From Spirochaetia bacterium (GTDB taxonomy: Bacteria > Spirochaetota > Spirochaetia > CADAEX01): a stretch of 64,000 nt of DNA. Under the pieces are notes generated by a model. The model saw only the letters and a program-made list of their open reading frames with translations, did not search any database and was not told the origin of the DNA. The DNA is taken from positions 3,296,001 through 3,360,000 of the forward strand of contig OY759746.1 of assembly GCA_963662795.1 (NCBI GenBank). The letters run 5' to 3'. The position numbers and the translations under genes were made by a program. Positions 1 through 64,000 of the stretch are shown here, in pieces. The first letter of the stretch is position 1. Every line of letters starts with the position of its first letter.

Positions 1-2
1 TT

Positions 3-581
3 GTAAAGCCTGTAATTCCTCTTAAGACTATTTTTCTTGAAGACCCGGTAAGAATTATTAGGGCTGTGAAATATTCTGTAATGATTGGCGGAGATTTGCC
101 TTTTTTTCTGAAAATGAGGATAAAGAGACATGCCAAAGAGCTTCTTTTGTGCTCACCTTCAAGGATAACGGAAGAAGCGCTAAAGATAATGAAAACAGAA
201 TATTCAGCTGATATTTTCAGAAGGCTGACTGCTCTCGGAATCCTTAAACTGGTCCTTCCCGGTGTCTATGAAATGCAGAAAAACAACAGTTTTTACAAAA
301 GAATTGAAATATTTGATAACCTTAAAAAAGCGGGAAAAATATCTACGGAAAGTTTATCCGCAGTTCTTCAGCCGCTTATAGAAGATTTTATTATTGGAAT
401 TCACAGTATTGAGACAGACCCGGTAACGACAATGAAGGAACTTGTGGATGATGTGAAGACTTTTCTCCGTCCGATAACGCCTCCAAACCGCGATATAGCA
501 GATGCAGTCAAGATGATTGTCAGGCAGAACAGGATTAAGGTAAAACCGTCACTTCCGTATCATTTCAGGCCAAAGCACTGA
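3..581 (+). CDS. pcnB: Poly(A) polymerase / tRNA nucleotidyltransferase family (PcnB-like), 5'-truncated by the window edge
   Basis: The frame is open from base 3 and reads VKPVIPLKTIFLEDPVRIIRAVKY, the EDPxRxxRA motif of PcnB/CCA enzymes, followed by SPSRITEE. Confidence 0.75.
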   Translation, partial: VKPVIPLKTIFLEDPVRIIRAVKYSVMIGGDLPFFLKMRIKRHAKELLLCSPSRITEEALKIMKTEYSADIFRRLTALGILKLVLPGVYEMQKNNSFYKRIEIFDNLKKAGKISTESLSAVLQPLIEDFIIGIHSIETDPVTTMKELVDDVKTFLRPITPPNRDIADAVKMIVRQNRIKVKPSLPYHFRPKH

Positions 582-590
582 GGAATATAT

Positions 591-1065
591 TTACCGTTCC
601 AGTACTTCAAACTGACCCATCATCCCCATACCCGCATTTTCAATTGTCCATAATTCGATGCTGTTTTTCCCATCATGTGGGGATGATACCATAGTGTAGC
701 GGCACTCTGGTTTACTACAAATACAGGTTTCCATATTTCCCCCGGTCTGATCACCTGATGCGGACCGCCGTCAAATTCGGCCGGGACATGAAGTCCATGC
801 CAGTGAACAGTGCTGTCCTCTCAGAGTTTATTTTCAACGTTTATTTTAAAAAAATCGCCCTTTGATACCCGAATAGCCGGCCCCAGATAATCTCCGTTAA
901 ATCCCATTGTCCTGCTTTTCCCAGTAGACAGGGAAAGCGTCCCTTTCTGCATTGCAAGGTACAATCCTGATTTTTCAATAAGGGGTGGAACCGGCAGTTC
1001 GCCGGAGTTGATAATTTCATCAGACCCGGAAGCGGCAGCAATATTAATAATCAAAAAAATATGGT
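591..1065 (-). pseudogene. Multicopper oxidase (CueO/Mco-like) remnant
   Basis: Reads GFNGDYLGPAIRV...NVENKL*EDSTVHWHGLHVPAEFDGGPHQ...AATLWYHPHMMGKT with an in-frame TGA at 821-823. It then shifts frame to IELWTIENAGMGMMGQFEVLER*, the typical MCO C-terminus. The middle domains are missing and the 5' boundary is approximate. Confidence 0.85.
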
Positions 1066-1292
1066 GATGTAATAGATTTTTATTATAAATAGTCCTTACC
1101 TTAATGTTGAAATATGAACTTCGGTTAATTCCAATATTTAACTTATATCCATAAATATAATACATTTATTATTCAAAGCGTTATTATGTGAAAAATGATT
1201 TCTCTTTCTGTCCGCAGTTGTATCAAGTGTCTTGAATTTATGAAATTACATAATCAGTATTGTTATTTTAAATAGATAAATATATTTAATTT

Positions 1293-1418
1293 ATGGCCAT
1301 GACTTCCTATGCCATGCCTGAGGACTTTGAAAATGCAGAAAAAACCTGGGGTTCCTGCAATATAACAAAACCGGGCACTATTAAAAAATGGAACACTATT
1401 TTTGGTTTTTTTAAATGA
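1293..1418 (+). pseudogene. Probable remnant of a response-regulator receiver domain (C-terminal half)
   Basis: 41-codon ORF MAMTSYAMPEDFENAEKTWGSCNITKPG resembles the receiver segment IAxTAYAMxEDxExAxxxGxxxYITKP; there is no N-terminal half. Confidence 0.45.
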
Positions 1419-1454
1419 CGGAGCAATTCCGGCCCCTTTAACATCCTGGCAAAG

Positions 1455-1847
1455 TCAATTTCTCCGGCTGTCCGCCATTTCTTTTGTTAATGTCCGCAGC
1501 ATTAATATATGAGTTGTAACACCGGATGCAATTAAAACCAGCATTATTCTTATCCACCAAATGCCTGTAAAAAAAACTGCTGAAGAGATTATCATCACCC
1601 ATAAAAATATAATTGAAATAATTTTAGATTTTACAGATACGGCCCTGTACTCCATATAGTTAAGTATATAACTTCCGAATATTTTATGACTGGTTATCCA
1701 TCTGTAAAGAGTTTTTGAACTTTTTAAAAAACATGCGGCTGACAGCAGAAAAAAAGGGGTAGTGGGAAGTATCGGCAGAAAAATCCCTGCAACTCCAAAT
1801 GACAGAGATGTAAAACCTGCTGCGGCGAATAAATATTTTTTAATCAT
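1455..1847 (-). CDS. YbaN family (DUF454) inner membrane protein
   Basis: GIFLPILPTTPFFLLSAACF...SS..LY.W motif; hydrophobic 130 aa; GGAGG RBS upstream. Confidence 0.9.
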   Translation of the reverse strand: MIKKYLFAAAGFTSLSFGVAGIFLPILPTTPFFLLSAACFLKSSKTLYRWITSHKIFGSYILNYMEYRAVSVKSKIISIIFLWVMIISSAVFFTGIWWIRIMLVLIASGVTTHILMLRTLTKEMADSRRN

Positions 1848-1864
1848 ACCCCTCCGTCTAAACG

Positions 1865-1899
1865 GCCGGCTTACAGCTGAACAGGTACGGAAAGCCGGC
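1865..1899. terminator. Inverted repeat (stem-loop) between the TPR gene and ybaN
   Basis: GCCGGCTT (1865-1872) pairs with AAGCCGGC (1892-1899); long loop and no clear U-tract on the minus strand. Confidence 0.35.
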
Positions 1900-1929
1900 T
1901 TTGATAATCTGTCCGAACAAAACCCTGTA

Positions 1930-3189
1930 TCATTTTAAACCGCTGATTACCTCAAGAAGCGGCCCGGTATGAACTTTAAATCTCTCAGGTGAATATTCTG
2001 CTGCCTTTTCAAGAAAAAAAGCGGCCTGTCCGGTATCACCTTTGGCGTAAAACGAAAGACCGGCTGCGTAGCTAAGGAGCGCGGCATCTCCTCCGGATGA
2101 AAGTGCCCTGGTGTAATACTCTATGGCCCCATCATAATTTCCCTGTGAGTGGCGGATAAGTCCTTTATAATAAAGGGAGAAATGGTCGGCCGGATATTCA
2201 TGAAGTAAAGCGGTGAAAATATTGTCTGCTTCAGTTAATACTCCCTCTTCATACAGTTTTTTCCCTTTCGCATAAATTTCTTCCAGTTTTTCCGATTCAC
2301 CGATAAATGCAAGCAGCCTTTCTGTAAAAAGTGGTATATCGAGCCACTTTGAAAAATAATCAGCAATAATTCTGCTGTTTCCGGCGCTGTCTGACCCGGG
2401 TTCGAGAAGAGGGAGACTGTCCCATAAAAGCCTGCTGTAGGAAGGGCCGTATTTCATGTCCATCATAAACTCTACAATAACCCAGGATTGAGGAATATAA
2501 ACCCCGATGTCCGCATCGATCTTTCCTGATAAAATTTCTTTTATCTGCTGAGCTGTTTTTTCTTTTCCCTGCTGTTTTATCAATTTACCGAGATGTGAAA
2601 AGATTAAAGCTTTTCCGGGGGCTGTATTTTTATAGAAATCAGGCGCAGATGATATTTTGAGTTCTTCCTCAAGATAGAGTGCAATTCCAGCTTCAAGCCA
2701 CTTTGGAGGAGAGGGGATGGAGCTTCTGAAAAACTGGTAAAAACAGTTAATCCGGAAATCCCTGCTGAAAACTGAATCTTCAATTGCCGCAATCTCAAGT
2801 CTACCTTCCCCCGGACTGCCGGTCTGTGCCGTTTTATTTAAAAACAGGGCAACAGGTTTTCCTTCAGGAAGTCCCCTTTCTTTCAGAAATGCATCCAAAC
2901 CTGTTTCAGAATCGAAAATAAAGATTCTCATTTTTTCATCGGAAGGATTCTTTCCGGGAAACCTTATGAAATTATTGTAGAAATTCATATTTTTATCGCA
3001 CCCTGTAAAAAAGGAGGCGGGCAATGGCGAATTTTCGGCTGTATGAAATATGTAATAACCGGTTTCAGTCTTTTTAAAGGAAGTATCATCAGGATTTCCG
3101 GGATAAACCGCGAATAGAGGGACAATGAAAAAAAGAACAGCCGCGGAAAGGGTGAGTTTTTTAAAATCAGTTTGATACAAAGTTTTCAA
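1930..3189 (-). CDS. Exported TPR protein with a degenerate gluzincin/peptidase-MA-like N-domain
   Basis: N-terminal signal-like segment; PKWLEAGIALYLE; C-terminal TPRs (YYKGLIRHSQGNYDGAIEYYTRAL). Confidence 0.7.
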   Translation of the reverse strand: MKTLYQTDFKKLTLSAAVLFFIVPLFAVYPGNPDDTSFKKTETGYYIFHTAENSPLPASFFTGCDKNMNFYNNFIRFPGKNPSDEKMRIFIFDSETGLDAFLKERGLPEGKPVALFLNKTAQTGSPGEGRLEIAAIEDSVFSRDFRINCFYQFFRSSIPSPPKWLEAGIALYLEEELKISSAPDFYKNTAPGKALIFSHLGKLIKQQGKEKTAQQIKEILSGKIDADIGVYIPQSWVIVEFMMDMKYGPSYSRLLWDSLPLLEPGSDSAGNSRIIADYFSKWLDIPLFTERLLAFIGESEKLEEIYAKGKKLYEEGVLTEADNIFTALLHEYPADHFSLYYKGLIRHSQGNYDGAIEYYTRALSSGGDAALLSYAAGLSFYAKGDTGQAAFFLEKAAEYSPERFKVHTGPLLEVISGLK

Positions 3190-4033
3190 TTTTTATATTA
3201 ACCTCTTTAATGTGAATACCCGCATATTTTTCCAGACTGGATATAACATACTGCTGGAAATTATGCACCCTTCCTGACAACTGGGTCATATATGGAACCT
3301 GGATATATAATTTTATACTGTAGCTGTTTGTATCAGTTCTTACTTTTACCTTGTTAATCTTTATTGTCTGATCAAACTCGTCGGCACAGTGTATAATCAT
3401 CTGTGTAAGGGCAGTTTCGGAAATTGTAACAATCCCTTTCTGCTGGGAATAGTTAGGGGTAACAATTGTTTTCTCGAAAACCTTTGGAGCATTTCCGATT
3501 CCCAGAAATCTCTTTTTCATGAAAACTTTTACAGTATCATAAATAATATGGGAATAGTCTCTCTGTATAACCACGGAAGGAACCGGAATAATGTGCTTTC
3601 CTTCAATATTGCGTGAGTGTATTGCCTTGTTTATTTCATCCTGGGTCGCTATGTCCTCAATATGAATTATTTTTGAAACACGGGGAAGCCTGAGCCTCTT
3701 CGCAATCTTGAAAACCATTCTGTCGGATGTTCCGATTAAAAGGATTCTTTTGAATTTTGTTTTTCTGAGAGAATTGATAACTTCTTTTCTGTGGCTGATA
3801 TCATCAAAAAGAGCCGTTCTGATTGCTCCGAGAAATTCTTTTTCTTTTTTGGCTGATTTCCCTGCTATTACCCCGTTATCATGGATCAGTAAACCGTCAT
3901 CTACAATCAGCTGAATGCCGTATTTCTCTGCAATAAGTTTGGCCCTGAAACTTTTGCCTGTTCCGCTTTTACCGACAAGGGCAAAAACTTTTATTCCGCC
4001 AAGAAGCCATACAAGATAGTGGAAAAATTTCAT
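3167..4033 (-). CDS. P-loop domain fused to an Asp23/Gls24-like C-terminal domain
   Basis: Walker A GKSGTGKS, IVDDGLLI, AGKSAK; C-terminal G.VTISE...Q.YV...LEKYAGI.IKEVNI.I is Asp23-like. Confidence 0.7.
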   Translation of the reverse strand: MKFFHYLVWLLGGIKVFALVGKSGTGKSFRAKLIAEKYGIQLIVDDGLLIHDNGVIAGKSAKKEKEFLGAIRTALFDDISHRKEVINSLRKTKFKRILLIGTSDRMVFKIAKRLRLPRVSKIIHIEDIATQDEINKAIHSRNIEGKHIIPVPSVVIQRDYSHIIYDTVKVFMKKRFLGIGNAPKVFEKTIVTPNYSQQKGIVTISETALTQMIIHCADEFDQTIKINKVKVRTDTNSYSIKLYIQVPYMTQLSGRVHNFQQYVISSLEKYAGIHIKEVNIKIENFVSN

Positions 4034-4071
4034 ATCATGAATATAGCACAGATATTTTTAAATTAAAACAA

Positions 4072-5109
4072 CTAGATTAACAGCGAAATATCATTGAATA
4101 GTTTCTCAATCTCATCCGGGCCAAAGATACCGGATATTTTTTTTACAGTGTCTTCGGGCAGTCCGGCTGTGAGAAGTGAAAAACCCGGATTTCTATCCTT
4201 ATCTGTAAGTTCGAGCTTAACTGACCAGCAGTGAAGAATATAGCTGCCTTTGTCTTTGCATGATGAACCATATTTTGTGTCAGAGCTTAATGGATGTCCG
4301 TGCATCGCACATTGCTTGCGTATCTGGTGATACCGGCCGGTTTCTATCTCTACAGCAGCCAGGGTCTGGTTTTTTGAATGGAGGAGGGGTGCCGCACGTG
4401 TAACAGCTTCGCGTCCACCCGATTCATGGGACCTGTTTACTGCAATTCCTTTATCAGTGTCATGAGCCAGGAAATCAGCCCATTCAACCGGGGTATCGAG
4501 ATATCCGTCAAGCAGTGCTATATATTTCTTTCGAATCTTTTTTTCCCGAAGCAGCCCTGTAATTATCCTGGCCCCTTCAATCGATTTTCCGAAAAGGATA
4601 AGGCCTGATGTGTTTTTATCAAGCCGGTGAAGGGGGGATGGGGAAAAAGAAAGCGATCTCCCTGTTATATCCTGATAACGTGCTTTTACAATTTCATCGA
4701 GAGACACTCCGTTTTCACCGGCTGCGCTTCTCTTTTTGTTTCTGCTTCCGGAATGTACCGCTATCCCTGCAGGTTTATTCAGGGCAAGAATCATGTCGTT
4801 TTCAAAAATTATCTCCAGGGGCTCATGATAGCTGTTTACGTCGGTACCTTCCTTGCCCTGTATTTTGATATTTTCAATATCCTTCTTCAGCGATTGCAGC
4901 AGAGAATTGTGAATTTCTATTGAATCGCCGCTTGAAATGTGCCTTGAGGCATCAGTTTTTTTTGAATTTATCCTGATTCTCCCTTTTCTGATTTCCCTGT
5001 AGATAATTCCAAGGGGAAGGGAGGGGAGTATTGTCCTTATTATCCTGTCAATTCTTTTATCCTGGTCATCCGGCCCTGCGCAGGCAATTTTTTTGAAACT
5101 GCTTTCCAT
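4072..5109 (-). CDS. RluA/RluC family RNA pseudouridine synthase with S4 domain
   Basis: RIDR S4 start, NKPAGIAVH, catalytic HRLDKNTSG, TGRYHQIR. Confidence 0.93.
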   Translation of the reverse strand: MESSFKKIACAGPDDQDKRIDRIIRTILPSLPLGIIYREIRKGRIRINSKKTDASRHISSGDSIEIHNSLLQSLKKDIENIKIQGKEGTDVNSYHEPLEIIFENDMILALNKPAGIAVHSGSRNKKRSAAGENGVSLDEIVKARYQDITGRSLSFSPSPLHRLDKNTSGLILFGKSIEGARIITGLLREKKIRKKYIALLDGYLDTPVEWADFLAHDTDKGIAVNRSHESGGREAVTRAAPLLHSKNQTLAAVEIETGRYHQIRKQCAMHGHPLSSDTKYGSSCKDKGSYILHCWSVKLELTDKDRNPGFSLLTAGLPEDTVKKISGIFGPDEIEKLFNDISLLI

Positions 5110-5169
5110 AACCTATATCCAACCTCTGCTACTTGACAATTTATTGTTCTATCATAAGACTATTATCTT

Positions 5170-5649
5170 ATGCAGGAATACACTTATTCCAGTTTGAATA
5201 ATATTTTTAACAATCCGGTATTTCTCTCAGCTGTTTTCAGCTGGTTTATTACGCAGTTTATAAAAACACTTATAATAATGCTGAAACCGGTCCAGATGCC
5301 TCTTAGATATTATATCAGTATTCTGCTTTGGAGAACAGGCGGAATGCCTTCCAGCCATTCAGCAATGGTTTCAGCCCTTGCTACTGCCATAGGCTTCAAA
5401 GAAGGGTTCAATACATCTCTTTTTATTGCAGTATTCGGTTACGGCATGCTTGTGGTAAGGGACGCTGTCGGGGTCCGCCGTTCTGCAGGTATGCAGGCAC
5501 GGACTCTTAATAAAATGGGATTTGAGCTTCAGGAGAAATTAGGAATAAATTATAAACCTGTCAAGGAAATAAGCGGGCATTCCTTTTCCGAAGTACTTAT
5601 AGGTATAATAATCGGTTTTTTTATTGCTCTTGCGTTCAGCATACTTTAA
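5170..5649 (+). CDS. Divergent PAP2 family protein (DUF212)
   Basis: TGGMPSSHSA, DAVGVRRSAG.QA, GHS..EV motifs. Confidence 0.92.
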   Translation: MQEYTYSSLNNIFNNPVFLSAVFSWFITQFIKTLIIMLKPVQMPLRYYISILLWRTGGMPSSHSAMVSALATAIGFKEGFNTSLFIAVFGYGMLVVRDAVGVRRSAGMQARTLNKMGFELQEKLGINYKPVKEISGHSFSEVLIGIIIGFFIALAFSIL

Positions 5650-5654
5650 AAATT

Positions 5655-7241
5655 ATGAACAAAGTATTGAATTTTAACCAGCTGACACTTCAGAAAAAAC
5701 TTTTAGTGTTTTTTATCTCCGCTTTTTTACTGACCCTGTTTTTTTTCTGGACTGCAATTAATACTGTGGGAAGCCTTAATATTAAAAACTGGAAAGGATA
5801 CCATATTCTTGTTGTTGAAGAAAATGAAAATACACAGCATGTTCTTGACAGACTTGTGAAATCCGGATTCTTTGATGAGGTTGTTTCAAAATATAATACT
5901 TATGCCGAATACAGCGATTTTGATGAACTGCAGTTAATCAAAATTGACAGGATTGAAGAACGGTTTAACCATATCGACCCCAGGCTTGACACCTTTCTGA
6001 AGAAAGCCGGTAATTATTTCAGGGCTTTTAAGGGTGAAAATGAATATTCAGTTTTTTATCTGAAAAGCGATGCAGGATATCAGGCTGTAAAAAATGTTGT
6101 AAGTACTTTGCTTGGAACTGATCATTACTGGATAATGCCTGAAGGTGAAAATCCTCTTTTTAATCCCTCCGCAATGATATTATACGCAATAATCCTTTTT
6201 ATCTTTATCCATATGGACTCCAAAAACAGTTTTTTGTATCTCTTTAATGCAGTTCCGTGGTTTTTTGTGATTTTTATTAACGGCCGGGGCTATTTTTTCC
6301 CTTCTGTCATAATGCTTTTTCTGCTTAAGCATATTCTTTTTCTGAAAAATCAGATTATCTGGGAATATATAAATAACGGAAAGGTCGATCTGTCAGAATA
6401 TAACAGCATAAGGACAATATTGACTGCTGTTTTAATTTCCCTGTCTTTTATTATTTCCGCCGTACTGACAGGGGGAATGTGGATAGCTTTTTTTACAGTT
6501 ATTTTTCTCATTTTATTTGAATTATCCCTGATTGCATCTGTAATACTGTACAGTTTCATAAAAGCTGCAGGATATGTTCACAGGATATTCTGTAATGTTT
6601 CCATAATTAAGGAATCCATAAATAAAACCTTTTTCTCCATGAATAAATACTATCTGCTGGCAGTATATGTATTTTCTGCCGCGATAATTCCTTTATATTT
6701 CAGCGACAGCAGCATGGGAATGAGGTATCCTGTGCCAATTCATATTGAAAATTATCCGGAAAGCGGAGTAACCCTTGAATACATGAAAAAGATGGCTGAT
6801 AAAAAGAATTTTTCCGGAAACCTTCCTGATTATCCTGAATATATTCGTCATCTTGCCTATCAGATACGGCTTCCATATGCTGAAAAATATTCTGTTCCGG
6901 AGAATAACGAAAGTATCAGTATTTCCCATTATTACCCGGAAAGAGATACCTACAGGATGGAAAAAATCATTGTCAACCAGTTTACAGACAAGTGGTTAAT
7001 CGATAATATTACATACGGTAAGGGAAAAGGGCTTACCGGCCTGATGATCAGTGAAGAAGGCTTTATTCAGGCTGCGCCAGGAAGCACTGCTCCGGCTGCC
7101 CCGCTATTAATCCCGGCTATATTCAGTTTTTTATACCCTCTGACATTAATTATAGTGTCAGGATTAAGGAAAACACAAAAAACTGGAAGCCTGGAAAGCA
7201 TTAAACTCTTGATTAGAAGGAGAAAACAGCAAGCGGCATGA
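5655..7241 (+). CDS. Hypothetical multi-pass membrane protein translationally coupled to rnfC
   Basis: 528-aa ORF with several hydrophobic segments; its stop overlaps the rnfC start (ATGA, 7238-7241). Confidence 0.75.
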   Translation: MNKVLNFNQLTLQKKLLVFFISAFLLTLFFFWTAINTVGSLNIKNWKGYHILVVEENENTQHVLDRLVKSGFFDEVVSKYNTYAEYSDFDELQLIKIDRIEERFNHIDPRLDTFLKKAGNYFRAFKGENEYSVFYLKSDAGYQAVKNVVSTLLGTDHYWIMPEGENPLFNPSAMILYAIILFIFIHMDSKNSFLYLFNAVPWFFVIFINGRGYFFPSVIMLFLLKHILFLKNQIIWEYINNGKVDLSEYNSIRTILTAVLISLSFIISAVLTGGMWIAFFTVIFLILFELSLIASVILYSFIKAAGYVHRIFCNVSIIKESINKTFFSMNKYYLLAVYVFSAAIIPLYFSDSSMGMRYPVPIHIENYPESGVTLEYMKKMADKKNFSGNLPDYPEYIRHLAYQIRLPYAEKYSVPENNESISISHYYPERDTYRMEKIIVNQFTDKWLIDNITYGKGKGLTGLMISEEGFIQAAPGSTAPAAPLLIPAIFSFLYPLTLIIVSGLRKTQKTGSLESIKLLIRRRKQQAA

Positions 7242-8566
7242 AATCATTAAAAACTTTTCCAAAAGGTGGTGTTCATCCCGGTGATTTTAAGGATTTGACA
7301 AATAAAGAGCCTATCCGGAATGCGGCAATCAAAGATAGTTTTATCATCCCGATGTCGCAGCATATTGGCGCACCTTGCGAATGCCTTGTCAATCCCGGGG
7401 ATGAAGTCAAGGAGGGGATGCTTATAGGCAAAGCTTCGGGTTTTATATCTGCAAATATTCACTCTCCGGCACCGGGAGTTGTTAAAGAAATCACTGATAT
7501 TTTTCTCGCAAACGGATTAAAGGCAAAAGCTGTAGTACTCGAGCCTTCAGGATATTTTGATCAGCTTGGGAAAAATATTGTTCCCGCTGACTGGAACAGC
7601 CTTACTGCCAAAGAACTTCAGGAAAAAATATTTAATTCCGGTATAGTCGGGCTTGGCGGAGCTACTTTTCCTTCAAATGTAAAGTATATGATACCGCCGG
7701 ATGCAAAAGTGGAAGCTCTTGTCATTAACGGAGTGGAATGTGAGCCTTATCTTACCGCAGACCACAGGCTGATGCTGGAAAAAAGCGCTGAAATATTTAA
7801 AGGGCTTGAAATACTGCAGAAAGTATTGAATCCGGACAAAATATTTATAGGCATTGAAGCCAATAAACCTGATGCGATTGATATTATGGGCAATCTTGCT
7901 CAGGAATCAGGCGGAAAGATAGAAGTAGTACCTTTGAAGCTTAAATATCCCCAGGGTGATGAAAAGCAGCTTTTAAAAGCAATAACAGGCCGTGAAGTCC
8001 CATCCGGCAAGCTTCCCATAAATATCGGGGCTGTTGTTTCCAATGTAGGAACTGTCTTTGCCATATATGAGGCTGTCGTTCTCAATAAACCTCTTTATGA
8101 AAGAGTTGTAACTGTAACCGGCAGGGGCATTAAAAATCCTTCCAATCTGAAAGTCAGAGTCGGCACCAAAGTCAGGGATCTGATAGAAGACTGCGGAGGA
8201 GTCACTGATGATACTGTAAAACTTGTCATGGGCGGCCCGATGATGGGCTTTACAATGTGCAGCCTTGATACACCGGTAACAAAAGGAACCTCAGGCATTC
8301 TTGCCCTTACAGAAATGGAAATCGGAAAAAGCGTACAGACTGCCTGCATAATGTGCGGCAGATGTGTAAAAGTGTGTCCGATAGGGCTGGTTCCAACAAA
8401 GCTTTATAAAAACATAACACACCGCAGATATCAGGATGCAATGCATATTAACCTTATGGACTGCAAGGAGTGCGGTTGCTGCGCATATGTGTGCCCTGCA
8501 AATATTCCTCTTGTTCAGGGTATGAGGCTTGGGAAAAAAATGGCTAATAAAAAGGTGAAATCATGA
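7238..8566 (+). CDS. rnfC: Rnf/Rsx electron transport complex subunit C
   Basis: GGVHP, QHIGAP, GIVGLGGATFP, ECEPYLTAD, YPQGDEK, GGPMMG and two CxxCxxCxxxCP clusters. Confidence 0.97.
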   Translation: MKSLKTFPKGGVHPGDFKDLTNKEPIRNAAIKDSFIIPMSQHIGAPCECLVNPGDEVKEGMLIGKASGFISANIHSPAPGVVKEITDIFLANGLKAKAVVLEPSGYFDQLGKNIVPADWNSLTAKELQEKIFNSGIVGLGGATFPSNVKYMIPPDAKVEALVINGVECEPYLTADHRLMLEKSAEIFKGLEILQKVLNPDKIFIGIEANKPDAIDIMGNLAQESGGKIEVVPLKLKYPQGDEKQLLKAITGREVPSGKLPINIGAVVSNVGTVFAIYEAVVLNKPLYERVVTVTGRGIKNPSNLKVRVGTKVRDLIEDCGGVTDDTVKLVMGGPMMGFTMCSLDTPVTKGTSGILALTEMEIGKSVQTACIMCGRCVKVCPIGLVPTKLYKNITHRRYQDAMHINLMDCKECGCCAYVCPANIPLVQGMRLGKKMANKKVKS

Positions 8567-9651
8567 GCGATGAAAAGGTCTTTCTTGTAGCATCTTCTCC
8601 CCAAATCCACCATGCGGATTCAACTTCACGGATTATGCTTGATGTAATTATCGCGCTGATTCCTGCAGGTATCTGGGGTATTTACGCATTCGGCAGCAGG
8701 GCTCTTTTGGTTATTGCTGTTTCAATAATTGCTTCAGTTTTAACGGAATATTTCATGTGCCGGATTATTAAAAAAAACACACTTGGCGATTATACCGCTG
8801 TTATAACCGGACTCCTGATAGGTTTTAATATGCCCTCCGGTGTTGCCCTTTATGTGCCTGTTGTTGCATCGGTTTTTGCAATAGCTGTTGTAAAGTGGAC
8901 TTTCGGCGGGCTTGGCACCAACCTGATGAATCCGGCGCTGGCAGGAAGGGTTTTTGTTTTTTTCTCCTGGACAGGGACAATGACAAAGTGGAGTTCTCCT
9001 GTCGCAACCAGGGCAATTGACACCCTTTCCGGCGCTTCCCCTTTAGGATATCTAAAGACTTCACTGCTGGATATTACAGGCAATATCTCCGGTCCTATTG
9101 AAGTCCTTGCTACTTATCCAAGGAGCGGTTTCAGCCTGTCAATGTCTGACTGGTTTGCTTCCGCGCTGGGTGTGAGGATTGATCCTGTATATTATGATCT
9201 TTTTTTCGGCAATATACCGGGGTGTATCGGCGAAGTTTCCGCGTTTCTCCTTATTGCCGGGGCAATATATCTTTTTGTCAGAAAAGTAATAACATGGGAA
9301 ATACCTGCGGCGTACCTTGTTTCCTTCAGTTTTTTTATATGGATGTTTGACGGACTCAGATTCGGAACAGGTTTTTTCAGCGGAGATATCTTCTTTCACC
9401 TTTTTTCCGGCGGACTTATGCTGGGCGCTCTTTTTATGGCAACAGATATGGCAACATCTCCGTTAAGCGGGAAAGGGCAGATTATATTCGGTATCGGATG
9501 CGGTTTCCTTACATTCCTTATAAGGGTATACGGGTCATTTCCTGAAGGAGTATCCCTTGCAATTATAATCATGAATATTTTTACAGCAATGATTGACAGG
9601 CTGACAAGCCCCAGACTTTTCGGGTTTGTGAAAGAAGGAAAGGCAAAATGA
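8563..9651 (+). CDS. rnfD: Rnf complex subunit D
   Basis: SSPQIH, FGGLG.N.MNPALAGR, SGASPL (FMN site, S in place of the usual T), GCIGEVS, FMATD, PEGVS.AI. Confidence 0.96.
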   Translation: MSDEKVFLVASSPQIHHADSTSRIMLDVIIALIPAGIWGIYAFGSRALLVIAVSIIASVLTEYFMCRIIKKNTLGDYTAVITGLLIGFNMPSGVALYVPVVASVFAIAVVKWTFGGLGTNLMNPALAGRVFVFFSWTGTMTKWSSPVATRAIDTLSGASPLGYLKTSLLDITGNISGPIEVLATYPRSGFSLSMSDWFASALGVRIDPVYYDLFFGNIPGCIGEVSAFLLIAGAIYLFVRKVITWEIPAAYLVSFSFFIWMFDGLRFGTGFFSGDIFFHLFSGGLMLGALFMATDMATSPLSGKGQIIFGIGCGFLTFLIRVYGSFPEGVSLAIIIMNIFTAMIDRLTSPRLFGFVKEGKAK

Positions 9652-10205
9652 AAAATATTCTTTTGATAGGTCTTAAATTGACAATAATCTGCGCAGTTGC
9701 AGCTTTATTACTTGCCATGGTAAATGCGGCTACAGCACCAAGAATTGCAAATTTAAAAATCCAGGCGCTTGAGGAAGCGCTATCCGTGATAAACAGCACA
9801 GGTAAACCTGGAAATGAGATATTGATAGACGACAGTATAGTTAAAGGTTATTACCCGGTAATACTTGAGAACGGGGAAAAGGTTAGCTATATCCTTACTC
9901 TTAGAGGCGATGGTTATGCAGGAGATCTTAAAATTCTTGCGAATTATGAAAAATCAGGCAAACTTATTGCATGTATCCTGATGGATAACCAGGAAACACC
10001 CGGGCTTGGAAAAGAAGCGGAAAAAATTGAATACATGAATAAATTCATCGGAACCGGTTCAGACAAACCTGTCCCGGTAAAAAAAAGCCAGCTGCCGTCC
10101 GAAGAAGCTGACGCAATAGGGGGCGCTACCATAACATTTACAGGCATTGCAAAAGCGCTTGAATATGGTTCAGGCTTTATTGAAAAGATAGGAGATCAGC
10201 CGTGA
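9648..10205 (+). CDS. rnfG: Rnf complex subunit G
   Basis: N-terminal TM helix, GYAG, ETPGLG, DAIGGATIT (FMN-binding motif). Confidence 0.94.
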   Translation: MKNILLIGLKLTIICAVAALLLAMVNAATAPRIANLKIQALEEALSVINSTGKPGNEILIDDSIVKGYYPVILENGEKVSYILTLRGDGYAGDLKILANYEKSGKLIACILMDNQETPGLGKEAEKIEYMNKFIGTGSDKPVPVKKSQLPSEEADAIGGATITFTGIAKALEYGSGFIEKIGDQP

Positions 10206-10813
10206 TAAAGGAACTGACTAAAGGTATTTTCAGGGAAAACCCCATATTTATCATTGTTCTGGGGCTGTGCCCTGCACTTGGTGTCTCAGGTAAAGTAATA
10301 AATGCGCTTGGTATGGGAGCAGGTGTTATATTTGTTCTTTTAAGTTCAAATATCCTGGTTTCGCTGCTCAAGAATTTTATTCCCGACAAGGTTAGAATAC
10401 CTTCATACATTGTAATCATTGCTTCATTTGTAACTATAGTTGAAATGGTTATGCAGGCTTATTCGCCTGTCCTGTATAAAAATCTTGGAGTTTTTGTCCC
10501 CCTGATTGTTGTAAACTGTGTAATTCTTGGGAGGGCCGAAGCTTTTGCCAATAAAAACAGCCTTCTGCCTTCGATATTCGATGCAATAGGGATGGGAACT
10601 GGTTTTACACTTGGACTGCTTTTAATTGCTCTGATCAGGGAAACACTTGCTTCAGGGACTATAACGCTATTCAGGATAGGAAGTTTCAACGGGATAATAA
10701 CAATCCCCGGACTTGTTGATTCGCCGGTGAGAATTTTCGGAATGGCAGCAGGAGCTCTTCTTGTTATGGGTTACCTTAAAGCGTTTTTCAACTGGTACAC
10801 AACAAGAAATTAG
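10202..10813 (+). CDS. rnfE: Rnf complex subunit E
   Basis: ENP...LGLCPAL, VRIP, LGVFVPLIVVNCVILGRAEAFA. Confidence 0.96.
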   Translation: MIKELTKGIFRENPIFIIVLGLCPALGVSGKVINALGMGAGVIFVLLSSNILVSLLKNFIPDKVRIPSYIVIIASFVTIVEMVMQAYSPVLYKNLGVFVPLIVVNCVILGRAEAFANKNSLLPSIFDAIGMGTGFTLGLLLIALIRETLASGTITLFRIGSFNGIITIPGLVDSPVRIFGMAAGALLVMGYLKAFFNWYTTRN

Positions 10814-10821
10814 GAGGGAAT

Positions 10822-11412
10822 ATGTCGTATATCGGAATAATAATAACTTATGTATTTATAAGTAATTTTATATTGACGCAGTTTCTGGGATTGTGTCCGT
10901 TTATCGGTGTTTCGAAAAATGTTGAATCTGCTGTCGGTATGGGTTTTGCCGTCACATTCGTTATGGGGCTGGCATCGCTTGTAACCTGGGCGATTCAGTT
11001 TTACATACTTGCGCCGCTTAACGTTGTTTTTCTCCAGACAATAACGTTTATTCTTGTTATTGCCGCACTTGTTCAGTTTGTAGAAATGGTTATACAGAAG
11101 ATAGCTCCTCCGCTTTATAAGGCGCTTGGAATCTATCTTCCCCTGATTACTACGAACTGTGCCGTGCTTGGTATTGCCCTTATTTCAGTGAGAAGCAGCT
11201 ATAATGCCATTGAAAGCTTTCTTGCCGGTATATCCGGGGGACTCGGGTTTTTGCTTGCAATACTGATTATGTCCACTATCAGGGAAAAACTGGATTCTGA
11301 AGATGTCCCGAAATTTTTTAAAAATATACCAATAGCGTTTATCACCGCAGGACTGATGTCGATGGCTTTTATGGCATTTGACAAAGCTCTGCTTAAAAAC
11401 CTGATAGGATAA
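10822..11412 (+). CDS. rnfA: Rnf complex subunit A
   Basis: QFLGLCPFIGVS, LGIYLPLITTNCAVLG. Confidence 0.96.
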   Translation: MSYIGIIITYVFISNFILTQFLGLCPFIGVSKNVESAVGMGFAVTFVMGLASLVTWAIQFYILAPLNVVFLQTITFILVIAALVQFVEMVIQKIAPPLYKALGIYLPLITTNCAVLGIALISVRSSYNAIESFLAGISGGLGFLLAILIMSTIREKLDSEDVPKFFKNIPIAFITAGLMSMAFMAFDKALLKNLIG

Positions 11413-11424
11413 CTGGAGTCTGTA

Positions 11425-12225
11425 ATGTTTAACACAATTCTATATGCTTTTATCTCAGTTTCTCTTCTTGGGGCTTTTTTCGGCATAGGCCTTGCAATAG
11501 CTGCAAAATATCTGTATGTCAAAAAAGAAAAAAAACTGACAGACCTTGAAGAGGCGCTTCCAGGCTATAACTGCGGAGCATGCGGTTATGCAGGCTGTGC
11601 AGCCTATGCCGAGGCGATATTTAATGGAATAGCAGCAAATATTACCCTTTGTTCACCGGGAGGCGCAGAAACAGCACAGAAAGTGGCGGACATAATGGAA
11701 GTAACCATTGATGTCTCTCATGAAAAGAAAGTTGCCTTTGTTCATTGCAAAGGAGGTAAAAATACAGCCAAATACGCTTTTGAATATAAAGGAATTACAG
11801 ACTGCAATGCTGCTTACAGCATGTATCAGGGTAATAAAGTCTGTAAATACGGCTGTCTCGGACTGGGAAGCTGTATCCGTGTGTGTCCGGTTGATGCCAT
11901 AGCCTATGATAATCAGGGATTGGTCGTTGTAGACAAGGAAAAGTGCATATCCTGCAACCAATGTGTTACTGTATGCCCTTCCGGAGTCATGAAAATGATT
12001 CCATATTCTGCAGATTATGTCGTTGCCTGTAATTCAAAAGATAAGGGCGCAGTTACAAGAAAAGCTTGCACAGTTGGCTGTATAGGTTGTAAAATGTGTG
12101 AAAAGAAGTCGCCGGACGGCGGTTTTAAGGTTGAAAATTTTCTGGCCGAGATAGATTACAGTGCAAACGGGGAACGGAAAAATGCTGCCGATGCCTGTCC
12201 TGTAAAATGCATTGTGACAAACTGA
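11425..12225 (+). CDS. rnfB: Rnf complex subunit B (polyferredoxin-type)
   Basis: LPGYNCGACGYAGC, CSPGG, CKYGCLGLGSCIRVCP, CISCNQCVTVCP, CTVGCIGCKMC. Confidence 0.95.
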   Translation: MFNTILYAFISVSLLGAFFGIGLAIAAKYLYVKKEKKLTDLEEALPGYNCGACGYAGCAAYAEAIFNGIAANITLCSPGGAETAQKVADIMEVTIDVSHEKKVAFVHCKGGKNTAKYAFEYKGITDCNAAYSMYQGNKVCKYGCLGLGSCIRVCPVDAIAYDNQGLVVVDKEKCISCNQCVTVCPSGVMKMIPYSADYVVACNSKDKGAVTRKACTVGCIGCKMCEKKSPDGGFKVENFLAEIDYSANGERKNAADACPVKCIVTN

Positions 12226-12279
12226 CAAAAGCGGAAATTTTATTCTTTAAAAGACAGTTAAAAATAAAGCAGAGAATGG

Positions 12280-14046
12280 ATGAATGAAAAAAATTTAATA
12301 ATAGGCCTTTCCTCAATGAATCTTGCTGATTCTGAACAGGAGGCTGAAGAAAAATATCAAAAAGTATATAAACCTTTCCTTAGAGAACTATATAATTTCC
12401 CCGAAATTAAAGCAGTGCTTCATTTTTCGGGTGTACTGCTTGAATGGTTTAATGATAAACATCCGGAAGTACTCATGTTGCTGGAAGAACTTGTTAAAAA
12501 AAGAAAACAGGTCGAGATTTTAGGCGGCGGCTTTTATGAACCGCTTTTCCCAATGCTTTCTGCCCAGGACCGGAGCGGACAGCTGGAGGCTCTTACAACA
12601 CTGCTGAGAAAAAAATTCGGCAAACGGCCGAGAGGCTGCTGGATTCCGGGCAACTACTGGGACAATTCGCTTATTCTTCCCATAAAAAACAGCGGTATGG
12701 ATTATATATTTCTTGATTATGATTTCATTGATACCGGAATTGAAAATAATGGCGATATATACAGTACTTTCATAACCGAAGACAGCGGTAAGCTGATAAA
12801 TGTATTTCCTGTTCATGCTGCTCTTGCTTCATTGGATAGTTCAGATGTAAACAGCTATATTGACATGCTTAAAATCAGGGGAAACGGAGAAAATTCAATT
12901 ATTTCCCTGATATTTTCAGACACTGATATCGAGAAAAAATCAGAAAAATGGTTTGAAGATTTTTTTTTACAAATCAAAAGCGACAGGGATCTTAACATAA
13001 CCAGTCCTTCATTGTATCTTAAAAAGATCCAAAAATATTCCAAAGTTTATATACAGAATTCTGATTATTATAAAAAAATATTTTCCGACTGTTACTACAT
13101 CAATCTTTTATACGCAAGGATGGTTCATGTACAGACGCTGATTAACCAGATACGCGGGGACAAGTATAAAAAAAAATCTGCAGTAGAATCTCTCTGGGCT
13201 GGACAAAATTTTTTTTCATATACTATCAATCATTTTAAAGAAGACGACATAACCGGAAAAATGCAAAACAGGGCAAAGACATACAGGAATCTGATTGAAG
13301 CCGAGATCCTTACCCGCCAGAAAGGGGTCTTTATCCCCTCACTTTTTAAAAGTGATTTTGATATGGACGGGTTTGATGAATTCCTCTATCTGGGTGAAGA
13401 TTACAATACATTTGTCCATCTTGAGGGGGGAGCAGTTTTTGAACTGGACTCCCTTAAAGATAAATGGAATTACTGCAATATTGTTAATTATTCAGAAAAC
13501 TGCAACAGCTTTAAAAAAAGCTGTTGTGATTATTTTGTTGATAATGATAAAGAGTTTAACTCTATACAGGAATTTATTGATTTTGACATAGCCGGTATTA
13601 CTGAAAAGGAATACAGCATTAATAGTTTTGAACGTGAACAGAAAACACTATCCATGTCTATCAGGGTAAAAAACAGTGAAAAACCTTTTTCGTTTAAAAT
13701 GGTAAAGCAGTACCGTTTTTTGAAAAAGAAATTCGATGTTTCATACAGCATTATCAATACCGGATCTACAGTAATTAATCATAAATTCGGGGTAAATATT
13801 CTTTTATCACTTTGTTACAGCAATGGCGATGACAGAAAAAATAAAATAAAAAAAACATCCAATAACATACAATTGGAGGACTCAATTTCAGGTATATTAA
13901 TTAAATCAGACAGGGATGCGGATATCTATCAGGAAGAGGAATGTAAAAACGGTATTTACTGCTATACTTCTGTCATGCCGGTATGTGATATTATCTCACT
14001 TGAACCGGGAAAGTCATGGGAAAACAGGATAGAAATTAAAGTCTAA
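12280..14046 (+). CDS. GH57 alpha-amylase/4-alpha-glucanotransferase-like protein with C-terminal DUF1926-like domain (possibly inactive)
   Basis: LHFSGVLLEW, VEILGGGFYEP, FGKRPRGCWIP, DFDMDGFDE, GGAVFELD. Confidence 0.82.
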   Translation: MNEKNLIIGLSSMNLADSEQEAEEKYQKVYKPFLRELYNFPEIKAVLHFSGVLLEWFNDKHPEVLMLLEELVKKRKQVEILGGGFYEPLFPMLSAQDRSGQLEALTTLLRKKFGKRPRGCWIPGNYWDNSLILPIKNSGMDYIFLDYDFIDTGIENNGDIYSTFITEDSGKLINVFPVHAALASLDSSDVNSYIDMLKIRGNGENSIISLIFSDTDIEKKSEKWFEDFFLQIKSDRDLNITSPSLYLKKIQKYSKVYIQNSDYYKKIFSDCYYINLLYARMVHVQTLINQIRGDKYKKKSAVESLWAGQNFFSYTINHFKEDDITGKMQNRAKTYRNLIEAEILTRQKGVFIPSLFKSDFDMDGFDEFLYLGEDYNTFVHLEGGAVFELDSLKDKWNYCNIVNYSENCNSFKKSCCDYFVDNDKEFNSIQEFIDFDIAGITEKEYSINSFEREQKTLSMSIRVKNSEKPFSFKMVKQYRFLKKKFDVSYSIINTGSTVINHKFGVNILLSLCYSNGDDRKNKIKKTSNNIQLEDSISGILIKSDRDADIYQEEECKNGIYCYTSVMPVCDIISLEPGKSWENRIEIKV

Positions 14047-15305
14047 TAGGATAAAAGAATTTTATCCAGCCAGACCCTTGATTCCGGATAAAAACTTTCT
14101 GAAGATTTCAAAAACTCAAAAAATGCATATTCCGGTCTGTCGAGAAAATAATAAGACTGTCCCAGATAGAATGATACTCTGTTTTTAAGAGATTTGCGTT
14201 CCGATGTCCTTGAAAGGTCAAGGAGATTTTTAACGCTTTCCTGCCAGTTCCTTTTAAGGAAATATTTTTCAATAATGACAGATAACCTGATCTCTTCGGC
14301 GGTTTTTCCATTTTTAACAGTTTTTTCCGGCATTTCAAGAGTCACTGGAATGAGTTCCTCAGTATTGATATTGTATCCTGATATCAGTAAATCAATTTTA
14401 TTTTTTGTTGAATCAGATATTTTTTTAAAAGAAATATTGTATTCCGGGCCTGCCGTTTTTATCCTGCTGCCGGTTTCAAGGTAATTGTTGATTTTAAATC
14501 CAGGCAAAGGCTCTGCCCTTAAAGCGGAAAGATTTGATTGCTTCTCCTGCCCGGGCGTTAATGCTATTTCTGCCGCGCTTAAAGTTGTATTTTCAAATGG
14601 TATTAATTCGGCGTTTAGATTTTTTAGCAATTCAGCATCAATTACACAGTAATAATACGGAACTCCCGGAATGGGATAATCAGTGTAGCTTTTCCGGTAT
14701 GAAGGAATAATATTAAGTATTGTTGAAGACAGGATATCTTCCCTGCCGAATATGGGTTCAATATGTCTGAGGACGGCAAGATACCTCTCAGGTGAATCAG
14801 CGTTGAAATCAAGAAAAATTGAATCTTTAGCCGCAGCTGCTGTCAGATATCGGACCGAGGCAGTGTTTTCTCCTATCTTATCAATGGATTTTATTGAAAC
14901 CGGTTTTAACGTTATATTCCGGTAAGGGAGGAAGATGTCAAAAATATTGCCTTCCTTATTCTTTGCAATGACTGCATAATAAAAATCAGTGTTATTTATC
15001 GTACTGTCTGAATAATTTTCAGCACCCTGAGGAATTTCATCTACAAGAAACGCATCTGCAAAATTATTCCTGTTTATTTCTTCAGTATGCCTGTATATTA
15101 GATATGTACCGTCAATGTCTCTTGAATCTTTCCATGTAATATTTATCAGTGAATTGCTTTCTACTGCTTTTAATCTTGAAATAAAAGGAGCAAAAACAAA
15201 GTTTTCTTCGCAAGGTGCACCAGGCTGGAGAAGAAGAATCAGCAGAAGTGAAAAAAAGCCTATAATTGTGTATTTTTTCTTTGATTTAAAGAATGATTTC
15301 ATCAT
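14043..15305 (-). CDS. Exported hypothetical protein with two FN3-like segments and a C-terminal TPR
   Basis: Signal-like N-terminus; W...YLIYR...YYAVIA and YTD...YYCVID repeats; FYLGQSYYF TPR helix. Confidence 0.7.
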   Translation of the reverse strand: MMKSFFKSKKKYTIIGFFSLLLILLLQPGAPCEENFVFAPFISRLKAVESNSLINITWKDSRDIDGTYLIYRHTEEINRNNFADAFLVDEIPQGAENYSDSTINNTDFYYAVIAKNKEGNIFDIFLPYRNITLKPVSIKSIDKIGENTASVRYLTAAAAKDSIFLDFNADSPERYLAVLRHIEPIFGREDILSSTILNIIPSYRKSYTDYPIPGVPYYYCVIDAELLKNLNAELIPFENTTLSAAEIALTPGQEKQSNLSALRAEPLPGFKINNYLETGSRIKTAGPEYNISFKKISDSTKNKIDLLISGYNINTEELIPVTLEMPEKTVKNGKTAEEIRLSVIIEKYFLKRNWQESVKNLLDLSRTSERKSLKNRVSFYLGQSYYFLDRPEYAFFEFLKSSESFYPESRVWLDKILLSY

Positions 15306-15351
15306 TATATATTATATCGGCTTGTGGTTTTATTACCCATAGTAAAAGGGT

Positions 15352-15379
15352 TTGACAACAGTAAAAATATATTTAAACT
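15352..15379 (+). promoter_or_regulatory. sigma70-like promoter of the cas2-like gene (leaderless geometry)
   Basis: TTGACA (15352-57), 16 nt, TAAACT (15374-79); ATG follows 7 nt later with no Shine-Dalgarno. Confidence 0.6.
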
Positions 15380-15386
15380 ATGTAAT

Positions 15387-15656
15387 ATGTTTGTATCTGT
15401 AACCTATGATCTTTCGTCTGATGACACTCTGAACAAGGTAAGGGAAATCCTTATTTTTTACGGATTTAAGGAAGTGCTTAAAAATGTGTTTGAATCTGAG
15501 TCAATCAGGGATAATACATTAAAAAAATTAAAAAGAGATATCGACAGGGTTACAGACCATTTTGACAAGGTTAGATTTTATCAATATCCTTATGAGGAAT
15601 TGTTTGCCATAACAATGCTGGAAAAAAAGAAATGGAAAAGAATGCTGCTTAAATGA
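15387..15656 (+). CDS. cas2: Solitary Cas2-like (Cas2/VapD ferredoxin-fold) protein, 89 aa
   Basis: MFVSVTYDL (Cas2 beta1 with conserved Asp), L..YGF..VLKNVFE (cf. YGxRVQxSVFE), DKVRFYQY (cf. DSVRIY); size fits Cas2. The start is placed at ATG 15387 rather than GTG 15324. Confidence 0.72.
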   Translation: MFVSVTYDLSSDDTLNKVREILIFYGFKEVLKNVFESESIRDNTLKKLKRDIDRVTDHFDKVRFYQYPYEELFAITMLEKKKWKRMLLK

Positions 15657-15664
15657 GGAAATAA

Positions 15665-16766
15665 ATGTTAATAGATTATCAGGTCCCCTTAAACAAAATT
15701 ACCAATGAAATAACTCAATCCTGGAGGCATCTTTGACCCGGATATCAGAAAAAAAGAGATTGAAGAATTAGAGAGAAAAACCTATGACGAAGGATTCTGG
15801 GAAGACCGCAAGGAAGCTGAAATCACCCTTACAAAGCTTAAAAGGATTAAAGACGCTTTTCGGCCGTGGGAAAATCTTGTAATTGAATCAGACGATTTAA
15901 AAGAGCTTTTTGAAATGGCCCTGGCCGAGAAAGATGAATCACTTGAAAAAGGGATTGCGGAAAGCATTAAAAGCATTGAAGAAAAATATGCAGAACTTAA
16001 AACCATACAGCTTCTCGGCGATGAAATGGATAATGCGGATGCTTTTATAACAATTCACTCAGGAGCAGGCGGAACAGAAGCCTGCGACTGGGTAAGCATG
16101 CTTTACCGGATGTATACAAGATGGACAGAACGGAAAGGTTTTGATATCGAAGTAATTGATATGCTTGAAGCGGAAGGGGGACTTAAGTCTGTTACTGTAC
16201 AGGTTAAAGGCAGCTATGCCCACGGCTATTTAAAAGGTGAGTCAGGAATCCACAGGCTTGTCAGGATTTCCCCTTTTGACTCAAATGCCAGAAGACACAC
16301 CTCTTTTGCCTCTGTTTATATATCGCCTGTGATAGAAGATGATATAAATGTGGAGATAAGGCCGGAAGATCTAAGGGTAGATACCTACAGGGCATCCGGT
16401 GCCGGCGGACAGCACATAAACAAGACAGACTCCGCGATAAGGATAACACATCTTGAAACAGGAATTGTAGTACAATGCCAGACAGAGAGAAGCCAGCATA
16501 AAAACAGGGCAAATGCCATGAAAGTCCTCAAGTCAAAGCTTTATGAGTATTACAGGCAGAAGCAGGATGAAGAAAATGAAAAATACAGTCAGGAAAAGAA
16601 AGATATTGCGTGGGGAAGCCAGATAAGATCCTATGTTTTTCAACCCTATACAATGGTAAAAGATCACAGGACAAAACACGAAATAGGCAATATTCAGGGT
16701 GTTATGGATGGAAATATTGATCCGTTCATTGAGGAATATCTAAATTTTATATGGAAAAATAAGTAA
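15665..16766 (+). CDS. prfB: Peptide chain release factor 2 with programmed +1 frameshift
   Basis: The short ORF MLIDYQVPLNKITNEITQSWRHL ends in CTT TGA C; the +1 frame continues DPDIRKKEIEELE... with SPF anticodon-mimic and GGQ motifs. Confidence 0.97.
15723..15737 (+). promoter_or_regulatory. RF2 autoregulatory frameshift site
   Basis: Internal SD GGAGG (15723-27), 3-nt spacer, then CTT TGA C (15731-37): the canonical prfB slippery site. Confidence 0.95.
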
Positions 16767-16768
16767 AA

Positions 16769-17134
16769 ATGAAATCCGGTGTATTAATTGTTGATGATCT
16801 GCAATTTGTCAGAATTTCAATTAAGGAAGTACTTGAGAAAGAAGGAATCCCGATAGCAGGGGAAGCTGCCGATGGCATGGCCGCGCTTGAGCTGTATGAG
16901 AAAACAAAGCCGGATATTGTACTCCTTGACATTACAATGCCTGTGATGGATGGATTAAGCGCGTTAAAATTCCTCAAAGTAAGATATCCTGAATCAAATG
17001 TAATCATGTGTTCTGCGCTCGGACAGCAGAAATACATAATCAGGGCTATTCAGCTTGGGGCTTCAGATTTTGTAGTGAAACCTTTCAAGCCGGAAAGACT
17101 CATCAGCTCTATCCTGAAAACCCTGAGGGGTTAA
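16769..17134 (+). CDS. CheY-like single-domain response regulator
   Basis: VLIVDD, DIVLLDITMPVMDG, MCSA, GASDFVVKPF. Confidence 0.92.
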   Translation: MKSGVLIVDDLQFVRISIKEVLEKEGIPIAGEAADGMAALELYEKTKPDIVLLDITMPVMDGLSALKFLKVRYPESNVIMCSALGQQKYIIRAIQLGASDFVVKPFKPERLISSILKTLRG

Positions 17135-18555
17135 TGAAAACCAGACTTTTAATAGCGGCCTTATTGTTCTTCTCTTTTTCCATGCTTTATGCAGAAAAAT
17201 TGATTCTGCTTGACGAAAAAGACAAATGGAATATTGCAATTGCTGATTTTAAAATTACTGATTCTTCTTCCGATTCAATTTATCTGAGGAATTCGATTCC
17301 AGCTTTTCTATATAATCAGCTATCATCCTGTCTCAGTCACACGCTGACGGAAAATGAAATATTACTGCTCCAAAACAGGATTATAATTGAAAAAATTGAA
17401 GAAAAAGAGAGTAAACTGGCAGCATATTCAAAAGACTTTAATTTGACTTACTTTAATGAAAGTACGAAAAGAAAGGAACTCCGGGACAGTATACAATTAA
17501 CTGAAAAAGAAATAAGACAGCTTAAAAAATACAGTCCTGAAAAAATAAAAATAAATCCGATAAAAGAGATCTCTTTTATTACTGAAGGGGAAAATACTGA
17601 GAAAATTTCATTCGATCCGGTCAATATCGGTGTCTTTGCAGACAGAAAGAATTCTGATTATGTTATTTATGGTTCTGCAGGACAATTTGATGATCTTTTA
17701 CTTCTTGAAATCAGGTTATACAGTTCTTTGGTTAAAAAAGATATATATGTGAATTCAGTATCCGCTGACATCAATTCCCTTTTTACCTCACTGGATAAGA
17801 CTGTTTCTGATTTAACTTCCATACTCCTGGGTACTTCATGGAGCAAGCTTACAGTCGATACAAATATGGGCGATGCTGATATATACCTGAATAACAAATA
17901 TATCGGAAGCAGCAATGTCAAGAATATTATTGTAAAGCCCGGGAAACATCTTCTTACAGTTAAGGGACAGGGGATAGCTGAGAAGGAACTTGAAATATTT
18001 CTCGAAGAAAATAAAGAAAACGTTATAAACATGGAAACAGAGGAAAAAGAGGAAAAACTGACAGCAATAAATACTCTCCCGCCTGATGCTGATATCTATT
18101 ATGATTCACTTTGGCGGGGGAGGAGCCCGTATCTCTTAAACGGACTATCTGGAGAATTATATATAAAAAAAGAAGGGTACAGGGATTTAAAACTTTTTAT
18201 CGATGATTATCCTGAAAACAGTATTACTTTACAGCTTTCTCCTGATATCTTTAAAAAAGAGGAATATTTTGATAACAGGAGAGACACCTTTTACAGAAAT
18301 TTTTCTTTCTTCATTTTATCAGTGCCTCTTCCGTTTTTCCTGTTCGCAGTTCTCAATGATTACAGCGACGCCTATAATAATTCTTTAAGTTCCGGAACCA
18401 ACAGCAGTGAAACTGAAAGGCTCAGGAAATTAACCAGCTTTACTTATTATGGTTATTACGGTAGCCTGTTTTTAACAATTTCCCTTTTTGTAAATACAAT
18501 ATTTCATTTGAATGATTATATCAAAGCAGGCGATATACTTGGACAGGAGCAGTAA
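17134..18555 (+). CDS. PEGA domain-containing exported/membrane protein
   Basis: Start moved to the ATG overlapping the cheY stop (TAATG); signal peptide MKTRLLIAALLFF; two PEGA-like repeats (ADIYLNNKYIG...PGKH.L.V; PPDADIYYD..W.G.SP...KKEGY); C-terminal hydrophobic helices. Confidence 0.8.
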   Translation: MKTRLLIAALLFFSFSMLYAEKLILLDEKDKWNIAIADFKITDSSSDSIYLRNSIPAFLYNQLSSCLSHTLTENEILLLQNRIIIEKIEEKESKLAAYSKDFNLTYFNESTKRKELRDSIQLTEKEIRQLKKYSPEKIKINPIKEISFITEGENTEKISFDPVNIGVFADRKNSDYVIYGSAGQFDDLLLLEIRLYSSLVKKDIYVNSVSADINSLFTSLDKTVSDLTSILLGTSWSKLTVDTNMGDADIYLNNKYIGSSNVKNIIVKPGKHLLTVKGQGIAEKELEIFLEENKENVINMETEEKEEKLTAINTLPPDADIYYDSLWRGRSPYLLNGLSGELYIKKEGYRDLKLFIDDYPENSITLQLSPDIFKKEEYFDNRRDTFYRNFSFFILSVPLPFFLFAVLNDYSDAYNNSLSSGTNSSETERLRKLTSFTYYGYYGSLFLTISLFVNTIFHLNDYIKAGDILGQEQ

Positions 18556-19431
18556 ATGGCAAAATTGAATCTTGGGCAAAAACTTAAAAATATTTTCAAA
18601 TTAAATAAAGGCAATCAGGAATTTTTTGATGATCTAGAAGATATTCTGGTCGAATCCGATATGGGTGTCGGAGTTTCAGTTGATATAGTAAAAGAACTTA
18701 AGGAACATGCTGCCGGAAAAAAGATTACAGGTGAGGAAAATATTATCAGACTGTTAAAAGAAATTATCTCCGGTAAGATCCTTGAGTATAAATTTACCCT
18801 TGATAATGACAATCTTGTTTTGATCCTCTTTTTGGGTGTTAACGGAGTGGGGAAAACCACAACAATAGCAAAAACCGCAAATTTCATAAAAGAGAATTAC
18901 CCACGAAAAGGGATAATACTTTCAGCTGCAGACACATTCAGGGCTGCCGCAATTGAACAGCTTAAAATCCATGGAGAAAGACTTGGAGTGAGGGTCGTAA
19001 GCCAGGAGCATGGCTCAGATCCCGGGGCTGTTATATTCGACACTATCGAGAGCGCAAAAGCAAAGGGTGAAAAGGTAATACTCGCTGATACTGCCGGGAG
19101 AATGCATAACAGGGTTAATCTTGTCAAAGAACTCCAGAAGATTGATAAAATTATCAAAAACAGGATTGAAAAAGATAACTACCTTAAATTTCTGGTAATA
19201 GATTCAACTACAGGCCAGAACGGCCTTAGTCAGGCTGAAATATTTCATGAAGCGATTGGTATTGATGCTGTTGTAATGGCCAAAAGCGATTCATCAGCCA
19301 AAGGCGGTATTGCGGCAGCAATTTCAGGCAAGCTGGGACTCCCTTTTGTTTTTTTAGGTACAGGAGAAAAATACGGAGATTTAAAACAATTCAGTAAGGA
19401 TGAATATCTGGATAACCTTTTAAATGTTTAA
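18556..19431 (+). CDS. ftsY: Signal recognition particle receptor FtsY (short NG-only form)
   Basis: GVNGVGKTTT, DTFRAAA, DTAGR, GTGE. Confidence 0.96.
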   Translation: MAKLNLGQKLKNIFKLNKGNQEFFDDLEDILVESDMGVGVSVDIVKELKEHAAGKKITGEENIIRLLKEIISGKILEYKFTLDNDNLVLILFLGVNGVGKTTTIAKTANFIKENYPRKGIILSAADTFRAAAIEQLKIHGERLGVRVVSQEHGSDPGAVIFDTIESAKAKGEKVILADTAGRMHNRVNLVKELQKIDKIIKNRIEKDNYLKFLVIDSTTGQNGLSQAEIFHEAIGIDAVVMAKSDSSAKGGIAAAISGKLGLPFVFLGTGEKYGDLKQFSKDEYLDNLLNV

Positions 19432-20491
19432 ATATCTTTTATTAATATTTTTATTTGCATATACACCGTCTCTTTTTTCCCAGGAATATTACAGATCAAA
19501 CAAACTTGGAATGCCTCTTGAAAAAATTGAAAAATACAGAATAGATGAGTTTGAATATTATCTTGAAAAAAAAACCTCAGGGTTGAAAGAAGAAAATATC
19601 CTGTATCAAAACTCAGATATTGTTATGGAAAATGAGATTTATTATACATCTGATAAAAAACCAGAAAGGGAATTAACTAAGGAAGATAATACAGTAACAG
19701 AGAAAAAATACAGGAATTTACTTATTTACGAAGAAAAGATAATAAACCCGGATAAAACAGGTATTATCAGGAAATATAATTATAATGAAAACAGCCAGCT
19801 TTATTCAGTAGATGAATTAACTCTCGAAGGGATTCCTGACAACAGGGTCACATACGAAAGAGATATAAAAGGGAGGATAATTTCAGTTGTCAGGCTTGTT
19901 TTAAGGGATAAAAATACAGGATTGAAAGATCCTGAACCGGTTGAAGATCAGTTTTCAAAATACAGGTTTTCAGGCCGCAATCTAACTGAGGAATGGCATG
20001 GAAGCAGTGATACAACCGGAAGCTTTATATATTACAGTTCAGACGGAAAGATCTCCGGTATTATGCAGAAAAAGGAAGGTAAAACAGTTTCGGAGAAAAA
20101 ATACTTTTATGAAAACACCGGAGCATACAGAACTGAGGAGATAATCCCTGATGCAAAAGAAAAAAATATTCAGTATTTTGATACTGCCGGGAATATAACT
20201 GAAGAGGTCTTATCCCTGGGGGATAAAGCAGTTCTTAAAACTACCTGGTTTTATAATGACAAAAAAATTGTAAAAAAAATATCGACAAGCGAAAAGGGAA
20301 CAGAAAGGTCTCTGTATGTATACTCAGGCGACAAAGTTTCGGGCGAAAAAATGTTTTTTAATGGAGAACTGGTTTACGAAAAAGTATATACTGATGATGA
20401 TAGTTATTATGAGGATAATTATTCATCAGGTAAAAGATATTCAAGAAAATACTATAAAAACGGTGAAAAGATTAAAACTGAAACATGGTGA
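19424..20491 (+). CDS. Exported hypothetical protein with Tyr-rich beta-hairpin (YD/MORN-like) repeats
   Basis: Signal peptide; recurrent YxYxxxGxI / YYxxG patterns. Confidence 0.7.
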   Translation: MFKYLLLIFLFAYTPSLFSQEYYRSNKLGMPLEKIEKYRIDEFEYYLEKKTSGLKEENILYQNSDIVMENEIYYTSDKKPERELTKEDNTVTEKKYRNLLIYEEKIINPDKTGIIRKYNYNENSQLYSVDELTLEGIPDNRVTYERDIKGRIISVVRLVLRDKNTGLKDPEPVEDQFSKYRFSGRNLTEEWHGSSDTTGSFIYYSSDGKISGIMQKKEGKTVSEKKYFYENTGAYRTEEIIPDAKEKNIQYFDTAGNITEEVLSLGDKAVLKTTWFYNDKKIVKKISTSEKGTERSLYVYSGDKVSGEKMFFNGELVYEKVYTDDDSYYEDNYSSGKRYSRKYYKNGEKIKTETW

Positions 20492-21780
20492 ACAAATGGA
20501 CAATATTTCTTGCTGACAGATATATAAGGGCAAGAAGGACAGAAAAGAAAAACACGACACAAAAACTTTCAATACTTGGTCTTGCCGCAGGTGTTGTTAC
20601 ACTTGTAGCAGTCATGTCTATCATGAATGGGCTGCAGCTTGGATTTATCAATGATATCCTTGAAATTGAATCCTATCATCTCCGTATCAATAATGTTTTT
20701 AATGAAAGAAGCACAAGGGAAGTCCTTGGCAGTATTTCTGCGATTACAAGCCATACAGCCTTCAGCGATGTGCAGACCCTTCTTCAGGGACGAAGTTCAA
20801 AACTTGAGCCTGTTGTCGTAAGGATGATGGAAGATGGTGAGGCTTTACGGGATAAGGGATTTATGAATCATCTCGGAATGCTGGAAGGTGATTTTGATAT
20901 CAGCGGGGGGTACAAGGCTGTAATCGGCAATGAACTTGCAAAATATCTGCATGTTTCGGCAGGTAATACAATAAATATTGTATCACTTTCCGGAAATTCT
21001 TTTTCATCCCTTCACCCCGGGACGCTGGAGCTGACAATTACAGGGGTATTTCAGTCCGGGTATTACGATTTTGACAGGGGTATGATCTTCATTTCAGACT
21101 TGAATGCTCCCCTGCTTAATCCGGGAACAACAGAGGGTGAAAAGATAATAGGCATAAAGCTCAAAAATCAGTACAGGGACATGGAAACTCTTGCTGCGCT
21201 GAAATCCGCGCTGCCAGGTGCGGAAATTGTTTCCTGGAGGGATTACAATAAATCTTTTTTCAGCGCGCTTCGTATTGAAAAGATTACAATGATGCTCCTG
21301 ATTGCGCTTATTTTTGTAGTAATCGGGGTGAATATATTCAATTCAATAAAAAGAACAGTTGCTGAAAAGCTTGAAGACATTGCAGTACTCTACTCTCTCG
21401 GCGCACCTGACAGGTCAGTAAAAAGAATATTCCTTATTGAAGGGGTAATTATTGGTCTTGCGGGGGGAATCTTCGGTATCGCCGGCGGCCTGCTTCTTAT
21501 AATCAATATAAATGAGTTGTTTGCCATTACAGGAAAGCTTCTGTCCGGTTTATCCCTTTTCGCGGGTTATCTGGCGTCAGCTTCAGGACTCTATCAGTCT
21601 TCAGAATTTACCCTTTTCCCGGAAGATTATTTTTATCTGACAGAGATACCGGTGAAAATACTGCTCCCCGAGATGGTCCTGATTTTTATATTCGCGTTTC
21701 TCTCTGCTGTTGTGTCCGCATGGTTTGCGTCAAAAAAACTTTCTGTAAAAAATCCTGCTGAGTATCTGAGGTATGAATAA
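20485..21780 (+). CDS. LolC/E-type (FtsX family) lipoprotein-release ABC permease
   Basis: LVAVMSIMNGLQ, TGVFQSGYYDFD, SWRDYNKSFFSALRIEK, YFL.EIP, PAEYLRYE. Confidence 0.88.
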   Translation: MVNKWTIFLADRYIRARRTEKKNTTQKLSILGLAAGVVTLVAVMSIMNGLQLGFINDILEIESYHLRINNVFNERSTREVLGSISAITSHTAFSDVQTLLQGRSSKLEPVVVRMMEDGEALRDKGFMNHLGMLEGDFDISGGYKAVIGNELAKYLHVSAGNTINIVSLSGNSFSSLHPGTLELTITGVFQSGYYDFDRGMIFISDLNAPLLNPGTTEGEKIIGIKLKNQYRDMETLAALKSALPGAEIVSWRDYNKSFFSALRIEKITMMLLIALIFVVIGVNIFNSIKRTVAEKLEDIAVLYSLGAPDRSVKRIFLIEGVIIGLAGGIFGIAGGLLLIININELFAITGKLLSGLSLFAGYLASASGLYQSSEFTLFPEDYFYLTEIPVKILLPEMVLIFIFAFLSAVVSAWFASKKLSVKNPAEYLRYE

Positions 21781-22457
21781 TGGATAAAGTTGTTGAAATA
21801 GAAAAGCTGTTTAAAAAATATAAAAGCGGCACAGATGATCTTGTTATTCTTGAAGGGCTGGATCTTACTCTCGAAAAGGGGAAAAAACTCATTATCACCG
21901 GGGAAAGCGGCTGCGGAAAAAGTACCCTGCTTAATATTATGGGGGGACTCGACAGGGGAAGCGGAGGAATTGTAAGGATTTGCGGTGCCGATGTTGAGCA
22001 GATGGAAGAAAAAGAACTTTATAATTTCCGCAACAGGATTATAGGTTTTGTTTTCCAGTTCCATTATCTTTTAAAAGAACTTACCGCGGCAGAAAATGTA
22101 ATGATGCCTATGTTTATCAGGGGAGAAACGAAAAAAAAATCACTTGAAGAGGCTGAAAAAATACTCGCAAAAGTAAATCTGGCAGAAAGAGCCTCTTTTT
22201 ATCCATATCAGCTCTCTGGCGGTGAAAGACAGAGGGTCGCTGTTGCAAGAGCTCTTATAAACAATCCTTCCATACTTCTTGCCGATGAACCTACAGGCAA
22301 TCTTGATGAGAAAAATTCCAGAATAGTTGAAGAACTTCTTTTCAGCCTTGTCGCACAGCAGAATACAACCCTGGTTATGGTAACGCATGATGCATCCCTG
22401 TCTGAAAGGGGAGACAGTACCATGAAACTGGAAAAAGGCAGATTAAAGGAAATATGA
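21780..22457 (+). CDS. lolD: LolD-type ABC ATP-binding protein
   Basis: GESGCGKSTLL, GFVFQFHYLL (LolD motif), LSGGERQR, DEPTGNLD. Confidence 0.9.
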   Translation: MDKVVEIEKLFKKYKSGTDDLVILEGLDLTLEKGKKLIITGESGCGKSTLLNIMGGLDRGSGGIVRICGADVEQMEEKELYNFRNRIIGFVFQFHYLLKELTAAENVMMPMFIRGETKKKSLEEAEKILAKVNLAERASFYPYQLSGGERQRVAVARALINNPSILLADEPTGNLDEKNSRIVEELLFSLVAQQNTTLVMVTHDASLSERGDSTMKLEKGRLKEI

Positions 22458-23779
22458 AAGTAAAAAACGCGTTATTCCTTGCCTTGAAATTTTTTTCCAG
22501 TAAAAATACAGACAAAAACCTCTTCCGGCATATAAGAGGCGCGGTTATAGGTATAGCGCTCAGCCTCGTACCTCTTGTAATTGTACTTGAAGTCACTGAC
22601 GGTATGATAGAAGGGATAACCAGAAGATATATTGAGGTGGGGAGTTATCATTATCAGGCAAGGGATTTACAGAATACAGAAGCTGATTTTGAAACAATAA
22701 TTGAAAATCTTGAGAGTCTCGAAACTGTAGACAACGCATTTGCCTTTATCCAGGATACATGCCTGATCTATACAAAAGAGGGGAGAACAGGGGTTTCTGT
22801 GAGGGGGCTGCCTGAAAGCCTTTATAACAAGGACAGGGGACTAAGAGAGTATCTAGTCTTTTCTGAAGGAAGTTTTACACTTGACTCCGAAGCTATATTG
22901 CTGAGCAGCAGCATAGCCAAAAAAATCGGCGCATCCGCAGGCGATGAAATCAGGCTTCTGACCGCTTTTAATCAGCCTGGACGGGCGCTGATACTCCGTC
23001 CTGCAAGGTTTATCGTAAAAGGGGTCTTTACGACCGGCTACAGGGAACTGGATGAGGTCAGCGTCTATATAAACTACGACAGGGCTTCCTCGCTTTTCAG
23101 AGGCGCGAGCCAGCCGTACATCGGTATAAAGGTGAAAGATCCATATAATTCTTCAGATTCATTCGGAAACATTTCCGGCGATAAGACAGCTGAAGTGCTG
23201 CGCAATCATCTTCCGCCTACTTTTATCCTGAGTTCATGGTACAGACTTAATTACACTTTATATAAAAGCCTTGAAACGACTAAAAAACTATTAATGCTTA
23301 TAATGATACTTATCCTCTCTGTCGCATCCCTCAATATTTCTTCCGCAATGATTATGATGGTTCTCTCCAGGAGAAAAGAGATTGCAATATTGAAAAGCAT
23401 CGGTTTTTCACAAAGCGACATAGCCCTTGCATTTCTTGCGACAGGTGTTCTGATAGGCCTTGCAGGTACTTTTATTGGCATGCTTGCGGGAATAGCCGGA
23501 TCTCTTCATATAAACTGGATAATCGGAACTATTGAAAAACTTATCAATTATTTTATATTTTCAGGATATTTTGTGCTTAATTTTTTCAGGCAGACAGAAT
23601 ATGGAGGTTTCAGAATACTTGATTCAGGGTATTACCTTGAACAGATTCCTGTTACTCTCGATTTTCTTGAACTGTGTCTTGTTTCCTTCATCTCCCTGCT
23701 TTTATCATCGGCCGCCTCTTTTCTCCCGTCTTTCAGGGCAGGAGCAATAAGACCGGTAGAGATTCTGCGAAAAAGCTGA
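22454..23779 (+). CDS. LolC/E-type ABC permease (second subunit)
   Basis: V..GMIEGI, GVFTTGY.ELD, EIAILKSIG, YYLEQIP, RPVEILR. Confidence 0.86.
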   Translation: MKVKNALFLALKFFSSKNTDKNLFRHIRGAVIGIALSLVPLVIVLEVTDGMIEGITRRYIEVGSYHYQARDLQNTEADFETIIENLESLETVDNAFAFIQDTCLIYTKEGRTGVSVRGLPESLYNKDRGLREYLVFSEGSFTLDSEAILLSSSIAKKIGASAGDEIRLLTAFNQPGRALILRPARFIVKGVFTTGYRELDEVSVYINYDRASSLFRGASQPYIGIKVKDPYNSSDSFGNISGDKTAEVLRNHLPPTFILSSWYRLNYTLYKSLETTKKLLMLIMILILSVASLNISSAMIMMVLSRRKEIAILKSIGFSQSDIALAFLATGVLIGLAGTFIGMLAGIAGSLHINWIIGTIEKLINYFIFSGYFVLNFFRQTEYGGFRILDSGYYLEQIPVTLDFLELCLVSFISLLLSSAASFLPSFRAGAIRPVEILRKS

Positions 23780-23866
23780 AAACAGGAATATTAATATCGA
23801 CAACTTCTGCTATTTTTAATAACTTAATATTAAGGATATTAATAGATATAAAAACAGGATAATGTA

Positions 23867-24382
23867 ATGAAATGTGATATTTGCGGCAGCAGAAGAGCTT
23901 TGATACATATTCAGCAAATTGCCGGAAACGAAGAGATAAACATCAATATATGCGAAAAATGCGCAAAAGATAAAGGGCTTACAATTAATAACAAAGAACT
24001 GGGGGTAAGTCTTAAAAATCTTCTCGGGAATTTCGATCAGATAAAAAAAGCGATTGAATCCCGTGACAATGCAAAAACATGCAGTGAATGCGGTAATACT
24101 ATTGAACAATTAAAGAAAACCGGAAAAACAGGCTGCCCTGCATGCTACAGGGAATTCAATAAATATATCTCATCGTTTCTTAAAAAGACGGCCGGGGCCT
24201 GTGAACACAGGGGCAAATATCCTTTCAGGATCAGTATTTTAAGCAGAAGAATCAGGGAAATGGATAATTTAAACCTTAAGCTTAAGGATGCGGTAGAAGG
24301 TGAAAAATTTGAACATGCCGCTTATCTGAGGGACAGAATTAAACTAATGGAAAGACAGATTAAAAGATATGGTAAACAATGA
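23867..24382 (+). CDS. mcsA: McsA-like protein (4 CxxC motifs plus UVR domain)
   Basis: CDIC, CEKC, CSEC, GCPACY, HRGKYP, E.FE.AA.LRD.IK. Confidence 0.92.
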   Translation: MKCDICGSRRALIHIQQIAGNEEININICEKCAKDKGLTINNKELGVSLKNLLGNFDQIKKAIESRDNAKTCSECGNTIEQLKKTGKTGCPACYREFNKYISSFLKKTAGACEHRGKYPFRISILSRRIREMDNLNLKLKDAVEGEKFEHAAYLRDRIKLMERQIKRYGKQ

Positions 24383-25412
24383 TTTCAGGCTTGGCCCGGA
24401 AGGCTGGTTCAGCAGGGAAGGCCAGGGGATAGATGTAATAAACTCGAGCAGAATAAGGCTTGCAAGAAACATTGAAGGTCTTGTCTTTCCGGAAAAAATG
24501 GGAAGCAAGGATTTTAACTGGTTTTATGATAAAATTACGGAAGAAACAGCAGATATGACAGGGTTCGGCTTTTATAATCTAAATGCGCTTAAACTGCAGG
24601 AAAGACAGATGCTTGCAGAACGGCATTATCTGAAACCCGGCGCTACTACATTCAGCGGAGAGCAGTGCATTTTAATCAGAGATGATGAGCAGGTTATAAC
24701 AGTTTTTAATGATTCGGATCATATAAGAATAAAGAGCCTGCAAAGCGGACTTGATTTAAGGAAAGCATATAATTGCTGCAATGAGATGGATAATCTTTTG
24801 GAAGAAAAATTTACCTATGCGGTTTCTCCGAAATTTGGTTATCTTACATCTGACCTGACTTCAGCAGGAACAGGAATGAGTGCGTCAGTAATGCTTTTTC
24901 TTCCTGCCATAAGAAGAGCCGGCAAAATTGACAAGGCTTTAACTGAAATTGTAAGGGCAGGGCTTTCTGTAAAGGGTTTTGTGGGAGAAGGCACTGAAGA
25001 TTCCCTTGGCGACCTGTATATTATTGATAACCAGTTTTCAATGGGAAAAACGGAGGAAGAGACGATAATTCAGCTTGAAAGTATCACAAGTCTTATCGCA
25101 GGGTATGAAAGAGAAACAAGGGATATAATTTTCAAGAGCGACAGGGTTAACATGGAAGATGAAGTGTTCAGGGCCAAAGGGATACTTGAAAATTGCAGAA
25201 AAATAACGCTTATAGAAGCAATAAGGCATATTTCTTCTTTAAAATTAGGAAAATATTACAATTTAATTGACGAAAATATAACATATAGCGGAATTAATTG
25301 TTTATTATTGCAGATACAGAAATCGCATTTAATAAAAAATAATAAAAAGAATTCTGATGAGGATACAGCTCGGGCGGAATTCATACGGAATAACTTGTTT
25401 ATGAAGGGTTAA
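24369..25412 (+). CDS. mcsB: McsB-like ATP:guanido phosphotransferase (catalytic motifs degenerate)
   Basis: SSRIRLARN, L.ERH, GYLTS...GTG..ASVML.LP, position between mcsA and clpC. Confidence 0.88.
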   Translation: MVNNDFRLGPEGWFSREGQGIDVINSSRIRLARNIEGLVFPEKMGSKDFNWFYDKITEETADMTGFGFYNLNALKLQERQMLAERHYLKPGATTFSGEQCILIRDDEQVITVFNDSDHIRIKSLQSGLDLRKAYNCCNEMDNLLEEKFTYAVSPKFGYLTSDLTSAGTGMSASVMLFLPAIRRAGKIDKALTEIVRAGLSVKGFVGEGTEDSLGDLYIIDNQFSMGKTEEETIIQLESITSLIAGYERETRDIIFKSDRVNMEDEVFRAKGILENCRKITLIEAIRHISSLKLGKYYNLIDENITYSGINCLLLQIQKSHLIKNNKKNSDEDTARAEFIRNNLFMKG

Positions 25413-25417
25413 TAAGG

Positions 25418-27871
25418 ATGTTTAAAGGATTAACAAAAAGGGCACAGAAAGTTCTGGCCCTGATAGCACAGGAAGAAGCAAAAAGATTTCATGCGGATCA
25501 GCTGCTGCCTGAGCATATAATTCTTGCTTTGTTAAAAGAAGGCGAGGGACAGGCTCTGCGGATTTTGAAAAAACTTGGTATAGAACCGGTTCAGCTCCAG
25601 GTAGAAATCGAAAACAATATTTTCAAAAATAAGGGCGGTTTTCTGCTTGGAGATGTTCCTCTTTCAAAAAGAGGAAGAAAAGTTCTTGAAGATTCGGCAG
25701 AAGAGGCAAGAAAATTCAGTCATGAATATATCGGAACTGAACATCTCCTGCTTGCTGCCGCAAAGGAACCAGGAAGCATTATTTCCATGTTTCTTGCAAG
25801 CCGTGGAATAACCACAGAAATCCTTAGAGATACTGTGTCAGAAATGTCGGAAATTTCAAAATCTGACGGCAAGATCAGCAAACAGATCGCAGTAAGCAAG
25901 AAGATAATCCCCGGCGCCGGTGGAAAAAACACTCCGCTTTTGAACGAATTTTCCAGAGACCTTACGGAAATGGCAATATCAGGCCAGCTTGACCCTGTAA
26001 TAGGCAGGGAGAAAGAGATCAACAGGGTAATCCAGATAATGGCAAGAAGAACAAAGAATAACCCGATTCTGCTTGGGGAACCGGGAGTAGGTAAAACTGC
26101 AATTGTGGAAGGTCTTGCTACCAGAATTGCTTTCAGAAAAGCCCCGGACATACTTCATGACAAAAGACTGATGATACTTGACCTTGCCTCTGTTATTGCC
26201 GGAACAAAATACAGGGGAGAATTTGAAGAACGGCTGAAAAGGATTATGAAAGAAATCAAGGCAGCCGGAGATATTATTCTTTTTATTGATGAGATACATA
26301 CAATTGTCGGGGCAGGCGGGGCAGAGGGTGCTATCGATGCATCCAATATGCTTAAGCCGGCATTGTCGAGAGGAGAAATCCAGTGTATAGGCGCTACAAC
26401 GTTAAGCGAATACAGGAAAAATATTGAAAAAGATTCTGCTCTTGAAAGAAGATTTCAACCCGTACTTATTGAAGAACCTACCGCATCTGAAACAATAGAA
26501 ATTCTAAACGGTGTAAAAAAATACTATGAAGAGTATCATAATGTTACATATTCCGAACAGGCTGTTAATATTATAACAAGACTTGCCTCCCGTTATCTGA
26601 CAGACAGGCTTCTTCCTGACAAGGCAATTGATATACTTGATGAGGCAGGATCAAGAAAAAGAATCGCTACCAGGGAAAAACCGGAAGAACTGGACAATAT
26701 CAATAAACAGATAGATGATCTTAATTTTGAAAAAAAGAACTATGTCAACAACCAGGATTACGAAAAAGCAGCTTCAATCAGGGATATGATAAATAATCTG
26801 CGGGAACAGAAAGATGTTGTTGAATCAACATGGAAAAAAACACTGCGTATTGAACATAATCTGATTGATGAAAATGATATCTACCAGGTACTGGCTGAGA
26901 TTACAGGAATACCTGTAGCCAGAATAGCGGAAAGTGAATCTGAAAAACTTCTTAAAATCGAGGATCATCTTCATAAAACAGTTATCGGCCAGGAAGAAGC
27001 AATAACAGCAGTTTCATCTGCCATAAGAAGGCGAAGGGCCGGGATTTCATCCCATGCCCGGCCGCTTGGTTCTTTCATTTTCCTTGGGCCTACAGGAGTG
27101 GGTAAAACCCTTCTTGCAAAAACTCTTGCTGAGTTTCTGTTCGGAACAACCGATGCTCTTGTAAGGGTGGACATGTCCGATTACATGGAAAAACATAATT
27201 CCTCAAGGCTTGTAGGATCCCCTCCGGGTTATATCGGTTATGATGAAGGAGGAGTTTTAACGGAAAAAGTAAGAAGAAAACCCTACTGTGTAATTCTTTT
27301 CGATGAAATTGAGAAAGCTCACCCCGATGTATTCAATCTTCTTCTGCAGATACTGGAAGAAGGTGAAATACAGGATAACCTGGGCCACAGGGTTTCTTTC
27401 CGGAATGCTGTAATAATAATGACTTCCAATGCCGGCGCAAGAGATATATCAACCGGTTTTTCGCTTGGATTCAAGCAGAATACAGATATAAGCTACAGTG
27501 AAATAAAATCATCAGCGCTTAACGAACTTAAAAGAATTTTCAGACCTGAATTTTTAAACCGTGTTGATGAGATTGTAGTTTTTCAGAGTTTAAACAGGGA
27601 TGAAATGCACCATATTTTCGATAATATGATAAACGAATTAAAAGAAAGGCTTTCCGAAAAGAGGCTTGAAATTATTGTAACAGAGGAAGCCAAGAATTTT
27701 CTTATTGAAAAAGGGTGGGATTCAAGGTTCGGAGCAAGACCCTTAAGAAGGGTTATACAGAAAGAAGTAGAGGATGTTTTATCCACAATGATCATAAGCG
27801 GTATTCTGGATGACAACTCACACGCAGTAGTTGATTTTAAAAACGACAAAATAAATATCCATAAGGAATAG
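25418..27871 (+). CDS. clpC: ATP-dependent Clp protease ATP-binding subunit ClpC
   Basis: Clp N-domain repeats, GEPGVGKT, UVR middle domain, GPTGVGKT, GSPPGYIGY, LGF ClpP-docking loop, FGARPLRR. Confidence 0.96.
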   Translation: MFKGLTKRAQKVLALIAQEEAKRFHADQLLPEHIILALLKEGEGQALRILKKLGIEPVQLQVEIENNIFKNKGGFLLGDVPLSKRGRKVLEDSAEEARKFSHEYIGTEHLLLAAAKEPGSIISMFLASRGITTEILRDTVSEMSEISKSDGKISKQIAVSKKIIPGAGGKNTPLLNEFSRDLTEMAISGQLDPVIGREKEINRVIQIMARRTKNNPILLGEPGVGKTAIVEGLATRIAFRKAPDILHDKRLMILDLASVIAGTKYRGEFEERLKRIMKEIKAAGDIILFIDEIHTIVGAGGAEGAIDASNMLKPALSRGEIQCIGATTLSEYRKNIEKDSALERRFQPVLIEEPTASETIEILNGVKKYYEEYHNVTYSEQAVNIITRLASRYLTDRLLPDKAIDILDEAGSRKRIATREKPEELDNINKQIDDLNFEKKNYVNNQDYEKAASIRDMINNLREQKDVVESTWKKTLRIEHNLIDENDIYQVLAEITGIPVARIAESESEKLLKIEDHLHKTVIGQEEAITAVSSAIRRRRAGISSHARPLGSFIFLGPTGVGKTLLAKTLAEFLFGTTDALVRVDMSDYMEKHNSSRLVGSPPGYIGYDEGGVLTEKVRRKPYCVILFDEIEKAHPDVFNLLLQILEEGEIQDNLGHRVSFRNAVIIMTSNAGARDISTGFSLGFKQNTDISYSEIKSSALNELKRIFRPEFLNRVDEIVVFQSLNRDEMHHIFDNMINELKERLSEKRLEIIVTEEAKNFLIEKGWDSRFGARPLRRVIQKEVEDVLSTMIISGILDDNSHAVVDFKNDKINIHKE

Positions 27872-27917
27872 TTTTACCCTTGATAAAAAAAATACATAAA
27901 TTTATATTCTTAACTAA

Positions 27918-28847
27918 ATGAATCTTGAATTATTTGTACTGGGCTGCGGCGGAATGATGCCATTACCGGGAAGACATCTTACCTCGGTTCTTTTACGGAG
28001 AGACGGCGAGCTATTTCTTTTTGACTGCGGAGAGGCAACCCAGATTTCTTTAAAAAAACTGAACCTGAAATGGAAAAAAATTTCAGTAATATTAATATCG
28101 CATATGCATGCGGACCATGTTACAGGACTCCCCGGCATATTAATGCTCTCATCCCAGGTAGACCGGGATGATCCTCTGTATATTATTGGACCGCCCAGGA
28201 TAGGCGAGTATATCGAAGAAAACAGAAGAATTCTTGATATGTATATCAACTATAAAATTGAAGTAATTGAAGTTGAAGAACCAGGTGTTGTTTTCAGGGG
28301 TGATAATTATTACATAGAAGCTTTCAGACTTGATCATACCAAGCCCTGTTTCGGCTATACTTTTACAGAAGATAAAAGACCCGGCATATTTTACCCTGAT
28401 AAAGCTTCTGCTCTTGAAATTCCCAAGGGAAAATTGTGGGCGCAGCTTCAGGGCGGGAATAATGTGGAACTTGAAGATGGTAAAGTCATTACCCCTCAGA
28501 TGGTAACAGGAGATCAAAGAAGCGGAAGAAAATTCAGTTTTGTAACAGATACTGCCTATTTTCCCGAACTAGGCGATAACGTAAAGGATTCAGATGTTCT
28601 GATCTGTGAGGGGATGTTTACGGAAGAGCTGGCAGAAAGTGCTGCGGCAAAAAAACATCTTACAGCAAAACAGGCTGCAACTATAGCACAGGATGCCGGA
28701 GGTATAGATAAAATGGGTTTAATCCATTACAGTCCCCGGTATAATGACAGGGATACGCTTGCTCTTCTCGAAGAAGCCAAAAAAATATTTCCGGATACAT
28801 TTCTTACTCGCGACAGACAGATTATAGATATTAAGTATAAAGATTAA
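27918..28847 (+). CDS. rnz: Ribonuclease Z
   Basis: FDCGEATQ, HMHADHVTGLPG, flexible arm (IPKG.LW..LQ.G), DT, IHYSPRY. Confidence 0.95.
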   Translation: MNLELFVLGCGGMMPLPGRHLTSVLLRRDGELFLFDCGEATQISLKKLNLKWKKISVILISHMHADHVTGLPGILMLSSQVDRDDPLYIIGPPRIGEYIEENRRILDMYINYKIEVIEVEEPGVVFRGDNYYIEAFRLDHTKPCFGYTFTEDKRPGIFYPDKASALEIPKGKLWAQLQGGNNVELEDGKVITPQMVTGDQRSGRKFSFVTDTAYFPELGDNVKDSDVLICEGMFTEELAESAAAKKHLTAKQAATIAQDAGGIDKMGLIHYSPRYNDRDTLALLEEAKKIFPDTFLTRDRQIIDIKYKD

Positions 28848-28880
28848 TTCTGAACAAAAATCTTGGAGGTATCAGTAACT

Positions 28881-29828
28881 ATGATACAGGCAGAAGGTAT
28901 TGAAAAAAAATACGGAACATTTAAGGCAGTTGATGATGTTTCAATGAGCATCGGCCGCGGGGAAATTGTAGGTTTGCTTGGTCCCAACGGAGCCGGAAAA
29001 ACTACAATCATGAAAATTCTTACAGGATATCATCTACCTACAAAAGGTACAGCTGTCATCAACAGTCATGATGTCTACAGGGAACCTTTAAAGGTAAAAG
29101 AGTCAATCGGATATCTTCCTGAAATGGCTCCTCTTTACACAGATCTTACAGTACTCGAATATCTTTCCTTTATATGTGATGTGCGCAAAATAGGCAAAGA
29201 TAAAAGAAAGGACGCACTGGACAGGGTTATTTTTGAATGCGGTCTTGAACAGGTAATCAACCGTCCTATTGATAAAATCTCAAAAGGATATAAACAAAGA
29301 ACGGGACTTGCACAGGCAATTATTCACTCCCCGGAAATTCTTGTTCTTGATGAGCCTACATCGGGACTTGACCCTAATCAGATTATTGAAATCAGAAAGC
29401 TTATTCAAAAAATAGGAAAGGATAAAACCATTATTCTTTCTACTCACATCCTTCAGGAAGTTGAAGCAGTCTGCAACAGGGTGCTTATCCTCAATCAGGG
29501 TAAAATTGCGGCCCGCGGTACAACGGAAGAGATAAGACGGGAAATGAAGGGTGATTTCCGCTTTTCACTGGAACTTAAGACTGATGCGCCTGATAAAACA
29601 AGAGGATCACTTGAAAAACTTGATGCGGTTAACAAAATCATGTTATTCGAACCTTCTCAAAAAGGGAATATTGATATCCGGCTTTCAGTTAAGGACGAAA
29701 TATCAAGTGGTGAGGCATTATTCGACTGGGCAGTTAAAAACAACTGCAAAATATTATCCATGATTCCCGAGAAAGTAAGTCTTGAGGATATCTTTATCAA
29801 ATTGACCACTCAGGGGGAGGCAAAATGA
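28881..29828 (+). CDS. ABC-2 type ATP-binding protein (GldA-like)
   Basis: GPNGAGKTT, IGYLPE..PLY, SKGYKQR signature, DEPTSGLDPNQI; GGAGGT RBS before ATG 28881. Confidence 0.9.
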   Translation: MIQAEGIEKKYGTFKAVDDVSMSIGRGEIVGLLGPNGAGKTTIMKILTGYHLPTKGTAVINSHDVYREPLKVKESIGYLPEMAPLYTDLTVLEYLSFICDVRKIGKDKRKDALDRVIFECGLEQVINRPIDKISKGYKQRTGLAQAIIHSPEILVLDEPTSGLDPNQIIEIRKLIQKIGKDKTIILSTHILQEVEAVCNRVLILNQGKIAARGTTEEIRREMKGDFRFSLELKTDAPDKTRGSLEKLDAVNKIMLFEPSQKGNIDIRLSVKDEISSGEALFDWAVKNNCKILSMIPEKVSLEDIFIKLTTQGEAK

Positions 29829-30538
29829 ACATGCTTGGGTTATACAAGAAAGAACTTAAATCATATTTCAATTCACCGATTGCGTACCTGGTAGTCCTTT
29901 TTTTTGTTGTCTTTTCTAATGTATATTTTTTCTTTTTCAATCAGTTTTTTTCAAAAAACATAGCAACTTTAAGAGGATATTTCGCGCTTATGCCGGTTAT
30001 TTTTATTATTCTCATTCCTTCGATAACCATGAGATCCTGGGCAGAGGAAAAGAAAACAGGAACAGATGAGCTGCTTTTAACGCTTCCTTTAACAGACTGG
30101 CAGCTTGTTATGGCAAAATTTTTAAGCTCATTTGTTCTTCTTTCAATAATGCTTGGAGCGACACTGTTTGTTCCTTTTACTGTAAATGTGCTTGGAGATT
30201 TCGAAACAGGACAGATAATTGGTGAATATATCGGAGCCCTGCTTCTTGGTGCTGCAGGTCTTGCAATAGGGCAGTTTATTTCTTCAGTCACATCCAACCA
30301 GATAAGCGCCTATATTTTCAGCGTTGTTGCTCTTCTTTTTATTACTATAATCGGAGAAGCATCAATAATATTTAATCCTTCAGCAAGGCTTGGTAATGTA
30401 CTCAGCTATTTATCTTTTTCGTTCCATTTTGAATCTTTCAGAAAAGGATTACTTGATACCAGGGACCTTCTTTATTTCCTGATTATCATCTTTTATTTCC
30501 TGTATCTGAATATTAAAGTCATAAAAATTAGAAAATAG
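29825..30538 (+). CDS. ABC-2 permease (GldF-like)
   Basis: KELKSYFNSPIAY, P.ITMRSWAEEKK.GT.ELLLT.P, HFESF.KG.LD.RD..YF. Confidence 0.9.
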   Translation: MNMLGLYKKELKSYFNSPIAYLVVLFFVVFSNVYFFFFNQFFSKNIATLRGYFALMPVIFIILIPSITMRSWAEEKKTGTDELLLTLPLTDWQLVMAKFLSSFVLLSIMLGATLFVPFTVNVLGDFETGQIIGEYIGALLLGAAGLAIGQFISSVTSNQISAYIFSVVALLFITIIGEASIIFNPSARLGNVLSYLSFSFHFESFRKGLLDTRDLLYFLIIIFYFLYLNIKVIKIRK

Positions 30539-30552
30539 CAGGAGATTGAAAA

Positions 30553-32067
30553 ATGCAGAAAAAACAACTAAAGGAAATTATTTTAATAGTTTTAACAACA
30601 ATAATTATTATACTTACCGCTTTAAACAGCGTAATTTATTTCAGCCGCCTGGATTTGACAGAAAATAAATCTTTTACATTATCTTCTGCGACAAAAAAGA
30701 TTATTTCTTCCATCCCGGAAAAAGTACATATTACTTATTATATCTCAGACAAAATAAAAACCATAACGCCTGTCGCGGCTGAGATTGAAGATCTTCTTAT
30801 GGAATATGCTGCCCATTCGAAAGGAAGTATTGATACAGTTTCCATTGATCCAGGGAAATATAATCTTACCACCAAGGCTCAGAATCTTGGCATTCAGCCT
30901 CAGCAGGTTGAAGTTGTTGAAAAGAATGAACAGACCTATGCAATGGTTTACTCAGGTATAACAATACAGTATCTGGATAAATATGAGACAATCCCTTTTA
31001 TATTGAATCTTGAGACGCTGGAATACGAACTTACAAGTAAGATAAGAAAGATGGTCGAAAATCTCGATCCTTCCATTGGTATTCTGATTGGCGATTCAAG
31101 AAGAACTATGGATGACCATTATAAATTTCTGAAAGAAAAAATAGAAATGTCATGGAAACTGGATATTATCGAAAAAGGTGTTGAAATCCCCATAACGACA
31201 TCTGTTCTGGCCGTTATAGGTAACAAGGATTTGTCTGAAGGTGATATGCTTTATATCGATGAGTATATCATGAATGGCGGAAAAGTCCTGTTCTGCATTG
31301 ACGGAGTTGATGTAGACATGATGAATAATTTTTCTGTTATAAAACTTGAAGATTCTCCTGCTATCGCAATGCTGGCTAAATACGGGATTAAAATTAAAAA
31401 TGATGTAGTGCTGGATAAATATTCAAAGCGGATACCTTTAAGGGGTTCATTCCCGCTTGTTTATCCGCAATGGATTGGTATAACAGCACAAAACGTTTCA
31501 AAGGACAATCCTGTAACAAGCAGATTCGCCGGGCTTGATTTATTATGGGCAAGCAGTGTTGAAATACAGGAAAAACAAGAGAACGTAAAATATGAAAAAA
31601 TCCTTTCTTCAACCGACCAGGCATGGACGATGGAGAATAATATTTCTGTAAATCCTTATGAAGTAAGTCTTGCGGCCTCATATAAAGGAGATGATCAGAG
31701 ACAGATAGACCTAGGGTATGTTGCTTCAGGCCAGTTTAAAAGCGCTTACACAGACAGGACAGGAAAAGATACAAGAATTATGGTAATCGGAGACTCGGAC
31801 TTTCTTTCTGATATGATCCAGTTTTCAGACAGTCCCTATAATATAATGTTCTTTGAAAATGCTGCTGAATGGCTTTCAAATGACGAATCATTGATTCAGA
31901 TAAAGACAAAGAGTAAAAGAGATTTAAGACTCAATAAGATTGAAACCCCTGAAGGGCAGATTAAAGCAATTTTGTTTGTGTATCTTGTAAATATTGTACT
32001 TATACCTGTTTTAATTATTGCATTTGCGATTATCCGCTTTATCGGGCGAAAAAGAAAAGAATCTTAA
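30553..32067 (+). CDS. GldG family (GIFT/ABC auxiliary) periplasmic component
   Basis: RLDLTENKSFTLS, LEYELTSKI, D.YIMNGGK, VIGDSDF, N..FF.N..EWL, N- and C-terminal TM helices. Confidence 0.9.
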   Translation: MQKKQLKEIILIVLTTIIIILTALNSVIYFSRLDLTENKSFTLSSATKKIISSIPEKVHITYYISDKIKTITPVAAEIEDLLMEYAAHSKGSIDTVSIDPGKYNLTTKAQNLGIQPQQVEVVEKNEQTYAMVYSGITIQYLDKYETIPFILNLETLEYELTSKIRKMVENLDPSIGILIGDSRRTMDDHYKFLKEKIEMSWKLDIIEKGVEIPITTSVLAVIGNKDLSEGDMLYIDEYIMNGGKVLFCIDGVDVDMMNNFSVIKLEDSPAIAMLAKYGIKIKNDVVLDKYSKRIPLRGSFPLVYPQWIGITAQNVSKDNPVTSRFAGLDLLWASSVEIQEKQENVKYEKILSSTDQAWTMENNISVNPYEVSLAASYKGDDQRQIDLGYVASGQFKSAYTDRTGKDTRIMVIGDSDFLSDMIQFSDSPYNIMFFENAAEWLSNDESLIQIKTKSKRDLRLNKIETPEGQIKAILFVYLVNIVLIPVLIIAFAIIRFIGRKRKES

Positions 32068-32082
32068 ATTAAGGAGAAAAAG

Positions 32083-33063
32083 ATGGAATTCATCAAAAAG
32101 ATAAAAATATTGTCTGTTCTGATAGTGGCTCTTACTGCGTTATATATCTCCGGGCTGGTTTTTTCATCAGCAAATGTTCATAAGAGAAAATCCGATGAAA
32201 AGATATTTGATAATAATCTGATTGAAAAAATAGAAATGGTTAAGATTGATTCTGAGGATGGCCTTCTGAATTTCAATAAAGAAGGAGAAAAATGGGTAAT
32301 TCAGCTTGATAATAAAAATTATCCGGCATCTTCTGAAAAAATTAAAAATCTGATTGATTCTGTGTCAGATATTACTAAATATCAGGTTTCAGGTACTGAT
32401 CCAAAAAGCTGGGTAAAGTTTGACCTTGAAGAAGAAAAGGCCAAAAAAGCTGTTTTTCTCGATAGCAGTAAAAATCCTCTGTTTACCCTTTACATTGGCA
32501 AGGAAGGCCCTGTAAGCGGAGGAGAGTATATCCGCAGTTCCCTGTCAGATGAGGTATATCTTCTTGACGCAACAATAAACAGATATTTCATCCGTGACAT
32601 AAACTACTGGAGCGACCTGAGAGTTTTTCCTGCCGGGTTTGATGCCGCCTCAATTACTTCTGTAAAAATCAAATCTGATATTAAAATTGAAGATGAATTA
32701 TTTAAACTGGATTTATACTTTAAAAAAGAAATTAAAGATAAGGGTACTCCCTTTATATGGATAAATAATGCTGATAATAAAGAATCAGACAGAAACAAAA
32801 CCGATCTTATGATCAACAATATCATAACGATAAATGGAGACAGTTTTTCTGATACGGATATTACAGCAAAAAACTGTGAACTAGAGATTGAATCAGATGT
32901 TCTTGGAAGAATAATATTTGATATCCAGAAGATTGACGAGGAATCTGTAATTTTTGGTATACGCGGAAATCCTCTGCGGTATAAGGCTTCAATTTATAAA
33001 ATAAACAGGCTCCTGAAATCAGTTAATGATATCTTTGCAGAACCAGAACCAGGAAACAGTTAA
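32083..33063 (+). CDS. DUF4340 family membrane-anchored protein
   Basis: N-terminal TM; W......YPA, FDL, LYIGK....G.YIR....VYL, WSDLRVF; typical fourth gene after GldG. Confidence 0.75.
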   Translation: MEFIKKIKILSVLIVALTALYISGLVFSSANVHKRKSDEKIFDNNLIEKIEMVKIDSEDGLLNFNKEGEKWVIQLDNKNYPASSEKIKNLIDSVSDITKYQVSGTDPKSWVKFDLEEEKAKKAVFLDSSKNPLFTLYIGKEGPVSGGEYIRSSLSDEVYLLDATINRYFIRDINYWSDLRVFPAGFDAASITSVKIKSDIKIEDELFKLDLYFKKEIKDKGTPFIWINNADNKESDRNKTDLMINNIITINGDSFSDTDITAKNCELEIESDVLGRIIFDIQKIDEESVIFGIRGNPLRYKASIYKINRLLKSVNDIFAEPEPGNS

Positions 33064-34325
33064 TCAGGATTACTTTCTGAAAGCATTTTTCTGTATTTTT
33101 CGGGATCCGACCTGAAGGCTATTACCGGTGTGCCGGATTCCGAAACTGCTTTTGCAAGTGCGCCTTCTGCTTCCTTTACGAGACGTTTCCCTGAGATCAG
33201 TCTTCCGTTACGTGAACTTACTCCCGCGAATATTTCTTCAATCTCTGAAACATGTTTAAGTCTTACTACAAAAGCATTGATTTTAGGCAGGCACTCCTCA
33301 AGGTCTGTCCCTGGATTAATTATAGCGATACTATTGCTGTCGTACTCAAAGGCCATATCAGGCATGAAAAAGCTGCGAAGAAGTTCAGGTAAATTCTGAT
33401 ACAGAATATTAATTCTGGCTTTTTCGGAGGAAATCCAGGAAAGTATGAAAAGTGTCAGATCAGTATCAAAAGAAGCAGCTTTATCAAGTTCATAGCTGAG
33501 TTTTGAATTGAAGTACTCAAACCAGGCAAGGCCTGTTTTTTCAGATATTTGTATATCTTCCTTGATTTCCGGTATTTCTTCTTCCTCAACAGCTTCACTG
33601 ACTGTAACAGGCTCTTTATAAGGAGATGCAGATGAAGGGGCAGCCTGTTTTACTGAAACATTATTATGCTTAATCTCAGCTGCAGCCGGTGATTTAACGG
33701 AATCATCTTTTTCCGCAGCCGTCTTTGCAGTTTCCTCATCCTGGTTACTGCCGGCTATTTTAACAGAAATGGCTGCCTTTTTCTTTTCAGGCATAAAAAG
33801 CAGGAAGAAAATTGTAATAATTATATAAAAGAGAAGAACAAGGATTATTATTTTTATCAGATAGGCAACATCATAAAATTTAAGCGTGTTGTAAACTGTT
33901 TCAATACTTATGTTATTGCTTCCCGGTATAATTACTGTTGCAGTAAAAAGGTTGTAAAGTATCCTGTTGAAGCTGTATTCCGGCTTCGTGATAAAATCCG
34001 GGGTAAAAACCGGCTTTTTGGTTATTATACCTGTATTTTTAATATAAAGATATTCTATCTTTTCATTGCTGCTGATAACGATGGATTGAAGCGCCATGTC
34101 AGCAGAAAAAAATCGATTAATTGTATTTTTAAATGCGGATGATGAAAATTCTTCACCTGAAAGGTATAAGGTTGTAATTTCGCTTTTTATTTTATTCAGG
34201 TATCTGGATCCATTTTCCCTGCCGTCATTGTACTTGCGGCTTATTGAAAAAATGGAAAATATTATGAGAACTATAAAAAAAATATTACTTAGAATAATGT
34301 AATTGGAATAATACTTGTTTTTCAT
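33060..34325 (-). CDS. Membrane protein with a degenerate GGDEF-like C-terminal domain
   Basis: Two TM helices around a periplasmic domain and a low-complexity linker; TGL...F...L..EL..A....DLTL, GVS.RNGR....L.KEA..AL..A; the GGDEF position reads YDSNS. Confidence 0.7.
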   Translation of the reverse strand: MKNKYYSNYIILSNIFFIVLIIFSIFSISRKYNDGRENGSRYLNKIKSEITTLYLSGEEFSSSAFKNTINRFFSADMALQSIVISSNEKIEYLYIKNTGIITKKPVFTPDFITKPEYSFNRILYNLFTATVIIPGSNNISIETVYNTLKFYDVAYLIKIIILVLLFYIIITIFFLLFMPEKKKAAISVKIAGSNQDEETAKTAAEKDDSVKSPAAAEIKHNNVSVKQAAPSSASPYKEPVTVSEAVEEEEIPEIKEDIQISEKTGLAWFEYFNSKLSYELDKAASFDTDLTLFILSWISSEKARINILYQNLPELLRSFFMPDMAFEYDSNSIAIINPGTDLEECLPKINAFVVRLKHVSEIEEIFAGVSSRNGRLISGKRLVKEAEGALAKAVSESGTPVIAFRSDPEKYRKMLSESNPD

Positions 34326-34418
34326 ATAAATATTATTACCTATATTTTATGTTATGTGAATACATTTTTTTTTTCCTTTTTTTGGAAAAAAATAATAATT
34401 ATTGTATAATTAATTATT

Positions 34419-35258
34419 ATGAATGAAAAAACCAGAAAAAGGATACTGCCTGACGGATGGTATCCAGGAAGCCGCGAAGATGTCCTTGAGATTCTTGAAA
34501 GATGGGACAGAAAGAAAAAGCTTGAAGAAAAACAGAAAGCCTTATCAGTTATAGTACCGCATGCAGGATGGGTTTATTCAGGTGAAACAGCATTTCAGGC
34601 TTTATCAGCAATTCCCCGTGATATTGATACTATTGTTATTGCGGGAGGACATCTGGGTATAAATGAAAAGCCTCTTGCTGCCAAGGAAGAAACATTCAAC
34701 GCGACAATCGGCACTCTTCATAGCAATATTGAGCTTCTTTCATATTTATCCGGTGAAACTACTTTTTATCTTGACAGCTATCCTGACAATACTGTTGAAA
34801 TCAATCTGCCTATAATTAAATATTTATTTCCTGAATGCAAAATCCTCTGGCTGAGAATGCCGGCAAATTATGAAGTAATAAAATGTATAGCAGGAAATAT
34901 TTACGATTATTCTGAAAAAAACAAAAAAACTATTGCAATAGCAGGTTCGACAGACCTTACCCATTACGGATATAATTATGGTTTTCACCCTCACGGCACA
35001 GGAAAAGAAGGTCTGGAATGGGTAAAAACTGTTAACGACAGGGAGTTTATTGATTATATAACTGATTATCAGATTGAAAGGGCAATGGAACACAGCAGGA
35101 CGAATATGTCCGCCTGTTCAGCCGGGGCTGCCGCTCTTGCAGCAGAATACGCGCTTCTGAAAAAATGTAAAAAAGGAAAACTGATCAGCTATCACACAAG
35201 CTATGATGTAACGCCGTCTGACTCGTTTGTAGGCTATGCAGGAATTATTTTTGCCTGA
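34419..35258 (+). CDS. amrB: AmmeMemoRadiSam system protein B (Memo family)
   Basis: WYP, IVPHAGWVYSG, DNTVE, STDLTHYG, ACS, SFVGYA. Confidence 0.9.
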   Translation: MNEKTRKRILPDGWYPGSREDVLEILERWDRKKKLEEKQKALSVIVPHAGWVYSGETAFQALSAIPRDIDTIVIAGGHLGINEKPLAAKEETFNATIGTLHSNIELLSYLSGETTFYLDSYPDNTVEINLPIIKYLFPECKILWLRMPANYEVIKCIAGNIYDYSEKNKKTIAIAGSTDLTHYGYNYGFHPHGTGKEGLEWVKTVNDREFIDYITDYQIERAMEHSRTNMSACSAGAAALAAEYALLKKCKKGKLISYHTSYDVTPSDSFVGYAGIIFA

Positions 35259-36906
35259 GAGTTTTTTCAATCTGATTGAGACACCAGGAGCGTGTTTTAA
35301 GCAGAATCTCACCAGCCCCGTAATGCTCTTCTTTGTGCTCCTTTCTTGATGCTGCACAGACAGGATATATTGTCGTCCATAGTTCCTGCTCAGTTCTGGA
35401 AAGATTGCCGTAATATTTATTGAATGGACTGAATGGTTCGGGAAGCGCCCCCAGGGAATTGTAATAATCTTTCAAAAACATCTTCCACGGCATAAGCGCC
35501 TTGCCGGAAGCGAAAAGGTTATATTGATTAACCGGATCCATGCCCCCGGAAATATATGTAATTTCCCTTGGAGAACCTGGCGCAGATTTAACAGATATAT
35601 TATTTCTTCTGATAAACGAAATTAATGCGTTATAGTAATTATCCATTCTGCTGTTTGAAAACACACCCCTGGTTCCGGTTTCACGGATATTACCGCTCTG
35701 AGCAAATGCATAAACTGAATTTTCTGATGAGGAAAGCATGTTTTGATTATTTAAAAAATATTTATATAAAAAAGTATCTCTTGCATACGGTTTGAAGTCA
35801 GTGAAAGAATAATCAATGCCGTAAAGTGTTATATCCTGTATTCCAATTGCAGCTGCTATAGCAAGGGAGGAAAAACCTACATTGCCGCCGGAAGTATCTA
35901 TATACTGAAAATAACGCCATTTTGATGCTATATATCGTGAAAGTGGATTTGCAGATGTAAAATATATGCGTTCTCTGAAAAAACGGGACAGGAATACAGG
36001 CGAACCCAGATCCATAATTACCGGTATGTTGCGGGCTGCATAACCTATCAGATGATTATAGGTAATATGCTGACAATCTATGGAAACAACATAATCAGGA
36101 ATAATATTTCTTGAAATCAGGTACTGTGCTGCGGTATCTGATGATAAAATAAGGGTCTCTTCAATATTATTTTCAAGATGCCCTATCTGGGTCTCCAGTG
36201 AAGGCCCTGCGCCTACGATAGCCGCTTTATTTTTAACAAGCGGTAAAATCTGAACCCCTTCCGCATATTTTAAATTATTAATTATATTTTTAAACCATCT
36301 TTTCCCGAAAAAAGCCTGGCTTGTAAAATCATCTGAAATTTTATTCAGAACAACATTTATATCTTTTGTAATGGTTTCAAAAAAATCAACTTCAGAATTT
36401 GTGCGGTTCCTGAGTTTGACAATATCAAGATTCCCATAAACTGACGGAAGATATTTTTCTGTCAAAGTATTTTCAAGTCTTGTATAATCAGGATCAATTA
36501 GAAGATTAACTTTTCTGCTTGCAAATATTTCAGTCAGATCAACATTTTCAAGTATTTTTCTGAAATACTTTTTATCTGTGTCAATAATAAGAATATTTTC
36601 TACAGACTCGTCTTTTATATAGGGAGCTATGTGATAACCTCCCCCGATACCATATACAATAATAAATCCGCTGTTTTTCCCTTTCATTTCGGACTCGTAT
36701 AATTTTTCCGCTTCAAGGCGCGGATTGAAAAGGGAATGAAGCTGAATTATATTTGTTCCGTTTTTTATTACAGGTATTATATTCCCGTCTCTGGAAGAAA
36801 CAGTATCTATTTTTTTTGATGGTTTTATGGAACAGATTTCAAATGAAAGCTGAGGATCGATTGAAGAGAGGGCAAGAAGATTTTTTTTATATAATAATTC
36901 ATCCAT
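35245..36906 (-). CDS. Motility-associated factor (Maf)/DUF115 glycosyltransferase-like protein
   Basis: LHSLFNP..EA, G.GGGYHI, FGKRW..N, GAGPSLE, PDYVVSID, SGGNV, G.DYSF; start set at MDELL (36906). Confidence 0.82.
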   Translation of the reverse strand: MDELLYKKNLLALSSIDPQLSFEICSIKPSKKIDTVSSRDGNIIPVIKNGTNIIQLHSLFNPRLEAEKLYESEMKGKNSGFIIVYGIGGGYHIAPYIKDESVENILIIDTDKKYFRKILENVDLTEIFASRKVNLLIDPDYTRLENTLTEKYLPSVYGNLDIVKLRNRTNSEVDFFETITKDINVVLNKISDDFTSQAFFGKRWFKNIINNLKYAEGVQILPLVKNKAAIVGAGPSLETQIGHLENNIEETLILSSDTAAQYLISRNIIPDYVVSIDCQHITYNHLIGYAARNIPVIMDLGSPVFLSRFFRERIYFTSANPLSRYIASKWRYFQYIDTSGGNVGFSSLAIAAAIGIQDITLYGIDYSFTDFKPYARDTFLYKYFLNNQNMLSSSENSVYAFAQSGNIRETGTRGVFSNSRMDNYYNALISFIRRNNISVKSAPGSPREITYISGGMDPVNQYNLFASGKALMPWKMFLKDYYNSLGALPEPFSPFNKYYGNLSRTEQELWTTIYPVCAASRKEHKEEHYGAGEILLKTRSWCLNQIEKTLRQK

Positions 36907-38536
36907 TGCGTACTCTAGTTTTTGCAAATTCTTTTTCAAGAAATACAGTGCATTCTTTATTCAATGCTGTGTATTTTTCTTTTAAGTCCGTTAACATGTT
37001 TTTATTCATTATATGAAATAAATCAAGATATTTATATGTATCGAAATAGTAAAGAATATCTTTATCAAAAGCTGATTTTAATTCAGCTGTTATTGAACCG
37101 GAAGTCATATCTGTCAATCTTTTTTTTAATTCAGTTAAAAGATTATCCTGTAGATTGTAAATAATTTTTCTGTATTTTTTTTTATCAAGTGTCTTTAAAG
37201 AAAAATACTCATTTCTGTCCGATATATTTGATTCAGTTACCGGTTTTTCCCCGGCAATGCCAAGAGTGTCTATAAGATTGAATGCATCTTCGTTATTTAT
37301 AGGCTTCAGGTTGTCAAGCTGAACAGGAGAAGGATTAAGACGGTAGCAGTTACTTTTAAAATATGTTGAATTAAACCAGCCGGAATATGCAGACAGCTGG
37401 CCGGAAATTCTGTACCTGGAATCTGCAGATAATTTATCCGGATAGTTATATATTGCCTGATTATAATATTTGTCAAGAACAGGGTTATATCTGCAGGCAT
37501 TGGAATTCATAAATCGTTCGAAGGAGTGGGGCATGCAATGGGTTTTAATATCTTCCGAGCAAAAATCAATCCCTGCCATAATAACAGGCATTTCAGTAAT
37601 ATGAGATGCCAGAAAAAGCGCTGAGCCTGCAACCGTGCCGTTCGGATTAAGCTTTAAAAAGGGTAATTTGATATTGCCGAGAAAATATTCTTCAATAAAA
37701 GTTCCCTGATTGATTAATAAAAATGGATTTTTACAGGATTTTCCGAAATTGGCTGAAAGAGGCGATGAAAGCACTAATTCCTGATCTATTGAATAGTCAA
37801 GATGAACTGACGCATAATATCCGGGATCTGTTGTGAGGATAATATCGGGTGTGATTCCATAGTGTTTTAAAATAGAACATGAAGATGAGAGCGCAACAAG
37901 AAAGATATTTGTATATGTTTTCCTGAGCAATGGAATGGATTTTTCAAGAGAAGGGCCTGAGCCTGTAATTACTACCGGCTTTTGTATTTTTCTGATTGAA
38001 ACAATATTTTCAAGTGCCGTGATATTCCTGATAATGTTTTTAATGCATTTTTTGCCGAAATATGAAGTTGTATTGATATTTGAATTATATTCCGTTAGAA
38101 CCTGGGCCGCTATAGATGATATTGTTTTCGCCTGGTCCGGGAATGCTTTTATAACAGGTTCCCAGCTAATTGTTACCAGAGATTTTATGTCTGTTTCGGA
38201 TATTTTATCATAAAGGAATGTTTTAAGCGGTATACCGCATTCGGGATACCATAGCGAGTCATTCTTCTCATACTTATCAACAACTGAATGATCATATAGC
38301 TCCCTGTTCAGATGCAGAATAATAATCCTTGAATGGGGAAAATGTTTTCTGATCTGTCCATAAAGATAATTTAGACCTGGGAAAATGAGAATAATTACCC
38401 CGGGAGGATCTGACGGGTTAAACCGTGCAAGCAGGTATTTTTCCGCCTCTCTGACAGGATCAATTCCGGAGTGAATATACTTGTTGCAACAGAGGGCGGT
38501 TTTTTTTCCGGTTTTTGATATAATTACTTCAAGCAT
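36899..38536 (-). CDS. Second Maf/DUF115 family protein
   Basis: HS..DP.REA, FGK....N, GSGPSLE, PD....TDPGYYA, NGTVAGSA, G.DF. Confidence 0.82.
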   Translation of the reverse strand: MLEVIISKTGKKTALCCNKYIHSGIDPVREAEKYLLARFNPSDPPGVIILIFPGLNYLYGQIRKHFPHSRIIILHLNRELYDHSVVDKYEKNDSLWYPECGIPLKTFLYDKISETDIKSLVTISWEPVIKAFPDQAKTISSIAAQVLTEYNSNINTTSYFGKKCIKNIIRNITALENIVSIRKIQKPVVITGSGPSLEKSIPLLRKTYTNIFLVALSSSCSILKHYGITPDIILTTDPGYYASVHLDYSIDQELVLSSPLSANFGKSCKNPFLLINQGTFIEEYFLGNIKLPFLKLNPNGTVAGSALFLASHITEMPVIMAGIDFCSEDIKTHCMPHSFERFMNSNACRYNPVLDKYYNQAIYNYPDKLSADSRYRISGQLSAYSGWFNSTYFKSNCYRLNPSPVQLDNLKPINNEDAFNLIDTLGIAGEKPVTESNISDRNEYFSLKTLDKKKYRKIIYNLQDNLLTELKKRLTDMTSGSITAELKSAFDKDILYYFDTYKYLDLFHIMNKNMLTDLKEKYTALNKECTVFLEKEFAKTRVRNG

Positions 38537-39566
38537 TAAGAAAATCTTTCATTGCATCATTATCAGCCGGTAGATGAAAAACTGTAATAAGGTTTGTACT
38601 GTCAAAATATTTCCCCGGTATCATGTTTTTAACAACCAGGAGAATCTGATGCGCAATAAGCTGTTTATCGTTAAGAGAAGGGGCATCTTTCACAAGGCAA
38701 ATCATGTTATTATCAAGAATAAGTATTTTTCCTGAATTGAGGATAAAGGAAGAAAAGAGCCTGATAAGATTATTGTGGAAACTGCTGTTATACTCATCTT
38801 CAAGCGATGAAACCAAATGATTGATATCAAATAATGCAACAAAATAGTTGGAATAACCTTCATTTTCTGCTTTTATCTTCATAATTGAATTGTAAGCCTG
38901 TTTTTTTGGAATGAAAAAACTTGTATCTGGTTTTAGTCTTATGTTTTTATAAAAATTAAAAAGAAGATCTTTGAAAGGCTGAAAATAAAGTGAATAATTA
39001 TTTATTATTTTACTGTAATCGTTTTCATGATAAATAAGATCAGAGAAAAAGAGAAATGCGAAAGGTTTGTTGTCTGTAGTATAAAAAGGTATAAGCAGGA
39101 CAGACTCAATATTGGCAAATTCCCGTGTGGAAAAGTATTTTTCAAAAGGGAAAAGGGCTTTGATGTCAATAAGCAGATGTTTTCCCTCCTGTATATTTGA
39201 ACTTATAAGTTCAAATACCTTATCATAAGGGATAATCATTCTGTTTGTTGTTGTGTAATCATAACCGGCAACTGCCCAGGTAGTAAAATAATTGGTATTG
39301 GAATCCCGGACAAGAAGTGCGCCCTTTTTTATTCCAAAATAATCTATAAAGAAATTGAAAATTTCAAAAGGTGCTGAAAGCCCCTTGTTCTTTTTTTTTA
39401 ATCTCGATATTTCTGATTCAATGTTTATCAGATTTTTTTTTTTGTCCGGAGCTTTTTCTCCGGACAAAAGTATTTCCGCTTTTTTAAACAGACTTTGCTG
39501 TTTATGGTATTCCTGTTGCCTGTCTATTTGAATCTGCTGATTTACAATTTTTTCAAGAAGCCCCAT
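38529..39566 (-). CDS. Hypothetical protein with a GAF-like central region
   Basis: 345-aa ORF coupled to its neighbours; KGALL...F..WA..GYD.TT..RM.I, FS.REF. Confidence 0.65.
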   Translation of the reverse strand: MGLLEKIVNQQIQIDRQQEYHKQQSLFKKAEILLSGEKAPDKKKNLINIESEISRLKKKNKGLSAPFEIFNFFIDYFGIKKGALLVRDSNTNYFTTWAVAGYDYTTTNRMIIPYDKVFELISSNIQEGKHLLIDIKALFPFEKYFSTREFANIESVLLIPFYTTDNKPFAFLFFSDLIYHENDYSKIINNYSLYFQPFKDLLFNFYKNIRLKPDTSFFIPKKQAYNSIMKIKAENEGYSNYFVALFDINHLVSSLEDEYNSSFHNNLIRLFSSFILNSGKILILDNNMICLVKDAPSLNDKQLIAHQILLVVKNMIPGKYFDSTNLITVFHLPADNDAMKDFLNA

Positions 39567-39567
39567 A

Positions 39568-41526
39568 TTACATTAATCCTAATTCCTGAAACAATTTTTT
39601 ATAAGTTTTGAAATGCTCGGATTTAGCAAATTCTTCTATTTTTCCTTCCGGTAGAGCCTCGAGAAGCTGATCAAGGTAAACAAGTACTGACTTTATTTCT
39701 ATTTTAAGGTTTTCAGGGATGTCTTCGAGGTTCTTTTTATCAGCAAAGTCCTCAGTCTCTTCCATTCCAGCTATAGATTCCTCTTCCTGAGCTTCCCCGG
39801 ACTCCGAGCTATCAGGGATATCCATAGCAAAATCATCTTCCAGCTGTGATTCTTCATCTGTAAGTATTTCTGCTATGTTGTTTGTATCATCAAGATCTAT
39901 TGAAAAATCTTCTTCAGCAGGAGGTTCATCTTCAGGCTTTTGAGTACCAATTTTCACATCAGGTTTTTCAAAAGTTGTATCAAGCCTGGTTTCTTCATTT
40001 ATTTCCTGAATATAATTTTCAGGTTCATTATCTTTTGTTGTTTTTTTATCTTCTTCTTCTTCTTCTTCTTCTTCTTCTTCTGATAAATCTTCATGAATTG
40101 AAATTTCATCTTCAAGTGAAATTTCTTCATCCAGTGAAATATCTTCAAGTGAAAAATCTTCAGCTTCCGGGGTTTCCTTTGTAACCGGCCCTTCGTCCAG
40201 TGTAATTTCTTTATTATCATCCAAAGAGAAATCATCATCGAGAGTAATTTCTTCTTCAACCTCTTCTACAGCATCTTCCACTGTAAAATCGTTATCAAGA
40301 TTTATTTCTTCTTCAACCTCTTCTGCAGTATCTTCAACTGATAAACCGTTATCAGATTTTATTTCCTGTTCTGTAAAATCTTCATCAAGAGCTATTTCTT
40401 CATCGACTGCATCCAGATTAAGCTCATCATCAAGAGATATTTTTTCATTCCCGCTGTCAGGAATGTCAAGGGTAAGCTCATCATCAAGAGACATTTCAAA
40501 ATTATCAGGATTATCCTTTTCCTGATTGTTTTCATTATCAAAGGTTATTTCCTGTTCAGGTAAGGCAGAAAGATCATCTTCAGCTTTATCCTCGTCAGGA
40601 AGATTGTAATCATTTTTTTCTTTTAATTCATTTTCTGTATTGATTATATCTTCTTCAGTAATTTCTTCTGATGTATCAGATGCTTCACTGATTATTTCTT
40701 CAGGCTTTCCTTCAAGGAAATCAAGTTCTTCCTTGTTTTCCTCAAATAATTCTTCGGAAGGAATATCAATTTCAATATTTTCTTCAAAACTATCAGATTC
40801 CGGTTCAGGAACAGGTTCTGCAGAATAAGTTTCTGCGTCCGGCTCTTCTCCTTCCTCAAATACCTGCGATTCCTCTGTTATTTCCGCTGTATTGAAAATG
40901 TTGTCAAGTTCATCTCCGGTTAAAGCAATTGTCTCATCGCCGTCATCAGAGAAAAAACCTCCTGATGCAGTTTCATCTTCTTCAGGTGCTTCTGCCTCCT
41001 GAGTTTCCTTAGCTTCCATTTTTTTATATTTAGATAACTCCAGTTTAAGTTCGTGAAGTTCATTTTTTATGGAAGAAAGGTCGTTTTTGAGATCAGTTGC
41101 AATGCGGGAAAGCATTGCAAAAGATTTGCTGTCTTCCTCTTCAGCAAAGTCCTCTTTTTTTACAGAAGATTTCGATGCTTCTTTTGATTCAATTGACTGC
41201 GGTATTTCAATATCAATAAATTCTTCTTCCTCCAGGTTGTCAACATCGGATTCCTTATATTCCTCTTCAAAATCAAGATCATCTATTTCCTGAATGTTGA
41301 AAAGATCGTCTGTGTCTTCTCCGCTTTTAACATCTTCTTCAAGTGAATCAAGCAGTCTTTCTTCTTCCTCTGTAAGTAAAAAATTATCAGTACCGTTGTC
41401 AAGATCTGTCAGCTCAAAATCTTCAGAAGCAGATATACCTTTTTCATCTGTATAATTATCTGGACCGGACTTGACCCAAACTCCGTAATTCTCAAGTTCA
41501 TTTTCGTTTTTATCTACTTCCAGCAT
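39568..41526 (-). CDS. Highly acidic low-complexity protein with short folded termini
   Basis: Asp/Glu-dominated 652 aa; N-terminal ELENYGVWVKSGP, a coiled-coil, GGFF.DD.DETIALTGDELDNI, and a helical C-terminus EIKSVL.YLDQLLE.LPE.KIEEFAKSEHF.TYKKLF.ELG; AGGAG RBS. Confidence 0.85.
   Translation of the reverse strand: MLEVDKNENELENYGVWVKSGPDNYTDEKGISASEDFELTDLDNGTDNFLLTEEEERLLDSLEEDVKSGEDTDDLFNIQEIDDLDFEEEYKESDVDNLEEEEFIDIEIPQSIESKEASKSSVKKEDFAEEEDSKSFAMLSRIATDLKNDLSSIKNELHELKLELSKYKKMEAKETQEAEAPEEDETASGGFFSDDGDETIALTGDELDNIFNTAEITEESQVFEEGEEPDAETYSAEPVPEPESDSFEENIEIDIPSEELFEENKEELDFLEGKPEEIISEASDTSEEITEEDIINTENELKEKNDYNLPDEDKAEDDLSALPEQEITFDNENNQEKDNPDNFEMSLDDELTLDIPDSGNEKISLDDELNLDAVDEEIALDEDFTEQEIKSDNGLSVEDTAEEVEEEINLDNDFTVEDAVEEVEEEITLDDDFSLDDNKEITLDEGPVTKETPEAEDFSLEDISLDEEISLEDEISIHEDLSEEEEEEEEEEDKKTTKDNEPENYIQEINEETRLDTTFEKPDVKIGTQKPEDEPPAEEDFSIDLDDTNNIAEILTDEESQLEDDFAMDIPDSSESGEAQEEESIAGMEETEDFADKKNLEDIPENLKIEIKSVLVYLDQLLEALPEGKIEEFAKSEHFKTYKKLFQELGLM
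40051..40080 (-). repeat. (GAA)10 trinucleotide microsatellite encoding poly-Glu
   Basis: The + strand reads TTC x10, uninterrupted. Confidence 0.95.
40230..40343 (-). repeat. Imperfect 57-bp tandem duplication inside the acidic gene
   Basis: Units start at 40230 and 40287 and share TTTCTTCTTCAACCTCTTCT; they encode EDTAEEVEEEINLDND / EDAVEEVEEEITLDDD. Confidence 0.8.
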
Positions 41527-41755
41527 TTCAAACTCCTGATTTTAATAATATTAATCAATTAATACGAACTAATTAATTATCGTTGTTTTACAATAAAAAA
41601 TTGATAAATATTATCACTAAATGAATAAGATAAACATTTAAATTAGTATAAACTGAAAAAGAGCGGTTTTCAATCACGCTTTTTAAGTTTTTCCCTATTT
41701 TATATTTCTTGTTTAACGATAATATATATAATAAAATAAATATGGTTGTGTTTAA

Positions 41756-42352
41756 ATGAAAAAAATAACTTTTATATCTATATTTCTGATTCTTATAGTT
41801 CCTGCCCTGATTTTTTCAGATTCTGCGTCGGAAAATCAGAAACGGGGGTTTTCATACTTTTTTTCATATCCAGTTCTAATGCTGGATGATGAAGACCTGC
41901 CGTTTATATATGGCTTCGGGGCTGGAATGAACATTGATTTCGGAGGAAAAATACCGGTACTCAATTTGACCGGCATAGAATATTCTGCCAGCTACAGTCT
42001 CCTTGATTTTGATGATTATTATCACTATTTCTCTACCGGTCTCGGTTATTATATAAGATCATCCTTTGCAATACCGGTAAATGTCGGATTCAGATTTGGA
42101 GCAGGAGCAGGATGGGTCATCGAAACAGCGGCCGGTACAGATACAGATAATAACCGCAGAATGAACGGATTATATACTTCGTTTTCACCATTTATGGAAA
42201 TCAGGACACAGAGACACTTTTATTTTGTTGCAGGTTTTGAAGCGAGGGAACAAAACGTCTCCCAGTCTGATAATGAAAGCAGTGAAGACGGGAAAGACGA
42301 TGACAATGCCCACATTGATATAATATATTTAAGGGTCGGGTACAGGTATTGA
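41756..42352 (+). CDS. Putative small outer-membrane beta-barrel protein
   Basis: Signal peptide; alternating Gly/aromatic strands (GFRFGAGAGW); C-terminal LRVGYRY beta-signal. Confidence 0.65.
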   Translation: MKKITFISIFLILIVPALIFSDSASENQKRGFSYFFSYPVLMLDDEDLPFIYGFGAGMNIDFGGKIPVLNLTGIEYSASYSLLDFDDYYHYFSTGLGYYIRSSFAIPVNVGFRFGAGAGWVIETAAGTDTDNNRRMNGLYTSFSPFMEIRTQRHFYFVAGFEAREQNVSQSDNESSEDGKDDDNAHIDIIYLRVGYRY

Positions 42353-43752
42353 TGGATATGACATTTAATCAGGCGGGAAAAAAATATATGAATTATCCGG
42401 TAAAAAGATTTTTACTTGTTTTTTTATTTTTTGTGATTTTTTCATCTGTGCTTTCGGCCCAGGAAGAGGTTAAGTCGCTTAAATGGAAAGCAGTAGAGGG
42501 TGCATCGTATTATCTTGTAGAGATAAAAAAAGGGGAAAGGCTTGTCCAGAAGACTGAGACAGAAGATACTTTTATTCCTCTTGACCTTACGCAGGGAGAA
42601 TATCTATACAAAATATCAATATTCAACAAATTCAGAAAACTTATTGCAGAGTCAGACTGGCGGAATCTGTCAATTGAAAAGGAAATTCAGCCTTTTATAA
42701 GAAAAATCGAGCCTGAAATTGTTTATCTGTCTGATAAACCAGTCATACTCAGGGTTTTAGCCGATAACATCAAAGACAGTTCAGTCTTTACCCTTTCGGA
42801 AGGAGATAAAGCTGTTCAGGGAAATATAACTGCATCTGAAGATAATCTTTATACTGTTGAATTCAGTCCGGAAAAACTTGAACCCGGAAAATACGAAATA
42901 ACAGTACATAACAGGGAAGGCCTTAAGGATGTTTTTATAAATACTGTTGAAATAAGACTTTCTGTCAAACCTGTAATAGATGCTTTGGACAGAAAACAGC
43001 TTGAAAACGGATATGTCTACAGTGATATAATCATAAAGGGTAAAGGATTTGATTCAGGAATCATCCTTGAATTCAGAAACCGGGATACGGTTGTCAGACC
43101 TTCTTCCCTTGTTCTTGAATCGCCTGAAAAAATGACTGCTATTTTAGACCTCACATCTGCTCCGGCAGGAACCTATTCAGTATATGCTGAAAATCCTTCA
43201 GGTTTATCGGAATTATACCGCAGCAGACTTGAAGTGGTTGAACGAACAGACCTTGCGGCTGAGATTGAATCTCTCAAGGTTAAGAACGACCTTTTTACAA
43301 TACACAGCGGATTTTCCTACGGATATCTGCTGAACAACTATTCCGACTACCATAACTACAACTACTGGGGATATTCAACAAGGCTTCAGCTTGATTTTAA
43401 CAATGGTCTTTTTGACAAATATATCTGGCTTTCACCTTTCGGGGCGGAATTTGAATTTGACTATTACCCTAAGGATGTAGAATTCCGTGAACTTGGAATA
43501 AATATTTATTATAAAAGCCGCTTTAAAGAGCCTGTGAATTTTATAATAAGGGGCGGGGCAGGATTAAGCATGTTTGATGACGGGGATAATGGGCCTGGAG
43601 ACGGCCGTTATATGCAGGGAACTTTTGGCCTTGCTGTGAAAATCCTCCGGTATCTTTATTTCGATGTCTCGGCAGGCCCTAAAATCTGGATCGTTGATAC
43701 TAATTACATGAATTACTTAATCAGTACTTTTACTGCCGGGTATACATTCTAG
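42349..43752 (+). CDS. Putative outer-membrane protein with FN3/Ig-like domains and a C-terminal beta-barrel
   Basis: Signal peptide (start may be ATG 42388); LKW.AVEGASYY.V, G.Y.Y.I..FNKF; PGKYEITV.N and PAGTYSV..ENP.G Ig/IPT-like repeats; ends TAGYTF. Confidence 0.68.
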   Translation: MMDMTFNQAGKKYMNYPVKRFLLVFLFFVIFSSVLSAQEEVKSLKWKAVEGASYYLVEIKKGERLVQKTETEDTFIPLDLTQGEYLYKISIFNKFRKLIAESDWRNLSIEKEIQPFIRKIEPEIVYLSDKPVILRVLADNIKDSSVFTLSEGDKAVQGNITASEDNLYTVEFSPEKLEPGKYEITVHNREGLKDVFINTVEIRLSVKPVIDALDRKQLENGYVYSDIIIKGKGFDSGIILEFRNRDTVVRPSSLVLESPEKMTAILDLTSAPAGTYSVYAENPSGLSELYRSRLEVVERTDLAAEIESLKVKNDLFTIHSGFSYGYLLNNYSDYHNYNYWGYSTRLQLDFNNGLFDKYIWLSPFGAEFEFDYYPKDVEFRELGINIYYKSRFKEPVNFIIRGGAGLSMFDDGDNGPGDGRYMQGTFGLAVKILRYLYFDVSAGPKIWIVDTNYMNYLISTFTAGYTF

Positions 43753-43763
43753 GGCATAAATTG

Positions 43764-44873
43764 CTATTTTTCAAACCTGAAACATTTAAGCTCATTTATA
43801 GTCTGCGGTGCTGACTGTGAATTGTATAATCCGGAATCAGGATATCCGTCTCTGTTTATTTTCATAATATTTATATAGGAAGAAGGCGCTGTCCCGGATG
43901 AGAATACAAGAAATTCGCCGAACGGATCTGCCTCCATTGCCTGAAAATCCGTTATTGACGCTGTGGGGAAATTTTTAATTATACCGTCCACATTTCCGTC
44001 GCTGTAAATTTTAAGGCAGAAGATGTTAGGTTCCGCATTGTGTGCAAAATAAAGCATTTCTTCAGGTTTATTAAAGGAAACAAATCTGTTTCCGCCTGGT
44101 ATTATGTTCACAAAATTTCTTACAGTATTAATTTCTCCGCTGTCAATTCCAAAATTATAGACATAAATACCTATATACGGGGGAGGCGATATACTGTCTC
44201 TGAATATGCAGATCCTGTCATAAGCTGTGACTGCAGTCGGGTTTGATTCAAGTCCCCCCAGTATAGTTGAAGAATTATAGCTTCCGTCAGGATTGATATC
44301 AGTTCTGTACCATGAACCCGTAGGTACGGAGTAAAACATGAATGCACTGTAATTAATGCTTTTGGCAGTCGTAACTGTAGATGGGAGGGTTACGGGATAT
44401 CCTCCAAGAACTGTAAGGGTTCCTGATGCCTGTGAATAACTGTACCCATAAAAATTGTTACTTGTATCATATAAGGCAAATATATAGTTATTGATGTCTG
44501 TGAATATTATTTCATTAATACTTATACCGGGTAAAGGAAGGACAGGATAACCAGGCAGGTCCGAGAGGGATCCGTCTCCGTTTATGTTAAAACCGTAGAT
44601 GCTGTCCCCGGAGGCCGCAAAAAGCCTTTGATTTGTCTTATCGATTATTATACTGCCTACATTCCCTGCAAGAGACCTTTGTAGAATTTTAACGAGCGAG
44701 CCGTTTTCCGGGTCAAGCTTAAATGCCAGTATATCTGTACTGCCTCCGGCATACACAAAAAGCGGGCCGTAATCATTGAATCCGCCAATATCGCTGAAAT
44801 TTCCTATTTTGCAGGAAGTAAACAGGAAAAGAGGCAATGCTGACAGCATGATGGTCAGTTGTTTAATCTTCAT
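43764..44873 (-). CDS. Lipoprotein with lactonase-like beta-propeller repeats
   Basis: Lipobox LFTSC; repeats AFKLDPENGSL, GFNINGDGSL..LPGYP, GYSYSQASGTL..LGGYP. Confidence 0.72.
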   Translation of the reverse strand: MKIKQLTIMLSALPLFLFTSCKIGNFSDIGGFNDYGPLFVYAGGSTDILAFKLDPENGSLVKILQRSLAGNVGSIIIDKTNQRLFAASGDSIYGFNINGDGSLSDLPGYPVLPLPGISINEIIFTDINNYIFALYDTSNNFYGYSYSQASGTLTVLGGYPVTLPSTVTTAKSINYSAFMFYSVPTGSWYRTDINPDGSYNSSTILGGLESNPTAVTAYDRICIFRDSISPPPYIGIYVYNFGIDSGEINTVRNFVNIIPGGNRFVSFNKPEEMLYFAHNAEPNIFCLKIYSDGNVDGIIKNFPTASITDFQAMEADPFGEFLVFSSGTAPSSYINIMKINRDGYPDSGLYNSQSAPQTINELKCFRFEK

Positions 44874-44975
44874 ACAAATAATATTATATATTTATCCCGA
44901 TTTTATATCAACTTTTATAATTTCATATCATGCTGCCCTTTAGAATATGGATTAAACAGCCGTAATTATGAATGT

Positions 44976-45419
44976 ATGAACCTCACTTCAAGAATTATTG
45001 CGGCTTCCTATATTATGGTTATTGTTTACCTTTCCCTCTCTTTCATTTACGGGCGGACAGGCCTCCTTTCAACAGAAGAGCTTGGACTGTACCGGCAGAA
45101 ACTGTATACAAACATTAATGAGCTTAAAAAAATAAACAGGGATTTTTCAAAGAAACTCCAGCCGCTTAATACGATGGAAAATATAAAACTCAGGGCAAGA
45201 GAAATGGGGTATATTTCTTCCAATGAGAGAAAAATATTTCTTGAAGGAATTGAAAGACCGGATATATATCATTCGCTGGGTACAATAATTTTCAGACATG
45301 ATTCAAATCAGGATAACAGTCAGATAATCAGATCAGTGAGTCTTATTTTTTCATTGTTATTTTACATTTTTTCCAGTATAGTATTAACCGGAAGAAATGG
45401 TATTAAAAAAATCAGATAA
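44976..45419 (+). CDS. Septum formation initiator (DivIC/FtsB-like) protein
   Basis: TM helix then YG..G, coiled coil, and IK.RAREMGY....E; start set at ATG 44976. Confidence 0.72.
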   Translation: MNLTSRIIAASYIMVIVYLSLSFIYGRTGLLSTEELGLYRQKLYTNINELKKINRDFSKKLQPLNTMENIKLRAREMGYISSNERKIFLEGIERPDIYHSLGTIIFRHDSNQDNSQIIRSVSLIFSLLFYIFSSIVLTGRNGIKKIR

Positions 45420-45963
45420 TGATATAATAATAAAAATAACAGAAAATCTCAAAAATAACGGTGTTGCAATAATGCCATGCGATACCATTTACGGCATTGT
45501 CGGTATTCCGGGTACTGCTGAAGTCCGGATAAGGGAAATAAAGGGAAGGGGAGAAAACAAACCGTTTATTAAACTGATATCTTCAGCAGACTATATTAAA
45601 AGTATTTCTTACGATAATTTGGACAATCGCATACTTTCCCTGTGGCCAGGGCCTCTGACAGTCATTATCGAAGCTGGTAACGGGGAAACTGAGGCCTTAA
45701 GAGTTCCTCAGGACAGCTTTCTGCTTGAGATATTATCACTTCTTGGAAAACCTCTTGTTTCAACAAGCGTTAACAGAAGCGGAAATCCTGCAATGAATAA
45801 TATTGCAGAAATAATTAAAAATTTCGGGAAGTCAGTTGATTTGATTATTGACGGAGGCGATATGAGAGAATCTGTGCCTTCAACAATTGTTGATTTAACA
45901 TCAAAACCCTATAGAATACTCAGGCAGGGAAAATGTGTTGTTCCTGCTGAATTTCTGGTATAG
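45397..45963 (+). CDS. tsaC: L-threonylcarbamoyladenylate synthase (TsaC/YrdC, short form)
   Basis: PCDTIYGI, KGR...KP, WPGPLT, RVP, STSVN.SG, PSTIVD. Confidence 0.92.
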   Translation: MVLKKSDNDIIIKITENLKNNGVAIMPCDTIYGIVGIPGTAEVRIREIKGRGENKPFIKLISSADYIKSISYDNLDNRILSLWPGPLTVIIEAGNGETEALRVPQDSFLLEILSLLGKPLVSTSVNRSGNPAMNNIAEIIKNFGKSVDLIIDGGDMRESVPSTIVDLTSKPYRILRQGKCVVPAEFLV

Positions 45964-45968
45964 CCTTA

Positions 45969-47000
45969 ATGATTCAGAAAAAGAACAAGCTGATTTACTT
46001 CAATTTTGCAGAACTTTTACCTGAAGACAACTATTTTTTTAATCATTTTGAAAAGGACTGCCTTGCATCAGGCCATGACAGGGCCCTTATCAACTGGGGA
46101 GGGAGTTTTCCCTGGAATTTTGATGATAGACTTTCACTTGTCGAACACATTCATGAAAAAACTATTACAGCGCTAAGCGGCAGAATGAAAAACAGCATTT
46201 TTTCCATACTGCCGGTTTTCCCTCTTATCGGAGGTATGGATTTCCTTCTTTCCTTTCCTTCATATTGTCACTTGCGGCTTGACGAATACTGCAGTGCTCT
46301 TAATATTGAATCAGCCGGCGCATTATTACTGCTTAATGAAATAATAGATGATTATACAAGCCTTGCCTGCAATACTGATGAAGCTGCATTTAATCTGACG
46401 GCTGTATCTTCTCTTAAAAATGAAAAGAGAATTAATCAGACTGCAGATGTTATTTCATCAGTTTTAGTCAGTAATCCGCAGTTCAGGATCATCTATCTTG
46501 TCGGATATAAAAAAGACCTGATTTTGATTGAAAAAATCAAAAAAAATATTAACTTTAAGGATATGGCAGTACTTTTTATGAATGATTATCCGGAATATAT
46601 TAATTCCGGAAATATCGGAAAGGGCGATTTGACATCAGCAGAACCGGTTTTTTTTCTGCCGGATAATGTTAAACAGCTTATGGAAAGCTATAATCTTGAT
46701 ATTAAATATGCATGGGACCTGCTCAGATTTTTAAAGTCAGGTCTGTATAAAATCAAATACAGCCTGGCGATTCCCTATTATGAATTTTCAACCCTGTCTG
46801 TATGCAATAAAGAGCTTGTTGATCTTTTTTCAAAAATCGTCAAGACTACCGGGATTATTAAAAAGAATCTTGACGGCAGACTGAATAAGAATAATATTAA
46901 TCTCTATTTTGATTCTGCAACAGGAATTATAAAAAAAGAGATTATGCTGATAAAATACGATATTGAAAACATTAAATCAAAGATTAGGGGAGACTTTTGA
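45969..47000 (+). CDS. Hypothetical protein (faint GH20-like N-terminus)
   Basis: 343-aa ORF in operon; ALINWGGSFPW resembles the xxEWEDxFPW segment of hexosaminidase-D-like proteins. Confidence 0.6.
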   Translation: MIQKKNKLIYFNFAELLPEDNYFFNHFEKDCLASGHDRALINWGGSFPWNFDDRLSLVEHIHEKTITALSGRMKNSIFSILPVFPLIGGMDFLLSFPSYCHLRLDEYCSALNIESAGALLLLNEIIDDYTSLACNTDEAAFNLTAVSSLKNEKRINQTADVISSVLVSNPQFRIIYLVGYKKDLILIEKIKKNINFKDMAVLFMNDYPEYINSGNIGKGDLTSAEPVFFLPDNVKQLMESYNLDIKYAWDLLRFLKSGLYKIKYSLAIPYYEFSTLSVCNKELVDLFSKIVKTTGIIKKNLDGRLNKNNINLYFDSATGIIKKEIMLIKYDIENIKSKIRGDF

Positions 47001-47977
47001 AAATGAAACTTAATACCAGATATCTTGGACTTGATCTGAAAAATCCTGTTATTGTATCCAGTTCAAAACTTACAGGAAACCTGGAAAAAATTGCGGAGCT
47101 CGAGGAAAAAGGTGCGGCAGCTGTAGTTCTGAAATCGCTCTTTGAAGAGCAGATACTGCTTGATACACAGAATATGGTAGACAATGTTGATACATCTTAT
47201 CATGCGGAAGCATTCAACTATTTCTCACAGTCTGCGATCGGTCATTTTATGGACGAATATCTTTCACTGGTTGATGAAGCGGGGAAAAAAGTATCGATAC
47301 CTGTAATTCCAAGTATTAATTGCACTACAGACGGCACATGGATAGAATACGCCAAAAGATTTGAAAAAGTCGGTGCAAAGGCGCTTGAACTTAATATTTT
47401 TATACAGCCTCATGATCTTAGGAAAACATCTGCTGAGCTTGAAGAAACCTACCTGAGCATTATCAGAAAAATGAAATCTGCAGTTTCAATTCCTTTTGCA
47501 TTGAAAATCAGCACATATTTTACAGGGCTTGCAAATGTGATGAAAAAATTTTCTGATGAAGGGGCAGCCGGTCTTGTTCTTTTTAACAGGTATTACAGGG
47601 CTGATATTGATATTGATAACCTGAAAGTAATCGGCGGATCATTTATAAGTCATCCGAGTGAAATGCTTACATCACTGCAGTGGATTGCAATACTTGCAGG
47701 AAAAATTAATGCAAATCTTTCAGCTACTACCGGTATACACTCCTATAAAGATGCTGTGAAACTTCTCCTCGCAGGAGCTGATACTATTCAGCTCTGTTCT
47801 ACTATTTATAACAACGGAACGGAGCAGATACCGGAAATACTTAAAGGTATTGAAGGATGGATGAGAAAGCACAAATTCAAATCCATTGACGAATTCCGCG
47901 GATTGATGAGTGAGGAAAAAAGTACCGGCAATTATAAAAGGGCGCAGTTTATTAAGACACTTGTCGGTATTGAATAA
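46997..47977 (+). CDS. Dihydroorotate dehydrogenase-like FMN protein (DHOD-like family)
   Basis: YLGL.LKNP.I.SSS, VVLKSLFEEQI, PVI.S.N, ALELN, GLVLFNR, A.TGIH, GAD..QLCS. Confidence 0.88.
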   Translation: MKMKLNTRYLGLDLKNPVIVSSSKLTGNLEKIAELEEKGAAAVVLKSLFEEQILLDTQNMVDNVDTSYHAEAFNYFSQSAIGHFMDEYLSLVDEAGKKVSIPVIPSINCTTDGTWIEYAKRFEKVGAKALELNIFIQPHDLRKTSAELEETYLSIIRKMKSAVSIPFALKISTYFTGLANVMKKFSDEGAAGLVLFNRYYRADIDIDNLKVIGGSFISHPSEMLTSLQWIAILAGKINANLSATTGIHSYKDAVKLLLAGADTIQLCSTIYNNGTEQIPEILKGIEGWMRKHKFKSIDEFRGLMSEEKSTGNYKRAQFIKTLVGIE

Positions 47978-47996
47978 GGAATAATCCCGGTTGATT

Positions 47997-48054
47997 ATCA
48001 GGCCCGCCTTTTTTACTCAATTTATAATTGGCTTAAAAAGCGGGCTGATTTTTT
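47997..48054. terminator. Probable rho-independent terminator between convergent genes
   Basis: ATCA-G-GCCCGC-C-TTTTT pairs with AAAAA-GCGGGC-TGAT, followed by a T-run. Confidence 0.65.
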
Positions 48055-48059
48055 AAACG

Positions 48060-48797
48060 CTACATCAGTCCTGTCTTTGAGAGGATTATTGCAAGTCCCG
48101 CGGCACAGGCCGTTTCTGTTTTTAATACTCTTTCTCCAATGCTGTAAAGATTGAAACCGTAATCATAAAGGGTCTGTCTTTCTTTTGCGCTCCATCCCCG
48201 TTCGCCGCCAACCGCGAGAACTATGTGGTTTTTATCTTTTTTATCTGTTTCCCGGAATTGCAGTGCACCAAGCGGCTTCTCTGCTTCGTAGTTATCCAGG
48301 GCGGCCCTGACTGTATACTTATCCGGAATATTTTTAAGGCATTCTGAAAATGACTGAAATAGTCTGACTTCAGGAATATCTGCGGCAAAAGCCTGGGATG
48401 CTCCTTCTATCAGATAATTTTTATAGTTTTCCTTTTTCCATAAAGAACTGTCCATATAGGATTTTTCCGATTTTTCAAGTACAGCGAGAAAGAGTGCGGT
48501 GATTCCGATAGTAGCAGAATTTTTCAGTATTTTTTTTGCTTCAGGAGGACGGGTTACTGCAGTTAAAAGGATAACAGGGTTTCTTTTAATACTTCTTGCT
48601 GTATATGTAAAAGTGAAAATAATTTCCCTTGTGTCAATGCTGTTTATAAGGGCCTTTCCTGTTCCGGTATTTATAACTCCTGCATCGAAACTTTCGCCGG
48701 AGGATAATTTAAGTATCTTTTTTATGTGAATCGCCCTGGCATCATTTAAAGGCAGCGGTACGTTAATTTCCTCTGGTGTAAATAGAATTATATTCAT
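48060..48797 (-). CDS. rsmE: 16S rRNA m3U1498 methyltransferase RsmE
   Basis: HI..ILK, EKSY, GA.QA, AVGGERGWS..ER, GERVLKTETA SPOUT motifs. Confidence 0.9.
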   Translation of the reverse strand: MNIILFTPEEINVPLPLNDARAIHIKKILKLSSGESFDAGVINTGTGKALINSIDTREIIFTFTYTARSIKRNPVILLTAVTRPPEAKKILKNSATIGITALFLAVLEKSEKSYMDSSLWKKENYKNYLIEGASQAFAADIPEVRLFQSFSECLKNIPDKYTVRAALDNYEAEKPLGALQFRETDKKDKNHIVLAVGGERGWSAKERQTLYDYGFNLYSIGERVLKTETACAAGLAIILSKTGLM

Positions 48798-48804
48798 TAA
48801 TTTT

Positions 48805-48833
48805 ATAGTAATTTTATGTTAATATTATTTCAA
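48805..48833 (-). promoter_or_regulatory. sigma70-like promoter of rsmE (leaderless geometry)
   Basis: On the minus strand: TTGAAA, 17 nt, TACTAT, 7 nt, ATG; no SD. Confidence 0.55.
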
Positions 48834-48931
48834 CCATGATTATCTTATAATTTATTGTGGTTGACTTGAAAAAGGGATAGAAATAGAATATTAAACTGCT
48901 TAGTAATTTAACAGGAGATTAATATATAATA

Positions 48932-50080
48932 ATGGATGACACAAGTATTGAGTTTCTGGATGAGTTTAAGGAAATTGAGCCTTACAGGGGCGAGGATTTT
49001 ACCGCAGCCCTTGTAAGACTGAAAAACAGCAGGTCGCTGATAAACAATCTGAGAAAAGCAGCTTTCCGCGATTCACTGTTCATATTTAATCCGCTGCTGA
49101 ATTTACTTATCAAAATGTTTGTAAAGTATCATCTTCGAAATGTAAAAACACCCTATGATTTCCAGAAAAGCATAATAAAAGCTGTAATCGGCAGGATGAT
49201 TGATAAAACTACTACAGAACTTACCTTCTCGGGACTTGAAAATCTTGATCCGAAGCAGAGATATTTGTTCATTTCCAATCACAGGGATATTGTTCTGGAT
49301 CCCGCTCTTGCCAATTTTGCGATGACGAAAAACAATATGCCTACTTTTGAAATTGCTTTCGGGGACAATCTTCTTGTTAATGATCTTGTGGCAGATCTTA
49401 TAAGAATAAATAAATCTTTTATTGTAAGGCGGAATCAGCAGCCGAGAGAACAGCTTAATTCAACAATTATTCTTTCCAAATATATCTGGTATACGCTCCA
49501 TGTAAATGATTCTGTATGGATTGCCCAGAGGGAAGGGCGTGCCAAAGACGGAGAAGATTTAACAAACCCTGCCCTGATAAAAATGTTTTTTCTTTCACAG
49601 AGAAAGGGCGGCCTTCCATTCAGCGAATTCATAAATCAGCTGAAAATTATCCCTATAGCGATTTCATATGAATACGATCCCTGTGATAAGCTCAAGGCAA
49701 GGGAACTTGACAGAAGGGAAACCAGGGACGGATATAAAAAAAGAAAGGGAGAGGATTTTCTAAGCATGGTACAGGGTATCCGTGATTTTAAAGGAAGGAT
49801 TCATCTATCATTCGGCGATGCTTTAACCGGAAACTGGGAAGACAGTAAAGATGTATCTGCTGCAATAGACCGGTTTATACACACAAATTACAGGCTTTGG
49901 CCGTCCAATTATCTCTCATGGGATATTCTCCACGAAAGTAACAGACATTCTTCACACTATGATGAAAAATATAAAGAAGCTTTTCTTAAAAGGTTTCACA
50001 GACTCCCGGAAAATGTAAAAAAACATGCGTTAAGCGCTTATGCCAAACCGGTTGAAAATGCTGAAAAATACAGATTTTAG
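48932..50080 (+). CDS. Glycerol/acylglycerol-phosphate acyltransferase (PlsC superfamily)
   Basis: SNHRDIVLDP (NHx4D), FGDNL, WIAQREGRAKDG.D.T, ISYEYDPCD. Confidence 0.88.
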   Translation: MDDTSIEFLDEFKEIEPYRGEDFTAALVRLKNSRSLINNLRKAAFRDSLFIFNPLLNLLIKMFVKYHLRNVKTPYDFQKSIIKAVIGRMIDKTTTELTFSGLENLDPKQRYLFISNHRDIVLDPALANFAMTKNNMPTFEIAFGDNLLVNDLVADLIRINKSFIVRRNQQPREQLNSTIILSKYIWYTLHVNDSVWIAQREGRAKDGEDLTNPALIKMFFLSQRKGGLPFSEFINQLKIIPIAISYEYDPCDKLKARELDRRETRDGYKKRKGEDFLSMVQGIRDFKGRIHLSFGDALTGNWEDSKDVSAAIDRFIHTNYRLWPSNYLSWDILHESNRHSSHYDEKYKEAFLKRFHRLPENVKKHALSAYAKPVENAEKYRF

Positions 50081-50732
50081 TATAGCAGGATTGCTTAATA
50101 TCATTTTCATTTCAGCGCTATTTCCCCTTGTTTTATCCTGCGCTGAAAACAGACCCGAAATAAACCAGATTTTCTGGCAGATAAACAAAATCCATAACCT
50201 TGATTCAGGAAAGTATTATGATACTCTTTCACTTTTTATTGAGGCACGGGATGAGGACGGTATTGAAGACCTTCAGACAATCTATCTTATAAATGACAGC
50301 GAAGAACTTTTCTGGAAAATTACGGAAGAGAACTGGATCCAAAAAACCGACGGGGAAGAAAACTGGTTCGGTTCAGGTTCAATAATAATGAATGATTTTT
50401 CATTTTTCCCTTCCGGGAAATACAGGGCCGTTGTAATTGATGAAGCAGGAGAAAGAGCGGAAACTTCTTTTACCATTGGCAAATATGAATCCGGGTTCCC
50501 TGAAGATAAATTCCCGGCAGCAGGAGTCAGGGGTAATACCCCGTATTATTCTCCGGGGACTGAAGCTCTCTGGTTTTATGATAAAGAGATGAAGCTTGTT
50601 AAAGAGGTTTCCGCAATTCGTTCAGATGCCAAAAATATCCAGATTCCTTCCAATGGGGAAGTTATGTTCGCATATAAATATGACAGAGCCAATGGATTCG
50701 GCCTTGTAACCGGGCCATATGGAATTAAATAG
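50058..50732 (+). CDS. Hypothetical lipoprotein
   Basis: Lipobox LVLSC after a hydrophobic stretch; DEDGIEDL, G.YR..V.D.AG Ig-like pattern. Confidence 0.7.
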   Translation: MLKNTDFSIAGLLNIIFISALFPLVLSCAENRPEINQIFWQINKIHNLDSGKYYDTLSLFIEARDEDGIEDLQTIYLINDSEELFWKITEENWIQKTDGEENWFGSGSIIMNDFSFFPSGKYRAVVIDEAGERAETSFTIGKYESGFPEDKFPAAGVRGNTPYYSPGTEALWFYDKEMKLVKEVSAIRSDAKNIQIPSNGEVMFAYKYDRANGFGLVTGPYGIK

Positions 50733-52086
50733 CCATGTTGATTTTTTTAAGATCTTCCTGCATTTCTTCTTTTTTAATTATATCAATCGGTCTGTTTTCG
50801 ATATAGGCAAGTGCGCTTCGTGTGAAATCAGATGCTGAAAATATTATCCCTTTAATGATATTCTGCTTTTTCATGTCTTCAATAAACACTCTTATATAAG
50901 ATTCATCGATAGGCTCGGGCAGACGGAAAAAGTTTATAAGAAGGGACTGTACCTTGATATTCCGCCATTTTCCGGAATTTTTATCTACGGCAACTATCTG
51001 ACAGCCGTTTTTTATAGGAACTATCTCCCTTTCCGCAAAACCCCGGACTTCAAGAATCTTTATGCATATTTCAATAAATTTGTCATTACCGGCAGTCAGA
51101 AAATCTTTCATTGAATCGTCTGTCCGGATTTCCTGATACTGGCTCAGTTTTTTTTCGACATCCTTGAATCCCGGTTTTTTTTCAAATATTGCTTCCCATT
51201 GATCAACCGCATTGATGATTTTTCTCTCTTTCTCATAACATGCGGCAAGAAAATATCTGGCATAAAGTATTTCATTATCAGAGCTGTCTTTTGATAATCT
51301 TACAGCCCTTTCAAGTTCCATAATCGCGGATTCGATTTTGCTGTTCATCATGTGGCAAATCCCTTTCTCAATTATTGATTTCATCTTGAGTTCAGGATCT
51401 TTCTGTGCTTTTTCAAAAGCCGTTATAGCTGCCGTGAAATTACGGCTGTCTTTGTTTATTTTTCCGATAAAAAAATGAGCCTGCATGTTGTTCACATTAT
51501 ATTTCAGGCATTCTTCAAATGATGATTTGGCCTGTGTGAGCTGTTTTGAGCTGTAATAAATTTTGCCCAGTTTGAAATGTGCTTTATCATTTCTTTTATC
51601 AAGTTCAACCGCTTTCTGGTAATAGGATATCGCATTGTCTATTTTTCCGCGTCCTTCGAAAAGTTCCCCGACTATATATTGATGGTTTGTGTTATATGGA
51701 TCTTTTTTAATAAGCAGAAGGAATTCTTTCAAGGCCTCTTCGTGCTGATTAAACTTCAGGAAAAGGTTCGCGATTGTTTCCCTGAAAGTGAATTCGTCAA
51801 TTATTCCGGTGAATCTGCCGAGTTCATTTACTTTTATGAATTCCAGAAGCGCCAGTTCCGGTTTTCCATCCATCTGAAATGCGGTTCCAAGCAGATAATG
51901 GAGTTCGGAATTGGCCTGATCCCTGATTAAAAGCTGTTTTATTGTTTTTATGGCTGAATTATATCTGCCGTTTCTGATAAGATTGTTGATTGAGGAGATT
52001 TTTCTTGGAACAAGGAGTGATTTAACCAATAATATGATAAAAATAAATATTACTATACCGACAATTGTAGTAGTGACAAGAAACAT
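50725..52086 (-). CDS. Membrane-anchored TPR protein with a C-terminal Mrr-like restriction endonuclease fold
   Basis: N-terminal TM; about 8 TPRs; C-terminal F...C..IL...GF, KGIIFSASDFT.SA..Y....PIDII (Mrr_cat-like). Confidence 0.75.
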   Translation of the reverse strand: MFLVTTTIVGIVIFIFIILLVKSLLVPRKISSINNLIRNGRYNSAIKTIKQLLIRDQANSELHYLLGTAFQMDGKPELALLEFIKVNELGRFTGIIDEFTFRETIANLFLKFNQHEEALKEFLLLIKKDPYNTNHQYIVGELFEGRGKIDNAISYYQKAVELDKRNDKAHFKLGKIYYSSKQLTQAKSSFEECLKYNVNNMQAHFFIGKINKDSRNFTAAITAFEKAQKDPELKMKSIIEKGICHMMNSKIESAIMELERAVRLSKDSSDNEILYARYFLAACYEKERKIINAVDQWEAIFEKKPGFKDVEKKLSQYQEIRTDDSMKDFLTAGNDKFIEICIKILEVRGFAEREIVPIKNGCQIVAVDKNSGKWRNIKVQSLLINFFRLPEPIDESYIRVFIEDMKKQNIIKGIIFSASDFTRSALAYIENRPIDIIKKEEMQEDLKKINMAI

Positions 52087-52158
52087 GAAAATCTCCTATT
52101 GTTTATAGATTAAATATATTTTCTTATGCTGTCAAATATAATATCCTGTGGTATGTAT

Positions 52159-52866
52159 ATGAAAAATAAAATTATTATATTCCTGTTGTTATGCAGTACT
52201 CCTTTTATCTGCCTTTATGCCGAAGAAAATCTCCTGGGCAGGGGAGAAGAGCTTTTTATGCAAAATCGGCCCGCTGATGCGATACCTTTACTGCTTGGTG
52301 CACTTGAAAGAAATCCTGATGATGAAAAAATATTCCTGATGCTCGGAACTTCTTATTCACAGACTAAAAATTTCGAAAAGGCAGTAAATTATTTTAAGGA
52401 AGGAGCTAAAAAAGCATTAAAGAACAGGGATCTTTATTACTATAATGCGGGAAACACATATTATCTTATGGGGGAGTACCCTCTTGCTGAGGAAATGTAT
52501 TCCAGGGCAATTAGGGAGAACGGAAGCAGAAGCGGCAGCTATCTGAACAGAGCCAATACAAGACTAAGCATGGGTAAAAGAGAAGATGCTGTATCTGATT
52601 ATAAGGTATATCTTACAATTGAGCCTGATAATTATCAGAGAGAAACTATTCAGAAGCTTATTGATCTTCTGGAAAAACGGACCGGTGAAGAACTGATAAA
52701 AAAACAGCAGGATGAGGCAAGAAAGCTTGCCGAAGAAAAAAGAAAACAGGAAATGCTGAAAGATGTTCTGGATTCACTTAAAAACATAAGCGATGAAACA
52801 CGAAATGTTTCAGCAGGGACAGAAAAAATAAGCGATTATGAAGAAGAACTTGAACTTAAAGAATAA
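52159..52866 (+). CDS. Exported TPR protein
   Basis: Signal peptide MKNKIIIFLLL; TPRs (YYNAGN.YY..G.Y..AE.MY, YLNRAN); C-terminal coiled coil. Confidence 0.85.
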   Translation: MKNKIIIFLLLCSTPFICLYAEENLLGRGEELFMQNRPADAIPLLLGALERNPDDEKIFLMLGTSYSQTKNFEKAVNYFKEGAKKALKNRDLYYYNAGNTYYLMGEYPLAEEMYSRAIRENGSRSGSYLNRANTRLSMGKREDAVSDYKVYLTIEPDNYQRETIQKLIDLLEKRTGEELIKKQQDEARKLAEEKRKQEMLKDVLDSLKNISDETRNVSAGTEKISDYEEELELKE

Positions 52867-52885
52867 ATTTTTGTGAGGAAAACAG

Positions 52886-54736
52886 ATGAACCGTAGAATA
52901 TTGATAATCGCGGCAGCAGTAATTATTATCCTGCTTGCCCTTTTTTTTATAATCGGCAGTATAACCGGAAATAAAACTGATCCTGAAGGAGCCGGAGGGG
53001 CAGATAAACTCAGAACCAATACCATAAGGCTTGCGAAGGAATATTTTGAGAAGGGGGAATACCAGAGGGCCCTTGACCTGCTGGATAAAATTCTTATTCA
53101 GGATCCGGACGATAATGACGCAAAATCGCTCAGGGACAGCATATTGGCAGAAAAAAATGTCAAGTCGGCTGAGGAAAAGGAAAAAGAGCTTTCAATGCAG
53201 GATAAGCTTAAGGACAGCCTGGATGAACTTGGCAGCAGTTTGCAGGAAAAACGCCCTCAAGCGCAGCTTCCAATGCCGCCTGCCCAGAGTGAAACAGCGC
53301 AGGTTAAACCCAAAGATACTGCCGGATTATCTGCCGCTGAAAAAGAAAAGCAGAAACAGGTAAATGATCTAATAAAACAGGGAATTGAAAAAATGAACAG
53401 CGGCCGTCATCCGGCTGCGAGATCGGATTTTGATTCAGCGCTTAAAATTGATGATAATTCAGCAGAAGCCTGGGCCAGAAAAGGAGAATCCTTTCTGTCT
53501 GAAAACAGCAGCGACCCTGACAATTTAAAGGAAGCTGTTATAAATTCCAGGAAAGCTATTGAGAAGGATTCAAATTTATGGCTCCCTCATTATGTGCTTG
53601 GCCAGGTCTATAACGAAACAAGAGACTATTCGAGCGCTATCGATGAATTCAAACAGGCTTCAAAACTGAATCCTGAAAATTACCTGGTTTTTTACGAGCT
53701 TGGAAAAGCTCAGTACGCTGCCGGACAGTATCAGGGAGCAAAAAGTTCTTTTGAAAGCTGCGTCCACATTAAAAAGGATTTTGCCAACGGGCATTACAGG
53801 CTGGGCAAAACTTATCAGCAGACCGGAGATGAAAACCGCGCGTTAAAGGCATTCGGCGATGCGCTTAAAATTGACAGTAAATTTGACCTTTCCTGGTATG
53901 AAACAGGCAATATACTGAAAAATCAGAACGATTACAACGGGGCATATCAGGCGTATATGAAGGCGTATAACATAAATCCGAATCAGCCGGCATATCTCAT
54001 TCAGATAGGCAATATTTTGTCATGGCAGGGAAAATACAATGATGCTGAAGATTATTATCTCAAGGCCCTTACCATGCGGCCGCAGTCTGCAGAAATAAAC
54101 AACAATATGGCGCTTGTTAAAATAAAAGGGGGAAAGAGTGATGAAGCTGTTATTTACGCAAGGACTGCTGTAAAAATTGACCCTAAAAACGCCAGATATT
54201 ATTATACTCTCGGACAGGCATCTGAGGAAAACGGGGACCAGAGCTCTGCAGTAAAAGCCTACGGGGAAGCGATAAAACTTGATCCAGGTTATCAGCTTCC
54301 ATACATAAATCTCGGTAAAATTTATGATGATAATAAAATGTATGATGAAGCTCTTTCAATACTGCTTAAAGGGTATCAGCTCGGAAGTGATGATTTCGCG
54401 GTTAACAATAATCTGGGGATTGTCTATCTTCACAAAGAGCTATACAACGACAGCATCAAGCATTTTCTTTCTGCGGTTAAATCCAGACCTGATGCAACAC
54501 ATGCGCGGTATAACCTCGGGATAGCATATATTGAAACTTCACAGGACGATATTGCAATTAATACATTGAATGAGCTTATAAAAATCAGCCCTTCCTATTA
54601 CGATGCCTATTACCGGCTCGGGCACCTTTATATCAAAAAGGGAGATCAGAAAAAGGCCAATGAAATATTCAATAAACTGCTGGAGAAAAAGCCTGATTAT
54701 GAAAAGAGAAGTGAAATACTCACTCTGATAAACTAA
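52886..54736 (+). CDS. Membrane-anchored multi-TPR protein (Lmp1-like architecture)
   Basis: N-terminal TM, one TPR pair, a P/Q/A linker, then more than 10 tandem TPRs; adjacent to mutL, as I recall for Borrelia lmp1. Confidence 0.85.
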   Translation: MNRRILIIAAAVIIILLALFFIIGSITGNKTDPEGAGGADKLRTNTIRLAKEYFEKGEYQRALDLLDKILIQDPDDNDAKSLRDSILAEKNVKSAEEKEKELSMQDKLKDSLDELGSSLQEKRPQAQLPMPPAQSETAQVKPKDTAGLSAAEKEKQKQVNDLIKQGIEKMNSGRHPAARSDFDSALKIDDNSAEAWARKGESFLSENSSDPDNLKEAVINSRKAIEKDSNLWLPHYVLGQVYNETRDYSSAIDEFKQASKLNPENYLVFYELGKAQYAAGQYQGAKSSFESCVHIKKDFANGHYRLGKTYQQTGDENRALKAFGDALKIDSKFDLSWYETGNILKNQNDYNGAYQAYMKAYNINPNQPAYLIQIGNILSWQGKYNDAEDYYLKALTMRPQSAEINNNMALVKIKGGKSDEAVIYARTAVKIDPKNARYYYTLGQASEENGDQSSAVKAYGEAIKLDPGYQLPYINLGKIYDDNKMYDEALSILLKGYQLGSDDFAVNNNLGIVYLHKELYNDSIKHFLSAVKSRPDATHARYNLGIAYIETSQDDIAINTLNELIKISPSYYDAYYRLGHLYIKKGDQKKANEIFNKLLEKKPDYEKRSEILTLIN

Positions 54737-54741
54737 GTTCG

Positions 54742-56505
54742 CTATACAATCCTGTTTATCCGGGCAAGAAGCTCTTTCCGGGTGATAGTCTGCCACACCG
54801 GCCTCCCGTGGGGGCAGTAAGGTGTTTCAAGATTAAAAGCTGCATTTATGATGGTTTCAGCTTCTCCCGGAGAGAGAATATCCCCTCCCTTTACTGCTTT
54901 TTTGCAGGAGGCAGTTGCGTATAACTTTTTTCTTACTTCGTTAATGTTTCCGGGAAATTCCATAATAATCGATGCAATATCATTTTTAATGCAGTTTAAT
55001 ATTTCGGGAAGAGAATCGATAAACCATCTGCCTGATTCGTCCCTTTCAATTATTATTCCGGTCTTTTTGTATTCTGAAAGCATTTCCTCTGAAAACTCCA
55101 TGCTTTCCGGAAAATAAAGCGGTACAAGAAGCTTCTGCATAATTTGTTTTTTGCTGCTGAAGGACTCATATATCGATTTTTCGTGCGCGGCATGCTGGTC
55201 AATGATATAGAGTGTCTCATCTTTTTCACACAGAAGAAAAGTGTTGAAAATCTGACCAAGGTATTTGAAATTTGCATCTTCGGTAAAAATATTTTCCGGA
55301 TTAAATGCTGCGGATGGAATTCCAGCAGGTGTTTTTTCTGCAACGGAAAATACCCTGCCTTCTGCGTTATCTTTGAGCCTGATCACCGGATCCGCATCTG
55401 TGCTGGATTGCGGATAGCCGGATATTTCTTTTTCATGGAAATTATTCCCGAAAAGATTTTCTTCCCTGGATTTGAATGTATATTCAGTTTTACCTGATGA
55501 GGCGCTGTTTTCTTTTAATGTTTTAATAATCAGTTCTGTAACTGAATGGTGTATCTGTTTTATATTTTTTATTTTTGCTTCTCTTTTAGCCGGATGGATG
55601 TTGAAATCTACCAGATCAGGTTTGTTATCAATGAATATTACAGCTGCAGGAAAATGTCCTCCCGGAAGATATTCCGAATAACCGTAAACTGCTGCCTGGA
55701 TCAGCGAATATTCCTGTATCCGTCTTCCGTTAAGGTAAATTTGGATATATTTCCTGTCCTTCCTGTATAAAACAGGATCCGCCAGCACTGCTTTTATGCT
55801 GTAGCTGCCCTCTTTTCCGGCCGGTTCGTATACTTCATATAAAAGCGACTGGTCCTGAAACACAGTGCTGTACGACAAAAGTATTCTTTCTTTTAATGAT
55901 GATACCGGCAGCATCTGTATAAGTTTACCGTCAATATAAAGTTTGAAGCTGATATCATGTCTTGCCGCCGCCTTTTCATAAAAAATGTTCCTGCATAATG
56001 TTGTTTCCGCTGAAGGGCTTTTTAAAAACTGTTTTCTGGCGGGGAAGGCGTAAAAAAGATCTTTTGCGGAAATTATTGTCCCTTTTCTTGCTTTTACAGT
56101 GCTGATTTCGTATTTTCCGCTGCTGTCAGTTTTAAGCGAATGTCCGGCAGATTCTGAATCTGTTGAAGTTATTATTTCAAGACGCGCTGAAGAAGCAATG
56201 CTGGATAAGGCTTCCCCTCTGAAACCGAGTGTACTTATGGAATAGAGGTCTTCTGCTGAAGATATTTTGGAAGTTGCATGGGGGAGAAAACAGAGCTCAA
56301 GGTCTCCCCTGTCCATACCGCTGCCGTTATCTGTTACCCTTATTTCTTTCATACCGCTTGATTCAATATTTACAGTAATATCGAGGCTGCCTGCGTCGAT
56401 GGAATTATCCAGCAGTTCCCTGAGTATTGAAGCGGGTCTGTCAATTACTTCCCCTGCAGCGATCTTAAGCGCGACCGACTGCTCGAGTATCCTTATCTGT
56501 CCCAT
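54742..56505 (-). CDS. mutL: DNA mismatch repair endonuclease MutL
   Basis: IAAGEVIDRP, HATSKI, LGFRGEAL, VDFNIHPAK, DQHAAHE, CPHGRP. Confidence 0.97.
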   Translation of the reverse strand: MGQIRILEQSVALKIAAGEVIDRPASILRELLDNSIDAGSLDITVNIESSGMKEIRVTDNGSGMDRGDLELCFLPHATSKISSAEDLYSISTLGFRGEALSSIASSARLEIITSTDSESAGHSLKTDSSGKYEISTVKARKGTIISAKDLFYAFPARKQFLKSPSAETTLCRNIFYEKAAARHDISFKLYIDGKLIQMLPVSSLKERILLSYSTVFQDQSLLYEVYEPAGKEGSYSIKAVLADPVLYRKDRKYIQIYLNGRRIQEYSLIQAAVYGYSEYLPGGHFPAAVIFIDNKPDLVDFNIHPAKREAKIKNIKQIHHSVTELIIKTLKENSASSGKTEYTFKSREENLFGNNFHEKEISGYPQSSTDADPVIRLKDNAEGRVFSVAEKTPAGIPSAAFNPENIFTEDANFKYLGQIFNTFLLCEKDETLYIIDQHAAHEKSIYESFSSKKQIMQKLLVPLYFPESMEFSEEMLSEYKKTGIIIERDESGRWFIDSLPEILNCIKNDIASIIMEFPGNINEVRKKLYATASCKKAVKGGDILSPGEAETIINAAFNLETPYCPHGRPVWQTITRKELLARINRIV

Positions 56506-56524
56506 TATTGAAATCCTTTCTGCA

Positions 56525-59500
56525 TCAGAACATTACCTTTCCGAAAATTCCTGCCTGAATACCAAGAAGATATATGTTTTTTTCATCTGAAACATAATCA
56601 TAAATTTTGTGTTTTTCCATACCAATCGATAAAACAGCTTTGAAATTCCCTTTTTCAGGAAAGACAAGAGCGGATTCATGGGTAAGGAGGATTGACCAGT
56701 AATTAATTTCGCTTAATGTGCTTTCAGGTGCTGTAGAATAAATAAGAGATTCTGTATGTGAAAAATAGGCTGGATCATCTTTCTCTTCAGCAAGATATTT
56801 CATATGGATTCTCTCTTTCGGACGGCGGATCCAGATGTATGAGGCAGAAGCATCATCGTAATAGTATTTCATGTCCTCTGAGTGGCTGTACACATACCTG
56901 AATTTGTTATCGATAATGAATTCTGTATCCTTATGTCCTGAAAAATAGAGACTGTTGCCGATTGCGTATTCCCTGTCCTGGGGGACCGGTGTATCTGTTG
57001 AACTCGCGGTAACAGAGAACCTTGTTATAAATTCATCAGTTCTGTAAAAATCGAAGACAGGCTCAATCCCTGTGGATCCGAACATGTTGACAGCCCTTGC
57101 CGTGTATTCACCGGTAATGCGGTAAATGTTAACAAAAGTGTCTTCATTTTTTGTAAAATCCTTTGAATACCGGAAACCAAGTTCAGAAGGGGCATATAGG
57201 TCTGAAATGCTCTGCCTCCGTCCCCGTGTAAGTTTTATAAATGCGGCAGGTGTATAGGTGCTTTTTGAAAGATAACTGCTTTTATCTTCAAAAGTCTCTT
57301 CAAATCCGTCCGAAAAAAATTCAGCGAACGGTATTCCGGTATAGAAATAACTTTGACCTGCAAAATCGCTGAACCAGAGGGCTGTATCGTCAAGAAAACT
57401 GCTTTCAGGCGCATCCCTGTTTGTGTATGAAAAACTCCTGGAATATCCCGGGGTAATATCCCACCCGTTTGCGCTTTTTTTATAAAACGGGAACTGAAGC
57501 TGCAGCAGTCCTGTGCTTGTCTGGCTCCTGTCCTCATCTTCTCCTGATGACTGTGTTCCGCTGCTGATAAGAACATCAGTTCCTGAAAATTCCCTCTTGA
57601 ACAGTATATTGTTTTCCGTCTCTATTGATCTGTCAGGCCATTTGTCGCTGTTATCCGCCGCAAGAAGTGAAAAAGAGTTAAGCCAGTTTTCCATATACCA
57701 TGAATCTTCAGTTGTGTAGCCGGATGAAATCTTTGTAAGGGATAAATCCGAGCTTCCGCTGATCGTTCCGTAAGTGTCTGATTTGTATTTAAAGTCCCAT
57801 TTCTGGGAAAGGTCGCTGTACAGGAGATATGATTCAGCCGATGCGCTGATATAACCTGTGTCGCCTGACTTTGCCTTCAGCTCATTCCTTTTTGAGAATG
57901 ATAAATTCCATTCATCCTTTGATTCACTGTAGTAATCTGAAAATGTCAGAAAATCCGTACCAAGGGGAGATGTATAGCTGTGATCTATTACCGAGTAAAA
58001 CTCCGGTTCTACCCATGAAAAGTCGAGATTAGTCTCAAGGTCTGAATTGAGAATACCGGTTTTGACAGTTGTTTTTGTCCTTGTATTGTTGGCATCGGTA
58101 TTTTCACTCAAATCAGTGCTGAAATCCTCTCTTACGTGCATGAAATCCTCTTTGAGTGTAAGGTCGCTTATTATGCTCTGCCCCCGTGCAGAAAGCAGCG
58201 TGCCCGGAAAAAATTGCTCATATCTGGTCGCGACAGCCCCGCTTAAAGATATCTTCGGGTCTGTAAGGTGGACTTCATCAAGATATAATTTACCGGCATC
58301 TGAATCTGATGTGATTTTAAGCATGGAAAGGCCCTTCTCTGTCGATGTCACCTTAACGCTTCCGTTCATGTTCTCTCCCGCAAGGTAAATGCGTTTTTTA
58401 TCTAGATCAATTTCAAGCTTTCTCCATTCATTAAAAGGATCAGTTGTAAAAGTTGCTGTAATACCCCTGCCTGATGTGTCTGTATAGGAAATTGTGAACT
58501 CCGCAGGGTCAGGCGTTCCGAGCTCAGGAATCCTGATATATCCTGCGAGTGTCCGGTACATATCATAAGGAACCGGGGTTGAGTAACCTGTGAGGGTATA
58601 GTCTGTTCCGTCCCAGCCCGATTCAAGCACCTTCTGGGTTGATGTAATGTCTAAATCACTGAAAAAGATGTCTTCTACCTCAGGATATGCTTTTACCAGT
58701 GTTTCAGGGGGCGCTTCCCCTGAAGAGTACCTCTCATAAACCTCTTTTGCGTAGGTTGAATCCTGGTTGGAAGCAGTAGCGCTGAAGGGAGAGCTTTCTA
58801 TAAAAAGTTCTCCGATGAGTATCCTTCCTGTTACAGCCGCTCCTGATTCATTTACATAAATAAACCTGACGGCAGATGACTGGGTTAGAAGCTTTTTTTC
58901 ATCTGATGTAAAGTTGTAATTTAATTTAATCCATTTACCTGATGATGATATATCGGGAAATGTGATTGCATAAACGGATAAAATATCATCAGCATCCTGT
59001 GTTACAATATTTTTCATATCCTCGAGGTCAAGTACCTTGTTAAGGTCATTATCCTCAGAATCTATTGAGCCGTTCCCCCTTGTCGTGCTTCCTCCTTTAC
59101 CGCCTACAAGAAGCACTGCGCTGTTTCCTGTATCGTTAAACGGAAAACCGTCTGAATATATGGAGTTTTCACTGTCAAGTACCCCGTCACCGTCAAGATC
59201 CTCGCTTACAGTTCCTATCTGGATATAAAGCTTGCCTGCTGAAACATCTTCGCATTTTATTTTAAACGAGATGCTTTCGGCGCTGCTTAAATCCTGGTTT
59301 TCCGAGTATTTTCGGAGCGGCACCTGGGCGCCGGCCCATTCATCATCATCAACATCCATATCCATGACAAGTATCTCCCCCTGGATTCCGTCATTGGATG
59401 CCTTTGCTGTATACGGGCCGGGAGGATTGCCTGTTTCATAGCTGTATATCTGGCTGTCAGACACATCCCATGTGTAATTGTTTAGCGATGCGCTGCCGAG

Positions 59501-61453
59501 GGAATAGCTGTAATAATCCTTGAATATCAGTTTCCCCCTGTTTCCCCTTTCGGCCGGGAAACTGCCTATGGAAATATTGTCTTCCGGCACACTCGAGGGG
59601 AATATATAGCTGCTGCCGAGCCTCATGGTTATGCCTGACTGCTGCATATCGAATAGCCGGAGTAAACCGGTGGTGTCGGGAGATGTAATTGAAACGCCTG
59701 TATCTATCCCCAGGGTAAAGTTTTCCCTTGTATATTCAAGACCACCTGTCGTAAGAAGGGAGCCTTTATACTGCTCAGGATATCTTGAATACTGATTTTG
59801 AAGGACATTCCACTTAATCCCGAAAGCAAGCTCTGCAGTCATATAATCGCCCAGAAAAAACCTGTTACCTGTCGCGAACAGCAGATCGCCGCCCTCAGTA
59901 TCGATGTATGAAGTCTTATAGGTAATTTTTATTTTGTCATTGGGATGTATATATGTTTTGAATGTTATAATACCGCTTGCATAATCTATATCGTACATTG
60001 ATTCCGCATATCCGTTTCTTTTTACTGTAACAGAACCGGGAACAATATCGGGATCAAGCGAAAAAGAGCTGACAGGTGAAAGAGTTTCAAGGCGCAGTTC
60101 CTTTACAAAGCTCCCCGGGACAGTTTTCTTTGAAAGCCCGTAAACAGGATTTAAAAACTTCCCGGAGAGGGGATACCTGTTATACATATCACGTACGCCG
60201 TTGGCATTCACATAAATATTTACGAGATTGTCTTCCGGTTCAGTCCTGAATTTAAGTTTTTCATCTATTACATCGGAATCGCTGCTTTTATCGGATATGC
60301 CGAAATTTATCTTTGATCTGTCGTCAGGGAGCTGTGCTGATGACTTGTAATATGAAAGTGATTCGAAAGGGGAGTATTCCCCTCGGTTGTAGATTAAAAG
60401 GGCCTGTTTGCCGTTGACAGTTACCTGCCAGTTGTCTGTAAGATCATAACTGAGAGTTGGATAATCTTCCAAAGCCCAGCTGAAATCTACAGCCCCGCTT
60501 GATGGAACCGGTGTCCCGTCAGCATCAACAGCGCACAAAGCTCCTTTCCCGATTGAAGTGCTTCCTATCGGGAATCCGTTTTTTGTGTAATAAACCAGGG
60601 CCCGGCTTTCAAGGGGCGGAGTAAATAGAACAGTTCCGTCATCGGAAGATATAACAGCTTCTGTATTTTCAGCCTTTTTATACCGTCTGCCGTCAGAACC
60701 CGTAAAACTTCCGTCATCATTTTCAATATAGACTTCAATGTTTTCAAAGTCCGTATCCGGAAGTATAAAGAGTCTGCCCCTGAAATAATCAGTTGGTACA
60801 AGGGTCTGTCTGTTAACTTCGTTTTTCCCTATAAATTCCTTGACTGCGAGTTCTGCCGGGTCATACCTTACCATCAGCTCATGCCATGTGTTTTCTGTCT
60901 TGAAAGCGGCAGATGCGCCCAGTGAATTGTTGGGTATTGATGAAATTGTTAAAAAACTGTAATCCTCAATATCAATTTTTGTATTACCGACAAGAACAGA
61001 CTGGACAAACTCATCCTCTTTCCCCTCATATCCGAGGAGAAAGGTATTCTGAGTTGAGTCTTCCTTGATTGTCGCTTCAAAGAAATACCTGTCCATAAGC
61101 CAGAGTGAAATTGTAAGGTCAGGGACCTGAGTAAAGGCAAGGCCGGGTGTCATCTGGGGGAAAGGGGCGGAAATATATTCACCTGATGAGAGATCGTATC
61201 CTATAGAACCTGTAAAAGATGAGTCCCAGGAGCCGAGCATGTATAAATCAACATCAGCATCATTAAGCTGTGTCTGGAATATAGCTTCGGGAGCTTCATC
61301 CTTTATGCTGGCGCTGCCTCTTTGAGTCTCATTTTTTTCTTCCGGATGTAAATACTGGGTTTGGGAAATAAAAATCAGGAGCAGAAAAAAAATGCCGTAG
61401 CAGTTAAATAAATGTTTCAAAATCTTACCTAACTTCCGGAATATCACATGCAT
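56525..61453 (-). CDS. Very large putative outer-membrane protein with SprA-like motifs
   Basis: 1642 aa; signal peptide; beta-rich Ser/Thr/Gly/aromatic composition; IVPGSVTV...YDIDYASG.I.F and LYIQIGTVSEDLDGDG.LDSE motifs; C-terminal Phe. Exact start uncertain. Confidence 0.7.
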   Translation of the reverse strand: MHVIFRKLGKILKHLFNCYGIFFLLLIFISQTQYLHPEEKNETQRGSASIKDEAPEAIFQTQLNDADVDLYMLGSWDSSFTGSIGYDLSSGEYISAPFPQMTPGLAFTQVPDLTISLWLMDRYFFEATIKEDSTQNTFLLGYEGKEDEFVQSVLVGNTKIDIEDYSFLTISSIPNNSLGASAAFKTENTWHELMVRYDPAELAVKEFIGKNEVNRQTLVPTDYFRGRLFILPDTDFENIEVYIENDDGSFTGSDGRRYKKAENTEAVISSDDGTVLFTPPLESRALVYYTKNGFPIGSTSIGKGALCAVDADGTPVPSSGAVDFSWALEDYPTLSYDLTDNWQVTVNGKQALLIYNRGEYSPFESLSYYKSSAQLPDDRSKINFGISDKSSDSDVIDEKLKFRTEPEDNLVNIYVNANGVRDMYNRYPLSGKFLNPVYGLSKKTVPGSFVKELRLETLSPVSSFSLDPDIVPGSVTVKRNGYAESMYDIDYASGIITFKTYIHPNDKIKITYKTSYIDTEGGDLLFATGNRFFLGDYMTAELAFGIKWNVLQNQYSRYPEQYKGSLLTTGGLEYTRENFTLGIDTGVSITSPDTTGLLRLFDMQQSGITMRLGSSYIFPSSVPEDNISIGSFPAERGNRGKLIFKDYYSYSLGSASLNNYTWDVSDSQIYSYETGNPPGPYTAKASNDGIQGEILVMDMDVDDDEWAGAQVPLRKYSENQDLSSAESISFKIKCEDVSAGKLYIQIGTVSEDLDGDGVLDSENSIYSDGFPFNDTGNSAVLLVGGKGGSTTRGNGSIDSEDNDLNKVLDLEDMKNIVTQDADDILSVYAITFPDISSSGKWIKLNYNFTSDEKKLLTQSSAVRFIYVNESGAAVTGRILIGELFIESSPFSATASNQDSTYAKEVYERYSSGEAPPETLVKAYPEVEDIFFSDLDITSTQKVLESGWDGTDYTLTGYSTPVPYDMYRTLAGYIRIPELGTPDPAEFTISYTDTSGRGITATFTTDPFNEWRKLEIDLDKKRIYLAGENMNGSVKVTSTEKGLSMLKITSDSDAGKLYLDEVHLTDPKISLSGAVATRYEQFFPGTLLSARGQSIISDLTLKEDFMHVREDFSTDLSENTDANNTRTKTTVKTGILNSDLETNLDFSWVEPEFYSVIDHSYTSPLGTDFLTFSDYYSESKDEWNLSFSKRNELKAKSGDTGYISASAESYLLYSDLSQKWDFKYKSDTYGTISGSSDLSLTKISSGYTTEDSWYMENWLNSFSLLAADNSDKWPDRSIETENNILFKREFSGTDVLISSGTQSSGEDEDRSQTSTGLLQLQFPFYKKSANGWDITPGYSRSFSYTNRDAPESSFLDDTALWFSDFAGQSYFYTGIPFAEFFSDGFEETFEDKSSYLSKSTYTPAAFIKLTRGRRQSISDLYAPSELGFRYSKDFTKNEDTFVNIYRITGEYTARAVNMFGSTGIEPVFDFYRTDEFITRFSVTASSTDTPVPQDREYAIGNSLYFSGHKDTEFIIDNKFRYVYSHSEDMKYYYDDASASYIWIRRPKERIHMKYLAEEKDDPAYFSHTESLIYSTAPESTLSEINYWSILLTHESALVFPEKGNFKAVLSIGMEKHKIYDYVSDEKNIYLLGIQAGIFGKVMF

Positions 61454-61513
61454 GGGCAGCTCCGCAGCGGAGAGGAGTCAATGCATATTGCGGGTAAGGG
61501 CATCATGCATTAA

Positions 61514-62419
61514 TTACAGGCTTTCTTTCGCCCTGATAAGATTATACAATACTTTGTTTATAGTTACATCAATATTATGTTTTTGCCCAAGTTCGATCAT
61601 CTTGCCGGAAAGCATCTGTACCTCTGTTTTCCTTTTCGCTTCAGTATCCTGGCACATTGATGTTTTTCCATCACCGCCCAGGGAGGCGAGAATCCCGTAC
61701 CATTTAGTGAGGTCAGACCCGGAAAGATCAACACCTTCCGCATTTGCTACCTTGATTACCTCAAGCATTGTCTGGTCCATCAGTTCTTTGGCGTATACAT
61801 TGCTTCTCATAAACTCATAATTTGCGTTAAGTATGGCCGATACCTGGTTGATGCCTGTATTGATCATGAACTTGAACCACATAACATGCTTAATGTCCTC
61901 CGGTATTTCATGCGCAAGAGAGCATTCGATAAAAAGATCTTTTACCGGTTTAATATCATTTTCAGTAGTTGAATTATCAAAATGGCCGAAAAAAAGTTTG
62001 CCTTCGTTCGTGAAAATGGTAGCGTTTCCATCTCTTACTGCATCCATCCCAAGCGGAACAGACAAGAGTATTTTACCTTTTTTCAAACTGTTCTTTATGA
62101 TTTCTTCGCTGTCGATACCGTTAAGAACAGATATTATAACTGTCTCTTCCGTGACCATGTTTTTAATCTGTTCTATTATTTCAGGGAGATTGTGATATTT
62201 TACAGCAATCAGGATAAAATCAGGTTTAAATGCCGGGTTTCCGTCTGTGCATTTTACCGGATATTTTTTACCGTTAACGATAAGGCCGTCAGATTCAAGC
62301 CTTGTTTTTCTTTTCCCGTCAGCAAGAAAAAATATGTTCTTCTTTTTTTCAATAAATTTATGTCCGTAAAGCGCCCCAAGAGCGCCTGCGCCGGCAACAA
62401 GGATCTTTTCAATTTTCAT
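61514..62419 (-). CDS. panE: 2-dehydropantoate 2-reductase (ketopantoate reductase)
   Basis: GAGALG, VK, LNG, W.KF..N.G.N, KTSM.QD....RKTE. Confidence 0.92.
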   Translation of the reverse strand: MKIEKILVAGAGALGALYGHKFIEKKKNIFFLADGKRKTRLESDGLIVNGKKYPVKCTDGNPAFKPDFILIAVKYHNLPEIIEQIKNMVTEETVIISVLNGIDSEEIIKNSLKKGKILLSVPLGMDAVRDGNATIFTNEGKLFFGHFDNSTTENDIKPVKDLFIECSLAHEIPEDIKHVMWFKFMINTGINQVSAILNANYEFMRSNVYAKELMDQTMLEVIKVANAEGVDLSGSDLTKWYGILASLGGDGKTSMCQDTEAKRKTEVQMLSGKMIELGQKHNIDVTINKVLYNLIRAKESL

Positions 62420-62424
62420 CAGTA

Positions 62425-63120
62425 TCAGACGCCCCTGTTAAACAAATATATTTCATCCATGTTTAAGGTGTTCTGGAGGTGTATTGAATCCTGAATACTG
62501 TCCTGCGAAGTTGATTCAACATCAATCAGTTTTGTAAATTCCGCAAAGTCAGGGTGGCTGACAATAATTTTGAAAGTAAAAGTTTTTGTTATATTGTTTT
62601 CTTCAGCTTCTATGGGATATGGCCAGAAAATGAAAAGGCCGCCTGTATATTCTGAAAGAATTACCGGATTGGATGTCATTTCAGAGGTCATTTTGACAAG
62701 ATTGTCATCGAGAAATAGTTTTACATCAGCATTGGAAACCGGCTCAAACGTTTTTCCGTTTATGATTTTTCCGATTATATTGGGAAAATTGAAATAAAAA
62801 CCATCTTTAAAAAATTCTTCTGTTCTTCTATTATGGTCAGTTCCAAATCTCTTGCGGGATGATATTACAGAAAAACCTTCCTTGACCAGATGGAATATAT
62901 CAGCATCCATCTGCAGTTTTTTTGAATATTCAAGCTCATGGTGAACAATTCCCCTGCTTGAGATTACATATTTTGGGGCGGAATTATTTAATACATAGCA
63001 TGCGACATCAAGGCGGCATTGAATACAGTCGCAGTATTTTTCCCTGTCAAAAGTTGAGCTCTGACAGTATTCATCAACGGAATTTTTGACTTTTTCCTCA
63101 AGAAGATTGTGTATTTCCAT
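62425..63120 (-). CDS. ComFB family protein with a C-terminal carboxypeptidase-regulatory-like domain
   Basis: IHN..EE.V, C.C.QCRLDVACYVLN...P.Y (ComFB Zn motif); YFNFP.IIG.I.NG.TFEP. Confidence 0.85.
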   Translation of the reverse strand: MEIHNLLEEKVKNSVDEYCQSSTFDREKYCDCIQCRLDVACYVLNNSAPKYVISSRGIVHHELEYSKKLQMDADIFHLVKEGFSVISSRKRFGTDHNRRTEEFFKDGFYFNFPNIIGKIINGKTFEPVSNADVKLFLDDNLVKMTSEMTSNPVILSEYTGGLFIFWPYPIEAEENNITKTFTFKIIVSHPDFAEFTKLIDVESTSQDSIQDSIHLQNTLNMDEIYLFNRGV

Positions 63121-63179
63121 ATCTAAGATGAAGTTTATCAGTTGTTATTGAGAACTTCAAGAAATATTAATAATATTTT

Positions 63180-63941
63180 CTACAGATCGGTGGGCAGATA
63201 CTCGGAGTTGATTTTCCAGGGAGCATCAAATATATGCTCATAAACATTTTTATCCAGGTGGTAGAGTTCTTTAAGTACAGGTTTCATCCTGAGCCTCAGG
63301 TTTGTTTCCTTGTAGGGGCATGAGGTATTGTGAACAGGAAGCTCAAGCCGTTCCGCTGCAAGCCTGACTGCTGTTTCCCTTACAAGGCAGAGCGGTCTAA
63401 TAAGTTTTAATTTCCCTTCAAAAAAATCCTGAACCGGCATCATTGTTGAAAAATTGCCTCTAAGGCAAAGATTCATAAGTGTAGTTTCTACAATATCATC
63501 CATGTGATGCCCTGTCGCAATTATATTGATACCGTGTTTTTCCGCATATTCAAACAGTATTCTTTTCCTGTTTCTTGCACAGAGATAGCAGTTGAACTTA
63601 CCCCTGAAAGAGGGGGGCTGGATATCGGCGTCAAGTGATTCAAAGGGGATGGAAAGCATTTTGAAATATTTTTTAATTTCAGACATTTTATCTTCCGGAA
63701 CAGGGTATTCGCGGAAATTTATGTGGAGCGCTTTAAGTTCATATTTGACAGGAAGCCATTTAAGCCTGATCGCAAGACAAAGGGCAAGAACAAGTGAATC
63801 CTTGCCTCCTGATACTGCAAGGAGAACTTTATCATTCTCTCCCATCATGCTGAATCGGTTTATCCCTTTCCCTGCCTGCTTCACTATCCTCATAAGCCAT
63901 TTGGGAATTTTGTCTGTATCGCTTTTCATTATGTCTGTCAT
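63180..63941 (-). CDS. ttcA: TtcA family tRNA 2-thiocytidine biosynthesis protein
   Basis: PP-loop SGGKDS, CYLC.R.R, TGHH.DD..ET.LMN, IRPL, CPY. Confidence 0.85.
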   Translation of the reverse strand: MTDIMKSDTDKIPKWLMRIVKQAGKGINRFSMMGENDKVLLAVSGGKDSLVLALCLAIRLKWLPVKYELKALHINFREYPVPEDKMSEIKKYFKMLSIPFESLDADIQPPSFRGKFNCYLCARNRKRILFEYAEKHGINIIATGHHMDDIVETTLMNLCLRGNFSTMMPVQDFFEGKLKLIRPLCLVRETAVRLAAERLELPVHNTSCPYKETNLRLRMKPVLKELYHLDKNVYEHIFDAPWKINSEYLPTDL

Positions 63942-64000
63942 GCGGCCCCTGTTTTCCTGTTTTAAAAAAAGATTGATTTTGCCGGCAGCTGCCGGTGCGT

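Follow-up and report, generated by a model that had tools for sequence, protein, structure and literature searches.

Two proteins are universal in CRISPR systems, and Cas2 is one of them; to our knowledge, it has never been established what its conserved nuclease site does. There is precedent for Cas2 mattering outside spacer acquisition, in genes that, unlike the one described here, remain in cas operons next to cas1: the Cas2 of Legionella pneumophila reportedly has a CRISPR-independent role in amoeba infection. For the type I-C Cas2 of Leptospira interrogans a role has been reported at a locus described as lacking an array (PMC9510766). Mobile elements have also been described as carrying Cas2 homologues that lie away from CRISPR loci, beside genes for resolvases or relaxases (Makarova et al. 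2012, PMC3506569), and a solo Cas2/VapD-like nuclease sub-family, BPSL1038, has been described in Burkholderia pseudomallei, an organism presented as having no CRISPR system (PMC10491678). In the case of spirochaetes, one paper on Cas2 and CRISPR in Treponema denticola deals, as far as its account goes, with a type II-A locus only, and among the papers listed by our literature search none concerned a cas2-prfB linkage or a spirochaete solo Cas2.

The Cas2-like gene considered here lies in a Spirochaetia bacterium, within a stretch of 64,000 nucleotides that was analysed as a whole and is referred to below as the window. The features of the locus are as follows:

14043..15305, minus strand, divergent gene for a 420-aa protein with a hydrophobic N-terminus and no Pfam match
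15352..15379, plus strand, putative sigma-70-type promoter (TTGACA at 15352-15357, 16-nt spacer, TAAACT at 15374-15379)
15387..15656, plus strand, Cas2-like gene (ATG at 15387; 89 aa plus a TGA stop at 15654-15656)
15657..15664, plus strand, 8-nt spacer between the Cas2-like gene and prfB, whose GAGGA Shine-Dalgarno sequence overlaps the Cas2-like stop codon
15665..16766, plus strand, prfB, encoding release factor 2 (PCRF 184 bits, RF-1 157 bits)
16769..17134, plus strand, CheY-like single-domain response-regulator receiver, starting 2 nt after prfB (Response_reg 110.8 bits)
17134..18555, plus strand, PEGA-domain protein with a signal-peptide-like N-terminus (PEGA 45 bits), its start overlapping the cheY-like stop by 1 nt
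18556..19431, plus strand, ftsY, encoding the SRP receptor (SRP54 217.8 bits, SRP54_N 42.5 bits)
19424..20491, plus strand, 355-aa protein with no Pfam match, overlapping ftsY by 8 nt
20485-21780, 21780-22457 and 22454-23779, plus strand, lolC-, lolD- and lolE-like ABC transporter genes (MacB_PCD+FtsX, ABC_tran and MacB_PCD+FtsX, respectively)

The gene order that had been read from the sequence is borne out, with the prfB ATG at 15665, 8 nt past the Cas2-like stop, and with Pfam agreeing on the cheY, PEGA, ftsY and lolCDE genes, which overlap or are separated by at most 8 nt in a tightly packed run that ends with the lolCDE-like genes (20485..23779). The prfB gene carries the +1 programmed frameshift site CTT TGA C at 15731-15737, with GGAGG ahead of it; 96 of 97 distinct loci have a frameshift site of this kind. 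No Rfam family matched between positions 10000 and 26000 of the window. A single contig of 809 nt from a metatranscriptome library, ca. 95% identical, spans positions 15432-16235 and thus crosses the Cas2-like/prfB junction; it comes from the sole RNA-library run that contained part of the stretch, leaves the 5' end of the Cas2-like gene uncovered and could derive from DNA. It gives no more than a weak hint of a single Cas2-like/prfB transcript.

The preliminary description had recognised an intact 89-aa ORF with Cas2 hallmarks, and all of them are present in the protein (V5-T6-Y7-D8, Y25-G26-F27, N33-V34-F35-E36 and D60-K-V-R63-F-Y65). Comparison with Cas2 profiles placed the protein above the curated cut-off in both families searched, with 44.8 bits against 23.8 for PF09827 (Pfam Cas2) and 29.1 bits against 24.5 for TIGR01573, and 14 Cas2 models of PADLOC matched it, the best of them at 41.8 bits. 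As in canonical Cas2, an acidic residue ends beta1, (S/N)VFE is found in beta3 and D-x-x-R-x-Y in beta4. The acidic residue, at position 8, is kept in all 105 distinct family members (D in 86, E in 19), E36, K49, D60, Y65, Q66, P68 and W83 are invariant among the same 105, and D57 and R63 are nearly so (104 of 105). The family has in addition invariant motifs of its own, namely L-K-R-D-I-D-R-x-T-D in alpha2, Y-Q-Y-P after beta4, and a K-K-W-K-R hairpin. The gene, which is single-copy in this genome and is present once in each genome that carries it, is under strong purifying selection, with dN/dS values of 0.02-0.15 (34 of 45 close pairs, with unsaturated dS). Fused forms were also considered as a clue to function, but only one match was found among 8,000 scored longer-protein candidates. 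This singleton, a protein of 306 aa from a contig of 1,073 bp, seems unrelated over its last 220 residues and is probably an assembly or frame artefact.

The AlphaFold2 model of the protein (pLDDT 96.4, pTM 0.85) has the element order beta1-alpha1-beta2-beta3-alpha2-beta4-beta5-beta6, in which the ferredoxin-like beta1-alpha1-beta2-beta3-alpha2-beta4 fold is present. The top Foldseek matches of this model were all Cas2 (TM 0.6-0.74), and in a wide VIA-align search of 48,161 chains the best 13 PDB matches were again all Cas2, with Z of 8.8-11.1; the canonical proteins matched include Thermus thermophilus TT1823 (1zpw), Escherichia coli Cas2 in the Cas1-Cas2 complex (4qdl), Sulfolobus solfataricus SSO8090 (3exc) and Pyrococcus furiosus PF1117 (2i0x). 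The VapD toxins Haemophilus influenzae VapD (6zi0) and Campylobacter jejuni VapD-VapW (9kan), which share the superfamily fold, lay under these 13 chains, at Z 6.8-6.9. As judged from the profile matches and the predicted structure, the protein is a genuine member of the Cas2 family with a Cas2 fold. In contrast to canonical Cas2, its C-terminus is predicted, in the model of the monomer, to form a beta5-beta6 hairpin without an extended tail, and this hairpin includes the basic K-K-K-W-K-R stretch, modelled with pLDDT >90. Rescue factors of the ArfA/BrfA type are small proteins that bind RF2 and the empty mRNA channel via a disordered basic C-terminal tail, whereas the basic C-terminus of the Cas2-like protein is predicted to be structured.

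Independence from CRISPR had been proposed on the basis of the window, and the claim holds both there and in the genomes that carry the gene. Among 56 ORFs of at least 90 aa compared with PADLOC at E<=1e-8, a Cas match was obtained for the Cas2-like ORF only, and Tandem Repeats Finder detected no CRISPR-like array in the window. A cas1 gene does exist elsewhere in the genome, in a type I-C cas4-cas1-cas2 locus with an array at 2.326-2.329 Mb, ca. 985 kb away from the Cas2-like gene. The Cas2 of that locus and the Cas2-like protein are 28% identical over 72 aa (BLASTP, E 0.06), the alignment stopping at residue 65 of the latter, before the C-terminal part, and the Cas2c model gives 139 bits for the I-C Cas2 versus 17.8 bits for the Cas2-like protein. 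A match to Cas1 was absent in 25 of the 34 genomes that carry the Cas2-like gene, including 18 of the 27 carriers with a completeness of 90% or more; conversely, 12 related genomes contain Cas1 but the Cas2-like gene was not found in them. Unlike canonical cas2 genes, the Cas2-like gene was not found near cas1, other cas genes or an array at any locus examined. In a phylogenetic tree, 47 solo sequences fell on one branch (support 100/99, length 1.53), separate from the 18 cas1-linked Cas2 of the same set of genomes, and the distances between Cas2-like proteins track those between their RF2 proteins (Mantel r 0.84, a value reached in 0 of 2000 permutations), which indicates vertical descent. 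Going by these sequence comparisons, the gene is not debris or a recent copy of the CRISPR Cas2 of the genome itself. The term 'domesticated', on the other hand, implies derivation from a CRISPR Cas2, and this is unproven because the Cas2 tree has no reliable root.

The resemblance to BPSL1038 lies in a lineage-conserved Cas2-fold protein that keeps the Asp at the catalytic position and has no CRISPR system to serve; by its description, BPSL1038 differs in belonging to another lineage, in its motif D11(X20)SST and in that no link to prfB or to an operon is reported for it (PMC10491678). With the homologues on mobile elements the gene shares the absence of cas1 nearby, but those reside, as described, on selfish elements (PMC3506569), whereas the present gene is inherited vertically and has a fixed place in the core genome, within a housekeeping operon.

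The preliminary description suggested that similar genes sit by prfB in other spirochaetes, and this proved to be near-universal in class Spirochaetia and not to extend to the 10 loci examined from other spirochaete classes. Directly downstream of the Cas2-like gene, prfB was found in 30 of 30, 80 of 80 and 8 of 8 loci, and it follows the gene directly in 96 of the 97 distinct Spirochaetia-class loci with a callable prfB start, with a median gap of 18.5 nt (at most 30 nt in 74 of these 96 loci; overlapping genes in 8). RF2 identity among the loci that keep this adjacency is 58-99%, a divergence of class level. The CheY-like gene lies downstream of prfB in most loci, and the divergent gene for the 420-aa protein is syntenic upstream (tblastn) in most Spirochaetia-class loci and is kept even in a genome from which the Cas2-like gene is missing. 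In the other spirochaete classes, on the contrary, the homologue adjoins prfB in 0 of 10 loci; these loci have an ordinary GGAG Shine-Dalgarno sequence and variable neighbours, with no neighbour common to all ten and no neighbour family present in more than 4 of them, and the 420-aa protein had no significant match among those neighbours (best E 0.13).

Not every related genome carries the gene. The Cas2-like clade is present in 34 of 61 related genomes and was not found in the other 27, among them all nine genomes of one genus (0/9), and in a sample of the phylum large families were without it (0/75, 0/38 and 0/17). In a large Treponema-like family, by contrast, 37 of 50 genomes have the gene, and records from Marispirochaeta, Oceanispirochaeta and Sediminispirochaeta are among its carriers. 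In five near-complete genomes prfB has other genes upstream and the Cas2-like gene is cleanly absent there. The gene has therefore been lost in many lineages and is not essential for RF2 function. These absences, and the lack of linkage to prfB in the 10 loci of other classes, speak against a strictly core role of the kind suggested for it beforehand. The idea of an RF2-specific stop codon, in which UGA would act as a sensor of RF2, was discarded too, since the gene ends with TGA in 37, TAA in 33 and TAG in 27 of 97 distinct loci. It may be that the linkage to prfB is a frozen operon arrangement rather than a functional partnership.

What appears to be new here is a conserved promoter positioned for a leaderless Cas2-like cistron. 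The TTGACA/TAAACT promoter noted previously for the gene is present, with 10 of 12 matches to the consensus and with the -10 element ending 7 nt before the ATG, and it is conserved across orthologous loci, although within the window alone promoter-like sites are not above chance (22 found versus 25.1 expected from shuffles). Of 95 distinct Spirochaetia-class loci, 72 show the arrangement TTGACA-17-TA(C/A)ACT, ending 5-8 nt before the ATG, and a perfect TTGACA is present in 68 of these 72; none of the controls had it (0 of 67 cheY upstream regions and 0 of 118 shuffled sequences). Sequences resembling a Shine-Dalgarno element precede the Cas2-like ATG in just 5 of the 95 loci. Since the promoter is conserved at 5-8 nt from the ATG and there is almost no Shine-Dalgarno sequence, the first cistron is probably leaderless. 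This promoter geometry is not peculiar to the Cas2-like gene, being present at 6 of 55 putative starts in the window.

Taken as a whole, the explanation that we consider probable is that of a CRISPR-independent Cas2 branch that heads the prfB operon of the Spirochaetia and has an accessory function. The branch is an old, vertically inherited one, spread through the phylum Spirochaetota, which in class Spirochaetia provides the first cistron of a tightly packed operon continuing with prfB and the cheY-like gene and, in the present genome, also with the PEGA, ftsY and lolCDE-like genes. From the conserved position of the promoter, the operon mRNA would start at or a few bases from the Cas2-like ATG, so that the first cistron would be translated leaderless and prfB, 0-30 nt downstream, via its own Shine-Dalgarno sequence, both proteins being made from a single transcript. 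To judge from what is known of the family, the protein would form a homodimer of the Cas2 type, able to bind nucleic acid and perhaps to cut it by means of its cluster of acidic residues and of the K-W-K/R-R hairpin, which is basic and invariant, and its accessory function would lie outside defence, probably in RNA- or translation-related processes. Such a function would be useful but dispensable, because many lineages have lost the gene.

A possible reading, although clearly a less probable one, is that the protein is functionally a stranger to the operon in which it sits, a nuclease or nucleic-acid-binding protein of small size with a job unrelated to translation termination, for example in DNA metabolism, regulation or residual defence, whose position was fixed by an ancestral Spirochaetia operon with a strong conserved promoter. 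The unlinked homologues of the other classes (10 of 10), the five genomes in which prfB does without the gene and the mixed usage of stop codons agree with it, but adjacency has persisted in 96 of 97 distinct loci despite divergence at the level of the class, with gaps mostly of 30 nt or less, and gene order kept for so long is rare unless co-expression is useful. It is rather unlikely, at the opposite end, that the Cas2 fold was exapted into translation, where the protein would take part in trans in RF2-dependent termination or in the rescue of ribosomes; it might then, for example, cut the mRNA of stalled ribosomes or keep it in place, with RF2 subsequently releasing the peptide, and synthesis from a leaderless first cistron would tie the levels of both proteins to the condition of the translation machinery. 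Slightly more doubtful still is a leader cistron acting mainly in cis, in which translation of the leaderless ORF would set the expression of prfB and downstream genes and the protein would be secondary. The conserved leaderless geometry would suit such a device, as would the way in which the gene overlaps prfB or ends very close to it; a role only in cis, however, would not keep a whole fold at dN/dS 0.02-0.15 with more than 12 invariant residues, nor the protein in other classes, where it has an ordinary Shine-Dalgarno sequence and is away from prfB.

Two further readings seem to us very improbable. That the protein is a spare Cas2 still serving CRISPR adaptation as a partner of Cas1 in trans could be thought from the I-C cas1 locus of the genome and from the scores above the Cas2 cut-offs, but that locus has its own Cas2, to which similarity ends before the C-terminal part, most carriers are without a Cas1 match and no examined locus is near cas1 or an array. 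It is just as hard to see in it a toxin of the VapD type, belonging to an addiction or toxin-antitoxin module. Cas2 and VapD have indeed been described as homologous (PMC3506569, PMC6452270) and VapD structures match the model, yet they match it less well than Cas2 structures do, and the gene has no antitoxin partner or mobile context and leaves no place for a small partner ORF between the 81 nt of promoter region upstream and prfB 8 nt downstream; single copy, fixed chromosomal position, vertical inheritance and strong purifying selection are likewise at odds with such a module.

In public databases, 'CRISPR-associated protein Cas2' is the name given to hundreds of such genes, so that counts of orphan cas genes in spirochaetes are inflated. 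The putative leaderless promoter conserved ahead of prfB bears on how spirochaetes express release factor 2. Moreover, a CRISPR-free Cas2 branch kept for so long, under strong selection, in a housekeeping operon constitutes a natural experiment on what Cas2 does when it stands alone. The branch also matters for the question of how the adaptation module arose, being either a CRISPR Cas2 recruited to a cellular job or a pre-CRISPR relic. It is possible that the branch is a surviving pre-CRISPR lineage, not derived from CRISPR, in which case it may retain the role that Cas2 had before it joined Cas1.

The Cas2-like gene and its surroundings are arranged as follows.

14043-15305, - strand: divergent gene of 420 aa, N-terminus hydrophobic, without a Pfam match
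15338-15362: conserved block CCATAG-(6-10 nt)-GGGTTTGACA, just 5' of the -35 box and reaching into it
15387-15656, + strand: Cas2-like gene, an intact ORF of 89 aa with stop codon TGA
After prfB and down to 23779, in order: genes for a CheY-like receiver, a PEGA protein, ftsY, a 355-aa protein and lolC/D/E-like genes
19424-20491, + strand: the 355-aa ORF, with no Pfam match, between ftsY and the lolC-like gene and overlapping both

The start of the Cas2-like gene was placed at the ATG at 15387 because all orthologues begin there, with Met-Phe-Val/Ile as their N-terminus, and the 60 nt upstream hold the promoter; a longer frame initiated by a GTG at 15324 was rejected on the same grounds. Every Cas2 hallmark motif claimed for this ORF in the preliminary description was found in the protein, which also scored above the curated cut-offs of two Cas2 profiles, the Pfam model PF09827 (44.8 bits, cut-off 23.8) and TIGR01573 (29.1, cut-off 24.5). 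An AlphaFold2 model computed from 29 orthologues was very confident (pLDDT 96.4, pTM 0.85), with the predicted element order beta1-alpha1-beta2-beta3-alpha2-beta4-beta5-beta6. The Cas2 fold, on whose presence the reading had been staked beforehand, was recovered from this model both by Foldseek, whose top matches in the PDB were Cas2 throughout (3exc, 4qr0, 5h1o, 2i0x, 1zpw and 4es2; TM 0.6-0.74), and by an independent search of 48,161 chains, in which Cas2 structures occupied ranks 1-13 (Z 8.8-11.1) and VapD toxins ranked below them (Z 6.8-6.9). By sequence and predicted fold, the protein is a Cas2.

The genome, a single contig of 3.93 Mb, contains one Cas1 and two PF09827 matches, the second of which is found ca. 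985 kb from the solo gene, inside a cas4-cas1-cas2 locus.

Contig 1, ~2,326,054-2,329,287: locus L002, a canonical type I-C-like adaptation module (cas4-like ORF, cas1, cas2) with an array

In this locus cas1 and cas2 score 354.7 and 94.7 bits, respectively, and the repeat array is visible 3' of the cas genes as ORFs repeating one peptide. The L002 Cas2 reaches 139 bits with the PADLOC Cas2c model, whereas the solo protein reaches 17.8 bits, its best PADLOC score being 41.8 bits with a generic Cas2 model, and the two proteins are 28% identical over 72 residues (E 0.06). The distance, the low identity and the difference in score led us to reject the solo gene as debris of the resident CRISPR system. 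The earlier statement that the 64-kb window holds no other cas gene or array held when 56 ORFs of at least 90 aa were scanned, with no further Cas match, and tandem repeats were searched for, with none that is array-like. Among 61 related genomes from its own genus, family and class, a single-protein search detected a full-length solo homologue in 34 (42-99% identity) and Cas1 was present in 21: both were found in 9, only the solo gene in 25, only Cas1 in 12 and neither in 15, and of the 27 carriers with a completeness of 90% or more, 18 lack Cas1. The two distribution patterns are unrelated. Genomic context, which is what makes a Cas2 "CRISPR-associated", sets the solo protein apart, and it is not CRISPR-associated. 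Elsewhere in the window, a 652-aa ORF (39571-41526, - strand) contains tandem repeats at 40049-40365 (periods 3, 15-18 and 57 nt), and a very long ORF of 1,642 aa (56528-61453, - strand) has no PADLOC match.

The solo gene is tightly linked to prfB, which starts 8 nt after its stop codon and whose Shine-Dalgarno sequence, GAGGA, overlaps that stop. The classical +1 frameshift site of prfB (CTT TGA C, 15731-15737) is preceded by GGAGG, the PCRF and RF-1 domains are encoded in the downstream frame, and the genes that follow are separated by gaps of at most 8 nt or overlap. Tyr/Lys/Glu repeats are abundant in the 355-aa ORF, whose N-terminus is signal-like. The synteny with prfB in other spirochaetes, mentioned in the preliminary description, was seen in every Spirochaetia-class locus examined: prfB lies directly 3' in 30/30 loci of related genomes (including one cut by a contig end, in which the prfB start and frameshift site are still visible), in all of the best 80 of 368 loci from a species-wide scan, and in 8/8 loci of a large Treponema-like family. 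After removal of duplicates 97 distinct loci remained, and the prfB start and CTTTGA could be called in 96, with a median distance from the Cas2-like stop of 18.5 nt (30 nt or less in 74 loci, overlap in 8). In most loci prfB is in turn followed by a cheY-like gene, and upstream of the pair most have a homologue of the 420-aa gene, its divergent orientation being conserved. An 809-nt contig from a metatranscriptome library, ca. 95% identical and covering 15432-16235 across the Cas2-like/prfB junction, is a weak indication that the two genes are co-transcribed in a close relative. On the other hand, ten loci of other classes (L114-L123) showed no prfB within 0.65-2.5 kb of downstream sequence and no cas gene among their variable neighbours, and in five near-complete same-class genomes lacking the Cas2-like gene, prfB and its frameshift site are retained after other genes; in one of them (L159) the divergent gene is kept and the Cas2-like gene alone is missing. 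The protein is therefore independent of an adjoining prfB, and RF2 of the protein. Of the ten loci of other classes, three have as a neighbour a protein of 690 aa containing TPR-like sequence, three a membrane protein of 400-460 aa and four a secreted protein of 550 aa.

The promoter proposed for the solo gene (TTGACA/TAAACT, 15352-15379, 10 of 12 matches) is not above chance in the window alone, but its position is conserved across orthologous loci. At least 9 of 12 positions matched in 80 of 95 distinct Spirochaetia-class upstream regions, and the -35 box is a perfect TTGACA in 68; most of the -10 elements read TACACT or TAAACT, usually after a spacer of 17 nt. In 72 of the 95 loci the last base of the -10 hexamer lies 5-8 nt ahead of the A of the ATG, against 0/67 upstream of the cheY-like gene and 0/118 in shuffled sequences when these were scanned as controls. 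A Shine-Dalgarno-like word is present in only five of the 95; all ten loci of other classes have a GGAG Shine-Dalgarno and no such promoter. Bacterial transcription starts ca. 6-8 nt past the -10 element, so that the operon mRNA probably begins at or beside the Cas2-like ATG, and the first cistron would be translated leaderless. The same geometry is seen at 6 of the window's 55 putative starts, mostly in first genes of divergent pairs, and it looks like a lineage habit kept at the prfB operon rather than a peculiarity of the Cas2-like gene. The five further putative starts, each without a Shine-Dalgarno and with a promoter-like -10 element ending 5-8 nt ahead of the start codon, belong to

5170
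14046-15305, - strand
33063-34325, - strand
34419
48063-48797, - strand

and this organism may make common use of leaderless first cistrons. The CCATAG block occupies the same place in L016, L017, L022, L043-L068 and other loci; in many of them the divergent gene may start at its CAT, in which case only ca. 50 nt would separate the two start codons. In the window, an in-frame stop comes after the corresponding ATG, and the divergent gene apparently starts at 15305.

The solo family is distinct, old and under selection. Position 8 is acidic in all 105 distinct members (D in 86, E in 19), E36, K49, D60, Y65, Q66, P68 and W83 are invariant, and D57 and R63 are conserved in 104. Several of these positions coincide with the canonical Cas2 motifs YD, VFE and D-x-x-R-x-Y, and others are specific to the branch (L-K-R-D-I-D-R-x-T-D in alpha2, a Q-Y-P turn and a K-K-W-K-R hairpin). 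Among ten close orthologues dN/dS was 0.02-0.15 (34 of 45 pairs, those with unsaturated dS). A maximum-likelihood tree of 97 columns, with no reliable root, placed 47 solo sequences in one group (support 100/99, branch length 1.53), with the ten from other spirochaete classes as a subgroup (99/97) and 18 cas1-linked Cas2 proteins of the same genomes outside; it shows separateness, not direction of descent. Distances between solo proteins correlate with those between RF2 proteins (Mantel r 0.84; 0/2000 permutations as high), which shows joint, apparently vertical descent and nothing more, since the two genes adjoin. A profile search found the family in 59 of 401 genomes across the phylum; it is common in one Treponema-like family (37/50), and three large families had no carrier among their sampled members (0/75, 0/38 and 0/17). 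The species-wide scan, in which each bacterial and archaeal species was represented by a single genome, yielded the 368 encoding loci, the best 80 of which are in records labelled as spirochaetes or unclassified bacteria, and a large protein collection gave 765 matches, the named ones carrying the label "CRISPR-associated protein/endonuclease Cas2" from NCBI or JGI pipelines. One singleton, P0122 (306 aa, on a 1,073-bp contig), joins ca. 80 N-terminal residues of solo Cas2 to an unrelated remainder with a precomputed PF25399 hit, and probably results from a chimeric contig or a frame error.

A CRISPR-independent protein with a Cas2-family fold and an acidic residue in beta1, kept by selection, thus heads the prfB operon in one class. 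Both genes would be co-transcribed from the conserved promoter, the first cistron would be translated as a leaderless message, and its product would act as a Cas2-like homodimer that binds, and possibly cuts, nucleic acid; that the substrate lies in translation, e.g. mRNA on terminating or stalled ribosomes, is speculative. Three other readings, a purely cis-acting leader ORF, a spare Cas2 acting in trans in adaptation, and a VapD-type toxin, are each contradicted by several of our results. According to the main rival, what the protein does has no bearing on RF2, and its place beside prfB is a frozen operon arrangement, as the independence from prfB in other classes would suggest, although an adjacency unbroken over class-level divergence speaks against it. 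Of the domesticated Cas2 first proposed, the CRISPR independence, the antiquity and the place in the prfB operon stand, whereas the function suggested is not yet borne out.

A solo Cas2 of spirochaetes or a cas2-prfB link was not found in a full-text search, subscription journals and supplementary files lying outside it. The nearest published parallels are BPSL1038 of Burkholderia, a solo Cas2/VapD-like nuclease whose host organism has no CRISPR (PMC10491678), the Cas2 homologues that Makarova and colleagues reported on mobile elements (PMC3506569), and VapD toxins; none is tied to a housekeeping operon, unlike the solo Cas2 described here. The conserved promoter and the probably leaderless first cistron are new in this analysis. 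The solo family is a branch of Cas2 recruited to, or surviving in, a housekeeping context outside CRISPR, and it could reveal what a Cas2 does without CRISPR.
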